From: Alphaproteobacteria bacterium
GTDB taxonomy: Bacteria; Pseudomonadota; Alphaproteobacteria; RF32; CAG-239
Length of the DNA stretch: 64,000 nt
Direction of reading: 5' to 3'
Assembly: GCA_045637985.1 (NCBI GenBank)
Contig: JAZUAM010000006.1
Coordinates: forward strand, 10,726 to 74,725
This document shows, one piece after another, positions 1 through 64,000 of the stretch. Each line of letters begins with the position of its first letter. Within the stretch, counting starts at the first letter, position 1. A program made the position numbers and the translations under genes. The notes under the pieces were generated by a model, which was given only the letters and a program-made list of their open reading frames with translations, searched no databases and had not been told where the DNA came from.

Positions 1-145
1 TACGTTTGCCTTTTTTAAGACAAGAATTAATACGATAATTAATGCCTTTTTGTTGGCATAATTTGATTAGCCATAAAGTTATAAACATTAATCCTAATAC
101 AAAAGTGAGAGCTAAAAAAGCTCCTAAAATTTGTGAAAATTCCAT
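1..145 (-). CDS. Partial small membrane protein (5' end only; gene runs off the left edge)
   Basis: Minus-strand ATG at 145-143, open to position 1: MEFSQILGAFLALTFVLGLMFITLWLIKLCQQKGINYR... One hydrophobic helix followed by basic residues. Not in the ORF track because it is truncated by the window edge. Confidence 0.25.
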   Translation of the reverse strand, partial: MEFSQILGAFLALTFVLGLMFITLWLIKLCQQKGINYRINSCLKKGKR

Positions 146-253
146 CAGATAAAAAGTTCCTTATTGTTTAATTTATGTTGATTATAATGTTTGTTGGCGC
201 AGTTAGTCAATAAAAGCCTTGCCCTTGTTGATATTGTTTGTTAGTCTGATTTC

Positions 254-772
254 ATGAAACAAAAAAAAGAAATAATAAGCGATGAGCGAAAGACCGGTGA
301 TTTGCAAAATATTTGCAATGTACTGGGGGCGATGACCAGAAAAATGCTTGGTAAAAAGGCATTTGCTGAGGCTGATGTTATTTGTAATTGGCGAGATATA
401 GTCGGTGATGATATGGCGGACTATTCTAAGCCACTAAGAATTGAATTCAAAAAAACGGAGCGAAATAACGGAATTTTGGTGATAGAGGTTGCAGGAGGAG
501 CTTTTGCATTGGAAATTCAATTGCGGAGCAAATTGTTGATTGATAAAGTAAATACTTTTTTTGGGTATCAAGCGGTTGAAAAAATTAAAATATTGCAAAA
601 TCCTAATGTATTACAAAAAAGAGATAATGATATCCCAAGCAAGGAAAAAAAGCTTGTAACACAAGAAGAAGAAAATTATATTAAATTACTGAGCGGCGGA
701 GTAAAATCGTCGGGACTTGAACAGGCTTTGCAAAGGCTTGGTCAGGCAATTGTTATTAATAATAAAAAGTGA
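254..772 (+). CDS. DUF721 (DciA-like) domain protein
   Basis: 172 aa. The pattern ...ICNWRDIVGDDMADYSKPLRIEF...GILVIEVAGGAFALEIQLRSKLLIDKVN is typical of the DUF721 family. It sits directly upstream of a DsbA-like gene, as in many alphaproteobacteria. Confidence 0.65.
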   Translation: MKQKKEIISDERKTGDLQNICNVLGAMTRKMLGKKAFAEADVICNWRDIVGDDMADYSKPLRIEFKKTERNNGILVIEVAGGAFALEIQLRSKLLIDKVNTFFGYQAVEKIKILQNPNVLQKRDNDIPSKEKKLVTQEEENYIKLLSGGVKSSGLEQALQRLGQAIVINNKK

Positions 773-1530
773 TTGAAATGTTTGAACAGATTATAAAAAA
801 AGTTAGTTCGATTATTGCCGGAATAGTGGTTTTTTCGATTGCCGGAGGGGTTTATTTATCGAGCAAGGGTTTTGAATGGAACGGTAAGGACGGATTTGTT
901 CTGGTCAGCAAAGCGTATGCTGCGGATGTGCGAGCAGATGAAGATGGTGCCACCAGAAATGTCCCCAATAATTTTGGTTTTCCGAAAGATCATGTGATAG
1001 GGGATGAAAATGCAAAAGTGACATTGTATGAATATTCGTCTTTCGGATGTTTTCATTGTGCGGAGTTCCATTTGACGGTTTTGCCTGAAATAAAAAAACA
1101 TTATATTGATAAAGGATTGTTAAAGGTTGTTTTTGTTCCGATGCCGTTAGATAAAAATTCGATGGATGGGGCGTTGTTGGCAGAATGTGTTGATGGTGAC
1201 AAATACTTCAGTTTTGTTGATGTTTTGTTTAAGAAACAAAGAGATTGGAGTTTGGCATTTAATCCTCAGAAAGTGTTGTTGCAGTATGCTGCTTTGAGCG
1301 GCTTGGGAAATGAAAAAGCTCAAGTTTGTTTGAAAAATGATGTGGTTGCTGCTAGAATTTTGAAAGATAGAAAAGATGGACTTGATATATTAAAAATACA
1401 AGGAACTCCATCATTTTTTGTTTCGTCATCTAAGGGAAATGAAGCAATAGACGGGTTACGTCCCTATGAGGATTTTGCGAGAGTTATTGATAGTCATTTA
1501 GATATTTCTGAAAGTGAAAAAGCTGAATAA
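769..1530 (+). CDS. DsbA-family thiol:disulfide oxidoreductase, membrane-anchored or exported
   Basis: N-terminal hydrophobic helix and a thioredoxin-fold CxxC motif (SSFGCFHCAEFH). GTG start overlaps the upstream stop (GTGA); an alternative ATG lies at 778. Confidence 0.8.
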   Translation: MIEMFEQIIKKVSSIIAGIVVFSIAGGVYLSSKGFEWNGKDGFVLVSKAYAADVRADEDGATRNVPNNFGFPKDHVIGDENAKVTLYEYSSFGCFHCAEFHLTVLPEIKKHYIDKGLLKVVFVPMPLDKNSMDGALLAECVDGDKYFSFVDVLFKKQRDWSLAFNPQKVLLQYAALSGLGNEKAQVCLKNDVVAARILKDRKDGLDILKIQGTPSFFVSSSKGNEAIDGLRPYEDFARVIDSHLDISESEKAE

Positions 1531-1590
1531 GCGAAAAACACTTTTTAATTTTAATAACTGTTTAATAATTATTGGTGTATTGTTTTTCCT

Positions 1591-1887
1591 ATGGAAAAGA
1601 GACCAGACGACATAGAGCTTTTAGAAAAGAAAATAGCTCAGTTACAGCAAGAAAAGTCTTTTGTTACGAAAAAAAAAGACGAGGTTGGGGTTGTTCGGGC
1701 TTCAAGAATCGGTTTTCGAATCGGAGCTGAGCTGGTAGCCGCCGTGTTTGTTGGTGTTGCGTTGGGCTATTTGTTTGATGGAATCTTTGGAACAAAACCT
1801 TGGTTAATGGTTGTGTTTTTGTTTTTTGGCGGTGCTGCCGGTATATTGAATGTGTATCGCTTTGTTAAAAATGAAGACAAGATATAG
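1591..1887 (+). CDS. atpI: ATP synthase protein I (AtpI/AtpZ family)
   Basis: 98 aa with two C-terminal hydrophobic helices, immediately upstream of atpB in the alphaproteobacterial F0 operon arrangement. Confidence 0.6.
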   Translation: MEKRPDDIELLEKKIAQLQQEKSFVTKKKDEVGVVRASRIGFRIGAELVAAVFVGVALGYLFDGIFGTKPWLMVVFLFFGGAAGILNVYRFVKNEDKI

Positions 1888-1904
1888 TTGAGGAGTGTGA
1901 GTCC

Positions 1905-2627
1905 GTGGCAAATCCTATGGAGCAATTTGTAATCAAGCCGATTATTCCGATAGAAGTCGGAGGTGTTGATATATCATTTACTAATTCATCTTTATTTATG
2001 GTATTAGCCGTATTGTTGTCGTCCCTTATTTTGGGGGTGTGTTTGCGCAAACGGACATTGGTACCTAATATGGCACAATCTGTTCCGGAAAGCTTGTATG
2101 AATTTATAGAAGGTCTTTTGCGAGAAAATGTTGGCGCCGAAGGTTTGAGATATTTTCCGTTTATATTTACTGTCTTTTTGTTTGTGGCATTTGGCAATGT
2201 GTTGGGTTTGTTTCCGTATGCGTTTACGTTTACGTCGCATTTGACGGCAGTCGGTAGTTTATCGTTGTTGGCGTTGGCACTTAATATTTTTGTCGGAATA
2301 AAACGTAAAAAGTTGGGATGGATTAGGACTTTTTTGCCTAAAGGAATTCCTGCTGTTATGGCGCCTGTTATTATTCCGATTGAAATTGTTTCATTCTTGT
2401 CCAAGCCGTTTAGTTTGTCGATGCGTTTGGTTGCAAATATGACTGTCGGGCATATTATGTTGAAAATAATAGCAAGTTTTGTTGTGGCGTTGGGAGTTTT
2501 TGGGATTGTTCCGTTGTTGTTTGATTGTGCGATAGTTTGTTTTGAAATTTTTATTTCATTGTTGCAAGCCTTTATATATACGGTGTTAAGTTGTATTTAT
2601 TTGGGTGAAGCAATTCATGAACACTAA
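1905..2627 (+). CDS. atpB: F0F1 ATP synthase subunit a
   Basis: 240 aa polytopic membrane protein with the conserved ...LSLSMRLVANMTVGHIM... arginine-containing helix. GTG start lies 9 nt after GAGGAG. Confidence 0.95.
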   Translation: MANPMEQFVIKPIIPIEVGGVDISFTNSSLFMVLAVLLSSLILGVCLRKRTLVPNMAQSVPESLYEFIEGLLRENVGAEGLRYFPFIFTVFLFVAFGNVLGLFPYAFTFTSHLTAVGSLSLLALALNIFVGIKRKKLGWIRTFLPKGIPAVMAPVIIPIEIVSFLSKPFSLSMRLVANMTVGHIMLKIIASFVVALGVFGIVPLLFDCAIVCFEIFISLLQAFIYTVLSCIYLGEAIHEH

Positions 2628-2673
2628 TTATAATTATGTTGAGAACTTAAAAATTAAATGAAAGGATTAAAAA

Positions 2674-2895
2674 ATGGAACCATTAGCTTATATCGGTGCA
2701 GGTATGTGTGCTTTGTCAATGATGGCAGCAGCTTGGGGGGTGGCTCAAGTATGGACAACAATTATCTCTACAGTGGGGCGCAACCCTCAAGTCAAAAAAG
2801 AAGTTGATATATATGGTTGGGTAGGTTTTGCTGCGGTTGAAGCTGTTGCATTGTATGCGTTGGTTATTGCATTTGTAATGTTGTCTGGTAATTAA
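2674..2895 (+). CDS. atpE: F0F1 ATP synthase subunit c
   Basis: 73 aa two-helix hairpin proteolipid with the RNP loop (GRNPQ) and the carboxylate helix (FAAVEAVALYALVIAF). Confidence 0.95.
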   Translation: MEPLAYIGAGMCALSMMAAAWGVAQVWTTIISTVGRNPQVKKEVDIYGWVGFAAVEAVALYALVIAFVMLSGN

Positions 2896-2994
2896 TAACC
2901 GGTCTTTTGGTTTAGTCTTTCGTATCGGGGGTTGATATGTTTTTTCAATTCCCGATGGCGGAAGGATAGAAATTGTTTTTGGAGCTAAATAAAG

Positions 2995-3486
2995 ATGCCT
3001 CAATTAGATTTTAGTGTTTTTCCATCACAGTTGTTTTGGTTGGTAGTGAATTTTTTTCTGATGTTGTTTATTATGGTTGTTTTTATTATTCCTAAAACAG
3101 CTGAAATGATAAATTTACGTAAACAGAAAATAGAAGGTGATTTGGAAAAAGCTGCCGAAATAAAGCGTAAGGTTGAAAAAACATTAGATAAGTATAATAA
3201 GGCTCTGCAAGAAGCTACTGCAAAGGCAAATGTTTCTTTGGCAAAAACCAGAGATGAACTTAATGAGACAATCAATCGCAGACAAAATGATTTGTCGGCC
3301 AGATTGCAGTCGGAAATAGCAGAAAGTGAGAAAAAAATTGCCGTTGCTAAAAAGAAAGCAATGGATAAATTGGAAGATAGTTCAGCAGAATTAGTGGTTA
3401 ATGTATTGGAAAAACTTGGTTTTGCCGGTATTAAAATTAGTGATGCAAAGGTTGCACTAAAGGCAGTAAAAGAGGAAGATTTATGA
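2995..3486 (+). CDS. F0F1 ATP synthase subunit b'
   Basis: 163 aa with an N-terminal TM helix and a long charged coiled coil. First of two b-type genes after atpE, which is the alphaproteobacterial b'/b arrangement. Confidence 0.85.
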   Translation: MPQLDFSVFPSQLFWLVVNFFLMLFIMVVFIIPKTAEMINLRKQKIEGDLEKAAEIKRKVEKTLDKYNKALQEATAKANVSLAKTRDELNETINRRQNDLSARLQSEIAESEKKIAVAKKKAMDKLEDSSAELVVNVLEKLGFAGIKISDAKVALKAVKEEDL

Positions 3487-4088
3487 CAGATATTATGCCA
3501 AATAAAGAGATTATTGATGCAACACAAGATGCTGTATTGAATGCAGCCAGTAATGTTGTCAGCGCTATTGAAACAACAGCGGGAGAGTTGAGCGGTCATA
3601 ATGAAGCTATATATTTGACTGCGGAATTTTGGGTGGCTATGGCTTTTGTTTTGGCGATTGTTGCTTTAATTCGACCGGTAGGAAAAATGTTTGCAAAAAT
3701 GTTGCGAACAAGAGCTAAAAATATTTCAAAAAAAATAAGTGAAGCGGTTGAATTAAAAGAGGAAGCTCAAAAACTGTTGGCTGAATACGAGCGGAAGTAT
3801 AGAGGAGCTAAAAAAGAAGCTGCAGAAATTGTTGCCAGATCTGAACGAGAAATTGAAATGATTAAAAAAGATACAATTGCTAAGTTGGAAGCGGATATGG
3901 CAATAAAGGAGAGAGAGGCTACGGCAAGGTTGAAAAATGCAGAAAGTGAGGCAACTAAAGAAATTGTTGAAAAAACGACGGATATCACTTTATCTGCAGT
4001 GAAGAAAATATTAAATGACAGTTTGGATGATAAAGCCCTTAGCCAATTAATAGATGTATCTATCGAAAATTTGAAAAAGATGGCCTAG
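3483..4088 (+). CDS. atpF: F0F1 ATP synthase subunit b
   Basis: 201 aa with a TM helix and an A/E/K-rich coiled coil. ATGA overlap with the b' gene. Confidence 0.85.
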   Translation: MTDIMPNKEIIDATQDAVLNAASNVVSAIETTAGELSGHNEAIYLTAEFWVAMAFVLAIVALIRPVGKMFAKMLRTRAKNISKKISEAVELKEEAQKLLAEYERKYRGAKKEAAEIVARSEREIEMIKKDTIAKLEADMAIKEREATARLKNAESEATKEIVEKTTDITLSAVKKILNDSLDDKALSQLIDVSIENLKKMA

Positions 4089-4930
4089 TCATTTTGTGTG
4101 TCGCGGTACGGATGTGCGGCATATGTGCCGAGAATGGTATATTCTTTACTGAAGAAACTTAGTTCGGCTAACGCGTTTTGAAGACGTATATCATCAGGGT
4201 GAGCTTCGACTTCAAGATAAAATTGGGCTGATATAAATTTTCCGTCCAGCAGATAGCTTTCAAGTTTTGTAATATTAAGATTATTTGAAGCGAAACCTCC
4301 CAGAGCTTTGTATAGAGCGGCTGGGATATTTTTTGATTTAAATAAAAGAGAGGTTATGAATTTTTGTCCGTTATTTTGCGGTATTACGGGGGTGGGCGAC
4401 ATTATTAAAAATCTGGTTGTGTTATTGTCGGCGTTTTCTATGTCTGAAGCGAGTATTTTAAGATTGTAGATTTCAGCCGCTTTTTTTGAAGCGATTGCCG
4501 CAATGTCATCCTTTTGAGAAGAGCTTATGATTTGGCATGATATAGCGGTATCACTTTGAGCGATTGGTGCCATGTTGTTATTATGTAAAAAATTGCTACA
4601 TTGAGCCAGTGCTTGGGGGTGTGATAAGACTTTCTTTATTTTTTCAAGAGAGCTTGTCGGACAGCCTATTAACTGATGTTTTATGCGTAAAAAATGTTCT
4701 CCAACTATGTGAAGAGGCGTTTGTGATAATAAAAAATGTACGTCAGCAACACGTCCGGCATTGGAATTTTCAATCGGAATTACGGCGTAATCAGCTGTTG
4801 ATTGTTGAACGGCATTAAAGGCATCCGTAAAATCATTACAAGGTAAATATGTGTCGTTAGGAAAAAGTTCTTGGCAGGCAATGTGTGAGTAAGCTCCAAA
4901 AACACCTTGAAAAGCTATAATTTTAGTCAT
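4085..4930 (-). CDS. pheA: Prephenate dehydratase
   Basis: 281 aa. N-terminus MTKIIAFQGVFGAYSHIAC..., PDT-domain pattern (IPIENSNAGRV; NTTRFL) and a C-terminal ACT-like region. Confidence 0.85.
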   Translation of the reverse strand: MTKIIAFQGVFGAYSHIACQELFPNDTYLPCNDFTDAFNAVQQSTADYAVIPIENSNAGRVADVHFLLSQTPLHIVGEHFLRIKHQLIGCPTSSLEKIKKVLSHPQALAQCSNFLHNNNMAPIAQSDTAISCQIISSSQKDDIAAIASKKAAEIYNLKILASDIENADNNTTRFLIMSPTPVIPQNNGQKFITSLLFKSKNIPAALYKALGGFASNNLNITKLESYLLDGKFISAQFYLEVEAHPDDIRLQNALAELSFFSKEYTILGTYAAHPYRDTQND

Positions 4931-4942
4931 CGTATTATTCTG

Positions 4943-5698
4943 TTATTTTTTTAGTTTATTCCATCCTGATTTACGGGCTGCATTATTTTGTTGTTCTGTT
5001 TGCCAGTTTTTTATAGGCTCATTTTTCTTTTGTTGCAAGGCTTTTTGCTCTTCTGTTTGAGCAACTCCGATAGGAAGAAGTTGATTGAACAGAGCCGGTG
5101 AAGCAAAATCTACTTTGTTTTTGATTAAAGGATCTATAATTGCATCAATGATTTGAGCAGCAGGTTTGGCATTGAATGCAGATATTTTTCCGCCATAAAA
5201 GATAGCCAGAGCATGACAAGGGGATGATAGCAAAACGTCTGTAGAATCAATCCCTCGTATAAAGCGTAACATAATCTGCGGTCGTATTACGCAGTTTTCA
5301 GTAACATCAAACATAATGTTGTCCGGATTCATCATTAATTCAGATTTTATGAGTGTTTGCAAATTTGGGTTTATAACGCCACAGAATCCGACTATCGCCA
5401 TTCCATTGATTGTATATCCGGTATAGTTTTCCGGTTTGTTTGCGATTTGATAACAAAAAACTTGTTCGGAATTAGTTATGTTGTTAAGTGCGGATGAACC
5501 TATTGCCGAAGCAATTTCATCAAGTATAGTATTGTGTTCAGGATTGGGTTCCCAAGTTGGAGATATTGTATCATTTTTATTATTATTGTTGTCGGGGGTT
5601 GTATCTTGAGCAATAGCTGATAAGGTAATAAAAAATGATGCAATTATAATATAGACAGTACGCAACAACATAATCAAAACTCCATATAAGCAGAACAA
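4943..5698 (-). CDS. Hypothetical exported protein
   Basis: ORF with an N-terminal hydrophobic signal-like segment ending ...LSAIAQD. No family recognised. The start may be an internal Met (about 5671). Confidence 0.45.
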   Translation of the reverse strand: MFCLYGVLIMLLRTVYIIIASFFITLSAIAQDTTPDNNNNKNDTISPTWEPNPEHNTILDEIASAIGSSALNNITNSEQVFCYQIANKPENYTGYTINGMAIVGFCGVINPNLQTLIKSELMMNPDNIMFDVTENCVIRPQIMLRFIRGIDSTDVLLSSPCHALAIFYGGKISAFNAKPAAQIIDAIIDPLIKNKVDFASPALFNQLLPIGVAQTEEQKALQQKKNEPIKNWQTEQQNNAARKSGWNKLKK

Positions 5699-5760
5699 AC
5701 TTATTTTATATTATATTATCAGTTTGTTTTTTTCCAAGAATATAAACAAGATAATAACAT

Positions 5761-5786
5761 AAAAAAACCTCCGTTTTTACGGAGGT
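5761..5786 (-). terminator. Rho-independent terminator downstream of rpmJ
   Basis: ACCTCCG (5767-5773) / CGGAGGT (5780-5786) stem with a 6-nt loop. On the minus strand it is followed by a T run (A run at 5761-5766 on plus). Confidence 0.7.
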
Positions 5787-5814
5787 TGAAAATGGTTTTA
5801 AGCAAACAACCGAA

Positions 5815-5940
5815 TTAACCCTGACGAGCTTTCAATTTAGGGTTCTTTTTGTTAATTACATAAACACGGCCTTTGCGACGGACGATTTGGCAGTCCTTAT
5901 CACGAACCTTTTTGCTTTTTAATGAACTGTAAATCTTCAT
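5815..5940 (-). CDS. rpmJ: 50S ribosomal protein L36
   Basis: Within ORF 5815-6003 the internal Met gives the 41-aa protein [41 protein letters not shown], the canonical L36 length and pattern. Confidence 0.9.
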
Positions 5941-6095
5941 TTCTCTAAATCCTTCATACTTAAAAGTTGAGTGCAACCTAGTATAAATAATTTGGCTTGT
6001 CAAGAAGATATTTTTAATTCTTGGTAAAAAAATAACTTATATTTTGCTTTTTGTCGGATGATTTGATAAACTCCAGATAAATAAAAGGAGAAAAA

Positions 6096-6683
6096 ATGTT
6101 CAGGTTGTTATTGTTTTTTGTTATTTGTTGGTGTGCGACTCCTGCCAAGGCGCAAATGGCATATGAGGACGAAGCGAGAGCTTTGGGGGCTGTAGCAGGA
6201 CAGGGGTTGGCGTGCGGTTCAGCAAAATATGATACGTTTGAGTTGTTGGCACGAGCAATTATTTTGACAAAATCTCCCAATGATGCATTGCAAGATAAAG
6301 CGTTGAAAATATTTACAGAAGAAAAAGCAGATGTGTTTGTGGCAAAGCAATTGGATAATTTTGCCGGTTGTGATAGAATAGTTGATGTTTTTGATGCTCA
6401 GGATATTTTTAAGGCGACTCTTTATGGGGATGGCACAATTAAGATGCCGGATGGTAAAATATTAACTCCGAGGAATCCTTACGATGCATCAATGATATAT
6501 GATAAAAATTCAAATGTCAGACAAAGAGCTTCATCGATTTATCGGAAAGATAAATCAAAAATAAAGAAAGTAGAATTTAAAGATGCATCGATGGAGGCCG
6601 GAAATCAAATTAAACCATTAAGTTCTTCCGGCGGAGTTCAGAAGATTCTTAGTATGCCGGGGCGTATTTCGAGGAAGAAATAA
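6096..6683 (+). CDS. Hypothetical exported protein
   Basis: Signal-peptide-like N-terminus MFRLLLFFVICWCATPAKAQ. GGAG-type RBS (AAAAGGAGAAAAA) upstream. No family recognised. Confidence 0.5.
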   Translation: MFRLLLFFVICWCATPAKAQMAYEDEARALGAVAGQGLACGSAKYDTFELLARAIILTKSPNDALQDKALKIFTEEKADVFVAKQLDNFAGCDRIVDVFDAQDIFKATLYGDGTIKMPDGKILTPRNPYDASMIYDKNSNVRQRASSIYRKDKSKIKKVEFKDASMEAGNQIKPLSSSGGVQKILSMPGRISRKK

Positions 6684-6755
6684 AAAGTTATTGCTTTTGG
6701 TTAAACTTGCTTTTATATTCGGGGCAAGTTTAATTTTTTATGGAGTTTAGTAGGA

Positions 6756-8438
6756 ATGGCTGCTGTTCAATATGTTTTTGTTATGCAGAATTTAACAAAA
6801 GTGTTTCCCGGTGGAAAAGAGTTGTTTAAGGGAATTACTTTGTCATTTTTGCCTGGGGCTAAAATAGGAGTGTTGGGTGTTAACGGTGCCGGTAAATCAA
6901 CTTTGTTAAAAATTATGGCCGGAGTTGATAAAGAATTTAACGGTGAAGCTTGGGCCGCAGAAGGAGTTAAAGTGGGTTATTTAGAACAAGAACCTAAGCT
7001 TGATCCGACAAAAAATGTTATGGAAAATATTATGGACGGTCTTGGTGAAACCAGAGATTTATTGAAAGAATTTGAAGAAGTATCCATGAAGTTTGCCGAG
7101 CCGATGACGGATGATGAAATGAATGCATTGATTGAGCGTCAGGCAGAGTTGCAAGAGAGAATAGATGCTTGTAATGGTTGGGATTTGGAACGTACAATAG
7201 AGATTGCAATGGATGCTCTTCGTTGTCCTCCGTCGGATGCGGATGTTACTAAATTATCCGGTGGTGAAAAACGTCGTGTAGCATTGTGCCGCTTGTTGTT
7301 GCAACAACCGGATATGCTTTTGTTGGATGAGCCTACTAACCATTTGGATGCCGAATCGGTAGCTTGGTTGGAGCGTCACTTGAAAGATTATAAAGGTACT
7401 GTAGTTATGGTTACCCATGATCGCTATTTCTTGGATAATGTTACCGGTTGGATTTTGGAATTGGATAGAGGACAAGGAATCCCCTATGAAGGTAATTATT
7501 CTTCATGGTTGGAACAAAAGCAGAAACGTCTTGAGCAAGAAGCTAGAGAAGAAACAGCTCGTCAAAAAGTTTTGGCTAATGAGTTGGAGTGGATTCAAAA
7601 GAATCCTAAAGCTCGTCAAGCTAAATCCAAAGCTCGTATTAATGCTTACGATGAATTGTTGGCGCAATCAACTAAAGATAAGATTACAACAGCAAATATT
7701 CATATTCCTATGACAGAAAGACTTGGTGATTTGGTTATTGAGGCTAATAATATATCTAAGGCTTATGGAGATAGAGTCTTAATTGATAATTTGTCTTTTA
7801 AAATTCCTAAGGGTGCGATTGTGGGAATTATCGGTCCTAATGGTGCCGGTAAAACAACGTTGTTTAGAATGATTACCGGACAAGAAAAGCCGGATTCAGG
7901 AGAGATAAGATTAGGTGAAACGGTTGATTTAGGGTATGTTGATCAATCTCGTGATGAATTGTCTGCAGATAAAAACGTCTGGGAAGAAATTTCTGACGGT
8001 TTGGATATGATTAAACTTGGCAAGGGAGAAGTTCCTTCTCGCGCCTATGTCGGTCAGTTTAATTTCAAAGGTAGTGATCAACAAAAGAAAGTTGGGCAAC
8101 TTTCCGGTGGTGAACGTAATCGTGTTCATTTGGCTAAAATGCTTAAAAAAGGCGCTAATGTAATATTGCTCGATGAGCCAACAAACGATTTGGATGTTGA
8201 TACGCTTCGTTCATTAGAAGAAGGCATTATGCAATATCCAGGGTGTGTGCTTGTAACTTCGCACGATCGTTGGTTTTTGGATAGATTAGCCACCCATATT
8301 TTGGCATACGAAGATGAGGGGCATGTAGAGTGGTTTGAAGGCAACTTTGAGGAATATGAGAAGGATAAAGTCCGTCGTCTCGGTGAAGATGCTCTGAAAC
8401 CTCATAGAAGTAAGCACAAAACTCTTACTCGTCAGTAA
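6756..8438 (+). CDS. ettA: Energy-dependent translational throttle protein EttA (ABC-F ATPase)
   Basis: 560 aa with two ABC cassettes ([12 protein letters not shown] / [11 protein letters not shown] / [11 protein letters not shown], then [12 protein letters not shown] / [11 protein letters not shown] / [11 protein letters not shown]) and an EttA-like N-terminus ([17 protein letters not shown]). Confidence 0.92.
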
Positions 8439-8464
8439 AAAAACAACTTTTTTGTTAAACAGTA

Positions 8465-8493
8465 TTGCAAGAAGGAAGAAGATGTGATATAGT
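8465..8493 (+). promoter_or_regulatory. Sigma70-like promoter candidate for the ankyrin-like gene pair
   Basis: TTGCAA (8465-8470), 17-nt spacer, TATAGT (8488-8493), about 35 nt upstream of the ATG at 8529. Confidence 0.45.
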
Positions 8494-8528
8494 CAGTGGT
8501 ATAAACAAATACAATTATAACTAAGACT

Positions 8529-8879
8529 ATGAAGAATTTAGCTAAAAGAATTTCTCGCGTGAAGGATAGTATCGAGAGAATTATTGCGGTAAAGAGATTT
8601 GAGAAAGCACTGTTGAATAATGACATCCATACTATTATCGAGTATGTTAACAGCGGAGGTGATGTCAATGTTCCCGTAACGCTTAGAGAAGAGTATGAGG
8701 GATGTCTGTTGACAACAAGATGTCGTCCTTTGGATATTGCAAGACACAGGAATGAGGATATTGCTCATTTTCTTGCGGAGAAAGGAGCTCTTACTCAAAT
8801 AGATTTTGAGAATTTAGAGAGAGAGCGAATTAGGAAGTGCATTGAAGAGACCAAGTCAGTTGGGGGGGCAGGCGTTTAA
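8529..8879 (+). CDS. Small ankyrin-repeat-like protein, paralog A
   Basis: 116 aa. ALLNNDIHTIIEYVNSGGDVN...RPLDIARHRNEDIAHFLAEKGA fits ANK half-repeat patterns (xxLLxxGADVN; TPLxxAxxxxxxxxxxxLxxxGA). It ends 11 nt after a G7 tract. Confidence 0.55.
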   Translation: MKNLAKRISRVKDSIERIIAVKRFEKALLNNDIHTIIEYVNSGGDVNVPVTLREEYEGCLLTTRCRPLDIARHRNEDIAHFLAEKGALTQIDFENLERERIRKCIEETKSVGGAGV

Positions 8880-9213
8880 AAAAGCTTTATACGACCTTGA
8901 TGTGGACGTAATTCTTGATTACATTAAGCAAGGTGGGGACATTAATATCGAAATAGTAGAGGATACATTGGATTGGGATGGTTCGATTCCAATGTATGGT
9001 ACTAGAACGGTACGTCCTTTAGACGTTGTGAAGCGTAAAAGTGAAGAATTAGCTCGCTTTTTTGAGGAGCGAGGAGCTTTTTCTCAGTCTTATTATGTTG
9101 AAATGAGACGTAAAGAGCGTAAGGAGGATGAAAAGAGGCGTGAGACTGCAAAAAAAGTTGCAGATGACAAATTACAAGAGGAAATTCGGAAAAAGATTGC
9201 TGATTTCAAATAA
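8842..9213 (+). CDS. Small ankyrin-repeat-like protein, paralog B (or the 3' half of a frameshifted two-repeat gene)
   Basis: ALYDLDVDVILDYIKQGGDIN...RPLDVVKRKSEELARFFEERGA aligns collinearly with paralog A. The only start available is TTG at 8842 (AGGAAG 4 nt upstream), and it overlaps ORF A by 38 nt. Confidence 0.45.
   Translation: MKRPSQLGGQAFKKALYDLDVDVILDYIKQGGDINIEIVEDTLDWDGSIPMYGTRTVRPLDVVKRKSEELARFFEERGAFSQSYYVEMRRKERKEDEKRRETAKKVADDKLQEEIRKKIADFK
8862..8868 (+). repeat. G7 homopolymer at the frame junction of the two ankyrin-like ORFs
   Basis: GGGGGGG read directly at 8862-8868. Deleting one G fuses frame 0 (ORF A) to frame +1 (ORF B). Confidence 0.9.
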
Positions 9214-9240
9214 TTGTAATTTTTGAAAGGGTGTAAAAAA

Positions 9241-9276
9241 AGGTTTGAGTTTAAGGAAAACTCAGACCTTTTTTGG
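9241..9276 (+). terminator. Rho-independent terminator after the ankyrin-like pair
   Basis: AGGTTTGAG (9241-9249) pairs with CTCAGACCT (9261-9269) with one G-U pair, followed by TTTTTT. Confidence 0.65.
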
Positions 9277-9290
9277 TTTTAGGTGATAAT

Positions 9291-9320
9291 TGCAATTTAG
9301 TTGTTCAAAAACATAATATT
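9291..9320 (+). promoter_or_regulatory. Sigma70-like promoter candidate for ppdK
   Basis: TTGCAA (9291-9296), 18-nt spacer, TAATAT (9315-9320). This would give a leader of roughly 115 nt before the ATG at 9444. Confidence 0.3.
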
Positions 9321-9443
9321 ATACATATTTTGCTTGTAGAATCGCAAAAGTTGATATAACCTAGCCCCGACAATTTTGTGTTGGGGCTTTTTTGCACCTG
9401 ACATACGTTTTAACAAAAGCTTACGAAAGGAGCTATATTTACC

Positions 9444-12146
9444 ATGAGTAAATGGGTTTATACATTTGGAAACGGTAGCGCCGAAGGCGATGCCAGCATG
9501 CGTAATCTCCTTGGTGGTAAGGGTGCTAACTTGGCTGAAATGAATACAGTCGGTTTGCCTGTTCCTCCGGGATTTACAGTTACAACTGAAGTTTGTACAT
9601 ACTACTATGATAACAACAAAACTTATCCTTCTGATTTGAAAGATCAAGTTCGTCAAGCTGTTGCTTATGTTGAAGGTATTATGGGCAAAAAATTTGCTGA
9701 TGCCGAAAATCCGTTGTTGTTCTCTGTGCGTTCAGGTGCAAGAGTTTCAATGCCGGGTATGATGGATACCGTTTTGAACCTTGGTTTGAATGATGAAACA
9801 GTTAAGGCTTTGGCTAAAGCATCCGGTTCTGAAAGATTTGCGTATGATTCTTATCGTCGTTTCTTGCAAATGTTCTCAGACGTTGTTTTGGGTGCAGATA
9901 TTGATTTGTACGAAGAAGCTTTGGAAAATATGAAAAAATCTAAAGGTTATGCTTCTGATACAGACATGACAGCCGAAGATTTGAAAGAATTGGTAAATCA
10001 ATACAAAGCTATCGGTGAAAAATTGGGTAAAGTTGTTCCGCAAGATCCTTGGGATCAATTGTGGGCAGGTATCGGTGCTGTGTTTGGTTCTTGGATGGCT
10101 GCACGTGCTATTACCTATCGTAAATTGAACAACATTCCTGGTGACTGGGGTACAGCCGTTAACGTTCAGACCATGGTATTCGGTAATGCCGGTGACGATT
10201 GTGCAACAGGTGTTTGCTTCTCTCGTGACCCTGCAACACGTGAAAATGTTTACTATGGTGAATATTTGATTAATGCTCAAGGTGAAGACGTTGTGGCCGG
10301 TATTCGTACTCCACAACCGATGGCTTCTATCAATGATGGTACTTCTTTGGAAGAAAAATGGCCTCACTTGTATCAAGAATTGGTTGATGTAAGAGAAAAA
10401 TTGGAAGCTCACTACAAAGACATGCAAGATATGGAATTCACCATTGAACACGGAAAACTTTGGATGTTGCAATGCCGTAACGGTAAAAGAACTGCAGCTG
10501 CCGCTGTAAGAATGGCCGTTGAAATGGTTGAAGAAGGCATGCTTTCTAAAGAAGAAGCTATTATGAGAGTTGGTGCTGATCAATTAGACCAATTGTTGCA
10601 CCCGATGCTTGATCCTAAAGCAAAGAGAAATGTTATTGCTACCGGTTTGCCGGCTTCTCCAGGTGCTGCCGTAGGTCGTGCAGTATTTAATGCTGAAGAT
10701 GCTGAAGCTTGGGCTAACAGAGGCGAAAAAGTTATTCTTATCCGTAACGAAACTTCTCCGGAAGATATCGGCGGTATGCACGCTTCTCAAGGTGTGATTA
10801 CTGCTCGCGGTGGTATGACATCTCACGCAGCCGTGGTTGCTCGTGGTATGGGTACTCCTTGCGTTTCAGGTTCTAACGATATTACAATCAGCTATGCCAA
10901 CAAAACTATGACAACTAAGTCCGGTGTTGTTATTAAAGAAGGTGATTGGGTATCTTTGGATGGTGCTAAAGGTCAAATTATCGAAGGTGAAATTCCTACA
11001 GTTAAAGCTGATACAAATACAGGTAACTTCGGTAAATTGATGAGCTGGGTTGACGAAATCAGAGTATTGAAAGTTCGTGCTAATGCCGAAACTCCGAAAG
11101 ATGCTCAAACAGCTCGTGATTTCGGTGCTCAAGGTATCGGTTTGGCTCGTACAGAACACATGTTCTTTGATGCAAACAGAATCGGCGATATGCGTGCTAT
11201 GATTTTGTCTGACAACGAAGAAGGTCGTAGAGCTGCTTTGGCAAAATTGTTGCCATACCAAAAGCAAGACTTCAAAGATTTGTTCAAAATTATGGATGGT
11301 CTGCCGGTTACTGTTCGTTTGCTTGACCCACCACTTCACGAATTTTTGCCTCATACAGAAGCTGAAATGAAAGAATTGGCTGATAAACTTGGTGTTACGT
11401 TAGAACACATCAAAAACAGAGCCGCATCTTTGCATGAAGCTAACCCGATGTTAGGTCACCGTGGTTGTCGTTTGGCAGTTACATATCCTGAAATTGCCGA
11501 AATGCAAGCTCGTGCTATTTTGGAAGCAGCTTTGGAATGTCAAGCTGAAGGTGTTAAAGTAACTCCTGAAATTGAAGTTCCTTTGACAGGTTCTAAGAAA
11601 GAGTTGGATATCGTTAAGAATGTTATCGATACAACAGCTAACCAAGTATTTGCTGAAAAAGGTGCTAAAGTTAACTATATCGTTGGTACAATGATTGAGT
11701 TGCCGAGAGCTGCTTTGATGGCTGAAGAAATTGCCGAATCTGCTGCATTCTTCGGTTTTGGTACAAACGACTTGACTCAAACAACTTTGGGTATGAGCCG
11801 TGACGATACAGGTGCTATTTTGGACGAATACAGAGCCAAAGGTGTTTACGTCGCAGATCCGTTTGCTTCTATTGATGTTGACGGCGTTGGTAAATTGGTT
11901 GCTCGCGCTTGCCGTAAAGGTCGTGAAACCAATGCAGACATCCACTTGGGTGTTTGCGGTGAACATGGTGGTGATCCGAAATCAATCGAGTTCTTCCACA
12001 AGGTTGGTTTGGATTATGTATCTTGTTCTCCATACCGTGTACCGGTTGCTCGTTTGGCTGCCGCTCAAGCTGCAGTTAAATTCGGCAAAGATCGTACAGT
12101 AGGCGGTGAAAACAACGGTTCTTGCTGTTGCCGTAAAGCTAGCTAG
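9444..12146 (+). CDS. ppdK: Pyruvate, phosphate dikinase
   Basis: 900 aa. N-terminus MSKWVYTFGNGSAEGDASMRNLLGGKGANLAEM, phosphohistidine region GGMTSHAAVVARGMG, and a PEP-utilising C-terminal domain (GLARTEHMF..., FFGFGTNDLTQ). AAAGGAG RBS. Confidence 0.97.
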   Translation: MSKWVYTFGNGSAEGDASMRNLLGGKGANLAEMNTVGLPVPPGFTVTTEVCTYYYDNNKTYPSDLKDQVRQAVAYVEGIMGKKFADAENPLLFSVRSGARVSMPGMMDTVLNLGLNDETVKALAKASGSERFAYDSYRRFLQMFSDVVLGADIDLYEEALENMKKSKGYASDTDMTAEDLKELVNQYKAIGEKLGKVVPQDPWDQLWAGIGAVFGSWMAARAITYRKLNNIPGDWGTAVNVQTMVFGNAGDDCATGVCFSRDPATRENVYYGEYLINAQGEDVVAGIRTPQPMASINDGTSLEEKWPHLYQELVDVREKLEAHYKDMQDMEFTIEHGKLWMLQCRNGKRTAAAAVRMAVEMVEEGMLSKEEAIMRVGADQLDQLLHPMLDPKAKRNVIATGLPASPGAAVGRAVFNAEDAEAWANRGEKVILIRNETSPEDIGGMHASQGVITARGGMTSHAAVVARGMGTPCVSGSNDITISYANKTMTTKSGVVIKEGDWVSLDGAKGQIIEGEIPTVKADTNTGNFGKLMSWVDEIRVLKVRANAETPKDAQTARDFGAQGIGLARTEHMFFDANRIGDMRAMILSDNEEGRRAALAKLLPYQKQDFKDLFKIMDGLPVTVRLLDPPLHEFLPHTEAEMKELADKLGVTLEHIKNRAASLHEANPMLGHRGCRLAVTYPEIAEMQARAILEAALECQAEGVKVTPEIEVPLTGSKKELDIVKNVIDTTANQVFAEKGAKVNYIVGTMIELPRAALMAEEIAESAAFFGFGTNDLTQTTLGMSRDDTGAILDEYRAKGVYVADPFASIDVDGVGKLVARACRKGRETNADIHLGVCGEHGGDPKSIEFFHKVGLDYVSCSPYRVPVARLAAAQAAVKFGKDRTVGGENNGSCCCRKAS

Positions 12147-12171
12147 TTTACAGGATTATTTGTAAACGCAA

Positions 12172-12204
12172 GGGTTCAAAAATTTTATTTTTGAACCCTT
12201 TTTT
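12172..12204 (+). terminator. Rho-independent terminator after ppdK
   Basis: GGGTTCAAAAA (12172-12182) / TTTTTGAACCC (12188-12198), followed by TTTTTT. Confidence 0.8.
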
Positions 12205-12232
12205 GTGCGTAAATTAGTGGTGGTAGATTTTG

Positions 12233-13903
12233 TTATATCTTTTGGCAAGCTTTCTCCAACCATTTCTTTGTGTCTTTATCAACCAATGATGCCAATGTTG
12301 AAAAAACTTTTTGATGATATTGATTGATATAATTTATTTCTTTTTCTGTGAGATATTTTTTGTTTATTAAACGTATATCAAAAGGAACAAGAGTTAATGG
12401 GGTAAATTGAAGCATTTGAGGAGTGGAAGCGGTTTCTGTTATTACAGCGAGATTTTCAATGCGTATACCATATTCGTTTTCCTTATAGAATCCCGGCTCT
12501 ATTGATAGAATCATGTCTTTTTTTAAAGGAGATAAACTTTTAGAAGAAAGGGATTGCGGACCTTCATGTACATCTAAAAAGTGTCCCACACCATGTCCTG
12601 TTCCATGAGCATAATCCTTACCATATTGCCATAATGTTGCACGAGCTAAAGTATCTAAGCAAGAGCCGGAAGTATTATGCGGGAAATATGCTGATGCTAC
12701 CGCAATATGTGCTTTTAGAACTTCGGTATATGAATCAATTATTTCTTGTGAAGGTGTTCCAATAGCAATAGTTCTTGTAATATCTGTTGTGCCATCAAAA
12801 TATTGAGCGCCACTGTCAAGAAGCAATACATTATTTTCGCTTAATTTCAGATTGGTTTTTGGAGTGGGATGATAATGAATAATGGCAGCATTAGGACCGA
12901 ATCCGGCAATTGTATTGAAACTGTCGGAGTAAAAGTTTTTGTTTGATATTCGAAAACTCGATAATTGTTCAATAAGGCTTATTTCATCTTGTCCTTGGTA
13001 GTTGTTTTCTAACCAAGATAAAAATTGGCATACGGATACACCATCGCGTATATGAGCCGCTTTTATTCCTTCAATCTCTATGGGATTTTTTATAGCTTTC
13101 CATTCAACAATCGGGTTGTTGGAATTGTGTAACCAAACTTGTTTTTCTTTTATAATTGATTGTATTTTTTTCGGTGTTCGGTTAAAGGCTGTTCCGATGG
13201 TTCTTCCTTTGTATTTTTCCAATTCTTTGTATAGAGGTGAAAAATCATTGATGAATAAACTGACTTCACCGTTAGCAGATACCAGAGCAAATGCTCTCAA
13301 TATGGGAGTGTTTTTAATTAGGTCGGAACGAAGATTCATCAGCCAAGATACACAATCGCATTCACATATCAGAAAGGCATCTAATTTGTTTTCAAGACAA
13401 AAGTTCGTCAAATAAGATATTTTTTCATCAGATGAAACTCCGGCAAATTGTTCTTCAAGTTCAAAAATGTTTGCTTCGGTTGATGATATTCTGTTGCCTA
13501 AGATATTTGATTTGTCTTCAATAAATTCATGATGTGATAATGAGCGTTTCCAGTAATCAACTTCGGAAATGCTGTGACACCAAGGATTGTAAAGAAATTT
13601 ACAATAATTTTTTATATTATTGTGTATCCAAGAGCCAATAGAATCGCGAGTGCATACGACTTCTATTTGTTGAGGATTGGTTTGTTCACGGGCTTGGATA
13701 TCATAACGGCCATCAACCAAAAGATAGGCTTTATCTCTAAATATTATCATATTACCGGCAGATCCGTCGAAACCGCTTAGTTCCAATATTTTATTTTCGG
13801 ATGGTAATACGTCTTGTCCGATGAACATATTATTGCGTGTTAAAATATAGGCATCAATGTTTTGGTTGGTAAGATATTTTTGAATTTCTGTAATTGTGTT
13901 CAT
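12233..13903 (-). CDS. Aminopeptidase P family (M24B Xaa-Pro aminopeptidase)
   Basis: 556 aa. Metal-ligand pattern of the M24 pita-bread fold (DSGAQY...DITRT...HGTGHGVGHFLDVHEGPQ...SIEPGFY...IRIEN). Confidence 0.85.
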   Translation of the reverse strand: MNTITEIQKYLTNQNIDAYILTRNNMFIGQDVLPSENKILELSGFDGSAGNMIIFRDKAYLLVDGRYDIQAREQTNPQQIEVVCTRDSIGSWIHNNIKNYCKFLYNPWCHSISEVDYWKRSLSHHEFIEDKSNILGNRISSTEANIFELEEQFAGVSSDEKISYLTNFCLENKLDAFLICECDCVSWLMNLRSDLIKNTPILRAFALVSANGEVSLFINDFSPLYKELEKYKGRTIGTAFNRTPKKIQSIIKEKQVWLHNSNNPIVEWKAIKNPIEIEGIKAAHIRDGVSVCQFLSWLENNYQGQDEISLIEQLSSFRISNKNFYSDSFNTIAGFGPNAAIIHYHPTPKTNLKLSENNVLLLDSGAQYFDGTTDITRTIAIGTPSQEIIDSYTEVLKAHIAVASAYFPHNTSGSCLDTLARATLWQYGKDYAHGTGHGVGHFLDVHEGPQSLSSKSLSPLKKDMILSIEPGFYKENEYGIRIENLAVITETASTPQMLQFTPLTLVPFDIRLINKKYLTEKEINYINQYHQKVFSTLASLVDKDTKKWLEKACQKI

Positions 13904-13907
13904 TTCT

Positions 13908-14771
13908 TTAAGCCTTTTGCATTAGAGCTGTACGCCAGTTATCAGTAGAATATAGTTTGATTAATTTTAATCCGAGTTTTTCGTGTGCAGATATTACATC
14001 GTTTACTTGATTATCTACAAAACCGGAAAGGATGCAATATCCGTTTTGTTTAAGATTTTGTTGTAAATCTTCAGCAAAAGAGATTAGAGGATTTGCCAAA
14101 ATGTTACTTAAAATGAGATCATAGGGCGCAGATTGTTTAATCAACGGATTATTATATCCGTCACTTTGGACTGCGTTTATTTGATTGCTTAAGTTATTAT
14201 TTTGAGCATTGCCTGAGGTAACTATTACTGCTTCATTATCAATATCACCGGCAATAATGTTCGTTTCAGTCCAAAGTTTGGCTGAACAAAGAGAAAGGAT
14301 TCCGGAACCTGTTCCGATATCTAAAATTTTATCAGGAATAAAACCTTGCTTGTTTAATTCGGATATAGCGCTGATGCATCCTTGAGTGGTTTGATGATTG
14401 GAACCGAAAGCTGTTGCAGCATATATTTGAAGGGGTATTTTATCCGTTTGCGGTGTTTCTTTTTCATGAATGCCGTAAATGCAAAAATCGGCTATTTCAA
14501 AGGAGGGAAATTCAATTACATAATCTTTGAGCCAGTTTTCGCTTTCCAATTTTTCTATTTTGTATTTAGGAAGAGTTATGCCGTAATAATTTGCAGCTTT
14601 TATCATTTGTTCTTCGTTTAGAGGATTGCCGGAGTAGCCAACAAATTCGTCGTAGCCGTCGTTTTGATAGTTTTGTGAAAAAACCTCAAAAAAATCACTC
14701 ATAAAGTTTTCAAATTCAGCGGAAGGTTTTTGAGATAGATAAAAGCTTACTTGCCAACATGTTGAAGTCAT
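13908..14771 (-). CDS. prmA: Ribosomal protein L11 methyltransferase
   Basis: 287 aa. SAM-binding motif ILDIGTGSGILS and overall PrmA layout (N-terminal substrate domain plus class I methyltransferase). Confidence 0.8.
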   Translation of the reverse strand: MTSTCWQVSFYLSQKPSAEFENFMSDFFEVFSQNYQNDGYDEFVGYSGNPLNEEQMIKAANYYGITLPKYKIEKLESENWLKDYVIEFPSFEIADFCIYGIHEKETPQTDKIPLQIYAATAFGSNHQTTQGCISAISELNKQGFIPDKILDIGTGSGILSLCSAKLWTETNIIAGDIDNEAVIVTSGNAQNNNLSNQINAVQSDGYNNPLIKQSAPYDLILSNILANPLISFAEDLQQNLKQNGYCILSGFVDNQVNDVISAHEKLGLKLIKLYSTDNWRTALMQKA

Positions 14772-14882
14772 TGTTTGTATTTATCCTATTGTCTGTTATA
14801 AATTTATTTACTAAATTTAGTTTATGATATAATAATTAAAAATAGATTTATATATTCATTTGTTAATCTGAGAAGATGGGCT

Positions 14883-15662
14883 ATGAGGAAAAATATTTTT
14901 TATTTGTCAGTTGTTTTGTTATTAGCCGGATGTGTACGGGCCGGTGATTATGATTTGTTGCCTGTAAGAGCAAAGGTTTTTAATACTATAAATGGTCTTT
15001 CTATAGAGTTTAATGAAGGGGAAGAAGAATTTGTTTCGTCACAGAGTTTGCGTGAACATGAATATGTAATGAACAAAGCAATCACGGTTCAGAAAGGCGA
15101 AGCGATTTTAAGCGATAAAACCTTTGATAAAGATACGTATCGCAAATGGATTTATCGTCCGAATAAAAAAGGAGCCATTAATTCATCAGCTTATACAATG
15201 AAACTTGATAATAAAAAAGAGTATGATGTTGTAGGTTGGGTAAATTTTAACGGAGACAGATATTCGTTGTTGGATAGCGGTGTTAACGATTATGTATTTT
15301 TATTTGATGAATATGGGCGTTTTTATAAGCATGCAGGTAGAATAGAAGATGGTCGTTTGATTGTTTTGGATGAGGATATTTTTGCTTATCCGTCGGATGT
15401 TAAAATGCAAACAATTGCAAAAATGCGAGATGAGGTAAGCAATGTAAAAAACGGATATGAAGTAAAATATGCGGGAACTAAGTTAGATAGAATATGGTTT
15501 GATTATATGGATTATGATCCGGTGTATAATGAAGGCGGATCTTTTGAAAAGTTAAATTTTCCAAATAAGCCGGGGCTTATTATGATTAACGGTAAAGGTT
15601 TGCGGGTATTGGATGCTGATAAAGATTCGATTACTTATATGATTCTTAAGGCTGACGAATGA
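14883..15662 (+). CDS. Hypothetical lipoprotein
   Basis: Lipobox-type N-terminus MRKNIFYLSVVLLLAGC. No family recognised. Confidence 0.5.
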   Translation: MRKNIFYLSVVLLLAGCVRAGDYDLLPVRAKVFNTINGLSIEFNEGEEEFVSSQSLREHEYVMNKAITVQKGEAILSDKTFDKDTYRKWIYRPNKKGAINSSAYTMKLDNKKEYDVVGWVNFNGDRYSLLDSGVNDYVFLFDEYGRFYKHAGRIEDGRLIVLDEDIFAYPSDVKMQTIAKMRDEVSNVKNGYEVKYAGTKLDRIWFDYMDYDPVYNEGGSFEKLNFPNKPGLIMINGKGLRVLDADKDSITYMILKADE

Positions 15663-15683
15663 TATTTTGTTGTTAAGAAGGAT

Positions 15684-15708
15684 AACCCGCTAGAAATAGC
15701 GGGTTTTT
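15684..15708 (+). terminator. Rho-independent terminator after the lipoprotein gene
   Basis: AACCCGC (15684-15690) / GCGGGTT (15699-15705) with a T run. Confidence 0.7.
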
Positions 15709-15774
15709 GTTTACTATTTATTTAATAGTTTGAGATATTAGATTAAAAAGAAAAATATAAAGGTTGGATTGCGT

Positions 15775-16458
15775 ATGATTGTTGAAGAAATTGTTCATGT
15801 TAACGGAATTCCTAAGAAAGTGGTTGTGTTTCTGCATGGGTATCAGGATACGGCTGAACATATTGATTATAAGACAAAAGAATTGCAAAAAATTAGAGAT
15901 TTGGCGTTGCATATTCCTCAGGCACCGTTTGTTAATGAAGTTGATTCAACAAAAAGGCAGTGGTATTCCATACATCAGTTTGATCCGAATGATAGTAGGC
16001 GCAAGACGGCATCATGGGAGGAGTTTGTTGAGTTTTATAATAAAATGACTTTGGGTTTGGCCGAAGCAAATCATTATATTTTGGAATATGTTGACGGCTT
16101 GTTAAATGAATATGGTTTGGGATATGAGGATTTGTTTTTGTGTGGGTTTTCTCAAGGAGCAATGTGTGCTATTTATAGTGGATTGATGTGTCCATATAAA
16201 ATAGCAGGTGTGGTTAGCTTTAGTGGTATTTTGGCCGCAAAAGGGTATATAGAAAAGTATGTAGAGAGCAGACCTGATTGTTTGTTGCTGCATGGTTGCG
16301 ACGATGATAAAATAAGGGTTGATGCAGTAAAATATACAGCAGATGGTTTACGTGAATTAGGATGTCACGTTGATACTCTTAGTATTTGCGGAGCAAAACA
16401 TAAGATAACGGATGAAGCTATAAAAGCGGCCTGTTCTTTTATTGAAAAACGTATTTAA
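15775..16458 (+). CDS. Alpha/beta hydrolase, phospholipase/carboxylesterase family
   Basis: VVVFLHGY..., nucleophile elbow GFSQGA, and a late LLLHGCDDD...H pattern. ATG at 15775 preferred over the TTG at 15769. Confidence 0.7.
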   Translation: MIVEEIVHVNGIPKKVVVFLHGYQDTAEHIDYKTKELQKIRDLALHIPQAPFVNEVDSTKRQWYSIHQFDPNDSRRKTASWEEFVEFYNKMTLGLAEANHYILEYVDGLLNEYGLGYEDLFLCGFSQGAMCAIYSGLMCPYKIAGVVSFSGILAAKGYIEKYVESRPDCLLLHGCDDDKIRVDAVKYTADGLRELGCHVDTLSICGAKHKITDEAIKAACSFIEKRI

Positions 16459-17477
16459 ATGAATGGGTGAGATATAAGAAAACCACCATTTTCAATCATA
16501 TCATTTTGTTTAATATCTAAATTGAGCTTAGATATTGATCCGATATTCCGATCCAGTATTTGTAAGTAATTGCCGTGTAAAGGAATGAATTTTTTTATCC
16601 ATAAAGGTTCAATTCCAAGATCGGTCCATGTTTTTGAAGATGTTCCTATAAGATTTTGTAGTGATTTACTCTTAGTTGCGTTAAATGTATCAATATTTTG
16701 AGATGTTATATTTGCAGAAGCTGCCAGTTTGAGAGCATTGATAATCCAACGAACAGCAATATTTAGAGACGGATTGTTGCCGGCGGTATATGCTTTGATT
16801 GGGATATAAGTAATTTCTTCAGGTAAGATTTCTGCTTTTTCTGTGGCGTTCACATTTGAGACGATGTCTTTTATAAAAATTTCACTTCCTGAAACCAATT
16901 CACATCTGTTTATATAAAATGCTTCTTTTAGAGCTATCAATGAAGGCATTTCTAAAATTTTGAAACCCAAAGCATATTTTTGGTTGTACTCGTTGAGAAA
17001 CGCGGATGCATTGGAATTACGTAAAACGCATACTTTAGTATTTTTATAATCGTGCATTGAAGTTGCATTTTTTGTTTGTCGAGAGGCAAAAATTTGTCTA
17101 TCATAGTACAAAGTGTCTACCGGTGTTACAAAAAATTTTGCTTCTTCAGATGCTGAAAAAGAAGAGTTACCAAGCATAATATCTATTTGGGCAGAATTGA
17201 GTGCTTGTCCGATATTTTCTTTTTTTACGGGTATTAATTTGAATCTTTCCGGATCTCCTAAAAATGCGGCAGCTATTGCACGGCAAATGTCGGCATCAAA
17301 ACCATACCAATGATTATCTTGTTTGTAAGCTAACGATTTGTAGTCTTGAGATATTCCACAGGCAACATATTGGCGTTGATTGATTTGGTTTTTAGCTGAT
17401 GTATCAGGTGTATAAAAAAGTAATCCTGATAAAAGTAATCCTAAAAATAAGGGTTTTAGATTCATTTTGTTAACCAT
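16455..17477 (-). CDS. Periplasmic solute-binding protein (amino-acid ABC type, family 3), orphan
   Basis: 340 aa with a signal peptide (LFLGLLLSGLLFYTPDTSA) and the GFDADICRAIAAA motif typical of polar amino-acid binding proteins. No permease or ATPase gene is adjacent. Confidence 0.6.
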   Translation of the reverse strand: MVNKMNLKPLFLGLLLSGLLFYTPDTSAKNQINQRQYVACGISQDYKSLAYKQDNHWYGFDADICRAIAAAFLGDPERFKLIPVKKENIGQALNSAQIDIMLGNSSFSASEEAKFFVTPVDTLYYDRQIFASRQTKNATSMHDYKNTKVCVLRNSNASAFLNEYNQKYALGFKILEMPSLIALKEAFYINRCELVSGSEIFIKDIVSNVNATEKAEILPEEITYIPIKAYTAGNNPSLNIAVRWIINALKLAASANITSQNIDTFNATKSKSLQNLIGTSSKTWTDLGIEPLWIKKFIPLHGNYLQILDRNIGSISKLNLDIKQNDMIENGGFLISHPFI

Positions 17478-17529
17478 TTAGTGTTATAGTTTGTTGAGTG
17501 TTATTGATGTCAGTATAGGGTATTTTTGT

Positions 17530-18210
17530 ATGAAAAGTAAAATCTTTTTGTATTTTATCACAGGGTGTATTTTATTTTTTACTTCATATGTTTATTCGGC
17601 AACCAATTCATTATCTGATGAGGCGGTAATGTTTGCTGAAACTAAAGGTCGTGAAATTATACAAATATTTCAGGAACAGGATTTAGAAAAGCGGTATCAA
17701 AGATTGGATAAATTAATTGTAGAATGTATAGATATTGACTACATTGCAAAATTTGTTGTCGGTAAATATTGGCGTCAAATGTCCGACAAGCAACAAGAAG
17801 ATTATAGGATAATGTTTGAACGGTATGGATTGGCGTTTTATAAGACATTGCCATTGGAATATGCCAAAAATTTTGAGTATAATGTAGTAGGAGCTGCAGA
17901 AGAAGGTAAATTTGCTAATGTTTCTGTGAATTTGAAGGTTAAAATGGGAAATGATTGGCAAGATATATCTTTGGTATTTCGTTTACATAAACCTTTGGAT
18001 AAAATTAAATTGGTTGATGTAAAAGTTGCCGAAAGCAGTTTACTGTTATCGTATCGAGGTAAGTTTTATGAAATGATAGCAAGAAATGATGATGAAATAG
18101 ACTGGTTTTTAGAAGATTTTACGGATTTAACGCTATCAATGGAATATAATTTGAAGCAAAATTTATCGAATCAACAAAAATCCCTTGAATTTAGTACGGA
18201 AAAAAAGTAA
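17530..18210 (+). CDS. MlaC/Ttg2D-family phospholipid-binding protein
   Basis: Signal peptide plus the IDIDYIAKFVVGKYWRQMSDKQQEDYRIMFERYGLAFY pattern characteristic of the toluene-tolerance Ttg2D/MlaC family. ATG at 17530 preferred over the TTG at 17491. Confidence 0.65.
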   Translation: MKSKIFLYFITGCILFFTSYVYSATNSLSDEAVMFAETKGREIIQIFQEQDLEKRYQRLDKLIVECIDIDYIAKFVVGKYWRQMSDKQQEDYRIMFERYGLAFYKTLPLEYAKNFEYNVVGAAEEGKFANVSVNLKVKMGNDWQDISLVFRLHKPLDKIKLVDVKVAESSLLLSYRGKFYEMIARNDDEIDWFLEDFTDLTLSMEYNLKQNLSNQQKSLEFSTEKK

Positions 18211-18253
18211 TCTTACAACAATTTTTGAGCATTAATAATAAAGGTTTTTGTAT

Positions 18254-19576
18254 ATGAGTAATATAAAAGTTAGATTTGCACCAAGTCCTACGGGATGGAT
18301 GCATATCGGTAATACGCGTACGGCTGTGTTTAATTGGTTGTTGGCTAAGAAATTAGGTGGAAAATTTTTGCTTAGAATCGATGATACTGATGTAGCCCGT
18401 TCAAAAAAAGAATATGAAGATGCTATCAGAGATATTTTGGTATGGTTAGGGCTTAATTGGGATGAAGAAGCCAGACAATCGGCCAGAATTGACCGGTATA
18501 ACGATGTAGTAGAAAAACTTAAGTCTGAAGGGCGTATTTATGCTTGTTATGAAACTGCCGAAGAGTTGGAAGTTATGCGTAAAAAATTGATGGCTCAAGG
18601 CAGACCGCCAATTTATGATAGAGGTGCTTTGAAACTCAGTAATGAAGATATTGCTCGCTATGAAGCTGAAGGAAGAAAGCCGCATTATCGATTTAAATTA
18701 CTTCCCGGAGTGATAGAATGGGAAGATATGGTCAGAGGTAAGATTCATTATGATGCGGCAAATTTAGCTGATCCGGTGATCATCAGAGAAGATGGAAGTT
18801 ATCTTTATCATTTGCCATCGGTTATTGATGATTTTGATTTTGGAATTACACATATCATCCGTGGTGAAGATCATGTTACAAATACGGCAACACAAATTCA
18901 AATGTTTGAGGCCTTGGGGGGAGATGTTCCTTCGTTTGCGCATTTGCCGTTATTGACAGGTAAAGAAGGAAAGCTGTCTAAACGATTGGGGTCTTTAGGT
19001 GTTAGAGAATTGAGAGCTGAAGGCATAGAGAGTCTTGCAATTTGTTCATTTTTAGCAAAATTAGGAACGTCTGAAGCTATAGAACCCTTTTATGATTTAA
19101 ATAGTTTGGCTCAGTCTTTAGATTTATCTAAATTAGGACGTTCACAGCCGAAATTTGATGAAGAAGAATTGAAGTTGTTTAGTGCAAAATTTGTACGAGG
19201 AATGTCATATGAAAATGTTAAAAATAAAACATCTGTAGATGAACGTTTTTGGGATGCAGTAAAAGGTAATTTAGATAAAGTTGAAGAAGCTGCAATATGG
19301 TATGATATTTGTGTTAATAGTATTGTTCCTGTTGTGGAAGATGTAGAGTTGACAACAATGGCTGCGGATTTATTGCCGGCAGAACCATGGTCTGAGAATA
19401 CATATAGTGAGTGGATGAATTTGGTAAAAAGTAATACAAATAAAAAAGGAAAAGAGCTTTTTCATCCAATTCGTAAAGCCTTGACAGCTCAAGATAGTGG
19501 TCCGGAACTTAAAATATTGTTGCCGTTTATAGGTCGTGAGCGAGCATATAATCGTTTAAAAGGAAACAAAGCTTAG
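18254..19576 (+). CDS. gltX: Glutamate--tRNA ligase
   Basis: VRFAPSPTGWMHIGNTRTA (HIGH region) and KLSKRLGS (KMSKS region). ATG at 18254 preferred over the TTG at 18248. Confidence 0.93.
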   Translation: MSNIKVRFAPSPTGWMHIGNTRTAVFNWLLAKKLGGKFLLRIDDTDVARSKKEYEDAIRDILVWLGLNWDEEARQSARIDRYNDVVEKLKSEGRIYACYETAEELEVMRKKLMAQGRPPIYDRGALKLSNEDIARYEAEGRKPHYRFKLLPGVIEWEDMVRGKIHYDAANLADPVIIREDGSYLYHLPSVIDDFDFGITHIIRGEDHVTNTATQIQMFEALGGDVPSFAHLPLLTGKEGKLSKRLGSLGVRELRAEGIESLAICSFLAKLGTSEAIEPFYDLNSLAQSLDLSKLGRSQPKFDEEELKLFSAKFVRGMSYENVKNKTSVDERFWDAVKGNLDKVEEAAIWYDICVNSIVPVVEDVELTTMAADLLPAEPWSENTYSEWMNLVKSNTNKKGKELFHPIRKALTAQDSGPELKILLPFIGRERAYNRLKGNKA

Positions 19577-19600
19577 ATGATTTAATGAGGTGGTGTAATT

Positions 19601-20968
19601 ATGTTTTTGTTTAATACTCTTAATAGAAAAAAAGAAGAATTTGTTCCGATTGACGAAAATAATATTAGAATGTACGTTTGCGGTCCGACGGTTTATGATA
19701 GGGCGCACTTGGGTAATGCAAAGACACCGGTAGTTTTTGATGTTTTGTATAGAATATTGCGTAACAGGTATGGAAATGATAGAGTCACTTATGTTTCAAA
19801 TATTACGGATGTTGATGATAAGATTTTAAATAAGCATAAAGAAACAGGAAAGCCTATTCGCGAAATTACCGAACAAACCTATCAGTGGTATATAGATGAT
19901 ATGGCAAAACTCAATGTTTTGTCTCCGAATTATCGGCCAAGAGCAACTGAATATATCAATGAGATGATAGAGATTGTTGAGTTATTGCTTAAGAATGGCC
20001 ATGCCTACGAGTCGAAGGGACATGTGCTGTTTGATGTTGACTCTATGAAAAATTATGGTTTTTTGTCCGGACGTTCGATGAAAGAGATGTTGGCGGGGGC
20101 AAGAATAGAAATTGCTGATTATAAGAAGAATCCTGCGGATTTTGTTTTGTGGAAACCTTCAGAAACAGATCAGCCGGGGTGGAACAGTCCTTGGGGATAT
20201 GGGCGTCCCGGTTGGCATTTGGAATGTTCGGCAATGAGTTCAAAGTTGTTGGGTAATTCTTTTGATATTCATGGTGGTGGAGCAGATTTGATTTTTCCGC
20301 ATCATGAGAATGAGTGCGCTCAATCGTTGTGCGCTTATCCGCAAGATTGTTTTGCTCGTTATTGGGTTCATGGCGGAATGTTAATGGTCGATGGTGTTAA
20401 GATGTCTAAATCTTTAGGTAATTTTTATACTATTGATCAGGTTTTAGAAAAAGCTCCGGCCGAGGCTCTTAGGTTATTGTTTTTAACCACTCATTATCAT
20501 CAACCTTTTAACTTTACGTTTGAAGGGTTGGAATCAGCTAAGCAAAGTTTGGATAAATTTTATAATGCTTTGTTACGTGTTAAGGATGTTGCTACAGATA
20601 ATAGTTTGGCAGATGAACGAATCGTTAATGCCTTGGAAGATGATTTAAATACACCTCTTGCGATAAGTTATCTTCATGAGGTGGTTAATAATTTGAATAA
20701 ATCAGAAGACAATGCGGATAAGGCTAAGTGGAAAACCATACTTTTAAAATCAGCGGATTTGATGGGAATATTGTGGCAGAATCCGGAAGAATGGTTTAAA
20801 GGAGATGCTGAAGGTGATGCCGAGGAAATTGAGGCGTTGATTGTAAAGAGGGCTGAGGCAAAAAAGAATAAAGATTATGTTTTAGCTGATAAAATCAGAA
20901 ATGATTTAAAGGAAAAAGGTATTTTGTTGGAAGATGGTCCGCAAGGTACTACGTGGAAAAAAGCTTAA
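19601..20968 (+). CDS. cysS: Cysteine--tRNA ligase
   Basis: MYVCGPTVYDRAHLGNAKT (HIGH-type), GWHLECSAMS zinc site, KMSKSLGN. Confidence 0.95.
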   Translation: MFLFNTLNRKKEEFVPIDENNIRMYVCGPTVYDRAHLGNAKTPVVFDVLYRILRNRYGNDRVTYVSNITDVDDKILNKHKETGKPIREITEQTYQWYIDDMAKLNVLSPNYRPRATEYINEMIEIVELLLKNGHAYESKGHVLFDVDSMKNYGFLSGRSMKEMLAGARIEIADYKKNPADFVLWKPSETDQPGWNSPWGYGRPGWHLECSAMSSKLLGNSFDIHGGGADLIFPHHENECAQSLCAYPQDCFARYWVHGGMLMVDGVKMSKSLGNFYTIDQVLEKAPAEALRLLFLTTHYHQPFNFTFEGLESAKQSLDKFYNALLRVKDVATDNSLADERIVNALEDDLNTPLAISYLHEVVNNLNKSEDNADKAKWKTILLKSADLMGILWQNPEEWFKGDAEGDAEEIEALIVKRAEAKKNKDYVLADKIRNDLKEKGILLEDGPQGTTWKKA

Positions 20969-21003
20969 AAAAATAACCCCGAAATTTCGGGGTTATTTTT
21001 TTT
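20967..21003. terminator. Bidirectional rho-independent terminator (cysS / small ORF)
   Basis: Perfect palindrome ATAACCCCGAAA/TTTCGGGGTTAT (20973-20996), flanked by an A run upstream and a T run downstream, between convergent genes. Confidence 0.85.
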
Positions 21004-21208
21004 AATGTCTGAAGTGGTAGCTGTCGGGAGTTTTCATTATTGATTTTGCAAAAGATTTTTTGGCTGCATAGGTCATGAACAAGGCTTCTTCCATCTTTAG
21101 GGCTCCGAGAGTTTCTTCCAGAGCTTCGAAGCTTTGGTATATTTTGCTCATAAGAGCAAGATTGTCACTAACAACATCATATAAAAAAGTCTCGTCACGT
21201 TTGTTCAT
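21002..21208 (-). CDS. Hypothetical 68-aa protein
   Basis: ORF with a strong SD: the minus strand reads AGGAGAAAAACA immediately before the ATG (21208). No family recognised. Confidence 0.45.
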   Translation of the reverse strand: MNKRDETFLYDVVSDNLALMSKIYQSFEALEETLGALKMEEALFMTYAAKKSFAKSIMKTPDSYHFRH

Positions 21209-21293
21209 TGTTTTTCTCCTTTAATTTGTTTGGTAAATATAATGTAAAATAAAAAATATTATTTTTGAACAAGGTAAATTTTGAAAACAAACG

Positions 21294-21350
21294 TCGAAAA
21301 TTTTGTACACAACAAAAATAGAAAAGGGATATCGAAATTTTTGTACACAA
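21294..21350. repeat. Direct repeat pair TCGAAA(A/T)TTTTGTACACAA
   Basis: 19-mers at 21294-21312 and 21332-21350 are identical at 18/19 positions, 38 bp start to start, in an AT-rich intergenic region. Confidence 0.85.
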
Positions 21351-21389
21351 AAGACAAAAGTGTTAAGTTATCCAATGAGTCGGAATATT

Positions 21390-21959
21390 TTATGAATGAC
21401 CAAAAGATGGGGCTAAATTATCGAAAGTGATGCCTAGAGATGATAGGGCTTGAGACCATTTGGTGCTGTCGTTTGACCCTAATACCAACTCCGAAGTTGC
21501 ATGAGTTATCAACCAGAGGTTATTAGCTATTTCATTTTCAAGTTGATTAGGGGTCCATCCTGCGTAACCAAGAGCAATGATGCGTTTTTTCGGACCTTTT
21601 CCTAAAGCAATATCATGTAAAATTCCAAGAGATGATGATACCATTATTCCGCCACCTGTATTTAAGCTGTCGGTATTAATGTAATCGTCAGAGTGTAGTA
21701 TAAAGCCTTTGTTTTTTTCCAGAGGCCCACCTTGATATAGGTTTATGGGAGATAAATTATTTTTTATTTCAAACGGTGATTCTACAGCAAGATCTGAAAA
21801 AGAGAATTCTTTTATTCTTTTGTTTATGATAAATCCCATGGCACCATCAGCATTATGAGAGCATATATATACAACGGTTTCGGCAAAACTTCCTGTTACA
21901 TCAGGCATAGAAATAAGACATTTGCCGGTTAAGTTTTGAGCATCTATTTTGTTGGTCAT
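21390..21959 (-). CDS. YqgE/AlgH family protein (UPF0301)
   Basis: 189 aa. ...FAETVVYICSHNADGAMGFIINK...YQGGPLEKNKGFILHS...AGWTPNQLENE pattern of the YqgE/AlgH family. Confidence 0.8.
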   Translation of the reverse strand: MTNKIDAQNLTGKCLISMPDVTGSFAETVVYICSHNADGAMGFIINKRIKEFSFSDLAVESPFEIKNNLSPINLYQGGPLEKNKGFILHSDDYINTDSLNTGGGIMVSSSLGILHDIALGKGPKKRIIALGYAGWTPNQLENEIANNLWLITHATSELVLGSNDSTKWSQALSSLGITFDNLAPSFGHS

Positions 21960-22043
21960 ATTTTTACTTTAACTTTATATATACAATCTTAATCTATAAT
22001 ATAGGGTGAAATGTTGTAAAAATCAATTTGGTTGTAGCTAAAA

Positions 22044-24737
22044 ATGTTAAAAAAATTGTTTTTTTGTGTATGTTTGTTTTTTGTAATTCTTATGGATAGT
22101 TCTTTTGCACAATCCGGTGGGCAGGTTGTGCTTGATTTACGAGAAGATGCGGAATTTGAGCATATGAAAACAGATGTGGCTATGGATGATATAATCAGTT
22201 TTAGTGCAAATTATTTTAAGGATGTAAAAGAATATAGTGATCTTTTGGTTGGAGATAATATAAATAAGGATTTTACTAAAGATATTATGTCTAAGTATCC
22301 GCACTATGGTGTTAATAATGCAGAGCAATGGCAAAAGTATGTGAGAAAAGGGGTTAGGATTTATCGATGGTTTGAATATTGGAAAGATAAAGCTGTTTCT
22401 TGGATTATGGATAAAGAATTGCCGGTGGTGGTTGATGATAGTCAATATGAAATGGGAGAAAGTGAGGAGTATGTAGAAAGTGATAATCCTGTTATAATAC
22501 ATGATTTTAAAAAAGTTGTTGCTTATTCTAATTCAGAAAGAGATCGTTTGGCGGCAAAGGAAAAATATGCTAAAGACAATAATTTAATCAGACCATCGGA
22601 ATTAATAAAAAGATATAAAAAAGCCATAGTAGAAAAAGATTGGACAGCCTTGTTAGGTGTTGAATGGCGTGAACTTGTATCAACATTTGTGAAACAGGAA
22701 GGAGTGACTGCCGATGGAGTAAAAAATAATGTAGTGGCGGCTGTTTTAACAGAAAAAGATGGTGCCGGTGACGGTAAAATAGATGGTGTTGTTTTAGTAA
22801 CTCCCCAAGAAGAGGGAATATTTTTACTTGGTGAATATGGTGATTATAAGGGATTGGATATAAGTTTTGATGGATCTGAAAATATAGAGAATATTTCTGT
22901 TAGTTTTGTTATGCCGCAATTGATAACAGTTAGTAAACATCAAGATATAAGCGGATATTTGACAAAGTTTCCTATTTATTTTTCAGGTAAAGTTGTTGAT
23001 AAAAGTCAAAAAATAAAAATTAAGGCTAGTATAAAAGGAAATATTTGCAGAGGTGATAGTTGTAGAGAAATAACAGTAAGTCCGGAAACGGTTTTAACTG
23101 TTAAAAATGAGACTAAAGATACTCCTTTTGCTTCATATATCAGGGCTGTTAAGTTGAACATTCCAAGTGATAGAAACGCTAAAGAGTTTAAGTTTGGAAA
23201 AGTGGTATTGGAGAAAGGTAAAGCCGGAAAGACAGATAATTTAAGAATTGATGTAGGAACAGATGATGCGGTTCTTTTGAAAATGTTTATTGCCGGAAAT
23301 GAAGCAAAATATTTTTCTAAACCAAGATTGCGAATTGATAACGATAAAGTTGTGGCAAGATTTGATTTGTTAAATCAATTATTTAATCCGGTAGGAAAAG
23401 AAATAACTTTTTGGGTTTATTTGGGAAGTAATAAGCAATATTTATATACGGCTAAAGTAGAAGAAGTTTCTGTTTTGGATGTTGAAAACGGAAATGTGTC
23501 ATTGGGTATTTTAGGATTAGCTTTTATCGGCGGATTAATACTGAATTTTATGCCGTGTGTTTTTCCGGTATTGTCTTTGAAGCTGCTAGCTTTTACAAAA
23601 TTTGGCGGATTAAATAAAAAACAAATACGAACAAATTTTATATATAATTCTTTAGGAATTTTGGTTTCGTTTTTGTTGATAGCATTGTTGCTTATGTTTT
23701 TGAAAATTGCGGGATATATGATTGGTTGGGGAATGCAATTTCAAAACATTTATTTTTTGGTGATAATTATTTGGGTAGTTGTTTTGTTTTTGGCTCATAT
23801 TTTGGGAATTGTTAACCTGCGAATGCCTCAAATTTTTGAAAAAATAACTAGGACAAAACAAGTAAAAGGTAGGCTGTTTGAGTTTTTGAGTGGTGTTTTT
23901 TTGGTTTTATTATCGACACCTTGTGTAGCACCTTATTTAGGAACAGTGTTTGGAGTTGCATTATCCGGTAGTATTTATGATATATTGGTTACTGTTTTGA
24001 CTGTTGGGTTAGGATTGGCATTGCCATATATAAGTATAGCTGTTTGGCCTCAATTAGCTTTTTATATGCCTCGACCGGGAAAATGGATGAATACGTTTAA
24101 CAATGTAATGATTTTTATGCTTATTTTGACGATATGTTGGTTGATAAGTTTGTTGGTGGCACAAACGTCTTCTTCTCAGTTGTGGCATTGGCTGGGATAC
24201 GTTATTGTATTTTTGATAAGTTTGAGTTTTCGCAAAACGTTACTTGTTGAGGTTGATAAGTTAGACAGAAATGATTTTAAGATTATATTGAAAAGACGAT
24301 TTAATATAGTGTTTGCGATTATTGTTTTAATTTTGACGTCAGTAAGTATGTTTGATGCAGTATGGGCTGCAGATAAACGAAAAACGGAAGTCAATCAGAC
24401 AAAGATGACAGTGTTAGATACTATAAAAATTGATGATATGGTTGCACAAGGACATAAAGTTTTAGTGAAAGTTGGAGCTGATTGGTGTTTGACATGTAAG
24501 TATAATGATATTTTTGCTTTTAATATTGAGCATATACAAGATGCTTTGGAAAGTAACGGGGTAAGAGTTATTGAAATTGATTGGACTAATTATCAAGCGG
24601 GAGTTTTGAATTTTATGCAGAAATTCGGACGTAGAGGTTTGCCTTTTTATGTGTTGTTTTCTTCTGCATATCCGGATGGGATAGTGTTACCGGAGATTAT
24701 TGATGTTTATGAATTGCAAACATTAATAGAACTGTAA
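22044..24737 (+). CDS. DsbD/ScsB-family thiol:disulfide interchange membrane protein
   Basis: 897 aa. Signal peptide, long periplasmic N-domain with a Cys pair (ICRGDSCRE), a polytopic DsbD core (FMPCVFPVL...STPCVAPYLG) and a C-terminal thioredoxin domain (GADWCLTCK). Confidence 0.8.
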   Translation: MLKKLFFCVCLFFVILMDSSFAQSGGQVVLDLREDAEFEHMKTDVAMDDIISFSANYFKDVKEYSDLLVGDNINKDFTKDIMSKYPHYGVNNAEQWQKYVRKGVRIYRWFEYWKDKAVSWIMDKELPVVVDDSQYEMGESEEYVESDNPVIIHDFKKVVAYSNSERDRLAAKEKYAKDNNLIRPSELIKRYKKAIVEKDWTALLGVEWRELVSTFVKQEGVTADGVKNNVVAAVLTEKDGAGDGKIDGVVLVTPQEEGIFLLGEYGDYKGLDISFDGSENIENISVSFVMPQLITVSKHQDISGYLTKFPIYFSGKVVDKSQKIKIKASIKGNICRGDSCREITVSPETVLTVKNETKDTPFASYIRAVKLNIPSDRNAKEFKFGKVVLEKGKAGKTDNLRIDVGTDDAVLLKMFIAGNEAKYFSKPRLRIDNDKVVARFDLLNQLFNPVGKEITFWVYLGSNKQYLYTAKVEEVSVLDVENGNVSLGILGLAFIGGLILNFMPCVFPVLSLKLLAFTKFGGLNKKQIRTNFIYNSLGILVSFLLIALLLMFLKIAGYMIGWGMQFQNIYFLVIIIWVVVLFLAHILGIVNLRMPQIFEKITRTKQVKGRLFEFLSGVFLVLLSTPCVAPYLGTVFGVALSGSIYDILVTVLTVGLGLALPYISIAVWPQLAFYMPRPGKWMNTFNNVMIFMLILTICWLISLLVAQTSSSQLWHWLGYVIVFLISLSFRKTLLVEVDKLDRNDFKIILKRRFNIVFAIIVLILTSVSMFDAVWAADKRKTEVNQTKMTVLDTIKIDDMVAQGHKVLVKVGADWCLTCKYNDIFAFNIEHIQDALESNGVRVIEIDWTNYQAGVLNFMQKFGRRGLPFYVLFSSAYPDGIVLPEIIDVYELQTLIEL

Positions 24738-24755
24738 ACTCTTTGATAAAAAATC

Positions 24756-24784
24756 TTGCACAGAATAAATGATTGATGTATAAC
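24756..24784 (+). promoter_or_regulatory. Sigma70-like promoter candidate for yebC
   Basis: TTGCAC (24756-24761), 17-nt spacer, TATAAC (24779-24784). Confidence 0.35.
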
Positions 24785-24830
24785 ACCTTAAAAATTTAAG
24801 TAGAATTAATGTTTAAGGAGCTATGAAATT

Positions 24831-25580
24831 ATGGCAGGACATTCTCAGTTTAAGAATATTATGTATCGTAAAGGTGCTCAGGATGCCAAAAAAGCAAAAA
24901 TGTTTGCTAAATTGGCCAGAGATATTACTTTAGCCGCTAAATCAGGTATGCCGGATCCTGATAAGAATCCTCGTTTGCGTTTGGCTATTGCAGCAGCAAG
25001 AGCTGAAAGTATGCCAAAAGATAATATTGAACGTGCGATTGCAAAAGCCAGTCAAACTGCGGGGGGGGATGATTATGTAGCAACTCGTTATGAAGGTTTT
25101 GGTCCCGGAAAAGTTGCTGTTATTGTTGAGTGTTTGACCGATAATAAAAACAGAACAGCCGGAAATGTCAGAACGATTTTCGGAAAGCGTGGCGGGGCAA
25201 TGGGCGAGACCGGCTCGGTGGCATTTAATTTTGAACGAATCGGCTTTATTCAATATCCGGTTGCCACAGCAGATGCAGATGCAATGTTTGAGGCCGCTTT
25301 AGAGGCCGGAGCTAATGATGTTGTCAGCGATGAGGAGCATCATGATATTGAAACATTGCCGGATGATTTGAATGTGGTAACGGAAGCTTTGGAAGTTAAA
25401 TACGGAACTCCGTCTGCTTCCAGATTGGATTGGAAACCGATGGTCAAAACTGATATTACAGATGTTGAAACAGCTCAGAAATTTCTTGATTTTGTGGATG
25501 CGTTGGAAGATGACGATGATGTGCAAAAAGTTTATCATAATGCAGAAATAGCTGAAGATGTTTTGGAAAAACTTATATAG
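24831..25580 (+). CDS. yebC: YebC/PmpR family DNA-binding transcriptional regulator
   Basis: MAGHSQFKNIMYRKGAQDAKKAKMFAKLARDI... is the canonical YebC N-terminus. It is upstream of ruvC, the conserved position. Confidence 0.93.
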   Translation: MAGHSQFKNIMYRKGAQDAKKAKMFAKLARDITLAAKSGMPDPDKNPRLRLAIAAARAESMPKDNIERAIAKASQTAGGDDYVATRYEGFGPGKVAVIVECLTDNKNRTAGNVRTIFGKRGGAMGETGSVAFNFERIGFIQYPVATADADAMFEAALEAGANDVVSDEEHHDIETLPDDLNVVTEALEVKYGTPSASRLDWKPMVKTDITDVETAQKFLDFVDALEDDDDVQKVYHNAEIAEDVLEKLI

Positions 25581-25599
25581 CTTGCTTGAAAAACAAAAG

Positions 25600-25633
25600 A
25601 CTCCCCTTTATAATAAGGGGAGTTTTACTTTTT
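25600..25633 (+). terminator. Rho-independent terminator after yebC
   Basis: ACTCCCCTT (25600-25608) / AAGGGGAGT (25615-25623), followed by TTTTACTTTTT. Confidence 0.7.
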
Positions 25634-25646
25634 AAAGAGATGAGAT

Positions 25647-26132
25647 ATGCGTATTTTAGGACTTGATCCGAGTTTAAGTTCAACCGGTTGGGGAATAATA
25701 GAAGTTGAAAACAATAGAGTGAAATATGTGGCCGATGGTTATATTCCAACGGATACCAAAAAGCCTATTGCTGAAAGATTAGCTCAAATCAGTAATGTTT
25801 TGAAAGACGTTATTGATGTTTATAAACCTGATGAGGCTGCGATTGAACAGGTGTTTTTAAATTCTAATGCCGTATCGACAATTAAATTGGGTATGGCCAG
25901 AGGTGTTGTAATGATGACACCGGCACAATATAATATAAGTGTTACTGAATATGAGCCGAATAAAGTTAAAAAGGCGGTGGTAGGTGTCGGTAAAGCTGAA
26001 AAATCTCAGGTTGAAACAATGGTGAAGGTATTACTTCCCGGCTGTAAACCCAAAAATAATGATTCCTCGGATGCATTGGCAATAGCTCTTTGTCATTTTC
26101 AGTATCGTAATGCATACGGAATAAAAAGATGA
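25647..26132 (+). CDS. ruvC: Crossover junction endodeoxyribonuclease RuvC
   Basis: MRILGLDPSLSSTGWGII... with the catalytic acidic residues (D7, E66 region, DSSDALAIAL). Confidence 0.93.
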   Translation: MRILGLDPSLSSTGWGIIEVENNRVKYVADGYIPTDTKKPIAERLAQISNVLKDVIDVYKPDEAAIEQVFLNSNAVSTIKLGMARGVVMMTPAQYNISVTEYEPNKVKKAVVGVGKAEKSQVETMVKVLLPGCKPKNNDSSDALAIALCHFQYRNAYGIKR

Positions 26133-26839
26133 TGGAATTTGTTATAGAAAAAGTAAAAAAACATATGAACGGAGATAGTTCCGGACATGGATTCGATCAT
26201 GTGCAAAGGGTTTATAATATTGCACGGTATTTATTAAATAAAGAAGATGCAGATGAACAAGTAGTATTGTTGGCTGCTTTGTTGCATGATGCTGATGATT
26301 ATAAATTATTTGGACAAGAAGCTGCCGATAATTTGACTAATGCAAAAAAAATAATGAATGAATGTAATATTGAAGATGATATTCAAATTAAGGTTTGTGA
26401 TGTTATTGCCAATATGGGATATTCAAAATCTTTGGCAGGGATTCGACCGACAACAATAGAAGGAAAAATAGTTTCAGATGCAGATATGCTTGATGCAATA
26501 GGTATTAATGGTATTGTTCGTACATTAAATTATGCTTTTGCCAGATGTCAAAAATATGGAACGCCGGTTTTTGATAAAGATGTATGGCCTGAATTGAATT
26601 TAACGGCAGAAGAGTACAAAATGAAAGGGCGAAGGGCGGATAATTGTATTAATCATTTTTTTGAAAAGACATTGCGTTTGGGAAAAATGATGATGACAGA
26701 TGCCGGGCGAGAGCAATCAATAGTCAGGCTTAAAAGAATGATTGATTTTTTGTATGGTTATTTTGATGAAAATAATGTTCCCGAGTGGACAGAATATTTG
26801 GATGAATATTTGCAGAAAGAAGGCATTTTATTTAAATAG
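26129..26839 (+). CDS. HD-domain metal-dependent phosphohydrolase
   Basis: H...HD...D signature (HGFDHVQRV...ALLHDADD...SDADMLDAIG). ATGA overlap with the ruvC stop. Confidence 0.75.
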   Translation: MMEFVIEKVKKHMNGDSSGHGFDHVQRVYNIARYLLNKEDADEQVVLLAALLHDADDYKLFGQEAADNLTNAKKIMNECNIEDDIQIKVCDVIANMGYSKSLAGIRPTTIEGKIVSDADMLDAIGINGIVRTLNYAFARCQKYGTPVFDKDVWPELNLTAEEYKMKGRRADNCINHFFEKTLRLGKMMMTDAGREQSIVRLKRMIDFLYGYFDENNVPEWTEYLDEYLQKEGILFK

Positions 26840-26914
26840 TTGCTAAATATATTTAAGTGTTATATACTTCGTGGACTTATATAAAATTATTTGTTCACTA
26901 AAAATTTGTTATTT

Positions 26915-27889
26915 ATGAATGCACTAAAGAAATCAATTCAGGAAAAATTGACAGCATCGTTAGAGGTGTTTGCAAAGAAATCAGGTGTTCCGACGAACAT
27001 GGCGACTTATGGCAAATGTTTTAAGGCATTGTCGCAAAAAGATGCTGAGAAGGTTTTGCAAACACTTCCGACGGCATGGGATGTTCTTAAACCGAAAGAG
27101 TTTAGAGTTTTTGCTGCAAGTGGACGAGTGGCTCGAGCGTTGTCGTACATTGACAGATGGAAACTTTCTTTAGAACTTGGTCGAGGTGATGAATTATTAA
27201 ATACACCGCTTTGTTTTGCCGTTAGACGAAAAAATGATCTTACTAATTTTGCTGTTGTAAGTTCTTCATGTGAAAATGCCAAAATAAAAGTTGTGGAGTT
27301 TTGGACTGAATTTTCGACTGTTGATGGTTATACTCGTGATTTTCCGGAAACTGTACTTGCCGTTGAGGGAAATGTGGTTTTTACTCTTGTTTTTAAGCCC
27401 GCGGAGGTAATGACACTTCTTGATTGGGATGATGTTTGGGATGTTCCTGAAATTACAAGAAATTTTAAGGATAAGCTTGAAGAATATACGTTGCTTTTTC
27501 GTCAGCTTTATGCCAAAAAAATTGAGGCTCGTCAATTGCTTCCCAACTATAATTTTGCGACCGGCTCGGTAGATGAATATATTGACGATGATGAAAGAAG
27601 AATTGTCGGAAAGTTTGATTCTGTTCTTTGTAAAGATTGGCGTAAATTGAAGCGACTGTTTAATGTCGGTAGGATTATTTATGTAGCAGAATATAATCGC
27701 CGTCATCATGTGGTAAAAAATCCTCTGAAGGACGTTTTTTTTACGAATCCTATAGGAAATGCGAAAATTACTTTTGTGTATATCAAAGGTAATTGGGATA
27801 TTGAATTTCCTATAAGTGATGGTGTGATACTTAGAATGGTTCCTGATTTTACTAAGGTAAAGAGAATTAGTCGAAAGCTTAGTAGATGA
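26915..27889 (+). CDS. Hypothetical cytoplasmic protein (orphan, about 324 aa)
   Basis: Long uninterrupted ORF with no TM segment or signal peptide. No family recognised. ATG at 26915 preferred over the TTG at 26891. Confidence 0.5.
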   Translation: MNALKKSIQEKLTASLEVFAKKSGVPTNMATYGKCFKALSQKDAEKVLQTLPTAWDVLKPKEFRVFAASGRVARALSYIDRWKLSLELGRGDELLNTPLCFAVRRKNDLTNFAVVSSSCENAKIKVVEFWTEFSTVDGYTRDFPETVLAVEGNVVFTLVFKPAEVMTLLDWDDVWDVPEITRNFKDKLEEYTLLFRQLYAKKIEARQLLPNYNFATGSVDEYIDDDERRIVGKFDSVLCKDWRKLKRLFNVGRIIYVAEYNRRHHVVKNPLKDVFFTNPIGNAKITFVYIKGNWDIEFPISDGVILRMVPDFTKVKRISRKLSR

Positions 27890-27976
27890 TGAGTGTTTTC
27901 GAAAGGACGAGTGTTAAGATATCTAAAGGGTATTTTAATGCTCGTTCTTTTTTTGTTCTAAATATTAAAAAGATAC

Positions 27977-28005
27977 TTGCAAGCTAAGGGTTTATTGTAT
28001 AGTCT
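27977..28005 (+). promoter_or_regulatory. Weak sigma70-like promoter candidate for ruvAB
   Basis: TTGCAA (27977-27982), 17-nt spacer, TAGTCT (28000-28005; matches the TAnnnT core only). Confidence 0.25.
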
Positions 28006-28039
28006 ATTTGCAATGTTTTGAAGTTTTTAAGGAAAATAA

Positions 28040-28714
28040 ATGATAGCCAAATTAAGAGGTATAGTTGATACGATTGCCGAAGATTATCTGATTATTGATG
28101 TTAATGGTGTGGGGTATTTGGTATTTGCTTCGTCTAAGACATTAGGGCGCTTGGTTTTGAACGGTTCTGTAAGTTTGATGATAGAGACTATTGTCCGGGA
28201 AGACAGCATATCTCTTTACGGATTTGCAGATGCTCTGGAAAAGGAATGGTTTAATACATTGACTAAAGTTCAAGGTGTCGGGGCAAAAGTTTGTTTGGCT
28301 ATTTTATCTGTGTTGACACCGATACAGTTAGCGCAAGCGATTGCGGCTCAAGATAAAAATTCTTTTGCCAGAGCAAATGGAGTGGGGCCAAAATTGGCAG
28401 CCAGGATTGTGACAGAATTGAAAGATAAGATAGTAAGTGTCCCGATTGCGGAAGTGTCTAAAGATATTAATGTGGCTGTAGGTGCGGATAATAAAATAAC
28501 TGATGAAGTATTGAATTATGAAGATAATTTAGTGGCTCGTGATGATGATCCGACAAAGATGGAGGATGCGATATCTGCGTTGGTTAATTTGGGATATCAA
28601 AGATTGGAAGCTTATCGCGCCGTTAATTTTGTTTTGAGTCAAAATCCTAAAGCAGAAACAGGAGAAATAATACGGCTATCGTTAAAAGAATTTGCTAAGG
28701 AGCAAGGCAGATGA
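28040..28714 (+). CDS. ruvA: Holliday junction DNA helicase RuvA
   Basis: [28 protein letters not shown]... and HhH motifs ([17 protein letters not shown]; [13 protein letters not shown]). Confidence 0.95.
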
Positions 28715-29760
28715 TTGATGAGAGAATTGTAAGTCCGGAAAAACAAGTCGGAGATGAAAGCAGTAGTAATATGCCGGTTAATTTGCGTCCGAATAGTTTA
28801 AATGATTTTGTGGGACAAAAATCCGTTTGTGAAAATTTGAAAGTTTTTATTGATGCAGCAAAGGGGAGAAGCGAAGCTTTAGATCACGTTTTATTGTTTG
28901 GTCCTCCGGGACTTGGTAAGACAACGTTAGCTTCGATTGTGGCAAAAGAATTAGGAGTTGGGTTTAGAGCAACATCGGCTCCGATGATTTCAAAATCCGG
29001 TGATTTGGCTGCGATATTAACTAATTTGGAACGTAATGATGTTTTGTTTATTGATGAAATACATCGATTGAATCCTGCAATTGAAGAAGTTTTGTATTCG
29101 GCGATGGAAGATTTTCAACTTGATTTAATTATTGGTGAAGGGCCATCAGCCAGATCTGTAAGAATTGATTTGCAACCATTTACGTTGGTTGGAGCAACAA
29201 CCAGATCGGGGATGTTGTCTACCCCATTGAGAGAACGTTTTGGTATTCCGTTACGACTTGATTTTTATTCGCCGGAAGATTTGCAAAAAATAGTTTTAAG
29301 AGGGGCAAGGTTGTTGAATATGCCTTTGTCTGAAATAGGTGCTTTAGAAATAGCCAAACGTTCTCGAGGAACTCCTCGTGTCGCAGGAAGGTTGCTCAGA
29401 AGAGTACGCGATTTCGGGGCTGTTTGTAATGTGAAGGAGATTGATAATAAAATAGCAGATGGCGCATTAAAACGTTTGGATGTTGATGATTTTGGATTGG
29501 ATGCTTTTGATAGGCGTTATCTTAATTGTATTCTGCAAAATTATGGTGGAGGTCCCGTTGGGGCAGATACTTTAGCCGCGGCGTTATCAGAAGAAAGAGA
29601 TACTATTGAAGAAGTAATAGAACCGTTTTTGTTAAAGTTGGGTTTTTTACAAAGAACTCCTCGAGGAAGAGTTATTTCGGATTTGGGATGTCAGTATTTG
29701 GGGGTTCCAAAGTTGAAAAAAGAAAAATATAACTCTCAGTTAGATTTGTTGGAAGGATAA
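28711..29760 (+). CDS. ruvB: Holliday junction DNA helicase RuvB
   Basis: [12 protein letters not shown]..., Walker [12 protein letters not shown], Walker [10 protein letters not shown], sensor [16 protein letters not shown]. Confidence 0.97.
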
Positions 29761-29764
29761 TCAG

Positions 29765-30205
29765 ATGATTGTTAAATCTGTTGCTCCGGCTGTCGGAGAA
29801 TTGGTTGATAAAGAGTTTTTATTTCCGGTGAGGGTATATTATGAAGATACGGATGCCGGAGGTATTGTATATTATGCAAATTATCTCAAATTTGCAGAGC
29901 GTTGTCGTACAGAATTTATAAGAACATTAGGAGCCAAACAACAAGAAGACTTGCAAAGTCCGGAAAAAACAGCTTGGGTTGTGCGTCATTGTGAAGCAGA
30001 TTATATGGCTCCGGCTGTGTTAGATGATGAATTGATTGTAAGTTGTCGTATAACAGGGCTTGGTGGTGTTACTGTTACAATGCACCAAGAAATTCGTCGA
30101 GGACAAGATGTTTTGGTAGCTATTGATGTGAAAGCGGCTCATATATCGTTGGCAACCAAAAAGCCGGTGCGTATACAAAAATCATTGATGGAAAAGCTTA
30201 TATAG
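29765..30205 (+). CDS. ybgC: Tol-Pal-associated acyl-CoA thioesterase YbgC (hotdog fold)
   Basis: FPVRVYYEDTDAGGIVYYANYLKFAE is the 4HBT/YbgC signature. Located between ruvB and tolQ, as in many proteobacteria. Confidence 0.85.
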   Translation: MIVKSVAPAVGELVDKEFLFPVRVYYEDTDAGGIVYYANYLKFAERCRTEFIRTLGAKQQEDLQSPEKTAWVVRHCEADYMAPAVLDDELIVSCRITGLGGVTVTMHQEIRRGQDVLVAIDVKAAHISLATKKPVRIQKSLMEKLI

Positions 30206-30274
30206 TTGAAAGTTATTTTGATTGCTTAAACGCCAAATCTAAAGCTTTTTGTGCATAACTTCTTTAACTGGATT

Positions 30275-30432
30275 GATGACGGAAGAGAGTCATCGCTTGA
30301 GCGCTTTTTTTCTGTCATGTTGAGCGGAGCGAAACATCTCAATGAGGTTAAAGGCGAGGGGGATCCTTCACTGCGTTCAGGATGACGGAGGGGCGTTCAG
30401 GATGACGGAGGGGCGGTAGTGATGACGGAAGA
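30275..30432. repeat. GC-rich cluster of short hairpin repeats and a 20-bp tandem repeat
   Basis: GATGACGG occurs at 30275, 30381, 30401 and 30421. Hairpin GATGAC-N8-GTCATC at 30275-30294. Element GTCATGTTGAGCGGAGCGAAACATC at 30314-30338 and an inverted homolog at 30362-30386. GCGTTCAGGATGACGGAGGG occurs twice exactly (30373-30412), followed by a 14/20 third copy. Confidence 0.9.
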
Positions 30433-30470
30433 AGGGTATATGAGTAATGGTGTAAAAATTTGCTTAAAAC

Positions 30471-30498
30471 TTGATTTAGTTAATTGAAAATTTAATAT
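30471..30498 (+). promoter_or_regulatory. Sigma70-like promoter candidate for tolQRA
   Basis: TTGATT (30471-30476), 16-nt spacer, TAATAT (30493-30498). Confidence 0.3.
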
Positions 30499-30550
30499 TT
30501 CTTGTTATGTTGCGTTAAAATAACGTTGTTTTTTGCTTAAGGAAAAAAAT

Positions 30551-31288
30551 ATGGAAACTGAAACTTTACAAGAAGTTGCAAATAGTTCTTCGATGTGGGA
30601 TTTGTTGTGGTCATCAGATACAGTTACTAAAGTTGTTTTAATCGGGTTGATTTTAGCTTCGGTTTGGTCATGGGCAATTATTTTTGAAAAAATAGGTACA
30701 TTGCGTCAGTTAAAACAACGAACTGCTAAATTTGAAGAAAAGTTTTGGTCCGGCGGATCGTTAGACAGATTGTATGATTCTTTGGGAGCACATCCGAATG
30801 AGCCTATGGCCGATATGTTTGTTGCGGCAATGAAAGAATGGAAACGTACGAATATTCTGAAATCAAAAACAGATAGAGGTTTGCGAGGAGTATCATTGCA
30901 ACAAAGAATAGAGAAAGCAATGGTTGTGACAATGGACAAAGATTTGAATGCTTTGGAGACCAGATTGGGATTTTTAGCTTCGACAGGGTCGGTTGCTCCG
31001 TTAGTTGGTTTGTTTGGGACTGTTTGGGGAATTATTAACAGTTTTAATGCTATTGCTTTAACCCAAAGTAATTCGTTGTCGGCTATGGCTCCAGGTATTG
31101 CCGAAGCTTTGTTTACTACGGCATTCGGTTTGATTGCGGCTATTCCTGCAGTTGTTGCGTATAATAAGATTTCGTCTGATTTAGATAGATATGCGAAAAA
31201 ATTGGAAGCATTTATGTCTGAGTTTTCAACAATTTTATCGCGCGAAATTGATGATACGGCAATTAGGGCAGAGATGGCAGGAGAATAA
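30551..31288 (+). CDS. tolQ: Tol-Pal system protein TolQ
   Basis: MotA/TolQ/ExbB family: three TM helices and a conserved ...GLFGTVWGIINSF...APGIAEALFTTAFGLIAAIPAVVAYN block. ATG at 30551 (AAGGA RBS) preferred over the TTG at 30533. Confidence 0.92.
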   Translation: METETLQEVANSSSMWDLLWSSDTVTKVVLIGLILASVWSWAIIFEKIGTLRQLKQRTAKFEEKFWSGGSLDRLYDSLGAHPNEPMADMFVAAMKEWKRTNILKSKTDRGLRGVSLQQRIEKAMVVTMDKDLNALETRLGFLASTGSVAPLVGLFGTVWGIINSFNAIALTQSNSLSAMAPGIAEALFTTAFGLIAAIPAVVAYNKISSDLDRYAKKLEAFMSEFSTILSREIDDTAIRAEMAGE

Positions 31289-31290
31289 TA

Positions 31291-31719
31291 ATGAAAATTA
31301 ATACTCGACGCAGATCCAGCAGATATCAGTTAAATTCGGAAATTAATATTACCAATTTGATGGATGTTATGATGGTTTTGTTGGTCGTGTTTATGGTGGC
31401 GGCTCCATTGATGACTTCCGGTATTGCGTTGGATTTGCCTAAGGTGGGGGGCAAAACTTTGGAAGGCGAAGATACGTCTATTAATATCAGTGTTGATAAG
31501 GAAGGTTATTATTATATCGGACAGACAGAAGTTCCGGCAGATAAAATAGTATCGAAGCTTAATGCAATAAAAGAACAAAATAGTGAAGTTACGGTTACGA
31601 TTTCCGGTGATGAAGGTGCTGAGTATGGTAGGGTTATCGGTTTAATGGCAATATTGAAAGAAGCAGGTTTTGATAAGGTCGGTCTTAAAACAGAACCTAA
31701 AATTAATAGGAAAAAATAA
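31291..31719 (+). CDS. tolR: Tol-Pal system protein TolR (ExbD/TolR family)
   Basis: 142 aa. ...INITNLMDVMMVLLVVFMV TM helix with the conserved Asp, then a periplasmic domain. Confidence 0.9.
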   Translation: MKINTRRRSSRYQLNSEINITNLMDVMMVLLVVFMVAAPLMTSGIALDLPKVGGKTLEGEDTSINISVDKEGYYYIGQTEVPADKIVSKLNAIKEQNSEVTVTISGDEGAEYGRVIGLMAILKEAGFDKVGLKTEPKINRKK

Positions 31720-31725
31720 AATAAT

Positions 31726-32658
31726 ATGAATTCGGCATTGAAAAAATCGATTGCTTTACACGTTGTGGTTTTTCTGTTGTTTGTAGTTGAAATGCCAATG
31801 TTTTGGTGGAATCGTACTCAACCGAGCCAAGTGCCGATTATTGTCGATTTAAAAGATGTTAAAATTTCGGAAATGACAAATCTTCCTCCAAAAGCTAAAA
31901 TAGGGAAAGAGGATAAAGAGGCGAGCCAAGTTAAACGAAAAGTTGAGAAAAAATATACCAAAGAAGAAGCTAAAGTTGAACCTGAAGTTAAAGAAGAAAA
32001 TATAAAGGAAAAAGAAGCTGAAAGTGAGCCGGTTGCCAAACCGGAACCGCCAAAAAAAGATTTTATGGTTGCTCCTCAACCGAAAAAACCACAAATGAAA
32101 GTTAAACCAAAGAAGCTAGATAAGGTTAAACCCAAAAAGCAAGAGCAAAAGAAACAACCGTCTAAAAAAGAAAATAAAGAAGAACCTCAGTTAGCGAATC
32201 CGTTAAAGAGTTTGTTGGCCAGTGTTGATGCTTTGGAAAAAGAAGCGGATAAATCGACTACCGCAACAATTAAGGAAGGGACAGAGGTGGCTAATATGGG
32301 GGTTGAAGGAGGAACTGTCGGTTCATATTTTAGTGAGCTTTCGATTTCGGAAATGGATGCTTTAGCCGGACAATTGCGTGCTTGTTGGAATCTTGATCCG
32401 GGTGCTATGGGTATTGAAGATATGGTTGTGGAAATTAAAGCTCAACTTAATCAGGATGGCACCGTGCGGTCGGTTGATATTCAGAATACGGCAAGATATA
32501 ATACTGATAGTTATTTTAGGTCTGTGGCAGAAAGTGCAAGACGAGCAGTGTATATTTGCGCACCATATAAGATATTGTCAGAAAAGTATGCTGAAAAATA
32601 TGATGAATGGCGTTTGTTACGTTTGAGATTTAATCCGATTGATCAATCTGTAAGATAA
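31726..32658 (+). CDS. tolA: Cell envelope integrity protein TolA
   Basis: N-terminal TM helix, long K/E/P-rich linker and a C-terminal TolA/TonB-like domain (...LRACWNLDPGA...DGTVRSVDIQ...). Its position after tolR supports the call. Confidence 0.8.
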   Translation: MNSALKKSIALHVVVFLLFVVEMPMFWWNRTQPSQVPIIVDLKDVKISEMTNLPPKAKIGKEDKEASQVKRKVEKKYTKEEAKVEPEVKEENIKEKEAESEPVAKPEPPKKDFMVAPQPKKPQMKVKPKKLDKVKPKKQEQKKQPSKKENKEEPQLANPLKSLLASVDALEKEADKSTTATIKEGTEVANMGVEGGTVGSYFSELSISEMDALAGQLRACWNLDPGAMGIEDMVVEIKAQLNQDGTVRSVDIQNTARYNTDSYFRSVAESARRAVYICAPYKILSEKYAEKYDEWRLLRLRFNPIDQSVR

Positions 32659-32668
32659 AGGGGCAAAG

Positions 32669-33553
32669 ATGAAGCAGATTAAAAAAGTTGCACTTATTTC
32701 TCCTTCGGTAATGCTTTCCGAGCGCGAGTTGAATCCGGATTTGTGGTTGGAATATTTTGAAAAATTAAAATTAAATGTTGTGATGATGCCGACAGCTTTG
32801 AGCGGGAGATGTTTGAGTACTTTTCAGGCAAAAGAAAAAGCAAAAGATATAATGGATGCGTATGAGGATGATAGTGTTGATGCTTTGATAGCTGTTCATG
32901 GCGGAGCTTCGGCATTAAGGGTTTTGGAATATTTGGATTTTGATGTTATAAAGAAAAATAAAAAACCTATTGTAGGATTTTCAGATACAACATCGTTACA
33001 ATTTGGAATTTATGGAAAAACAGGTAATTCGTATGTTACGGGTTTTTTTCCTGAGTATGAATTTAGAAATGGGGTTATACATCCAAATGTAGATGAAGGG
33101 TTTAGAGCGTTTTTGCGTGGAGATGTTTTTAAAAATGTATCGGGAGAATGTGTTCATAAGGGGGTTACTGAAGGTATTCTTATAGGTGGAAATATGTCAA
33201 CAATATCGGATTTATCAGGGACACCTTATTATCCGGATTTGTCGGACAAAATTTTATTGTTGGAAGATGAATGCGAAAAGTCATATAAGTTGAAGCTTAT
33301 GCTGACACAGTTGAAATATAATCCTACGTTTGCAATGGTTAAGGGGATTGTGTTTGGTAAATTCAGCGAATGTGAAGATCATATTACACACGGTAGCGTA
33401 GAAAGTGTTATTGATGATTTTGCGGCTCAGATTAATGTTCCGATGATTAAAAGTTTTAATTATGGACATTTTAAGGACAGATGTGTTTTAACTTGTGGAG
33501 TACGTTATAAATTTGATGCTGAAAAGTGTCTTTTGGAACAAATTGAAGAATAG
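32669..33553 (+). CDS. LD-carboxypeptidase (peptidase S66), copy 1
   Basis: 294 aa. S66 pattern with nucleophile motif GFSDTTS and late E/H residues (LLLEDECE...NYGHF). Starts 10 nt after the tolA stop. Confidence 0.75.
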   Translation: MKQIKKVALISPSVMLSERELNPDLWLEYFEKLKLNVVMMPTALSGRCLSTFQAKEKAKDIMDAYEDDSVDALIAVHGGASALRVLEYLDFDVIKKNKKPIVGFSDTTSLQFGIYGKTGNSYVTGFFPEYEFRNGVIHPNVDEGFRAFLRGDVFKNVSGECVHKGVTEGILIGGNMSTISDLSGTPYYPDLSDKILLLEDECEKSYKLKLMLTQLKYNPTFAMVKGIVFGKFSECEDHITHGSVESVIDDFAAQINVPMIKSFNYGHFKDRCVLTCGVRYKFDAEKCLLEQIEE

Positions 33554-33599
33554 TTTAAAAAAATGCTTGATTTATGTTAGAATCTTATGTATTAGTTTA

Positions 33600-33632
33600 T
33601 ACGCAGCCGAAGTGAACAGGCTGCGTATTTTT
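33600..33632 (+). terminator. Rho-independent terminator after the tol/LD-carboxypeptidase unit
   Basis: TACGCAGCC (33600-33608) / GGCTGCGTA (33619-33627) followed by TTTTT. It ends right before the tRNA. Confidence 0.75.
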
Positions 33633-33708
33633 AGGGGTATAGCTCAGTTGGTAGAGCACCGGTCTCCAAAACCGGGTGTCGTGAGTTCGAATCTTACTGC
33701 CCCTGCCA
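33633..33708 (+). tRNA. trnW: tRNA-Trp (anticodon CCA)
   Basis: 76 nt cloverleaf. Acceptor AGGGGTA/TGCCCCT, D arm GCTCAGTTGGTAGAGC, anticodon stem CCGGT/ACCGG with loop CTCCAAA (CCA at 33666-33668), T arm GTGAG-TTCGAAT-CTTAC, encoded 3' CCA. Canonical position upstream of secE-nusG. Confidence 0.95.
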
Positions 33709-33740
33709 GTTTGGTTTTAGTTGATATTTAAGGAAAAGTT

Positions 33741-33938
33741 ATGGCAAAAGTCAGTCCGTTGCAGTTTTTCCGTCAGGTTAAACAAGAAGTTAAAAAGGTT
33801 ACTTGGCCTACAAGAAAAGAAGTTACTCAGAGTTTGATTATGGTTGTGGTTTTGGTTGCAATCGCATCGACGTTTTTCTTTTTTGTAGATCAGATTTTGG
33901 GTTGGATTGTCAAAACTGTATTTTCGCTTGGAGTGTAA
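33741..33938 (+). CDS. secE: Preprotein translocase subunit SecE
   Basis: 65 aa. ...FFRQVKQEVKKVTWPTRKEV... followed by a single TM helix. Confidence 0.92.
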   Translation: MAKVSPLQFFRQVKQEVKKVTWPTRKEVTQSLIMVVVLVAIASTFFFFVDQILGWIVKTVFSLGV

Positions 33939-33944
33939 GGTAAT

Positions 33945-34475
33945 ATGAACGCTAAGTGGTATGTTGTTAATGTTCATTCGGGATGTGAGAAAAAAGTTGC
34001 TCAGTCTATTAATGAACAAGTTGCGTTGAAAAAATGGGAAGACCGAATCTTGGAAATAATGATTCCTACCGAGGAGGTTGTTGAGGTTAAAAAAGGGGCA
34101 AAGGTTACAAGTGAACGTAAGTTTTTTCCCGGATATATTTTGGTTAAAATGGTTATGTCTGATGAGGCATGGCATTTGATTAAAAATAATCCGAATGTTA
34201 GTGGTTTCTTGGGGTCAAGAAATAAACCCTATCCGATTACTGAGGCTGAAGCACAACGCATTATAACACAAATGCAAGAAGGTGTAGAACGTCCACGTGA
34301 AGTTGTTAACTTTGAAATAGGCGAACAAGTCAGAGTTTGTGATGGACCGTTTGCTTCTTTTGTCGGTTTGATTGAAGAAGTTGATACTGAAAGAGCCAGA
34401 GTTAAGGTTTCAGTTTCGATTTTTGGTCGTTCGACTCCGGTTGAGTTGGAATATTCTCAGGTTGAGAAAATTTAG
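33945..34475 (+). CDS. nusG: Transcription termination/antitermination factor NusG
   Basis: WYVVNVHSGCEKKV... NGN domain, FPGYILVKM, and a C-terminal KOW (GEQVRVCDGPFASFVGLIEEVD). Confidence 0.95.
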   Translation: MNAKWYVVNVHSGCEKKVAQSINEQVALKKWEDRILEIMIPTEEVVEVKKGAKVTSERKFFPGYILVKMVMSDEAWHLIKNNPNVSGFLGSRNKPYPITEAEAQRIITQMQEGVERPREVVNFEIGEQVRVCDGPFASFVGLIEEVDTERARVKVSVSIFGRSTPVELEYSQVEKI

Positions 34476-34483
34476 TTTGTATA

Positions 34484-34507
34484 GCGCCGCCTTTGTAGGC
34501 GGCGTTT
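34484..34507 (+). terminator. Rho-independent terminator after nusG
   Basis: GCGCCGCC (34484-34491) / GGCGGCG (34498-34504) followed by TTT (short T run). Confidence 0.6.
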
Positions 34508-34538
34508 AGTCTTTAAAATATTGTCGGGAGATATACTA

Positions 34539-35030
34539 ATGTTTAAAAATTTGGCTAACGAATTTAAAAAATTTGCAATGCGCGGTAATGTTATTGATAT
34601 GGCTGTCGGTATCATTATCGGGGCTGCTTTTGGTAAGATTGTAGATTCTTTGGTTAAAGATGTTATTATGCCGCCTATCGGTTTGTTGTTGGGAAAAGTT
34701 GACTTTTCGAACTTATTTTTAGTTTTGAAAGATGGTGCAACTCCTGCTCCGTATAATTCATTGGCAGCAGCTCAAGCTGCCGGTGCGGTTACTATGAATT
34801 TAGGACTTTTTGTTAATGCTATTATCAGTTTCTTGATTGTTGCTTTTGCTGTTTTTATTTTGATTAAGGCAATTAATGAGTTGCAAGCAAAAATGGATAA
34901 AAAAGAGGCTCAAAATATTGTTAAAACAACGAAAGCTTGTCCTTATTGTTGTTCAGAGATACCTTTGAATGCAACACGTTGTCCACAATGTACCTCAGAG
35001 TTGGAATGTGAAACAAAGGAAACAAAATAG
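34539..35030 (+). CDS. mscL: Large-conductance mechanosensitive channel MscL with a C-terminal zinc-ribbon extension
   Basis: [41 protein letters not shown] is the canonical MscL TM1. The C-terminus carries CPYCC-N10-CPQC (nt 34938-34991). ATG at 34539 (GGGAG RBS) preferred over the TTG at 34521. Confidence 0.9.
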
Positions 35031-35040
35031 TCACGGAATA

Positions 35041-35077
35041 AAAAAATTCCCCTTTAATTAAAAAGGGGAATTTTTTT
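35041..35077. terminator. Bidirectional terminator between mscL and the DJ-1 family gene
   Basis: TTCCCC (35047-35052) / GGGGAA (35065-35070) stem, flanked by A6 upstream and T7 downstream. The genes are convergent. Confidence 0.75.
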
Positions 35078-35086
35078 ATGGAATAT

Positions 35087-35647
35087 TTATAGATCTATAA
35101 AGGCACTTGAAGATATATCGTTTATTTGTTTATCTGATATTCCCAAAGCCCGAGCGATTGCAAAACCAAATTCAGATGCTTTTCCCATTCCTTTTGCGGT
35201 AATTATATTATCGGATATTTCGACTGATTTTCCGGAGAATTTGAAGTTTGGATTGTTTGAGAGCCTCTCACAGCCCGGATATCCGGTGATTATTTTATTT
35301 TCGGTTATTCCGGCATCTCTTAATATTATTGGAGCAGCACAAATTGCAGCACAAATTTTGTTTTGTTCATTGGCTTGTTGTACCAGTGAAATAACATTTT
35401 CTGAATCGCGTAAATTGATTGTGCCGGGAAGTCCTCCCGGTAAAATCAGGGCATCAAAATCATTAATAGAAATATCATTTAAGGTAATTTGAGTTGTTAC
35501 ACAGATTCCATGTGCGCCACAAATATTTGTTCCTTTGATTCCTGCCAGTATAATATTTATATCAAGGCGTTTAAGTATATCCGCCGGCATAATTGCTTCA
35601 ACTTCTTCAAAACCATCGGCAAGTAAGATACATACTGTTTTGCTCAT
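35087..35647 (-). CDS. DJ-1/PfpI family protein
   Basis: 186 aa. LLADGFEEVEA..., ILPGG, and nucleophile elbow AAICAAP. Confidence 0.85.
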   Translation of the reverse strand: MSKTVCILLADGFEEVEAIMPADILKRLDINIILAGIKGTNICGAHGICVTTQITLNDISINDFDALILPGGLPGTINLRDSENVISLVQQANEQNKICAAICAAPIILRDAGITENKIITGYPGCERLSNNPNFKFSGKSVEISDNIITAKGMGKASEFGFAIARALGISDKQINDISSSAFIDL

Positions 35648-35648
35648 A

Positions 35649-37403
35649 TTATTTCTCCTGTTGATTTTCGGGATTACTTTCTTGAATTTCTTTTTCTTTA
35701 TATCTGTATAGATTAGATAAAAACTGACGTTCTATATTTTTGTATTTTTTAGACAGCCAAGTTGATTTGTATAAAATTACAACGAAGATTCCCATTAGAG
35801 CATAAGTAACAAAGAAATCTTTGGTAAATAAATGATTTATAACTACCATTATAAAAATTACGATTATAGCCATACGTAAGATAGTACATAAAATTAAAGG
35901 CAGGCGGTTTGTAATACGTTTGTGCCATAATGTAAGATATATACGTGCCAAATCGCTGTTTACCGTGAGTAATCCTTGTAAAAATGGGGACATTGCAGCT
36001 AAGGTTATAAGTGTCGCTGTTAGGTCCGCAATGCGAGGGGGAAGATGTTGGATTAACTGCGGGTGCAATATATAAAAAGATAAATTTATGATTGCAATCA
36101 GTATAATGGATGCAATGCAAAGTTTAAAAAAGTATTTTTTAAATAACTGTTTCCATAATTCTTCTTCAGCATTGGTATCTTTTTTTGAACTTGTATGTGT
36201 ACTTAAGTATTCTTTCCATTTTTGAGGTAATAATTTATGTATAAAATTGTAAAATGGTCTGGCCGATTTTATCATTAATGGTGTAGTGAAGGTGGTTATT
36301 ACAGAAATAGCAACAATACTGGGATACACATATTCTCCAAGAACTCCGATAGCCATACCCGAGGCAGCAATAATAAAGGCAAATTCACCGACTTGAGCTA
36401 ATGAAAATCCACTTAATATTGAAGTTTCCAATCTGTTTCCCGACAATAAAAAACCAAGTGTTGATAGTAGTACTTTTCCTAAAATTACCACTATTGTTAT
36501 AATTGTAATAGGAATTATATATTCAATAAACATATTAGGATCTACCAGCATACCGACAGATGTGAAAAAGACGGCGCCAAATAGGTCTTTTACCGGTTTG
36601 ATGGTATGTTCAATGCGTTCTGCTTCGTCTGTTTCGGCCAATATGGAACCCATGATAAAAGCGCCAAGTGCAGAAGAAAATCCGACAGATGTGGCAATAA
36701 GAACCATTCCTAAGCAAAGAGCCATAGACAATAAAAGAAGTAATTCATCATTTAATAAATGGATTACTTTTTTTAATAATGTCGGAACAAGGTAAACTCC
36801 TGTTATAAACCATAAAACAAGGAAAAATACCAATTTACCCGAACTTATAAGCAGTTCTATTCCATCAACATTTTTTCCGATTGATATGGTGGGAAGTAAA
36901 ACTAAAAGTAAAATTCCGACAACATCCTCAACAATAAGTACGCCGAATACCAAATCGGTAAAACGTTGTCCTTTAACGCCTAATTCTTCAAAAGCTTTAA
37001 TTATAATGGTGGTTGATGACATTGAAATCATACCGCCAAGGAAGAGGCTTTCAGTCGTTGACCATCCTAAATTTAATCCGACGTGATAGCCTATAAGCAA
37101 CATAAATAAAATATTTGCAGATGCTGTGATTATAGCTGATTTGCCCACATTTACTATTTTTTTGAAACTGAATTCAAGTCCAAGACTGAAAAGTAAAAAG
37201 ATAACACCAATATCAGCCCAAATTTGAATATTTTCTTTGTCTGCTGCAGTCGGTAATAAATCAAAATGAGGACCAACAATGATTCCGGCGATAATATATC
37301 CTAATACGACAGGTTGTTTTAATCGTTTAAATAAAACGGTAATAATTCCTGCATATATCATTATCATTGCTAAGTCAGATATCAGGGTTGGTAAATGATG
37401 CAT
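35649..37403 (-). CDS. Cation:proton antiporter (Na+/H+ exchanger, CPA family) membrane protein
   Basis: 584 aa polytopic protein with an N-terminus typical of Kef/NhaP-like exchangers (...LKQPVVLGYIIAGIIVGP...). No RCK domain seen. Confidence 0.7.
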   Translation of the reverse strand: MHHLPTLISDLAMIMIYAGIITVLFKRLKQPVVLGYIIAGIIVGPHFDLLPTAADKENIQIWADIGVIFLLFSLGLEFSFKKIVNVGKSAIITASANILFMLLIGYHVGLNLGWSTTESLFLGGMISMSSTTIIIKAFEELGVKGQRFTDLVFGVLIVEDVVGILLLVLLPTISIGKNVDGIELLISSGKLVFFLVLWFITGVYLVPTLLKKVIHLLNDELLLLLSMALCLGMVLIATSVGFSSALGAFIMGSILAETDEAERIEHTIKPVKDLFGAVFFTSVGMLVDPNMFIEYIIPITIITIVVILGKVLLSTLGFLLSGNRLETSILSGFSLAQVGEFAFIIAASGMAIGVLGEYVYPSIVAISVITTFTTPLMIKSARPFYNFIHKLLPQKWKEYLSTHTSSKKDTNAEEELWKQLFKKYFFKLCIASIILIAIINLSFYILHPQLIQHLPPRIADLTATLITLAAMSPFLQGLLTVNSDLARIYLTLWHKRITNRLPLILCTILRMAIIVIFIMVVINHLFTKDFFVTYALMGIFVVILYKSTWLSKKYKNIERQFLSNLYRYKEKEIQESNPENQQEK

Positions 37404-37514
37404 AAAAAACTCTCGCTAAACAATTATTACTTAAAGCAATCGGATTATATATCTAAATGTTAAATAAATATTTAAGTTATATAATTAGTGTTTGCATTAA
37501 AAGAAAGGTGGATA

Positions 37515-38192
37515 ATGTTAAAAGAAAATTTGAAAAAATGGATTAGAGAAAATGCAAATATTAAAGTTGCAGTTTTTGCGCAATCTCTTGTTCCTAATAT
37601 AAAACATAAAGTTTACGGAGTAAAGCTTCCTTTGTTGAATAAAAAGGCAAAAGAGTTAAGCTCTGAAATTGAATGTATAAAAAGAGATAGTTTAGAAGAA
37701 ATTTTATTGCAAGCATATGCTGTAGGTTGGGTTAAAGATATTGATAAACAAATTGAAGAAATTAAAAAATTTGTTCCGATAATTGATAATTGGATGGTTT
37801 GTGACAGTTTTTGTTCGGCATTAAAGTCGGCAAAAAGATATCCTGAAAAATATTGGAGTTTGTTGCTTGGATATATTCATAGTACAAATGATTATGAGCA
37901 AAGATTTGCTTATGTTATGATGTTAAAATATTTTTGTAGTAAAAAATATTTGAATAAAGCTTTGGATATACTTGTTAATGCAAAACCTCAAATTTGGGAT
38001 ACAAAGCAAGGAGTTGCATGGGCGATAACAGAATTTTTTGTTAAATTTGAAGATGAAACCAAAGAGTATTTAAAAGAACTTACGCCGGAATTATTCAAAT
38101 TAACCCGACGTAAGATATTGGATTCAAAAAGAGTTTCAGAATGTAGTAAAAAATGTATTAAAAACGAAAATCACGTTCACCTTTGCGAATGA
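37515..38192 (+). CDS. DNA alkylation repair protein (AlkD-like HEAT-repeat family)
   Basis: ...YGVKLPLLNKKAKEL...FVPIIDNWMVCDSFCSALK...RFAYVMMLKYF...GVAWAITEFFVKF matches the DNA_alkylation family pattern. ATG at 37515 with an AAGGTGG RBS. Confidence 0.7.
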   Translation: MLKENLKKWIRENANIKVAVFAQSLVPNIKHKVYGVKLPLLNKKAKELSSEIECIKRDSLEEILLQAYAVGWVKDIDKQIEEIKKFVPIIDNWMVCDSFCSALKSAKRYPEKYWSLLLGYIHSTNDYEQRFAYVMMLKYFCSKKYLNKALDILVNAKPQIWDTKQGVAWAITEFFVKFEDETKEYLKELTPELFKLTRRKILDSKRVSECSKKCIKNENHVHLCE

Positions 38193-39576
38193 GTTCAAGT
38201 CTTTTTTTACAAATATTGCGGACTTTTTCATTTGGTATTTGTTCTATTTCCATATTAATCAATTTTTCCCCAACTTCTTTGGTTTTTTCGGATGCATAGT
38301 CTTCAAGGTATTCTTGAAGAGTCATTAACGCATTAGGAAAACAGCAATTATGGATTTGCATATTTTTACACAGAGCCATAAAACGGTCGCCTGTGCGTCC
38401 TTCTCGATAACATGCTGTACAAAAACTCGGGGTATAACCTAATTGCATCAGCCAGCAAACAATTTCATCAAGTGAGCGACGATCAGTTATATCGAATTGT
38501 GCCGAATTTTGTTCTTTCGGTTCGGGGGTGGCATATCCGCCAACAGATGTTTTGCTTCCTCCGGATATTTGCGATATTCCGAGTTGTAAAACTTTTTCGC
38601 GAGTTTTTTGGCTTTCTCTGGTTGAAACAATCATTCCTGTATATGGTACGGATATTCGGATGCAAGCGACCAATTTGGCGAAAGTATCATCGTCAATTGA
38701 GTTGCTGAATTCATCAGGGTTAATGTCGTCTGCAGGACAAATTCTCGGAACGCTTATTGTATGAGGTCCGACACCATAGGTTGCTTCCAAATGTTCGGCA
38801 TGCATCAGTAATCCGGTAAATTCGTATTTATATGTTGATAATCCGTAAAGAACGCCTAGTCCTACGTCATCAATTCCGCCCTGCATTGCTCTATCCATAG
38901 CTTCTGTATGGTATGCATAATTATGTTTTGGTCCGGTAGGATGTAATTTTTCATAATTATCTTTATTGTATGTTTCTTGGAATAATATGTATGTTCCGAT
39001 GCCGGCTTCATGTAATTTACGATAGTTTTCGACTGTGGTTGCGGCAATGTTAACGTTTACTCGGCGGATTGCTCCGTTTTTGTGTTTTATTTCATATATT
39101 GTTTTTATTGATTCGAGAATATATTCAATCGGGTTGTTGATGGGATCCTCTCCAGCTTCAAGAGCCAGTCTTTTGTGTCCCATGTCTTGGAGTGCAATGA
39201 CTTCGCGTCTGATTTCTTCCTGAGACATTTTTTTTCGAGCTATATGTTTATTTTTTGCGTGATAAGGACAATAAACACAGCCATTAACGCAGTAGTTTGA
39301 TAAATAAAGAGGTGCAAATAACACTATACGATTGCCATAAAAATCATCTTTTATTTGTTTGGCTAAAGCAAAAATTTCTTCATTTTTTTCCGGAATATCA
39401 CAGTCTAAAAGTACAGCAGCTTCGCGATGTGAAAGCCCTTTGCGTAAACGAGCTTTATTTAGTATTGTGTCTATAAGAGATATGTTGTTTTTGTTATTAT
39501 TTGCGTATTCTAACGTATCCAAAATTTCTTGGTGATTGATAAATTCTTCAGCTTTAGGTGATTTTACATCATACAT
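38158..39576 (-). CDS. hydG: [FeFe]-hydrogenase H-cluster radical SAM maturase HydG
   Basis: 472 aa. Radical SAM CX3CX2C (CVNGCVYC), conserved blocks (RIVLFAPLYLSNYC, IRRVNVNIAAT, IGTYILFQETY, GVGPHTISVPR) and the HydG-specific C-terminal CX2CX22C (CTACYREGRTGDRFMALCKNMQIHNCC), which ThiH lacks. Confidence 0.85.
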   Translation of the reverse strand: MYDVKSPKAEEFINHQEILDTLEYANNNKNNISLIDTILNKARLRKGLSHREAAVLLDCDIPEKNEEIFALAKQIKDDFYGNRIVLFAPLYLSNYCVNGCVYCPYHAKNKHIARKKMSQEEIRREVIALQDMGHKRLALEAGEDPINNPIEYILESIKTIYEIKHKNGAIRRVNVNIAATTVENYRKLHEAGIGTYILFQETYNKDNYEKLHPTGPKHNYAYHTEAMDRAMQGGIDDVGLGVLYGLSTYKYEFTGLLMHAEHLEATYGVGPHTISVPRICPADDINPDEFSNSIDDDTFAKLVACIRISVPYTGMIVSTRESQKTREKVLQLGISQISGGSKTSVGGYATPEPKEQNSAQFDITDRRSLDEIVCWLMQLGYTPSFCTACYREGRTGDRFMALCKNMQIHNCCFPNALMTLQEYLEDYASEKTKEVGEKLINMEIEQIPNEKVRNICKKRLELIRKGERDFRF

Positions 39577-39717
39577 ATTATTCTTCCTTTCGTAGTATCA
39601 GTTAATTTAATCCTTATTTTAAAAAAAGATAATAAAATTTTGTTTTGTATGCACAAAATTGGTTGTAAAAAGCTTGAAAATAAGGTATTACAAGAGAAAA
39701 TGCGAGGATGATTAAAA

Positions 39718-41988
39718 ATGAAAAAAGAACTTTTGGCTCCGGCCGGAGATATTGAAGCAGGATATGCGGCACTTTATTATGGTGCTGATGCTGTTTATTT
39801 GGGATTAAAGCAATTTTCGGCTCGAGCAACAGCCAGTAATTTTACGGAAGATGAACTTTGTGAATTTACAGCATTTGCGCATTATTTGAATAAGAAAGTT
39901 TTTGTTACGATAAATACGGTTTTACAAGATTATGAATTAGATGATTTGATGAAAAATTTGGATATTTGTTGTAAAGCAGGTATTGATGCCGTTATATTGC
40001 AGGATTTAGGTGTCGCAAATATAATAAAAAAATATTATCCGACGATAGAAATGCATGCAAGTACTCAAATGGCAGTACATAATAAACAAGGAGCTATGGC
40101 TCTTAAGAGGATGGGATTTTCAAGAGTTGTTTTGGCCAGAGAACTGACACTTGCAGAAATGAAAGAGATTGCGACAATAGAAGGTTTAGAATTAGAAGTT
40201 TTTGTTCATGGTGCGTTGTGTTATTCATATAGCGGAATTTGTCAATTTTCATCATTTGTTAACGGTCGTAGTGCGAATCGGGGAAAGTGTCTTTATCCTT
40301 GCAGAAGTGAATTTTTGAAGGATGGTAAGCCGGAACATTGTTTTTCGATGAAGGATTTTGCCTTGGAGGATGATGTATTAAGTTTGCCTGTATATTCATT
40401 AAAAATTGAAGGGCGTAAAAAGAACGCGTTGTATGTGGCAGCGGTTGTTGATTATTACAGAAATATTTTGGATGGAAACGGTAAAATCAGAGAAAAAGCT
40501 CAAAATATCAAACAAATTTTTTCAAGACCATGGTGTAAATTTCATTTTAAAGGAAGAAATAAAGAAGTAACGGATAAAAAATTTGTCGGGCATAGAGGCT
40601 TGGTTATCGGTAAAGTAGAAGATATTAATTGTTGTAGAATAATATTTACAACAAATTTTAAAATTGCGAAGCATGATGGTATTCAAATAGACGTTGATGG
40701 TATGGAAAAACCTTATGGATTTTCTTTGCAAAATTTTAAGGTGAAGGGAAAATCGGTTTGGGAGGCAAAACCAGGTGATAAAGTTGATGTGATGTTGCCG
40801 ACCAAAATAAATGGGGTAAAAAAAGGTGATTTGATATATTTGTCCTCTTCATCAGAGGTTAAGGGAGCTTATGGGTATTCTAAACCTAAACCTAAGGAAT
40901 TTATGCCGCGAATCGATATAGATGTCAGTGTGTATGTTGCCAAAAATAAGATAGAGGCAAAAGTATTAAATTGGAATGTCGAAAGCTTGGGGCGTTTTGA
41001 TAAAGCTACTTATATTGAGCGGGTCGGGCAAACGATTAAAGATGTTTTTGCAAAAACAGGAAATACAAATTTTTCTTTGAAAACCATACAAATATATAAT
41101 TCGGAAAGTTTGTTTGTCCCTGTTTCGGTATTAAATGATTTACGCAGAAAATTATATGAAAAAATTGTTTATGAAGAGATTTCTACTCAAAGGGACATTA
41201 TTCCGGTAAGAACAATTTTTAATAATCCCAAATGGATTGTAAAAGTTGATGATATAAAAAAGACAAAATGTATTGATTTTGAGAATTTAGAAGAAATTAT
41301 TTTTCTTATTACTCCGGAAACAGATATGGCAGATGTTGCACAACTTCCAAGAAATAAAGTTAGAATTGCGTTGCCTGCGGTTTGTCGAAATACGGGAGAT
41401 TTTAGGCCAATAATAACTAAGCTTCTTAATGCCGGCTATAAAAAATGGGAAATTTCTAATTATTGGGGATTAGAAATGTTACCGGTTAAAAAGGTAGATT
41501 TGTCGTTTGATAATTTAGTGTACACGCTTAACTCTGAGTCCGTAGAAATGGTTTGCAAATGTGGTGGAAATAGGGTTACTTTGGCTGTTGAAGATACGTT
41601 TTCAAATATAAAAAATATGGCAATGATTTCTTCTTTACCTGTAGCAATGGTTGTTTATCAAGATGTTCCTTTGTTTACTTCTGCGGTTTGTATCAGAGAT
41701 AACTTATGTAAAGATTGTAACAGAGAAAAGAAGTGGATTAAATTGGAGCAAAATGGAAAAGTATATGAAGCATTATCCGAAAATTGTCAGTTAATGTTGT
41801 TTGACAAGAGAGCATATTGTGTTGCATCAGAGGCAAAAAATGTAAAAGCTGATTTTTATAGGGCGGATTTTGTGTATAAAGATTATACAGCGGAAGATGT
41901 TGTTGCGATTTTGGCAAAGTTAATGAATTTTGAGGATATAAATCAAACTCAAAAAGGAAATATATCCAGACGGAATGAAAATTTTTAG
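39718..41988 (+). CDS. Long U32-family protein (peptidase U32 / Fe-S hydroxylase-like) with an extended C-terminal region
   Basis: MKKELLAPAGDIEAGYAALYYGADAVYLG... is the U32 N-terminus, and the Cys cluster CYSYSGICQFSS...RGKCLYPC is typical of 4Fe-4S-binding U32 members. 756 aa. Confidence 0.8.
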   Translation: MKKELLAPAGDIEAGYAALYYGADAVYLGLKQFSARATASNFTEDELCEFTAFAHYLNKKVFVTINTVLQDYELDDLMKNLDICCKAGIDAVILQDLGVANIIKKYYPTIEMHASTQMAVHNKQGAMALKRMGFSRVVLARELTLAEMKEIATIEGLELEVFVHGALCYSYSGICQFSSFVNGRSANRGKCLYPCRSEFLKDGKPEHCFSMKDFALEDDVLSLPVYSLKIEGRKKNALYVAAVVDYYRNILDGNGKIREKAQNIKQIFSRPWCKFHFKGRNKEVTDKKFVGHRGLVIGKVEDINCCRIIFTTNFKIAKHDGIQIDVDGMEKPYGFSLQNFKVKGKSVWEAKPGDKVDVMLPTKINGVKKGDLIYLSSSSEVKGAYGYSKPKPKEFMPRIDIDVSVYVAKNKIEAKVLNWNVESLGRFDKATYIERVGQTIKDVFAKTGNTNFSLKTIQIYNSESLFVPVSVLNDLRRKLYEKIVYEEISTQRDIIPVRTIFNNPKWIVKVDDIKKTKCIDFENLEEIIFLITPETDMADVAQLPRNKVRIALPAVCRNTGDFRPIITKLLNAGYKKWEISNYWGLEMLPVKKVDLSFDNLVYTLNSESVEMVCKCGGNRVTLAVEDTFSNIKNMAMISSLPVAMVVYQDVPLFTSAVCIRDNLCKDCNREKKWIKLEQNGKVYEALSENCQLMLFDKRAYCVASEAKNVKADFYRADFVYKDYTAEDVVAILAKLMNFEDINQTQKGNISRRNENF

Positions 41989-42024
41989 ATTAAAACAAAT
42001 ATAGTTTTGTTTTTATATTCATAT

Positions 42025-42054
42025 TCATATTCATATTTGTATTTGTTGCAAACG
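42025..42054. repeat. Hexanucleotide microsatellite (ATATTC)3 plus two degenerate units
   Basis: ATATTC ATATTC ATATTC ATATTT GTATTT, read directly between the convergent U32 and pgpA gene ends. Confidence 0.85.
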
Positions 42055-42070
42055 TGTTTTTTCTGTTTAA

Positions 42071-42553
42071 TTATCTGAAAAAGCCAAAAGAAAACAGAAT
42101 GTAAAGAATTAATGCAGAATATACTCCGGCGATTACGTCATCGAGCATAACACCCCAAGCATTGGTTATTTTTTTGTCGGCCCAACGTACAGGTTGTGGT
42201 TTAAATATATCAAAAATACGAAAAAGGATAAAACCGATAATGTATATCGGCCATGATTTCGGATTGTTTTGAAGATATGGGGCAACAGCAACAAATGTTG
42301 TAAGCTGGCCGGCAACTTCATCAATTACGATAAATCCCGGATCATGAGGGGTGTAGCGAAGCACTTCACAAGTTGAAATAACTCCGGCAATGAACGAAAC
42401 AACAATACCGGCAATTATTCCCCATATTCCATAAAAATAAGCTAAAACAAAAGCTAAAGGAAGCGTTGCCAGCGAGCCAACGGTTCCCGGAGCTATTTTT
42501 GAGTACCCTAATCCCAGATATGATGCAATCCAAAAAGATATATTTTTTTTCAT
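42071..42553 (-). CDS. pgpA: Phosphatidylglycerophosphatase A
   Basis: MKKNISFWIASYLGLGYSKIAPGTVGSLATLP... and ...IVIDEVAGQ...FRIFDIFKP are PgpA signatures. Internal ATG at 42553 (GGAG RBS) preferred over the long ORF start at 42694. Confidence 0.85.
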   Translation of the reverse strand: MKKNISFWIASYLGLGYSKIAPGTVGSLATLPLAFVLAYFYGIWGIIAGIVVSFIAGVISTCEVLRYTPHDPGFIVIDEVAGQLTTFVAVAPYLQNNPKSWPIYIIGFILFRIFDIFKPQPVRWADKKITNAWGVMLDDVIAGVYSALILYILFSFGFFR

Positions 42554-42716
42554 TTCAATCTCCATTTTTACGTTATTTATTAGCATAAAAAACAATATTT
42601 TGAAGAATATTGTTACAGTTGATAACAGTAAAAATGGTGCTTGAAAAATGGATAAATTTTGATAATACTGATAGTGTTGTATAAAATTAAACATAACTAT
42701 TTTTCAGAAAAGGTGT

Positions 42717-44024
42717 ATGACAATGAAAATAGGAATTATCGGAACCGGATATGTCGGTTTGCCTACAGGTGTAGGTTTTGCAGAGCTTGGAAATCAAGTT
42801 GTTTGCATTGATAAAGATAGTGATAAAATAAGTTCTTTGAGTTCGGGAAAATTGACAATTTTTGAAGATGGATTAGAAGAACTTTTTAAGAAAAATGTTC
42901 AAAATAAGAGATTGCAGTTTACCACATCAATGAAAAATGGTGTGCAAGGTGCTGATATTGTGATTATTGCAGTCGGTACGCCACCTCATCCTGTTACAAA
43001 AGAAGCTGATATGAAATATATACATGCTGCAGCGGAAGAATTGGCTGAGTATTTGGACGGGTATACCGTTGTAGCAAATAAATCTACTGTTCCGGTCGGT
43101 ACAGGTGATGAAGTAGAGAAAATTATAAAGGAAAAGAATCCTCAGGCCAGTTTTGATGTAGTATCGTTGCCGGAGTTTTTAAGGGAAGGCTTTGCCGTTC
43201 ATGATTTTTTTGCGCCGGACAGGATAGTTATTGGTGCTAACAGCGAAAAAGCAAAAGCTTTAGTTGGTGAATTATATAAACCTTTTATCGGTAAGACGGA
43301 AATGTTGTTTGTTAACAGAAGGTCATCAGAAACGATAAAATATGCATCAAATGCGTTTTTGGCTATGAAAATTCATTATATAAATGAAATGGCAGATTTT
43401 TGCGAAAAAGCAGGAGCGGATGTTTTTGAAGTAGCTAAGGGAATGGGGTTAGATAACAGAATAGGAAGTCGTTTTTTGAATCCGGGGCCGGGATATGGCG
43501 GAAGTTGTTTTCCTAAGGATACAAATGCAATGGCATGTATGGGGAAAAAATATGGAACTCCGATGTCTTTGATAGAGACGGCAATCAGGGGAAATGATTT
43601 TCGTAAAACAAAAATGGCTCATAGAATCTTGAAAGTTGTTGAAGGAAAATCGTCTGCTAAAATAGCTGTTTGGGGGTTGGCTTTTAAAAATGGTACGGAT
43701 GATGTCAGAGAATCGCCGGCAATGCAAATTGTTGAACAAATGTTAAATAATGGAGCTAAGCTCTCTGTTTTTGATCCTAAAGCAATTGATAATGCTAAAA
43801 AAATATTGGGCGATAAGGTTGAGTATGCTGCCTCGGCATTGGATGCGGCGAAAGATGCTGATGTGTTGGCAATATTAACTGAATGGTCTGAATTTTCTGA
43901 TGTTAATTTAACGGAATTAAAAAGTATAATGCGATTGCCTAAGATTGTAGATTTGCGCAACATGTTGAAAATGAAGTGTCCTGAGAAACAAGGATTTGAT
44001 TATCAATGTATAGGAATGTGTTAG
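42717..44024 (+). CDS. ugd: UDP-glucose 6-dehydrogenase
   Basis: MKIGIIGTGYVGL Rossmann N-terminus and catalytic GGSCFPKD motif. 435 aa. Confidence 0.9.
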   Translation: MTMKIGIIGTGYVGLPTGVGFAELGNQVVCIDKDSDKISSLSSGKLTIFEDGLEELFKKNVQNKRLQFTTSMKNGVQGADIVIIAVGTPPHPVTKEADMKYIHAAAEELAEYLDGYTVVANKSTVPVGTGDEVEKIIKEKNPQASFDVVSLPEFLREGFAVHDFFAPDRIVIGANSEKAKALVGELYKPFIGKTEMLFVNRRSSETIKYASNAFLAMKIHYINEMADFCEKAGADVFEVAKGMGLDNRIGSRFLNPGPGYGGSCFPKDTNAMACMGKKYGTPMSLIETAIRGNDFRKTKMAHRILKVVEGKSSAKIAVWGLAFKNGTDDVRESPAMQIVEQMLNNGAKLSVFDPKAIDNAKKILGDKVEYAASALDAAKDADVLAILTEWSEFSDVNLTELKSIMRLPKIVDLRNMLKMKCPEKQGFDYQCIGMC

Positions 44025-44032
44025 GCGTATTA

Positions 44033-44066
44033 AATAAAACCTGCTTTTGAAAGCAGGTTTTATTTT
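44033..44066. terminator. Bidirectional terminator between ugd and the histidine phosphatase gene
   Basis: Long stem AATAAAACCTGCTTT / AAAGCAGGTTTTATT (44033-44064) between convergent genes. Confidence 0.75.
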
Positions 44067-44082
44067 GGAAATTGCAAAAATG

Positions 44083-44676
44083 TTAATGAATAAAATCATT
44101 ATATAACCAGCTAGGGTGATTGTAGGAGATGTGTAATATTGAGCCATTAGAAATATTTGTGTACTTATATCCCAAATGTTGCAGTATTTGTGATATTGCA
44201 ATGCCATGGGATGATATTCCGATATTTTGATAGGTTGTTTTGGTGGCGTAGTAGTTGAGACCGTTGATAATACGATTACGGACTTCTTGTTTGGTTTCGC
44301 CTCCGGTAAAACGAGTATTTCCGTTTGTGTCTGTTCGCCATTGATTATACAAATTTTGATATTCTTTTTCGACTATTGAAATGTGCATTCCTTCAATAAT
44401 TCCCATATTTACTTCAATGAAACGGTGGTCAATCAATATTGGTACTTGAAGCAAAGATGAAACTATCTTGGCTGTTTGGATAGTTCTTTTTAATGGACTG
44501 GATATTATAATTTCAATTTGTTTATCTTTTAATTTTTTGGCAGTGTGGAGTGCTTGTTTTTTTCCTCTGGCGGTTAAAATTCCGTCAAAACGTTGTCCTT
44601 GTATGTGATCAGATATATTAAGAGGACATTCTCCGTGACGAAAAATATAAAAATGTTTTGTCATATTGTTTCCCAT
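44083..44676 (-). CDS. Histidine phosphatase family protein (phosphoglycerate mutase-like)
   Basis: FYIFRHGE catalytic RHG motif, ...SSPLKRTIQTA..., late SSHG. The start could be 44676 or 44664. Confidence 0.8.
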   Translation of the reverse strand: MGNNMTKHFYIFRHGECPLNISDHIQGQRFDGILTARGKKQALHTAKKLKDKQIEIIISSPLKRTIQTAKIVSSLLQVPILIDHRFIEVNMGIIEGMHISIVEKEYQNLYNQWRTDTNGNTRFTGGETKQEVRNRIINGLNYYATKTTYQNIGISSHGIAISQILQHLGYKYTNISNGSILHISYNHPSWLYNDFIH

Positions 44677-44791
44677 GCTTTTCTTTATATATAGATAGCA
44701 AATATTGTTATTTAAGCAGATATAATTGATGCAAAATATAAAAAAAAGTCTATAATTACTCCAAATTTTAATGTGATGAGGAGTTGTTATT

Positions 44792-45775
44792 ATGCAAAAA
44801 ATTGTACCGGCAAGATTGCAAAAAGGTGATGAAATCAGAGTTATTGCACCGGCAACAGGACTGAAAATAATTGGTCATGATTGTCGTGAAATTGCTAAAG
44901 AGCGTTTTGAAGCTATGGGCTTGAAAGTAAGTTTTGCAACTAACACAACTGATGAAAATTTTGATATGTTTGCTTCAACTGATATTAAAAAAAGAGCCGA
45001 TGATGTTATGGAGGCTTTTTTAGATAAAAATGTAAAAGCAATTTTTACGATATTGGGAGGATTTAATTCAAATCAGATTTTGCCTTTTTTGGACTATGAG
45101 GTAATTAAAAACAATCCTAAAATTTTGTGTGGTTACTCTGATATTACGGCTTTGTTGTCGGCAATAGAGGTTAAGACCGGTTTGGTTACTTTTTATGGTC
45201 CTCACTACAGTTCAATCGGTATGAAAAAGGGAAATGAGTATACTTTGGAAATGTTGAATAATGTTTTGTTTAACGGAGAAAGCGAGTTAAAAGTATCTGA
45301 TGAATGGAGTGATGATTTGTGGTTTATTGATCAAGAGAATCGAAACTTTATCGAAAATGAGGGGTGGTGGGTGTTGCAAGAAGGTAATGCCAAAGGCGAA
45401 TTAAAAGGCGGAAATTTGAGTACATTGATTTTACTTAACGGAACTTCTTATCAGCCATATTTTGCCCAAGATACAATTCTTATGGTAGAAGAATGTAATT
45501 ATTCAAGCGCAGATGATAAAGAATTTTTGCGTCAGCTTCAAGCTTTGGCTCAAAGAGAGGATTTTGTTAATGTTAAGGCTGTTCTTATCGGTCGTTTTCA
45601 AAAGGCTTCGGATATGCCAAGAGAAAAATTAGAATTTATTGTTAACAGTATTCCACAATTAAGAAATTTGCCGATTATTGCGAATCTTGATTTCGGGCAT
45701 ACAACTCCGATTGCTACATTGCCAATCGGGGGTGAATGTGAGATAAATAACGGAAAAATTAAAGTTTGGTGGTAA
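44792..45775 (+). CDS. LD-carboxypeptidase / MccF-like peptidase S66, copy 2
   Basis: 327 aa. LQKGDEIRVIAPA..., nucleophile motif CGYSDITAL, late E...H (MVEECN...DFGHTTP). Confidence 0.75.
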   Translation: MQKIVPARLQKGDEIRVIAPATGLKIIGHDCREIAKERFEAMGLKVSFATNTTDENFDMFASTDIKKRADDVMEAFLDKNVKAIFTILGGFNSNQILPFLDYEVIKNNPKILCGYSDITALLSAIEVKTGLVTFYGPHYSSIGMKKGNEYTLEMLNNVLFNGESELKVSDEWSDDLWFIDQENRNFIENEGWWVLQEGNAKGELKGGNLSTLILLNGTSYQPYFAQDTILMVEECNYSSADDKEFLRQLQALAQREDFVNVKAVLIGRFQKASDMPREKLEFIVNSIPQLRNLPIIANLDFGHTTPIATLPIGGECEINNGKIKVWW

Positions 45776-45778
45776 AAG

Positions 45779-46414
45779 ATGCCTTCGTTTGAATTTGAGG
45801 ATAAAATTAGCGGTAAAGTTGCAGGAATTGATGAGGCCGGTCGTGGTCCGTGGGCAGGACCGGTGGTGGCCGGTGCGGCGGTGTTTTTGGAAAGGAATGT
45901 TGATGAGTTTTTGTTGAAAAATTTAGATGATTCCAAAAAATTGAGCGCCAAAAAAAGAGAAGCGTTGTATGAAAAATTGATTGAAGCAAATAAAAAAGGA
46001 CAAGTTTTAATCGGAATCGGTGAAGCATCAGTCGAAGAAATTGATAAGCTGAATATTTTACAGGCGACTTTTTTGGCAATGAAAAGAGCAAAAGAGGCTT
46101 TGGGTGTTAATCCTGATTTTGTGCTTGTTGACGGAAACCAAAAACCGCAAGGAATCGGTTGTGAGTGTGCAACTTTGGTTAAAGGTGATGCAAAATCTTA
46201 TTCGATTGCGGCCGCATCGATATTGGCAAAAGTGTATCGTGACAGGCTGATGAAAGATTTGGCGGAAAAGTATCCTTATTATGCTTTTGAAAAAAATGCC
46301 GGTTATGGTACGAAAGCACATATAGAAGGAATTAATAATTATGGAATTGTTTCAGGTGTGCATCGAGAAACATATAAGCCTGTACGTGATGCAATTTTGA
46401 AAAAAATAGCTTAG
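45779..46414 (+). CDS. rnhB: Ribonuclease HII
   Basis: AGIDEAGRGPWAGPVV..., DDSKKLS, ...VDGN... are RNase HII catalytic motifs. Starts 3 nt after the upstream stop. Confidence 0.93.
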   Translation: MPSFEFEDKISGKVAGIDEAGRGPWAGPVVAGAAVFLERNVDEFLLKNLDDSKKLSAKKREALYEKLIEANKKGQVLIGIGEASVEEIDKLNILQATFLAMKRAKEALGVNPDFVLVDGNQKPQGIGCECATLVKGDAKSYSIAAASILAKVYRDRLMKDLAEKYPYYAFEKNAGYGTKAHIEGINNYGIVSGVHRETYKPVRDAILKKIA

Positions 46415-46487
46415 TTATTGAAATAGTGAATTTTTGTTTTTTAATTTTTTTAAGTCATCTTGTTAATAAATTTCTAACTATCTTTAA

Positions 46488-47624
<1,137 letters not shown>

Positions 47625-47714
47625 TCTAAATATAAAAAATATGTTGTGCATAATGTAAACTTGGGCTATATTGGTTCCAAGTTTATTTTTTTAGAAACAA
47701 AAGTTTTAAAATAT

Positions 47715-48851
47715 ATGAGTAAGTGGCAGGAAAAGAATAATAAAGCTGCAACTAAAGGTGTAGTTGATAAGTCAGCACAACAAGTCAGTAGTGATAATTA
47801 TGCAGCTATTGATTTGGGTACGAATTCGTGTCGGCTAGTAATAGCGATACCAACTCCTTCGTCTTTTCGAATCGTTGAAACATTTTCCAAAATAACACGT
47901 TTGGGGGAAGGAATTATAAATAATAATGAGTTATCTCATACGGCAATTCGGAGAACTGTAAATGCATTGCGTGTTTGTGCGGGGGTCTTGGAAGAATATG
48001 CTCCGATTAAAAGAGCCAGATTTGTTGCAACAGCAGCGTGTCGTCGTGCTAAAAATTGTCGTTATTTTTTAGATTTGGTAAAAAAAGAAACGGGATTAAA
48101 CATCGAGATAATTTCTTCGCAAGAAGAGGCCAGATTGGCTGTGGTAGGGTGTGTTCCTTTGTTGAACAGAAATATAAAAAGAGCTTTGGTTTTTGATATA
48201 GGCGGAGGATCAACAGAGGTTTCGCTTGCCAGAATGACAAATTCTGGTCGGACTATTATTGAGGGTTTTGTTTCGTTGCCATATGGGGTTGTTACGGTTT
48301 CGGAAGCTTTTCCGAATCGAGATATGACGGAATTGGCTTATAGCACTATAATTGATCGCACCCATAAAATATTAGCGGAGTTTGAGGAAAAATATCATAT
48401 AGCAGAAGCAATCAGTAATCAAGAAATTCAGGTTTTGGGAACCTCCGGTACGGTTACTGTTTTAGGAGCAATTCATCTTAATTTGCCACGCTATAACCGA
48501 TCGGCCGTTGATGGTTTAGCTCTTGGTGTGCAAGATGTTGAGAAAACAATCGCTAAGATTAAACGAATGGGAGATGAGGGGCGTAAAAAACATGCTTGTA
48601 TCGGGATGCAGAAAGCTGATTTGACGATTGCCGGATGTGCAATTATTGAAGGTTTGTTATCTTTTTGGAATATTTCAGAAATTACGATTGCTGATCGGGG
48701 AATCCGAGAAGGTATTTTATTAGATATGATGCACGCCGGAAAACAAGAAAAAAGAAATAAAAAAGGATTTCGTCCAAGGTATCCGTTTAGTAAGAAATCA
48801 CGCAAATATTTTAATAATAACCAAAAAAATAGGGAAGTTGTTAATGACTAA
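47715..48851 (+). CDS. Ppx/GppA-family phosphatase, copy 1 (short form with a basic C-terminal tail)
   Basis: AAIDLGTNSCRLVIA..., DIGGGSTEV, GTSGTVT actin-like ATPase-fold motifs of Ppx/GppA. The tail is K/R-rich. ATG at 47715 preferred. Confidence 0.8.
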   Translation: MSKWQEKNNKAATKGVVDKSAQQVSSDNYAAIDLGTNSCRLVIAIPTPSSFRIVETFSKITRLGEGIINNNELSHTAIRRTVNALRVCAGVLEEYAPIKRARFVATAACRRAKNCRYFLDLVKKETGLNIEIISSQEEARLAVVGCVPLLNRNIKRALVFDIGGGSTEVSLARMTNSGRTIIEGFVSLPYGVVTVSEAFPNRDMTELAYSTIIDRTHKILAEFEEKYHIAEAISNQEIQVLGTSGTVTVLGAIHLNLPRYNRSAVDGLALGVQDVEKTIAKIKRMGDEGRKKHACIGMQKADLTIAGCAIIEGLLSFWNISEITIADRGIREGILLDMMHAGKQEKRNKKGFRPRYPFSKKSRKYFNNNQKNREVVND

Positions 48852-49797
48852 GACATACGCTGGAATAGATTTGGGATCAAATTCTTGTAAATTGTTAATT
48901 TGTGATGAAAACGGAAAACGTTTGTGTCTGAAAAATTATCCTACCAGATTGGCAGAAGGAATGTATGAGAATAATTTGATAACTAAGCAGGCTTTTGAAA
49001 GAGGGCAACAATGTTTTTTTGAATATCGTCAGTTATTAGATAAATATGGTGTTGAAACTGATAATATGCGTGCTATTACCACTGCGGCTTGCAGGATGGC
49101 ATCAAACGGTGAGGAATTTGTAAAGAGTATTTTTAATGAATCGCGAATAAAGCTAGAAATAATAGACGGGATGGAAGAAGCTAAGTTAAATTTAAAAGGG
49201 GCTCTTGAACATGTTCAAGGACAGAGCAAGTATGTTGTTGTTTATGATTTGGGAGGAGGATCAACAGAGGTTACTTTGGCAACCAATGAAGTTAATCCGA
49301 AGATAATTTATTCTGTTTCAATTCCTTGGGGTGCAAGAAATTCTTCAGAAGCTTTTGATTTGGTCGAATATAATCAAGAAAAAGCGGCTAAGTTGGAAAA
49401 TGAAGTTAATTTGTATATGGATGATTTTTTGAATAATTCAAAACTAAGTGAATATGATGATGTTTGTTTTGTTGCAACATCATCATCACCATTGCGTTTG
49501 GTTTCAATGATCAGAAATTTTGGTGAATATGATCGAGAAAGAGCTGATGGGCTAAAAATGAATAAGCAAGAAATGGATGAGGCTATAGCAAAATTATTAT
49601 CGGCTAAAAGAAAAGATTTGGCGGCAAGTCCATATGTCGGAGATAAAAGGTCGTATATTTTTGTGGCGGCGTGTGTAATATTTAAGACTATATATGAACG
49701 TTTGGGGTTAGAAGAAATAACAGCTTCATTAAAAAGTGCAAAAGATGGTATTGTAGCCAGCTTAATTGAGAGGGATAAATATGGCAAAGTTGACTAA
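48844..49797 (+). CDS. Ppx/GppA-family phosphatase, copy 2
   Basis: AGIDLGSNSCKLLIC..., DLGGGSTEV. Overlaps copy 1 by 8 nt. AGGGAAG RBS. Confidence 0.8.
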   Translation: MTKTYAGIDLGSNSCKLLICDENGKRLCLKNYPTRLAEGMYENNLITKQAFERGQQCFFEYRQLLDKYGVETDNMRAITTAACRMASNGEEFVKSIFNESRIKLEIIDGMEEAKLNLKGALEHVQGQSKYVVVYDLGGGSTEVTLATNEVNPKIIYSVSIPWGARNSSEAFDLVEYNQEKAAKLENEVNLYMDDFLNNSKLSEYDDVCFVATSSSPLRLVSMIRNFGEYDRERADGLKMNKQEMDEAIAKLLSAKRKDLAASPYVGDKRSYIFVAACVIFKTIYERLGLEEITASLKSAKDGIVASLIERDKYGKVD

Positions 49798-50491
49798 ATC
49801 AGCTAAAGAAATTGCAGGCAGGCATAATCTTACTGTTAAACTAAAAACAGGAAAATATAAGAAAAAATCATCAAATCAATGGCTTATTCGTCAGCTTAAT
49901 GATCCGTATGTTGCAGAATCAAAGCGTTTGGGATATAGGTCGAGGGCTGCTTTTAAATTGATACAACTTGATGAAAAATATAAATTTTTAGGAAAAGGAA
50001 AGAATATTGTTGATTTAGGTTGTGCTCCCGGTGGGTGGACACAGGTAGCTGTTATGCGTAATAAAGGAAGCGGAAAGGTTGTAGGAATTGATATTTTGGA
50101 AACAGAGCCTGTTGTAGGGGCTGATATTATTTGTCAGGATTTTACGGCAGAGGATGCTTCGGAAAAGCTGAAGTTGTTGTTAGATGGCGAGGCTGATATT
50201 GTGATGAGTGATATGGCTGCTAATACTACAGGTCATCAGCAAACAGATCATTTAAGAACAATCGGTTTAGTTGAGGCTGCATATGAATTTGCAAAGGAAG
50301 TTTTGGCTGAAGGAGGTATTTTTATTGCTAAAGTTTTTCAAGGAGGGGCGGAAGGTGAGTTGTTGGCAGATGCAAAACAAAATTTTATGAAAGTGTCTCA
50401 TTTTAAACCTGCGGCCAGCAGAAAAGAGTCTCCGGAGACATATTTGGTAGCCCAATGTTATAGGAAAAAAATACAGGTTAGCACATTGTGA
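49781..50491 (+). CDS. rlmE: 23S rRNA (uridine2552-2'-O)-methyltransferase RlmE/FtsJ
   Basis: WLIRQLNDPYV...GYRSRAAFKLIQLDEKY...VDLGCAPGGWTQV...VMSDMAANTTG...KVFQG are FtsJ signatures. Confidence 0.92.
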   Translation: MAKLTKSAKEIAGRHNLTVKLKTGKYKKKSSNQWLIRQLNDPYVAESKRLGYRSRAAFKLIQLDEKYKFLGKGKNIVDLGCAPGGWTQVAVMRNKGSGKVVGIDILETEPVVGADIICQDFTAEDASEKLKLLLDGEADIVMSDMAANTTGHQQTDHLRTIGLVEAAYEFAKEVLAEGGIFIAKVFQGGAEGELLADAKQNFMKVSHFKPAASRKESPETYLVAQCYRKKIQVSTL

Positions 50492-50504
50492 TAAAATTAC
50501 TTTT

Positions 50505-51278
50505 TTAGTAATCTACTTTTGTTAGATAAAGTCCACATGCCGGAGCTGTCGGTCCGGCGGCACTTCTGTTTTTGGCTTCCAATATAGTTTTGATATCATT
50601 CGGTTTTAGTTTTCCTTCGCCAACTAATTTTAATGTTCCGACCATATTGCGAACTTGATGATGTAGGAATGATTTGGCTTCAACGGTAAATATTATTTCG
50701 TCACCATTTTGAGTTATATTTAATTTATCAAGTGTTTTAATAGGAGATTTTGCTTGACAAGCAGCCGCGCGAAAAGAAGAAAAATCGTGATTACCCAATA
50801 AAAAATCGGCGGCGGTTTGCATGTCTCTGATGTTTAAAGGTACTGGAACCCACCACACACGATTAGCCAATAAAATTGATGGAGCCCGTCGATTTAATAT
50901 GCGATAGATATATCCTCGTCCCTTAGCTGAAAAACGAGCATGAAAGTTGTTGTCTACCGATTCAACTTCTGTTATAACAACAGGAGCATTTATTTGTCGT
51001 AAATTGGCATTAAACGCTTCTCGTATTTTCCATGGTTCCATTTGAGTGTCAAAATCTATATGTGCAACTTGACCTATGGCGTGTACACCGGCATCTGTTC
51101 GTCCTGCGGCAGAAACTTCGCTGTGTTTTCCAGATAGTAACTCTAAGACATTTTCCAAATATTCCTGAATCGAAGGTCCGTCCAGTTGACGTTGCCAACC
51201 AAGAGTATCAGTTCCATCGTATTCCAGAGTTATCTTATATCGCAAATTTATATCCTTTTTATAAAAATCAGGGAGCAT
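50505..51278 (-). CDS. truA: tRNA pseudouridine(38-40) synthase TruA
   Basis: YKITLEYDGT...GWQRQ...AAGRTDAGVHA catalytic Asp motif. Internal ATG at 51278 preferred over the ORF start at 51374. Confidence 0.9.
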   Translation of the reverse strand: MLPDFYKKDINLRYKITLEYDGTDTLGWQRQLDGPSIQEYLENVLELLSGKHSEVSAAGRTDAGVHAIGQVAHIDFDTQMEPWKIREAFNANLRQINAPVVITEVESVDNNFHARFSAKGRGYIYRILNRRAPSILLANRVWWVPVPLNIRDMQTAADFLLGNHDFSSFRAAACQAKSPIKTLDKLNITQNGDEIIFTVEAKSFLHHQVRNMVGTLKLVGEGKLKPNDIKTILEAKNRSAAGPTAPACGLYLTKVDY

Positions 51279-51293
51279 ATTATTTATGCTCCC
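51271..51293 (-). terminator. Hairpin/terminator downstream of the oxidoreductase gene, overlapping the truA start codon
   Basis: GGGAGCATA (51271-51279) / TATGCTCCC (51285-51293), perfect 9-bp stem. The minus strand continues TGATTTTTAT. Confidence 0.55.
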
Positions 51294-51316
51294 TAAAAAG
51301 TTTTTTGGCAACAACT

Positions 51317-52324
51317 TTATTCTGCAGCCAGACTTATTGCAGACGTTGAACTGATAGCTTTTTGAACATTCCAAATAACTTTAAGTGCGTTCAATGCTTG
51401 TTCACCGGTTATGCGTGGCTTTTCATTGTTGTTTATACAGTTAGCAAAGTGTGTTAACTCTGAGGCTAAGGGCTGTGATTGCATGATAAACAAGTTTTCA
51501 ACACTTCCTTTCAAACCATAGCGCATATTTTCGGGTAAATCATTTTGATTTACTCCATGCATACGACCTTGTGAATGAACTGCAATGCTTTGATTAATAA
51601 AGTCCATATCAATATAGTTATCATTGGTTGTAACGTTTAATGTGCGAACACGAGATTGCGTAATACGTGAAGCTGTTAATGTAGCTGTAGCACCATTAGC
51701 AAATTCTAAAATTGCGGTTATGTAGTCTTTTCCTGTCGGTGATTTGGCCGAACGTACAGCTGATGCCTGTACATTTATAACAGGAGATTTAACTAATGAC
51801 ATTACAACTTCAGCATCGTGAATCATCAAATCCATGGCGACGTCGACATCTGTGATACGTCCGGAAGCTGCAGACATACGACGAGCTTCAAGAGAACATA
51901 TTTCAGATTTGTCGGTTAAAATTTTATGTAATTGTTCAATAGCGGGATTGAATTGTTCAATATGTCCGACAAGCAAAGTTACATTGTTTGCTTTTGCTGC
52001 GTTGATGAGTCTTAAACACTCATCTTCGGTAGTAGCCAAAGGTTTTTCTATTAAGCAGTGAATGCCTTTGTTTAAGAAGAATTCACCAACTTCAGCGTGG
52101 GTTACGGATGTTGTAACAACGCTTACAGCATCAACGTTGGCGGCAACTTCTTCCAAAGAAGAAAAAGCCTTTATTCCGAAAGCTTCGGCAGCAGCGTTGG
52201 CGGCATCAGAAAAAATATCATAAACACCTACCAATTCAAAATTTTGAAGGTTTTTGTAGGTTCTTAAGTGGTTTTTGCCCATCATTCCTGCGCCAATTAC
52301 GGCAACTTTAATTGGAGTATTCAT
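51317..52324 (-). CDS. Gfo/Idh/MocA family NAD(P)-dependent oxidoreductase
   Basis: IKVAVIGAGMMGKNH Rossmann N-terminus and EKP motif (CLIEKPLA). Confidence 0.8.
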   Translation of the reverse strand: MNTPIKVAVIGAGMMGKNHLRTYKNLQNFELVGVYDIFSDAANAAAEAFGIKAFSSLEEVAANVDAVSVVTTSVTHAEVGEFFLNKGIHCLIEKPLATTEDECLRLINAAKANNVTLLVGHIEQFNPAIEQLHKILTDKSEICSLEARRMSAASGRITDVDVAMDLMIHDAEVVMSLVKSPVINVQASAVRSAKSPTGKDYITAILEFANGATATLTASRITQSRVRTLNVTTNDNYIDMDFINQSIAVHSQGRMHGVNQNDLPENMRYGLKGSVENLFIMQSQPLASELTHFANCINNNEKPRITGEQALNALKVIWNVQKAISSTSAISLAAE

Positions 52325-52443
52325 TATTATATCCTTATAACTTTTTGTTTGTAGAAATTAATTTTGGTTTACATATACCAATTATTTTGATAAAAAGCAT
52401 TTAAATTCTTGTTTCATATTGTTACAAAATGTGAGGTGATTTT

Positions 52444-54213
52444 ATGTTGAAGCGTTTGGCATATGTTTTGGTGGTAATTGGCGGAATTGGATTGTTGGGA
52501 GCTTGTGCATCTGAGAAAAAAACGTTAGGAACAGCTCTTAATACGAATGATTTGGTTTTTTCCGGTCCGGTAGAATCGTTACCTAAGCCTGTAAATGTAT
52601 ATAATGCTATGGCAAGAGCAGCTAAATATAATGCTGATGTTTCGGCTCAGAATATGTTGAAGAAGATATATGACGGTAATGAGAATCCGAAGAAAATTGC
52701 CGAAAATATGTTTGCGGCAGGGCAAGAAGCGGACAAGCTTTATAATGCGGCCAGAGCATTGGATTTTGCTGATATTTATGCTATGAGTATTTTAACAGAT
52801 AATCAGAGATATATTGAAAATATGCTTTATGTGAAGTCTGCTCAGAATTTGAGTGTTGCGGCCATTAAGTTGCATAGAGAGGAAATTTTTGCAGAAAATC
52901 AAATTAAAAAGATTGATCGTTTAATGAAACAACAAGATAAGGTTTTAAAAAACTTGAATGATCGTATGGAGCGTAGTGGTGATCTTACGGATAAAGAACT
53001 TACGTATCGTAAAGATTTGGAAGTAGCATTAAATAATTTAGCAGAAATTAAAAGTCAGTTGCTTTATGTTGAAACAGAGTATAAACAACTTTTAAGAACA
53101 AAGGATAAAGATTTAGATCTTGAGAGTAAAAGATTTTATGAATTAGATGATTTTGATAAACGTTATAATCCTGATGTGTTTCAAGATTCAGCTATAAGTA
53201 ATCGTCGAGAATTTACGTTGGCAAAAGAAGAGTTAGGCAGTTTTAATGCCGCGAAGGCCAGACGTCAGGCTTTTGTTGATTATCCACCTGTGGCAAGATT
53301 GGATATAAATGGTTTGGAAATAGAGGATAGTCGTTATGAAAATGAACTGTTTAATAAGGCAAAGCTTGTGACGACTAATTTGTTTGATGCTGTTGAGAAA
53401 TATCAAAATAAACCAAATAATTTGGTTCTGAAACAAAAAGTTTTTGATGAATTGGCCGCATTGGTTATGACTCAAGTTGAATTGGGGTATCGTTTAGTTG
53501 AAAAATCAACATATGATTATGAAGCCAATAAGTATAAAATTGCAGAAGCAAAAGAAATTATCAAACAAATGGAAAAGAAACGTAATTTACCGGAATATGA
53601 AAAGGTTGATTTGTTAAACAAAAAAATTGAACTTATTGCTCTTGAACAGAAAGAGGCGCAAGTGTTGGCCGAAAGAGCTTCGTCTTTACGTAATTTGTAT
53701 TATTTGGCAGGACTTTCACCATTTGATAAAAGTGTATTAAAGGGGAGAATTAAAGATATTGAGATAACATTAAAGCAAGCATTTAATAAGGACGTGATTG
53801 CGATGTTGTCTGCGGTTAAGGAGAATCCTCGTTGGGATGATGGAGGAAATGCGTGGGCGCACAAGGATAATTGGCTTGAAGAATTGATTGATAGCGATGA
53901 AAATAAAAAAGTAAGTAAAACAGCAGATAAATCAGCTGCTAAACAAATAAAAAAATCAAGTAGTGCGGCAACAGATAAAAAAGGATATACTGTGATGCAG
54001 TTTGGTGCATATACAGATATGGAAAATGCAATAGCTGATCAGAAAAGGATAAAAGATGCTGTTTCATCCTTATCCGGATATGATATGTATATAGAAGAAG
54101 CTGAAGTTAACGGTACGGTGTATCATCGGTTGATGATGAAACCGGAGCAAAATAAACTGCAAAGTTTGTGTAATGATGTTGTTGTTGCCGGTTTTGACTG
54201 TATTCTTAAATAA
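52444..54213 (+). CDS. Lipoprotein with a long helical region and a C-terminal SPOR domain
   Basis: Lipobox LLGAC, about 480 aa predicted helical/coiled-coil, K/S-rich linker, then a SPOR-like domain (GYTVMQFGAYTDMENAIADQKRI...YHRLMM...CNDVVVAGFDCIL). GAGGTG RBS. Confidence 0.65.
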   Translation: MLKRLAYVLVVIGGIGLLGACASEKKTLGTALNTNDLVFSGPVESLPKPVNVYNAMARAAKYNADVSAQNMLKKIYDGNENPKKIAENMFAAGQEADKLYNAARALDFADIYAMSILTDNQRYIENMLYVKSAQNLSVAAIKLHREEIFAENQIKKIDRLMKQQDKVLKNLNDRMERSGDLTDKELTYRKDLEVALNNLAEIKSQLLYVETEYKQLLRTKDKDLDLESKRFYELDDFDKRYNPDVFQDSAISNRREFTLAKEELGSFNAAKARRQAFVDYPPVARLDINGLEIEDSRYENELFNKAKLVTTNLFDAVEKYQNKPNNLVLKQKVFDELAALVMTQVELGYRLVEKSTYDYEANKYKIAEAKEIIKQMEKKRNLPEYEKVDLLNKKIELIALEQKEAQVLAERASSLRNLYYLAGLSPFDKSVLKGRIKDIEITLKQAFNKDVIAMLSAVKENPRWDDGGNAWAHKDNWLEELIDSDENKKVSKTADKSAAKQIKKSSSAATDKKGYTVMQFGAYTDMENAIADQKRIKDAVSSLSGYDMYIEEAEVNGTVYHRLMMKPEQNKLQSLCNDVVVAGFDCILK

Positions 54214-54220
54214 AAAAAGT

Positions 54221-54249
54221 TTGTCAAAATACAAATTTTGCGTTATTCT
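54221..54249 (+). promoter_or_regulatory. Sigma70-like promoter candidate for the pentapeptide/T4CP-like pair
   Basis: TTGTCA (54221-54226), 17-nt spacer, TATTCT (54244-54249). Confidence 0.35.
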
Positions 54250-54287
54250 GTAAAAAAACTTAGGAAACTTAATGCTGAGGAAATTTT

Positions 54288-55403
54288 ATGCAGGATGATA
54301 GTAAGTTAGATAATATTCGAGCCAGAATTAGAGAGGGGCAAGAAGATTTCGATCGACGATTGCAAGAAGAAATACAAGGAAAGACTTCTTGGAGTATGGT
54401 TTCAAAGCATGGAGTTGATGCCAAAAATATTTTTGATGATGACAAATTGAGGTTTATCGGCAAAAATTTAGAGAATGGAAAATTTGCAAAAGAGAATTTA
54501 CAAGGAGCGGATTTTTCTGTTGCAAATTTGACGGGGGTTGATTTTTCCGGTGCAGATTTGCGAGGGGTTAATTTTTCCGGTGCAAATTTAACGGGGGCTG
54601 ATTTATCAGGAGCTGATTTGAGTGGTGCCATATTGGCCGGTACGGTTTTACATGGTACAAATTTTACGAAAGCTAAGCTTAATGGTGTTAAATTTACTGA
54701 TGCGGATTTAGAAAATGCAATTCTTTTAGATATTGAAATCGATGTTATAGGGATTGAAGAACTTCAAGCTCTTATAGAATATTTGGCAAAATATTATCCT
54801 CATAAATTAAATTTAAGAAATATTAATTTATCGTTATTGGATTTATCTAAAATTGATTTATCCAAAGTCAGTTTAAGAGGTGTTGATTTTACCGGAATTG
54901 ATTTTACCGGAGTTAATATTGTCGGATTAGATTTGAGTGAATGTAATATTACTCCTGAGCAGATTGCACAGGCTTTAGGAAGGGTTCCAGGGAAAGAAGA
55001 ATTAGCAAGAATTTTGGCGCCAAAAAATAAGAAAAAGTCAAATTATCAAAGTGTTGATTTTACGGAGTTGTTTTTAGGTAACAATAAGGAATTCGGAGTG
55101 CTTGATTTTCAAAAGGATAAAGGAATTAGCATTGAAACGCTAATAAAGGCCGGAAAAAAAGTATTCGGACAAGGCAAGAAGCCTGATGTGAAAGATGAAC
55201 AGGCATTAGAAAATATAAAGAGTGAACAGGATTTGAAGGCGAAATCTCATAATGAAGAGTTGCGAAAGATTATTGAAGAGCGTAAAGAAAAAGAATTAGC
55301 TGCCAGAAAAGCAATGAAAGAAAGTATTGATCAAGAGAAACCTAAGATAAAAGAAAATAACGAACATATTGTTCCTATACGGGATATGGGAAGAGGACGA
55401 TAA
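54288..55403 (+). CDS. Pentapeptide-repeat protein with a K/E-rich C-terminal tail
   Basis: 16 consecutive pentapeptides (ENLQG ADFSV ANLTG VDFSG ADLRG VNFSG ANLTG ADLSG ADLSG AILAG ...) and a second block of about 10 (...LDLSK IDLSK VSLRG VDFTG IDFTG VNIVG LDLSE). No signal peptide. GAGGAA RBS. Confidence 0.85.
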   Translation: MQDDSKLDNIRARIREGQEDFDRRLQEEIQGKTSWSMVSKHGVDAKNIFDDDKLRFIGKNLENGKFAKENLQGADFSVANLTGVDFSGADLRGVNFSGANLTGADLSGADLSGAILAGTVLHGTNFTKAKLNGVKFTDADLENAILLDIEIDVIGIEELQALIEYLAKYYPHKLNLRNINLSLLDLSKIDLSKVSLRGVDFTGIDFTGVNIVGLDLSECNITPEQIAQALGRVPGKEELARILAPKNKKKSNYQSVDFTELFLGNNKEFGVLDFQKDKGISIETLIKAGKKVFGQGKKPDVKDEQALENIKSEQDLKAKSHNEELRKIIEERKEKELAARKAMKESIDQEKPKIKENNEHIVPIRDMGRGR

Positions 55404-55408
55404 AAATA

Positions 55409-57742
55409 ATGTGTGGACAAATCAGCATAGCTCATGAAAAGAGTCGATTGGGTATAGTGTTGAATGTTGGGATATTGTTGTTTGTTGTTTATTTGTCATT
55501 TTTTATATTATCGGCAGTATGTTTTGCATTTCTTGATTTGGCATGTCGGTTTGATTTTATTATTCATGATGATTTGTTGCACGTAGATTGGAAGTCTTTT
55601 TTTTACAATCCGTTGTATGTGTTTGATTTGTATGTTAATTGGTGGAATACGTTAGTTAAAAGTATTCGTTTGATGATGTGGCGTCCGGTTTTGTTGGTTC
55701 CGTTTGTGGTGCCGGTTGGAATGTTTGTTGCTGCAATTGTTACTTTGTTAACAAGAAACTATTCGTTTTCTTTGTGGTATATTTTGAATCATCATTTTGC
55801 AAATATTAAAGATATTAAGTTAATGGGACTTGATAAAGGTCTTTTTATGGTCTTAGGGCGATATGCCGGAGCGTTGCTTAGTGTTAAGCCGGCTGATTCC
55901 GTTTTATGTATTGGGGAGATGGGAAGCGGCAAAACATCAAGTGTTGCAATACCATCTGTTTTAAGATCGGATAATGCGTGTATAATAGGCGTAGATATGA
56001 CAGGGCTTTTGCCAAAGTATACGGCAGGATATCGCGCAGAATTAGGTAAAGTAATTTATTATAATTGGGATTTAACGGATGATCCTGAAAAAGAAATGTA
56101 TTATCCTCGGTGGAATCCTTTGGATGATGATAATATGCCTAAGGACAGAAAAGAAAAAGATGCTTATTTGAAAAGAATTGCAAATTATCTTATCGATGTT
56201 GATGATTGTGAAAAGGATAATTATTGGAATATCTTAGCTAATTCATTGGTTGTATCATTTTTGGGATATTGGGTTGCGAAAGTTGAACAGGCTAAATCAA
56301 ATGATTATTTTTTAGGAAAAATTTTGGAAGGTAAGCATTTAACTAAAGAGGAAAAAGATATATTACTTAGTCATTATGTGTTGATGCCATCTTCATATAC
56401 TAAAGAAATTATAAGTGCAATTCAGAACGACAGTTTAAATGAAAATAATTATTTACCTATCGGAAGTTGGGCCGGTGTTCCGGAACAATGGATAGGAAGA
56501 GATGTTTGTTTTGCAACTATAACGGATTGGGTTCTTGAAAATTATTTGTCATCAACGGATGATAATATACGTGATTGGAAAGGTTGGTTTGATGCTTTGT
56601 TACGAGAAACAATATTTTTCGGATACGGAACGTCTGTTGAAAGTGGAATACGACAGATTTTGGCATTATCGGCTAAGCAGAGACAATTAGTTTTTGCATG
56701 TGCTATAAAACCATTTAAAATATTTACCAATCAAGCAATTCGTGAAAGAACAAATGGTAATGATTTTTATTTGGATAATATCAGAGGTGTTTATGATGAA
56801 AATTTGGGTGTTTGGCGTCCGGTAACAATTTATTCTATGGCTAACACGTATGCATCGAAAATTTTGAATCAAATGTTTTTGGATGAAGCATTGTATCAAA
56901 ATCTTAATTTAAAAGAAAATATAGGGCCTTTGCCTGTTATGTTGGTGTTGGATGATGTGGGACATAATCTTCGTTTGAAAAATTTGATGGAGTTATTGCA
57001 GAGTGGACGAAGTAAAAAAATGTCGGCATTATTGTTGTGTAATTCATTGGCATTGGTGGAAAATACATATAGTAAGCAGGAATTGGAAAATGTTGTTGTA
57101 AATACAGCATATAAAATCATAAAAGCATCGGATAACCAAAAGCTTAGTCGGCAGTTGGATAAATTGGCGGCATTTGCAACCAGATCTGTTCAGATACCTA
57201 AAGATAAACGAAAAAGAAAGAGAGATAAAAGAAAATATTTTGCTGATGCAAATTATTTTCACCAATTGGCATTAGATTTTAAGTTACGCAAAAATATTAA
57301 AATTGATACAAAAGATCATCAGATTGTTTTGGCAGAAGGATATTATCATCGTCCGATTTTGGCTGATAATGTATTTTTTGCGGAAGATGATCGATTTAAA
57401 AAATTGGCTGTTATGAATGCAGATTATACTCTGGCAGAGGATATATTAGATAAGAAGAATAAAAAGTATATGGAAACGCCCAAAGTTACGGAAATATTTA
57501 ATAATAAAGATTTGGGGCTTGATGATTTGGTTGAACTGGAACAGTATCTGAATGTTGTTTTTGAAGAATTTTCTGATGAAGTTTCTTCAATTAGTGAAAA
57601 GAAAGAAGAAACAGTAAAAGATATAGCGGTTGAAAAAACGGATAACGCGACGGATAAAGAGGTTGAAGATTGGTGGCTATCGGAAAATGCATTTAATTTT
57701 GAGTTAAAAACAAAAACGAATCCGTTTGGTAATAAAAAATAG
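55409..57742 (+). CDS. Divergent VirD4/TraG-like type IV coupling protein family membrane ATPase (orphan)
   Basis: N-terminal hydrophobic helices, Walker A GEMGSGKTS (from nt 55913), RWNPLD, DNYWN, Walker-B-like VMLVLDDVG (from nt 56936) and GRSKKMSALLLCNSLALVENTY, in the motif order of T4CPs. Acidic/basic C-terminal tail. Confidence 0.6.
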   Translation: MCGQISIAHEKSRLGIVLNVGILLFVVYLSFFILSAVCFAFLDLACRFDFIIHDDLLHVDWKSFFYNPLYVFDLYVNWWNTLVKSIRLMMWRPVLLVPFVVPVGMFVAAIVTLLTRNYSFSLWYILNHHFANIKDIKLMGLDKGLFMVLGRYAGALLSVKPADSVLCIGEMGSGKTSSVAIPSVLRSDNACIIGVDMTGLLPKYTAGYRAELGKVIYYNWDLTDDPEKEMYYPRWNPLDDDNMPKDRKEKDAYLKRIANYLIDVDDCEKDNYWNILANSLVVSFLGYWVAKVEQAKSNDYFLGKILEGKHLTKEEKDILLSHYVLMPSSYTKEIISAIQNDSLNENNYLPIGSWAGVPEQWIGRDVCFATITDWVLENYLSSTDDNIRDWKGWFDALLRETIFFGYGTSVESGIRQILALSAKQRQLVFACAIKPFKIFTNQAIRERTNGNDFYLDNIRGVYDENLGVWRPVTIYSMANTYASKILNQMFLDEALYQNLNLKENIGPLPVMLVLDDVGHNLRLKNLMELLQSGRSKKMSALLLCNSLALVENTYSKQELENVVVNTAYKIIKASDNQKLSRQLDKLAAFATRSVQIPKDKRKRKRDKRKYFADANYFHQLALDFKLRKNIKIDTKDHQIVLAEGYYHRPILADNVFFAEDDRFKKLAVMNADYTLAEDILDKKNKKYMETPKVTEIFNNKDLGLDDLVELEQYLNVVFEEFSDEVSSISEKKEETVKDIAVEKTDNATDKEVEDWWLSENAFNFELKTKTNPFGNKK

Positions 57743-57811
57743 TTGTTATTTAGATGTAATCGTTGATATACTTTGCGTATTGTTGCGAATCGTTAATTGA
57801 ATAGATGAAAT

Positions 57812-59131
57812 ATGGAAGATACTTTATTTTCGGCAAAAGTAAAACGCCCTTTGGCAGATAGGTTACGTCCTCAGTTACTGAGTGAAGTAGTAGGGCAGAG
57901 TCATATAATAGGAAAAGATGCGCCTTTAGGGAGGATGATTGAATCCGGAAAAGTCGGTTCATTTATTTTGTGGGGACCACCCGGTTGCGGAAAAACGACA
58001 ATAGCGAGATTAATAGCTGAAAATACCAAACTTTATTTTGAGCAAATTTCGGCGGTTTTTTCCGGTGTTGCAGATTTGAAACGAGTTTTTCAATATGCGC
58101 AAGAAAGAAGAATGAATCAAGGAATTGGTACATTATTATTTGTTGATGAAATTCATCGATTTAATAAATCACAACAAGATGGTTTTTTGCCATATGTTGA
58201 AGATGGTACTATAATATTAGTAGGTGCAACTACAGAAAATCCGTCGTTTGAGTTAAATGCTGCTTTGTTGTCAAGATGTCAGGTTTTTGTTTTGAATAGA
58301 TTGAATGCTGATGATTTTGAAGAGTTGTTGCAACGAGCAGAAAAAGAAGTTGGAAAAAAACTGCCGGTTGATGATGAAGCCAGAGAGTTTATGAAGGCAA
58401 CTGCTGATGGTGACGGGCGATATATTTTGAATTTAGCCGAAAGTGTGTGGAACTATGCTAAAGATAACGAGGTTTTTGATAAAGAAACAATTGTAAAAAT
58501 TATAAGAAGTAGAGCTCCGGTATACGACAAAGGGCGTGATGGGCATTATAATTTGATTTCAGCAGTACATAAATCATTGCGAGGATCAGATGTTGATGCA
58601 GCTCTTTATTGGGTTGCAAGAATGATAAAATCGGGAGAGGATCCGAAATATATTTTGCGCAGATTAACGAGATTTGCGGTAGAAGATGTTTCGTTGGCAG
58701 AACCCGGAGCTGTCGTGCAAGCGATAGCCTGTTGGGATACTTATGAACGACTTGGCTCACCGGAGGGTGATTTAGCGATTATGCAACTTACGGCCTATTT
58801 GGCAACAGCTCCAAAATCAGCGGGGGTATATAAAGCTATGCATGCGGCCTTTGATTTGGCAAAAAAAACAGGATCATTGATGCCTCCCAAAAATATTTTG
58901 AATGCTCCAACAAAATTGATGAAAGAGTTGGGGTATAACGAAGGATATGAATATGATCCTGATTGTGAAGATGGTTTTTCCGGAGCAAATTATTTTCCGG
59001 AAGGAATGCGACGCCCCAAATTGTATTATCCGGTGGATAGAGGATTCGAAAGAGAAATAAAAAAACGTGTTGAATATTTTGATAAATTAAGAAAAGAAAA
59101 ACAGCGAGCAAAAGGGAAGATTGATGAATAA
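57812..59131 (+). CDS. rarA: Replication-associated recombination protein A (RarA/MgsA AAA+ ATPase)
   Basis: PLADRLRPQLLSEVVGQSHI..., GPPGCGKTTIARLIA, LFVDEIHRFNKSQQD, ...HYNLISAVHKSLRGSD. Confidence 0.93.
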   Translation: MEDTLFSAKVKRPLADRLRPQLLSEVVGQSHIIGKDAPLGRMIESGKVGSFILWGPPGCGKTTIARLIAENTKLYFEQISAVFSGVADLKRVFQYAQERRMNQGIGTLLFVDEIHRFNKSQQDGFLPYVEDGTIILVGATTENPSFELNAALLSRCQVFVLNRLNADDFEELLQRAEKEVGKKLPVDDEAREFMKATADGDGRYILNLAESVWNYAKDNEVFDKETIVKIIRSRAPVYDKGRDGHYNLISAVHKSLRGSDVDAALYWVARMIKSGEDPKYILRRLTRFAVEDVSLAEPGAVVQAIACWDTYERLGSPEGDLAIMQLTAYLATAPKSAGVYKAMHAAFDLAKKTGSLMPPKNILNAPTKLMKELGYNEGYEYDPDCEDGFSGANYFPEGMRRPKLYYPVDRGFEREIKKRVEYFDKLRKEKQRAKGKIDE

Positions 59132-60050
59132 TGTTTTGTTTGTAAAAGTTAAGGCACAAGATGATGGAATGCGCCTTAATCGTTGGTTTTTGAAATATTA
59201 TCCGAGTTTGCCGTTGTCAAGATTGCAAAAATTGTTGCGTACTAAACAAATAAAAGTAGATGGTAAAAGGGCCGATACATCGTTGAGATTGGGTGAAGGG
59301 CAAGAAATAAGAATTCCACCTATGGAATGTCAGATTGAAAAAAAGGAAAAAAATGGTGTTCCGGATAAGGATGAAAAATTTATCAGGTCGTTGGTTATAT
59401 ACAAAGATAAAAATATTATTGTATTAAATAAACCATCAGGATTAGCGGTTCAGGGTGGAACAAACATAACAAGACATATTGACGGAATGTTGGATGCGTT
59501 AAAATATGATATGGCAGAGGCTCCAAAGTTAGTGCATAGAATTGATAAAGATACGTCAGGTATTTTGGTCTTGGCAAGAGATCGCAAGAATGCAGAACTT
59601 TTGACGAAAGCCTTTAAGGAACATAATTTGCAAAAAACATATCTACTTTTGGTAAGAGGATGTCCAAAACAATTAAGCGGACAAATTAAAGCTCCGTTAG
59701 AAAGGATTGGAGAAAAGTCTGTTGTGGTTGCTACAGGTAAAAAGGCAATAACTGATTATGAAGTGGTTGATAATTTGGTAAATAAATTTGCTTTAGTTAA
59801 GGCATGGCCACTGACCGGAAGAACACATCAAATCAGAGCTCATATGGAATATATTGAGACACCTATAGTCGGTGATAACCGATATTTCGGAATAAAAAGA
59901 GAAAAATATTCGGATTTAAAAGATAAGTTGTATTTGCATGCTTATAAAATTGATTTGTCGAGTATATATAAAAATGTAAATATTAAAGCAGAATTGCCGG
60001 AACATTTCAGAGAGGCATTAAATACGTTAGGTTTGCAATATAAGGAGTAG
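59124..60050 (+). CDS. RluA-family 23S rRNA pseudouridine synthase (RluC-like, with an S4 domain)
   Basis: S4-like N-terminus (RLNRWFLKYY...LLRTKQIKVDGKR) and catalytic HRIDKDTSG. Overlaps the rarA stop. Confidence 0.85.
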   Translation: MNNVLFVKVKAQDDGMRLNRWFLKYYPSLPLSRLQKLLRTKQIKVDGKRADTSLRLGEGQEIRIPPMECQIEKKEKNGVPDKDEKFIRSLVIYKDKNIIVLNKPSGLAVQGGTNITRHIDGMLDALKYDMAEAPKLVHRIDKDTSGILVLARDRKNAELLTKAFKEHNLQKTYLLLVRGCPKQLSGQIKAPLERIGEKSVVVATGKKAITDYEVVDNLVNKFALVKAWPLTGRTHQIRAHMEYIETPIVGDNRYFGIKREKYSDLKDKLYLHAYKIDLSSIYKNVNIKAELPEHFREALNTLGLQYKE

Positions 60051-60055
60051 CATAT

Positions 60056-62149
60056 ATGGGGTTTATAAAAAAAACAGCTTCTATTGTATCGGGGTTAATA
60101 ATTATTTTGGCAATAGGAGGATTTGTATTTGTTCGTAATTTTGATTTAAATAAATATAAACCATATGTAGAAGAAGCAGTAAAAAAGGCAACTGGTCGGG
60201 ATTTGCAAATAAATGGTGATGCTCAGATAGGAATTTCATTGATTCCGACAGTAGTTATTAATGATGTTGTATTTGCAAATTCAGAATGGGCGAAAGAGCC
60301 TTATATGATAAAATTGCAAAAATTAGATGTTAAATTTTCAATTATGCCGTTATTGAAAAAACAAATTGAGGTTAGTAAGTTAATTTTACAAAATCCTGAA
60401 ATTTTTTTGGAAGTATCAGCTGACGGAAAGAAAAATTGGGAATTTGGCAACAATAATAGTGTCAAAAACGAGATTGCAAATAAAGGCGTAAATCCGGAAA
60501 TAAAAGATGCAAGTGCGATTTTGGGGATTGGATTGATTGCAGAAAATGTGGAATTGAAAGATGGTGTTTTGAGTTATTATGATGCAACTTCAGACAAAAC
60601 AACACAACTTTTTATCAATAAAATTAAAATGGATATTCCCGGAGGTAATGAGAGTATAAATTTGGATATTGATGCAACATTTGAAGACAAAGATGTTGAA
60701 GCAGAGTTTGATATTACCAGTTTGGATAGTATTTTGAATGATGGACGAGTTGATTTTGTTGCATTATTGAATGTTTTGAATGTTAGCACCAATATTAAGG
60801 GTTCCATTGAAGGAATTTTTGAAGAACCTCGTTATGCCATTGAAGTAAATCTTTATAATCCGGCCGGTAATTTTAATGCGCCGGAAACAACACTTATTAC
60901 AAGAATTGACGGCGATATAAATTCTGCCGATTTTGTTGTGACCAATTTAAATGTTGCAACAAACGAAGTTACCGGAAAGATATCTGCGGATTGGTCAAAG
61001 CCAAAGATTAATGTTGTTGCAAACTTGATATCAAGTTATTTTGATGTAAATACTTTGAGGAAATCTTCGGCGGTTTCATTTAATGTTCCTTCTTTGATTA
61101 AAGAGGCTGAAGCATTGACGTTTGTTCCAAAAGATGTTGTTCCTTATGACTATCTTAATTTTGCGAATGCATCAATAAATTTGAATATCGGAAAATTGGT
61201 TTTAGCTGATGATTTCGATTTGACCGATGTTGTTGTTGGTGCTGATTTGCAAAATGGTATTTTAAATATTAAAAAAATTAATGCCAGAATGGGGGGGGGT
61301 AAAGTTGATGCAGGAATTGTTGTTAATTCACATCAAAAAACAATAGGGATAGACTTACAAAGTAATAATTTAAAAGTACAAGATTTGTATCCTGATTTAA
61401 GTTCATCACAAGAAGGCAATATGCAGATTTTAAGCGGTGGAAATTTGGATGTTGATTTATCAATAAAAACAAATGGAACAACTTATAGAAAATTGTCTGA
61501 AAATATAAACGGGCAAATTGTTGCCGTAATGGATAAGTCAGAACTCAAAACAGGAAAAATGGATTGGTTGACAAAAGGGGTATTCGGGCAGTTGTTATCT
61601 GTTTTGGGGATTAATGCAAATAAAACATCTGAGTTGGATCTTAAGTGTGCCGTTATAAGATCTGATATTAAAAATGGTAAGGCAGAGTTTCCGAAGGGAA
61701 TAGTTTTTAATGCAGAGGAATTAAAATTTGTCGGAAGCGGAAATGTAAATTTGGTTGATGATAAAATAGATTTTACAATTGCGCCGATGATTAATAAATT
61801 AGCTGATGGTAATATAACACAGGCTTTAGCATCTTTTGTTAGGGTTGGTGGAGATATTCAGAATCCTAAATTGTATTTAGATAAGACTTCTGCATTGACA
61901 ACAATTGTCGGTTCTGTAGCAACCGGTGGCGTTTATTTAGGTTCTGAGATGTTATTAAATTCAGATGATGATCCTTGTTATTCATCTTTGCAAGGAACAA
62001 AATATTCTTCAAAATTTACAGCAAGTAAGAATGCAGGGACAGCAGTAAAGAATGTGTATCAGGATGTATCTAAGCAAACTAAAGATGTGGTTAACGGATT
62101 GGGAAAAGCTGCAAAAGGAATGTTGGATGCTTTTGTTTCAGGAATGTGA
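60056..62149 (+). CDS. AsmA family outer-membrane assembly protein
   Basis: 697 aa. N-terminal anchor, then ...DLNKYKPYVEEAVKKATGRDLQINGDAQIGISLIPTVVINDVVFAN... typical of the AsmA N-domain, and an AsmA-like C-terminal region. Confidence 0.8.
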   Translation: MGFIKKTASIVSGLIIILAIGGFVFVRNFDLNKYKPYVEEAVKKATGRDLQINGDAQIGISLIPTVVINDVVFANSEWAKEPYMIKLQKLDVKFSIMPLLKKQIEVSKLILQNPEIFLEVSADGKKNWEFGNNNSVKNEIANKGVNPEIKDASAILGIGLIAENVELKDGVLSYYDATSDKTTQLFINKIKMDIPGGNESINLDIDATFEDKDVEAEFDITSLDSILNDGRVDFVALLNVLNVSTNIKGSIEGIFEEPRYAIEVNLYNPAGNFNAPETTLITRIDGDINSADFVVTNLNVATNEVTGKISADWSKPKINVVANLISSYFDVNTLRKSSAVSFNVPSLIKEAEALTFVPKDVVPYDYLNFANASINLNIGKLVLADDFDLTDVVVGADLQNGILNIKKINARMGGGKVDAGIVVNSHQKTIGIDLQSNNLKVQDLYPDLSSSQEGNMQILSGGNLDVDLSIKTNGTTYRKLSENINGQIVAVMDKSELKTGKMDWLTKGVFGQLLSVLGINANKTSELDLKCAVIRSDIKNGKAEFPKGIVFNAEELKFVGSGNVNLVDDKIDFTIAPMINKLADGNITQALASFVRVGGDIQNPKLYLDKTSALTTIVGSVATGGVYLGSEMLLNSDDDPCYSSLQGTKYSSKFTASKNAGTAVKNVYQDVSKQTKDVVNGLGKAAKGMLDAFVSGM

Positions 62150-62162
62150 GAAAGGGAAAAAA

Positions 62163-62657
62163 ATGTATCGTGTTCTAGATAAAGCTGTTAGTGAAATTTC
62201 ACTATATAGAAAGGATATTGAAAAAAAATTACTGGAATTTGCTCGAACTGATTTGTTATTTTTTTGGGGAGATAAGAGAGAGTTATACATAAAACAACAA
62301 AACGAGTGGCAGCCGATTTTGGATTGGATCAAAGATTTATTGGATGTTGAAGTTAATGTGACAGATAAGATTGATGTTCCGGATAATGAAAAAATGCAGG
62401 CTCCTTTGGAAAAAATTTTTGCTAAAATGAATGATAAAGAATTAGCTTGTTATTATGCTGCATCCTTAAATATGAAATCAGTTTTATTGGCCTTGGCTCT
62501 GATTAAAGGTCGAATTGATGCAAGTGAGGCCGGAAGATTATCATATCTGGAAGAACTTTGGCAAAATGAAATGTGGGGAATTGACGATGATGCCGAAAAA
62601 AGAAGACAAGAAAGATGCCAAGAACTAAAGGAAATTGAAAGCTATTTAAAAAAATGA
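62163..62657 (+). CDS. ATP12-family (F1 ATP synthase assembly chaperone)-like protein, short form
   Basis: ...TDLLFFWGD...WQPILDW...SVLLALALIKGRIDASEA...YLEELWQNEMWGIDDDAEKRR matches the C-terminal ATP12 domain. ATG at 62163; the upstream part of the ORF overlaps asmA. Confidence 0.6.
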   Translation: MYRVLDKAVSEISLYRKDIEKKLLEFARTDLLFFWGDKRELYIKQQNEWQPILDWIKDLLDVEVNVTDKIDVPDNEKMQAPLEKIFAKMNDKELACYYAASLNMKSVLLALALIKGRIDASEAGRLSYLEELWQNEMWGIDDDAEKRRQERCQELKEIESYLKK

Positions 62658-62941
62658 AGGATGTTATTATAAGAGTAAAAGGACGAGTTCAAGGAGTGGG
62701 ATATCGTCGTTGGGCTGTAAATAAAGCAAAGGAAATAGGAGGAATTTCCGGTTGGGTTCATAATGATTATGACGGTTCTGTTTTGTTAAGATTATCGGGA
62801 AATGAACAAAATGTCGATAAAATGATGTTGGCTTGTCAAAAGGGACCATTATGGGGGCGAGTTGATAGTGTTGACTTTGTTGTCGGAAGGGTTAGCTCTT
62901 TTTTACCTGAAGTTGAATCAGGAGTTTTTAAAAGAGTTTAA
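62654..62941 (+). CDS. acyP: Acylphosphatase
   Basis: 95 aa. VKGRVQGVGYRRW and GWVHNDYDGSV signatures. Confidence 0.88.
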   Translation: MKDVIIRVKGRVQGVGYRRWAVNKAKEIGGISGWVHNDYDGSVLLRLSGNEQNVDKMMLACQKGPLWGRVDSVDFVVGRVSSFLPEVESGVFKRV

Positions 62942-63570
62942 ACTCTTTTGTCGTTGCTTGAGCAAAATTTTGTTATCGGGCAATTGAGACAATCTGGTTT
63001 TTGGGCTTTGCATATATATCTGCCAAATAAGACAAGCCAATGATTTAGATATAGACGATATTTATTTGGCAGTTTGTTGAGGTCGTTTTCGACAGATACA
63101 GGTGTTTCGCCATCACTTAGGTTTAATCTTTTGGCTAATCGTAAAACATGAGTGTCGACGGCGACGGTTGGTTCGTTCCACCAGACATTGAGAAGGACAT
63201 TAGCTGTTTTTCGTCCGACACCGGGTAGTTTTTCAATAATTTCTCTATCGTGGGGAATTTCGCCGGAGTATTTTTCTGCCAGTATTTGAGATAGGGCTAT
63301 GATATTTTTAGCCTTGTTGTTGTATAAACCGATAGTTTTTATGTGTTCTTTTAATTTATCGATACCAAGATTTAGCATTTTTTGAGGAGTGTCAGCGATT
63401 TTGAACAAATTTTCGGTTGCTTTGTTAACTCCTTTATCGGTACTTTGGGCAGAAAGAACTATTGCAACCAGTAATGTATATGCATTGTGGAAGTTAAGTT
63501 CACTTTGCGGATTAGGATTTTGTTTTTGCAAAACGTCTAATATTTGGCATATTTCGGATAAAGGTCTCAT
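62938..63570 (-). CDS. nth: Endonuclease III
   Basis: HhH-GPD (LPGVGRKTANVLLN), catalytic VDTHV, and the C-terminal 4Fe-4S cluster loop CX6CX2CX5C (CKAQKPDCLNCPITKFC). Confidence 0.93.
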   Translation of the reverse strand: MRPLSEICQILDVLQKQNPNPQSELNFHNAYTLLVAIVLSAQSTDKGVNKATENLFKIADTPQKMLNLGIDKLKEHIKTIGLYNNKAKNIIALSQILAEKYSGEIPHDREIIEKLPGVGRKTANVLLNVWWNEPTVAVDTHVLRLAKRLNLSDGETPVSVENDLNKLPNKYRLYLNHWLVLFGRYICKAQKPDCLNCPITKFCSSNDKRV

Positions 63571-64000
63571 GCTTTGACACCTCCGGCTCCGATTGCTGTG
63601 GGAGCATTTTCATCAAGAGGCCAACGCGGACGAGGTTTGAAATCCAATGTGTTGAACAAATTTTTTGAAGCTCGTTCGACACCTGCCCATGCAATCATAA
63701 CACCATTATCGGTACAAAATTTGATAGGTGGTGCAGCAAATATAAGATTTTCTGTTTTTGCCAGATTTTCCATTTTTGTACGTAAGTAAGTGTTGGCTGC
63801 TACGCCTCCGGCTACGACGATATGTTTTCCTTCGGGGTATTTATTTTTGAAAAGCAATGATGCTTTTTTTAATTTGTGAAGCAAGCAATCGGTTGCGGCT
63901 TTTTGAAAACAAGCGCAAATATCGGCAATATCTTGTTTTCGAAGAATTGCATGTTCGATATTGCCGTCTTCTGAATAAGATTCTATGATTTTTCGAACGG
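63567..64000 (-). CDS. tsaD: tRNA N6-adenosine threonylcarbamoyltransferase TsaD (3' part; the gene continues beyond the right edge)
   Basis: ...HIVVAGGVAANTYLR...FCTDNGVMIAWAG... C-terminal TsaD/Kae1 pattern. The frame stays open from 63885 to 64000 (..DIADICACFQKAATDCL..), so the real start is outside the window. Confidence 0.88.
   Translation of the reverse strand, partial: VRKIIESYSEDGNIEHAILRKQDIADICACFQKAATDCLLHKLKKASLLFKNKYPEGKHIVVAGGVAANTYLRTKMENLAKTENLIFAAPPIKFCTDNGVMIAWAGVERASKNLFNTLDFKPRPRWPLDENAPTAIGAGGVKA

Follow-up and report, generated by a model that had tools for sequence, protein, structure and literature searches.

Type IV coupling proteins (T4CPs) of the VirD4/TraG/TrwB type (PF02534; 1E9R, 8DOL) have two transmembrane (TM) helices and a RecA-like domain with an all-alpha insert, and belong to an ATPase family whose usual role is to deliver DNA or proteins to conjugation machines. 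Dedicated partners are known: CagZ of H. pylori binds the all-alpha domain of the T4CP Cagbeta, controls its oligomeric state and inhibits its ATPase (PMC9886983), and the Rickettsia T4CP RvhD4 interacts with the pentapeptide-repeat protein cREM-4 (PMC11077975). In the MfpA-MfpB conservon, the GTPase MfpB, encoded alongside, regulates the pentapeptide-repeat protein (PRP) MfpA (PMC3575795).

The window, i.e., the whole 64,000-nucleotide stretch of DNA analyzed, encodes a PRP followed by a T4CP-like ATPase and preceded by a lipoprotein, here termed LIP. The features of this cluster, some of them read from the sequence alone, are as follows.

52444..54213, + strand: LIP gene, encoding a 589-aa lipoprotein with lipobox LLGAC (AF2, Foldseek)
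54221..54249, + strand: promoter-like TTGTCA-17-TATTCT within the 74-nt LIP-PRP spacer, a weak candidate (9 of 12 matches)
54277..54283, + strand: Shine-Dalgarno-like GAGGAAA, 4 nt 5' of the PRP start codon
54288..55403, + strand: PRP gene, encoding a 371-aa, predicted cytoplasmic pentapeptide-repeat protein
55388..55397, + strand: putative T4CP ribosome-binding site GGGAAGAGGA, inside the last PRP codons
55409..57742, + strand: T4CP-like gene, 777 aa (Pfam PF02534, AF2 model, Foldseek)
55913..55936, + strand: Walker A P-loop GEMGSGKT (T4CP aa 169-176)
56147..56749, + strand: T4CP all-alpha domain (aa 247-447), a putative partner-binding receptor
56939..56956, + strand: Walker B MLVLDD (aa 511-516), Asp-Asp for Asp-Glu
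57029..57046, + strand: sensor-position motif LLLCNS (aa 541-546); GQD..Q in canonical T4CPs
57668..57739, + strand: conserved C-terminal motif DWWLSENAF...NPFGNKK (aa 754-777)

The 777-aa protein shares with VirD4/TraG/TrwB proteins the two TM helices, the RecA-like domain with its all-alpha insert, an intact Walker A motif and the RWNPL and RERT..SD motifs. However, it scores far below every NCBIfam equivalog cut-off, is at most about 23% identical to any plasmid T4CP and carries DD for DE and Asn/Asp for Gln, and its family is marked by a signature (QAxANDYFL) and a C-terminal DWWL..NPF motif of its own. Furthermore, the family is chromosomal, vertically inherited and core-like, and in none of 86 loci does it adjoin a VirB or relaxase gene. 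Cagbeta, the closest solved structure, is likewise a T4CP with a dedicated small partner, and by analogy the PRP may bind the all-alpha domain of the T4CP. Nevertheless, CagZ is all-helical and U-shaped, whereas the PRP is of the beta-helix type, and Cagbeta keeps DE and is surrounded by a complete Cag T4SS island. RvhD4 and cREM-4 are a parallel in that an alphaproteobacterial T4CP is partnered physically with a pentapeptide-repeat-containing protein, but cREM-4 has about 950 aa and one small repeat block, RvhD4 is part of a complete rvh T4SS, and no gene adjacency to rvhD4 is reported in that paper (PMC11077975). The MfpA-MfpB conservon also encodes an acidic pentapeptide-repeat beta-helix beside a P-loop NTPase, but MfpB is a small Ras-like GTPase rather than a membrane T4CP. 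The window PRP scores 37 to 42 bits against MfpA/Qnr cut-offs of 240 to 360, and differs in having a long K/E tail and a helical insert that divides the repeats into two blocks. The analogy to DotG drawn in an earlier, sequence-only reading of this DNA finds no support beyond shared repeats (32 bits versus a cut-off of 750).

Family, fold and active site of the ATPase

The sequence-only reading placed a VirD4/TraG-like ATPase at 55409-57742, 5 nt after the PRP gene, and both coordinates and gap are exact; the five motif strings it quoted all occur in the translation. Profile scores and fold confirm that the protein is a divergent T4CP. It matches PF02534 (T4SS-DNA_transf) at 62.9 bits (cut-off 20.1), and the Pfam families TrwB_AAD_bind and TraG-D_C at 31.1 and 29.1 bits, and the best Foldseek matches of its AF2 model (pLDDT 79, pTM 0.72) are Cagbeta (8dol, E 2e-15) and TrwB (1e9r, E 6e-9), with HerA, DndH, SIR2-HerA and TdpAB among the more distant ones.

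Two TM helices near the N terminus, at about aa 13-47 and aa 93-115, precede a RecA-like nucleotide-binding domain. Of the 68 near-invariant positions, 31 fall within the all-alpha domain inserted into the latter, which also bears the QAxANDYFL signature (aa 294-302) of the family; conservation is lowest in the TM and periplasmic part. As the TM domain is poorly conserved in canonical T4CPs as well, its variability here does not discriminate. Residues 591-613 form a basic disordered loop, and the C-terminal extension is acidic. The tail is probably disordered, with pLDDT below 50 at aa 732-777, and the DWWLSENAF...NPFGNKK motif at its end, which is kept in most main-clade genomes and missing from basal clades, may be a docking peptide.

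Two normally invariant catalytic residues had been described as changed, and both changes are real. Walker A is canonical in 83 of 86 genomes, with its lysine in all 86 and G169, G172, G174 and K175 at least 95% conserved. Walker B reads DD in 83 of the 86, D515 and D516 each being at least 95% conserved, and the sensor position reads CN in 49 genomes and TD in 17, whereas canonical T4CPs in the same alignment keep the catalytic Glu and the sensor Gln. Conservation across genomes identifies DD and Asn as family traits rather than sequencing noise. DE and Gln survive only in basal paired members (DE in L009; the sensor sequence VQ, with the canonical Gln, in L009 and L087), and the active site was therefore remodelled after the pair had formed. 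Asp in place of the Walker B Glu may still support catalysis.

The pentapeptide-repeat protein and the upstream lipoprotein

A PRP with about 26 repeats in two blocks and a K/E-rich tail had been read at 54288-55403, and this description was borne out: the protein matches Pfam Pentapeptide at 119.5 bits (cut-off 20.2), and about 27 five-residue units make up block 1 (aa 60-149) and block 2 (aa 176-222). Its N-terminal segment contains a Trp (Trp35) that is invariant in orthologue alignments, the helical linker IEELQALIEYLAKYYPHKL separates the acidic block 1 from block 2, and a conserved ITPEQIAQALGRVPG..ELARILAPK segment follows block 2 and leads into the tail. The net charge of the repeat domain is -9 in the window protein, with a median of -12 across orthologues. 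The promoter candidate proposed for the pair is present at 54221-54249, but carries little weight because such sites are not enriched in the surrounding AT-rich region (23 observed versus 28 +/- 5 expected from shuffles). The T4CP gene is apparently translationally coupled to the PRP gene, with a median gap of 3 nt between PRP stop and T4CP start (range, -44 to +26; 83 loci).

The LIP gene lies 5' of the PRP gene in most loci, with no terminator between the two. In the AF2 model of LIP (pLDDT 80.5), a disordered linker joins a TolC-like helical domain lacking a barrel to a SPOR-like domain at the C terminus. Searches of Pfam, NCBIfam and PDB sequences gave no match for its body; Foldseek matched it to TolC/CusC/OprM/NodT outer-membrane factors (E 5e-5 to 1e-2) at modest TM-scores of 0.39 to 0.48. 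Like these factors, LIP is a two-fold repeat of long helical hairpins. As in NodT-type lipoproteins it has an N-terminal lipobox, and its C-terminal domain superposes on the SPOR domain of RlpA (TMt 0.73, rmsd 2.7 A). The Pfam SPOR score is 15.1 bits, under the cut-off of 21, and three orthologues have a precomputed PF05036 match. Unlike the TolC family, LIP has no Pfam OEP match, and 3- to 4-residue turns replace the beta-barrel hairpins in all orthologues, with the short length fixed across 30 orthologues. To our knowledge, a TolC-like domain fused to a SPOR domain has not been described. Basal pairs (L004/5, L009 and L087) lack LIP, as do three main-clade genomes retaining both PRP and T4CP, and LIP is thus usually, but not obligatorily, the third gene of the cluster.

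Distribution and conservation of the cluster

Relatives of the T4CP were found in at least 156 to 178 species-level metagenome-assembled genomes (MAGs) and relatives of the PRP in 218, almost all of them annotated as Alphaproteobacteria or proteobacteria from gut or rumen. The PRP gene is directly 5' of the T4CP gene in 84 of 84 assessable loci, and the pair occurs in four different neighborhoods. The neighborhood is identical in 56 of 86 loci, and synteny is kept between genomes even where T4CP identity is only about 30%, so that the pair proved conserved and syntenic among relatives. Both proteins are under strong purifying selection, with dN/dS of 0.045 to 0.134 for the T4CP and 0.027 to 0.090 for the PRP (seven species pairs), and the T4CP is the less conserved of the two. 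Mirror-tree partial correlations, based on nonindependent pairs, were highest for T4CP-LIP (0.59) and T4CP-PRP (0.50), and were 0.30 to 0.35 for LIP-PRP and AsmA controls.

The pair is flanked by truA, a GFO/IDH/MocA oxidoreductase gene, rarA and rluC, as the sequence-only reading claimed; in some genomes, topA and dprA or rnhA are also near. Its further claim, that relaxase, VirB-type and integrase genes are lacking, agrees with both searches of the 64-kb window. Pfam found no T4SS gene, relaxase, integrase or transposase among 40 further open reading frames (ORFs), the rest of the window being housekeeping, and probes for VirB2-B11 and relaxase had no match in the window or within 10 kb of the 86 loci (about 1.7 Mb), while T4CP probes in the same search matched 86 of 86. 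The description of the T4CP as an orphan thus holds locally, for the window and for 10 kb on either side of the 86 loci. Plasmids carry no close relative of the T4CP (best match, about 23% identity); in its nearest plasmid relatives the gene is directly 3' of virB11.

Fourteen genomes, comprising one 13-species clade and one separate lineage, have lost the T4CP and kept the PRP, whose gene adjoins rarA there. No T4CP was found elsewhere in these genomes and none of the 14 has LIP. The joint loss of T4CP and LIP took place only once or twice, which makes the phyletic argument statistically weak. The PRP dN/dS in these genomes is 0.04 to 0.15, and selection that persists after T4CP loss indicates that the PRP has its own function and is more than an accessory or a secreted substrate. 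The direction of dependency seems to be the reverse of that in the sequence-only reading, and the ATPase probably modulates the PRP. The proposal of a domesticated membrane-ATPase module with the PRP as adaptor, substrate or regulator stands in so far as the genes are always adjacent and apparently coupled, but needs amending in its view of the PRP and in the usual presence of LIP.

Interpretation of the gene pair

The explanation that we favor, with about an even chance of being right, is that an exapted T4CP has become a vertically inherited chromosomal gene in an uncultured alphaproteobacterial lineage of the gut, and is expressed from one operon with an acidic, DNA-mimic-like PRP that it regulates. 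A member of an ATPase family of conjugation machines would then be a permanent, selected chromosomal gene. The T4CP, always with a PRP and never beside secretion-machine genes, points to an undescribed job for this family. The PRP would be the primary effector, with a cell-autonomous target that, by analogy with Qnr and MfpA, is most likely a DNA-binding enzyme, and the ATPase would be its lineage-specific regulator. The T4CP would form a ring anchored in the inner membrane and bind the PRP through the unusually conserved all-alpha domain, through the basic loop and the DWWL..NPF peptide at the C terminus, or through all of these. An intact P-loop together with the Glu-to-Asp and Gln-to-Asn/Asp changes suggests a slow, nucleotide-gated switch, rather than a fast translocation motor, that might capture, tether or release the PRP and possibly unfold it. 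In most genomes, LIP, as a periplasmic, peptidoglycan-binding, TolC-like lipoprotein, may position the ATPase in the envelope.

It is possible, though doubtful, that the T4CP serves a T4SS encoded elsewhere in the genome, with the PRP as dedicated adaptor or chaperone or as secreted effector. In Rickettsiales the rvh T4SS genes are scattered, the hosts here are gut associated with AT-rich genomes, adjacent adaptors such as CagZ serve T4CPs in other systems, and the structural hallmarks of T4CPs (two TM helices, nucleotide-binding domain, all-alpha domain and P-loop) are all retained. Nevertheless, unlike its nearest plasmid relatives, the T4CP is never beside virB11 or any VirB gene in the 86 loci, and its catalytic Glu and sensor Gln are replaced family-wide. 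Purifying selection on the PRP in 14 genomes lacking the T4CP would be unexpected for an effector or chaperone, and conservation exceeding that of the T4CP would be unusual for an effector. We consider it unlikely that T4CP, LIP and PRP form a new, minimal VirB-independent envelope device, in which a hexameric inner-membrane ATPase docks on a trimeric, peptidoglycan-anchored periplasmic helical tunnel and exports or presents the PRP, or nucleic acid, to the periplasm or division site. The fold of LIP, its upstream position with no intervening terminator, its disappearance with the T4CP (0 of 14) even though both flank the PRP gene, and the T4CP-LIP residual covariation, the strongest observed, would fit such a device. 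However, LIP is not required, as it is missing from some genomes with the pair; without outer-membrane beta-hairpins it offers no path through the outer membrane; membrane-fusion and adaptor proteins are missing; and its Foldseek scores are only modest. With 56 of 86 loci syntenically identical, LIP adjacency by itself says little.

T4CPs share an ATPase superfamily with FtsK and HerA, and HerA, DndH and TdpAB are among the fold matches. An FtsK-like DNA-handling ATPase at the septum or in replication-repair, with the PRP as a DNA-mimicking brake, would accord with this, with the adjacency of rarA (and, in some genomes, of topA and dprA or rnhA), with the acidity of the PRP, as in DNA mimics, and with the SPOR-like domain of LIP, SPOR domains being known to bind septal peptidoglycan. 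This is nonetheless improbable: DNA-metabolism neighbors are not kept in rearranged loci, the remodelled catalytic residues speak against a processive motor, and the T4CP is dispensable in a whole clade. HerA/FtsK-superfamily ATPases also recur in defense, the more distant fold matches include SIR2-HerA and TdpAB, and the operon is a compact one of two genes, as might be expected if the ATPase sensed incoming phage or plasmid DNA and the PRP served as decoy or effector. Such a role is very improbable, since PADLOC found only a chance-level AbiEii match (E 0.001), Pfam found no nuclease or other effector domain, and the locus is fixed, syntenic and vertically inherited with housekeeping-like dN/dS, whereas defense genes are typically patchy and island-borne.

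The sequence-only reading gave equal weight to a nonfunctional last remnant of a decayed conjugative element, which the altered catalytic residues and a T4CP gene without T4SS or relaxase neighbors might suggest. This has a negligible probability and is refuted by the selection and conservation data. Both genes are full-length in about 80 genomes (81 distinct sequences) with dN/dS of 0.03 to 0.13, plasmid copies are absent, and the 68 near-invariant positions of the T4CP include both Walker motifs. Synteny is a property of the lineage, held even at the T4CP divergence noted above, and the GC content of the pair is native (0.34), matching that of the window.

The gene pair and its chromosomal setting

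The two genes of the pair and the lipoprotein gene upstream of them lie on the same strand:

52444-54213, + strand, lipoprotein gene (LIP), 589 aa
54288-55403, + strand, pentapeptide-repeat protein (PRP) gene, 371 aa
55409-57742, + strand, gene for a type IV coupling protein (T4CP)-like ATPase, 777 aa

Both open reading frames (ORFs) of the pair, 5 nt apart, are where the sequence-only reading had placed them. As read from the sequence, a Shine-Dalgarno sequence lies ahead of the PRP start codon and the ribosome-binding site of the T4CP gene sits within the final PRP codons, and a promoter and terminator scan found no terminator-like sites between the LIP, PRP, T4CP, and rarA genes. The promoter candidate proposed ahead of the pair is present (54221-54249, + strand) but does not stand out from chance, such sites not being enriched in the AT-rich region. 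At 0.34, the GC content of the pair is in line with that of the window as a whole. The neighborhood is indeed a housekeeping one, as originally described: a Pfam scan of 40 further window ORFs returned no mobile-element or secretion gene, and most of these ORFs encode housekeeping proteins (DciA, F0 ATP synthase, PPDK, GltX, CysS, RuvABC, TolQ, NusG, MscL, and others), the rest having no Pfam match. Rfam models matched one tRNA only over the whole window, with no regulatory RNA near the pair.

Conservation of the pair was assessed in 86 loci in which the T4CP ORF is complete (81 distinct sequences). The PRP gene lies directly upstream of the T4CP gene on the same strand in 83 of them, and also in locus L050 after correction of an over-called T4CP start; in the other two the T4CP gene is at a contig edge, so that the genes are adjacent in 84 of 84 assessable loci. 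They are separated by a median of 3 nt (range, -44 to +26). Synteny on the rarA side, which the sequence-only reading had proposed to check in relatives, holds in 56 of the 86 loci, where truA and a GFO/IDH/MocA oxidoreductase gene (GFO) on one strand are followed by LIP, PRP, T4CP, rarA, rluC, and AsmA genes on the other. Three further housekeeping contexts lack those neighbors and belong to basal clades: PepN/pair/RNase H (L004/L005), lspA-pgi-mutL/pair (L009), and rlmE/pair (L087). A resolvase-family gene and an ankyrin-repeat gene (18917-19532 and 19620-20168) lie about 6.5 to 8 kb downstream of the pair in L004/L005; ankyrin repeats are common among host-interacting bacteria.

The sequence-only reading had considered that the pair might be the last remnant of a decayed conjugative element. 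This explanation is contradicted by a full-length T4CP whose dN/dS in seven close species pairs (0.045 to 0.134; PRP, 0.027 to 0.090) falls in the same range as that of rluC, GFO, and AsmA. T4CP diverges at about the rate of the envelope proteins AsmA and LIP, yet full length is retained. PRP is better conserved, with roughly 47 to 66% identity where T4CP has 31 to 43%.

A word-indexed search returned 87 to 88 T4CP clusters, every named one from a metagenome-assembled genome (MAG) labeled Alphaproteobacteria, and a word-indexed profile search for remoter relatives returned the same 88 clusters. An exhaustive search was needed to reveal a graded series: hidden Markov model (HMM) searching of 1.84 billion representatives gave 240 proteins at E <= 1e-30, full-length relatives that grade into canonical T4CPs. 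In a species-representative genome collection, a T4CP relative was found in 156 to 178 genomes and PRP in 218. The carriers are MAGs from the gut or rumen of hosts that include humans, ruminants, deer, chicken, and rabbit, with labels including “Proteobacteria bacterium CAG:495,” Candidatus Scatocola (Rhodospirillales incertae sedis in NCBI), and several “Azospirillum sp.” bins; the lineage presumably corresponds to GTDB order RF32, family CAG-239. Among plasmids, the closest T4CP relative was only about 23% identical. Two MAGs labeled Lactobacillaceae/Lactobacillus, JAISVX010000001.1 (L077/L169) and JAISFX010000039.1 (L078/L227), carry the alphaproteobacterial T4CP-rarA-rluC-AsmA locus, L077 with truA-GFO-PRP upstream on a 391-kb contig, and are probably mislabeled or chimeric bins.

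Several other features of the window and of related loci were observed. The rarA and rluC genes overlap by 11 nt in the window (59121-59131). In relatives, a small ORF of 105 to 130 aa lies between them (e.g., L001 13706-14098), and in a clade lacking the T4CP gene a 268-aa ORF occupies this position (L147 6291-7097); these inserts have no recorded Pfam match in loci with listed gene calls. Two tandem, slightly overlapping ORFs just upstream of rlmE (47646-48851 and 48838-49797, + strand; 401 and 319 aa) resemble, by eye, paralogous Ppx/GppA-type phosphatases. GC skew is strongly positive across positions 1-64000 (about +0.1 to +0.43), dipping only at minus-strand genes, and the pattern is consistent with a single replichore and a strong leading-strand gene bias. 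Amid the well-annotated housekeeping genes, five window ORFs of 195 to 332 aa lack a Pfam match at E <= 1e-5:

4943-5698, - strand, ORF without Pfam match
6096-6683, + strand, ORF without Pfam match
14883-15662, + strand, ORF without Pfam match
26891-27889, + strand, ORF without Pfam match
31726-32658, + strand, ORF without Pfam match

Family, fold, and active site of the ATPase

Profile searches place the 777-aa protein in the coupling-protein family, as suspected from its motifs, all of which were found in the translation. It scores above the curated family threshold for T4SS-DNA_transf (PF02534; 62.9 bits, cut-off 20.1) and above the cut-offs for TrwB_AAD_bind (PF10412; 31.1 bits, cut-off 20.5) and TraG-D_C (PF12696; 29.1 bits, cut-off 22). 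It falls far below every NCBIfam equivalog cut-off, including VirD4 (PRK13897; 32.5 versus 728 bits), IncP TraG (PRK13876; 39.7 versus 674 bits), and the CD1115 type (61.7 versus 250 bits). The sole solved T4CP matched by sequence in the PDB was Cagbeta, weakly (E 6e-6). A confident AlphaFold2 model built from a 22-sequence family alignment (pLDDT 79, pTM 0.72) predicts a RecA-like nucleotide-binding domain into which an all-alpha domain is inserted, preceded by a membrane anchor of two long, hydrophobic N-terminal helices (residues 13-47 and 93-115). In the PDB, Foldseek matched the model best to Cagbeta (E 2e-15) and TrwB (E 6e-9), with HerA, DndH-C, TdpAB, and VirB4 ranking next.

The two active-site substitutions noticed in the sequence are real and characteristic of the family. 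The Walker A motif GEMGSGKT conforms to GxxxxGK[ST], which is canonical in 83 of 86 genomes, with the lysine present in all 86. Walker B reads VLDD; DD occurs in 83 of 86 genomes, each Asp being at least 95% conserved, and DE is found only in basal L009. The sensor position reads LLLCNS, with CN in 49 genomes and TD in 17, so that the usual Gln is replaced by Asn or Asp; Q is found only in basal L009 and L087. Canonical T4CPs placed in the same hmmalign table have APPGTGKT, LDEF, and GQD..Q, and the family therefore departs from them at the catalytic Glu of hhhhDE and at the Gln of GQ(D/S)..Q after the post-Walker-B strand. The corresponding Walker B residues of TrwB are presumably D356/E357. 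Those of Cagbeta are D550/E551 (PMC9886983). L009 retains both DE and Q, and L087 retains Q, although both are already paired and already orphan, indicating that remodeling of the active site came after formation of the pair.

The all-alpha domain holds 31 of the 68 near-invariant T4CP positions, among them the family signature QAxANDYFL, while the transmembrane and periplasmic region is the least conserved part. The main clade also has a conserved C-terminal motif, DWWLxExAF...NPFxKK, which the basal clades lack. Family-wide degradation of catalysis was considered and dropped, as badly degenerate P-loops are confined to a minority of metagenome representatives.

The pentapeptide-repeat protein, the lipoprotein, and loci without the ATPase

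PRP is a clear member of its family (PF00805; 119.5 bits, cut-off 20.2), with tandem A(D/N)LXX repeats. The earlier count of about 26 repeats agrees closely with the approximately 27 in-register units found here, which form two blocks (residues 60-149 and 176-222) with a helical insert between them and a K/E-rich tail after the second. The repeat domain is acidic (median charge, -12), and this charge is all that PRP has in common with the topoisomerase-protecting DNA mimics Qnr and MfpA, whereas its scores fall below both equivalog cut-offs (Qnr, 41.6 versus 240 bits; MfpA, 37.4 versus 360 bits). The likeness to DotG/IcmE raised by the sequence-only reading does not extend beyond the repeats: the match scores 32.3 bits against a cut-off of 750 and is limited to the repeat region. 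A positively charged C-terminal signal of the type IV secretion system (T4SS) type was also considered and discarded: although its terminal Arg is conserved, PRP has a median net charge of only +1 over its 15 final residues.

A search from the PRP side found 14 of 80 loci to be without a T4CP gene, the PRP gene adjoining rarA and downstream synteny being preserved (L145, L147-L149, L151, L155-L158, L161-L163, L165, and L167). The gap between PRP and rarA is about 0 to 9 nt in 13 of these and about 140 nt in L167. The 13 form one clade nested within the T4CP-bearing clade, and L167 is a separate branch; LIP is likewise missing from both. None of the 14 assemblies appears in the T4CP match list ranked on a sister-clade protein (100% to 27% identity), so the gene was lost rather than relocated, subject to MAG incompleteness. 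The solitary PRP has a dN/dS of 0.04 to 0.15, i.e., it is still under purifying selection, and PRP is therefore more than a substrate or chaperone of T4CP. The PRP of the 13-species clade has acquired about 150 aa at its N terminus, an extremely acidic, D/E/Y-rich extension (PRP of L147, 520 aa; of L149, 455 aa) that is absent from the PRP of L167.

LIP occurs in this lineage only, and sequence searches of Pfam, NCBIfam, and the PDB returned no match. The Pfam SPOR model (PF05036) aligns to the window copy over the full model length at 15.1 bits, below its cut-off of 21 (E 0.029). A precomputed PF05036 match is recorded for three LIP orthologues. The structural model (pLDDT 80.5) comprises two repeats of long helical hairpins and a C-terminal domain. 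The modeled repeats match the outer-membrane factors TolC, CusC, OprM, and NodT (Foldseek E 5e-5 to 1e-2; TM 0.39 to 0.48), and the modeled C-terminal domain superposes on the SPOR domain of RlpA (TMt 0.73; rmsd 2.7 A), SPOR domains being peptidoglycan-binding domains of beta-alpha-beta-beta-alpha-beta fold; Pfam OEP does not match LIP. In the TolC fold, membrane beta-hairpins lie between the helical hairpins. At these positions LIP has turns of 3 to 4 residues, fixed in length in 30 orthologues, and by its model it is thus a “barrel-less” TolC-like lipoprotein. As far as we can tell, a lipoprotein with this TolC-like and SPOR-like architecture is undescribed.

The PRP-side scan of main-clade loci gave the following co-occurrence of T4CP and LIP.

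Main-clade loci by presence of T4CP and LIP
T4CP present, LIP present: 61
T4CP present, LIP absent: 3
T4CP absent, LIP present: 0
T4CP absent, LIP absent: 14

These counts suggest that LIP may depend on T4CP but not the reverse. Nor is LIP an obligatory component of the cluster, as it is absent from all basal pairs and from three main-clade genomes that carry T4CP (L077, L083, and L050). Protein distances, controlled for four housekeeping neighbors, co-vary most between T4CP and LIP (partial r, 0.59) and between T4CP and PRP (0.50), compared with 0.30 to 0.35 for AsmA-control pairs and LIP-PRP; co-variation of T4CP with both proteins is soft evidence.

Function of the pair

Coupling proteins are defined by their role as the gate through which substrates enter conjugation and effector-secretion machines. 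The absence of such a machine beside the pair, reported by the sequence-only reading, is borne out locally. Probes for VirB2-B11, MobA/MobL relaxase, and T4CP were drawn from two alphaproteobacterial plasmids, those with the best relatives, in each of which the T4CP gene immediately follows virB11, and were searched against all ORFs of the 86 loci (+/-10 kb each) and the 64-kb window, about 1.7 Mb. The VirB2-B11 and relaxase probes gave zero matches within this range, and the T4CP probes, as a positive control, matched 86 of 86 loci. The basal clades scored highest against the plasmid T4CPs, as the least derived members would be expected to do. The protein is a T4CP by fold and profile, yet not an ordinary member of the family, from which it is set apart by two catalytic-motif features and by its genomic association.

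The best-supported reading is that T4CP has been exapted. T4CP would form a nucleotide-binding ring, anchored in the membrane, and engage the co-translated acidic PRP through its conserved all-alpha receptor domain, and the changes of Glu to Asp and of Gln to Asn or Asp are proposed to make it a slow switch instead of a motor. PRP would be the primary actor, with a target of its own; by an analogy with Qnr and MfpA that extends to charge and fold class, this would be a DNA-binding enzyme. The domesticated module envisaged by the sequence-only reading is supported in outline, except for its option of PRP as a mere substrate, given that PRP outlives T4CP under selection. Comparable interactions have been described: Cagbeta is inhibited by CagZ, which binds its all-alpha domain (PMC9886983); for Rickettsia RvhD4, an interaction with the pentapeptide-repeat protein cREM-4 had been demonstrated earlier (PMC11077975); and MfpA is controlled by the GTPase MfpB encoded alongside it (PMC3575795).

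The main rival, that T4CP serves a T4SS encoded elsewhere in these genomes, carries a substantial probability. In Rickettsiales, T4SS genes do lie elsewhere in the genome. However, the catalytic substitutions are family-wide, T4CP is consistently apart from virB11, and PRP persists after T4CP has been lost, all of which argue against a dispersed coupling protein. A bolder form of exaptation seems improbable to us: T4CP would serve no VirB-type machine and would form with LIP a minimal envelope apparatus, an inner-membrane hexameric ring docked to a peptidoglycan-pinned trimeric periplasmic helical tunnel, for nucleotide-gated handling of a DNA-mimicking PRP or of nucleic acid. Such an apparatus, if real, would give the coupling-protein family its first cellular function independent of a T4SS. 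Known anti-phage defense systems gave no meaningful match in PADLOC-DB, the only one being a chance-level match to AbiEii (E 0.001, 16.5 bits).

No account of the gene pair, of similar orphan T4CPs, or of secretion systems in the lineage emerged from a literature search. T4CP represents a discrete coupling-protein branch that behaves as a core chromosomal gene. It occurs in 150 or more species of an uncultured and poorly known lineage from gut and rumen, where it invariably shares an operon with PRP and is never adjacent to secretion genes (+/-10 kb). If these genomes encode no T4SS elsewhere, this would be the first clear exaptation of a T4CP to a cellular function, and pentapeptide-repeat proteins, whose functions are to our knowledge mostly unknown, would gain a defined partner. 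The 13-species clade without the ATPase and lipoprotein is a natural knockout, and the lineage offers a graded series of active sites from canonical to remodeled, so that comparative genomics and biochemistry can address the question directly.

Some full-length T4CP relatives among the metagenome representatives P0096-P0133 from the exhaustive search have clearly degraded P-loops (GDDGASKI, AAPGNNKT, and TTKNSLNP) or DN or DG at Walker B. These relatives still carry RWNPLS, QAxANDYFL, and VRERTSxSD, a pattern which suggests that catalysis is dispensable in some branches.
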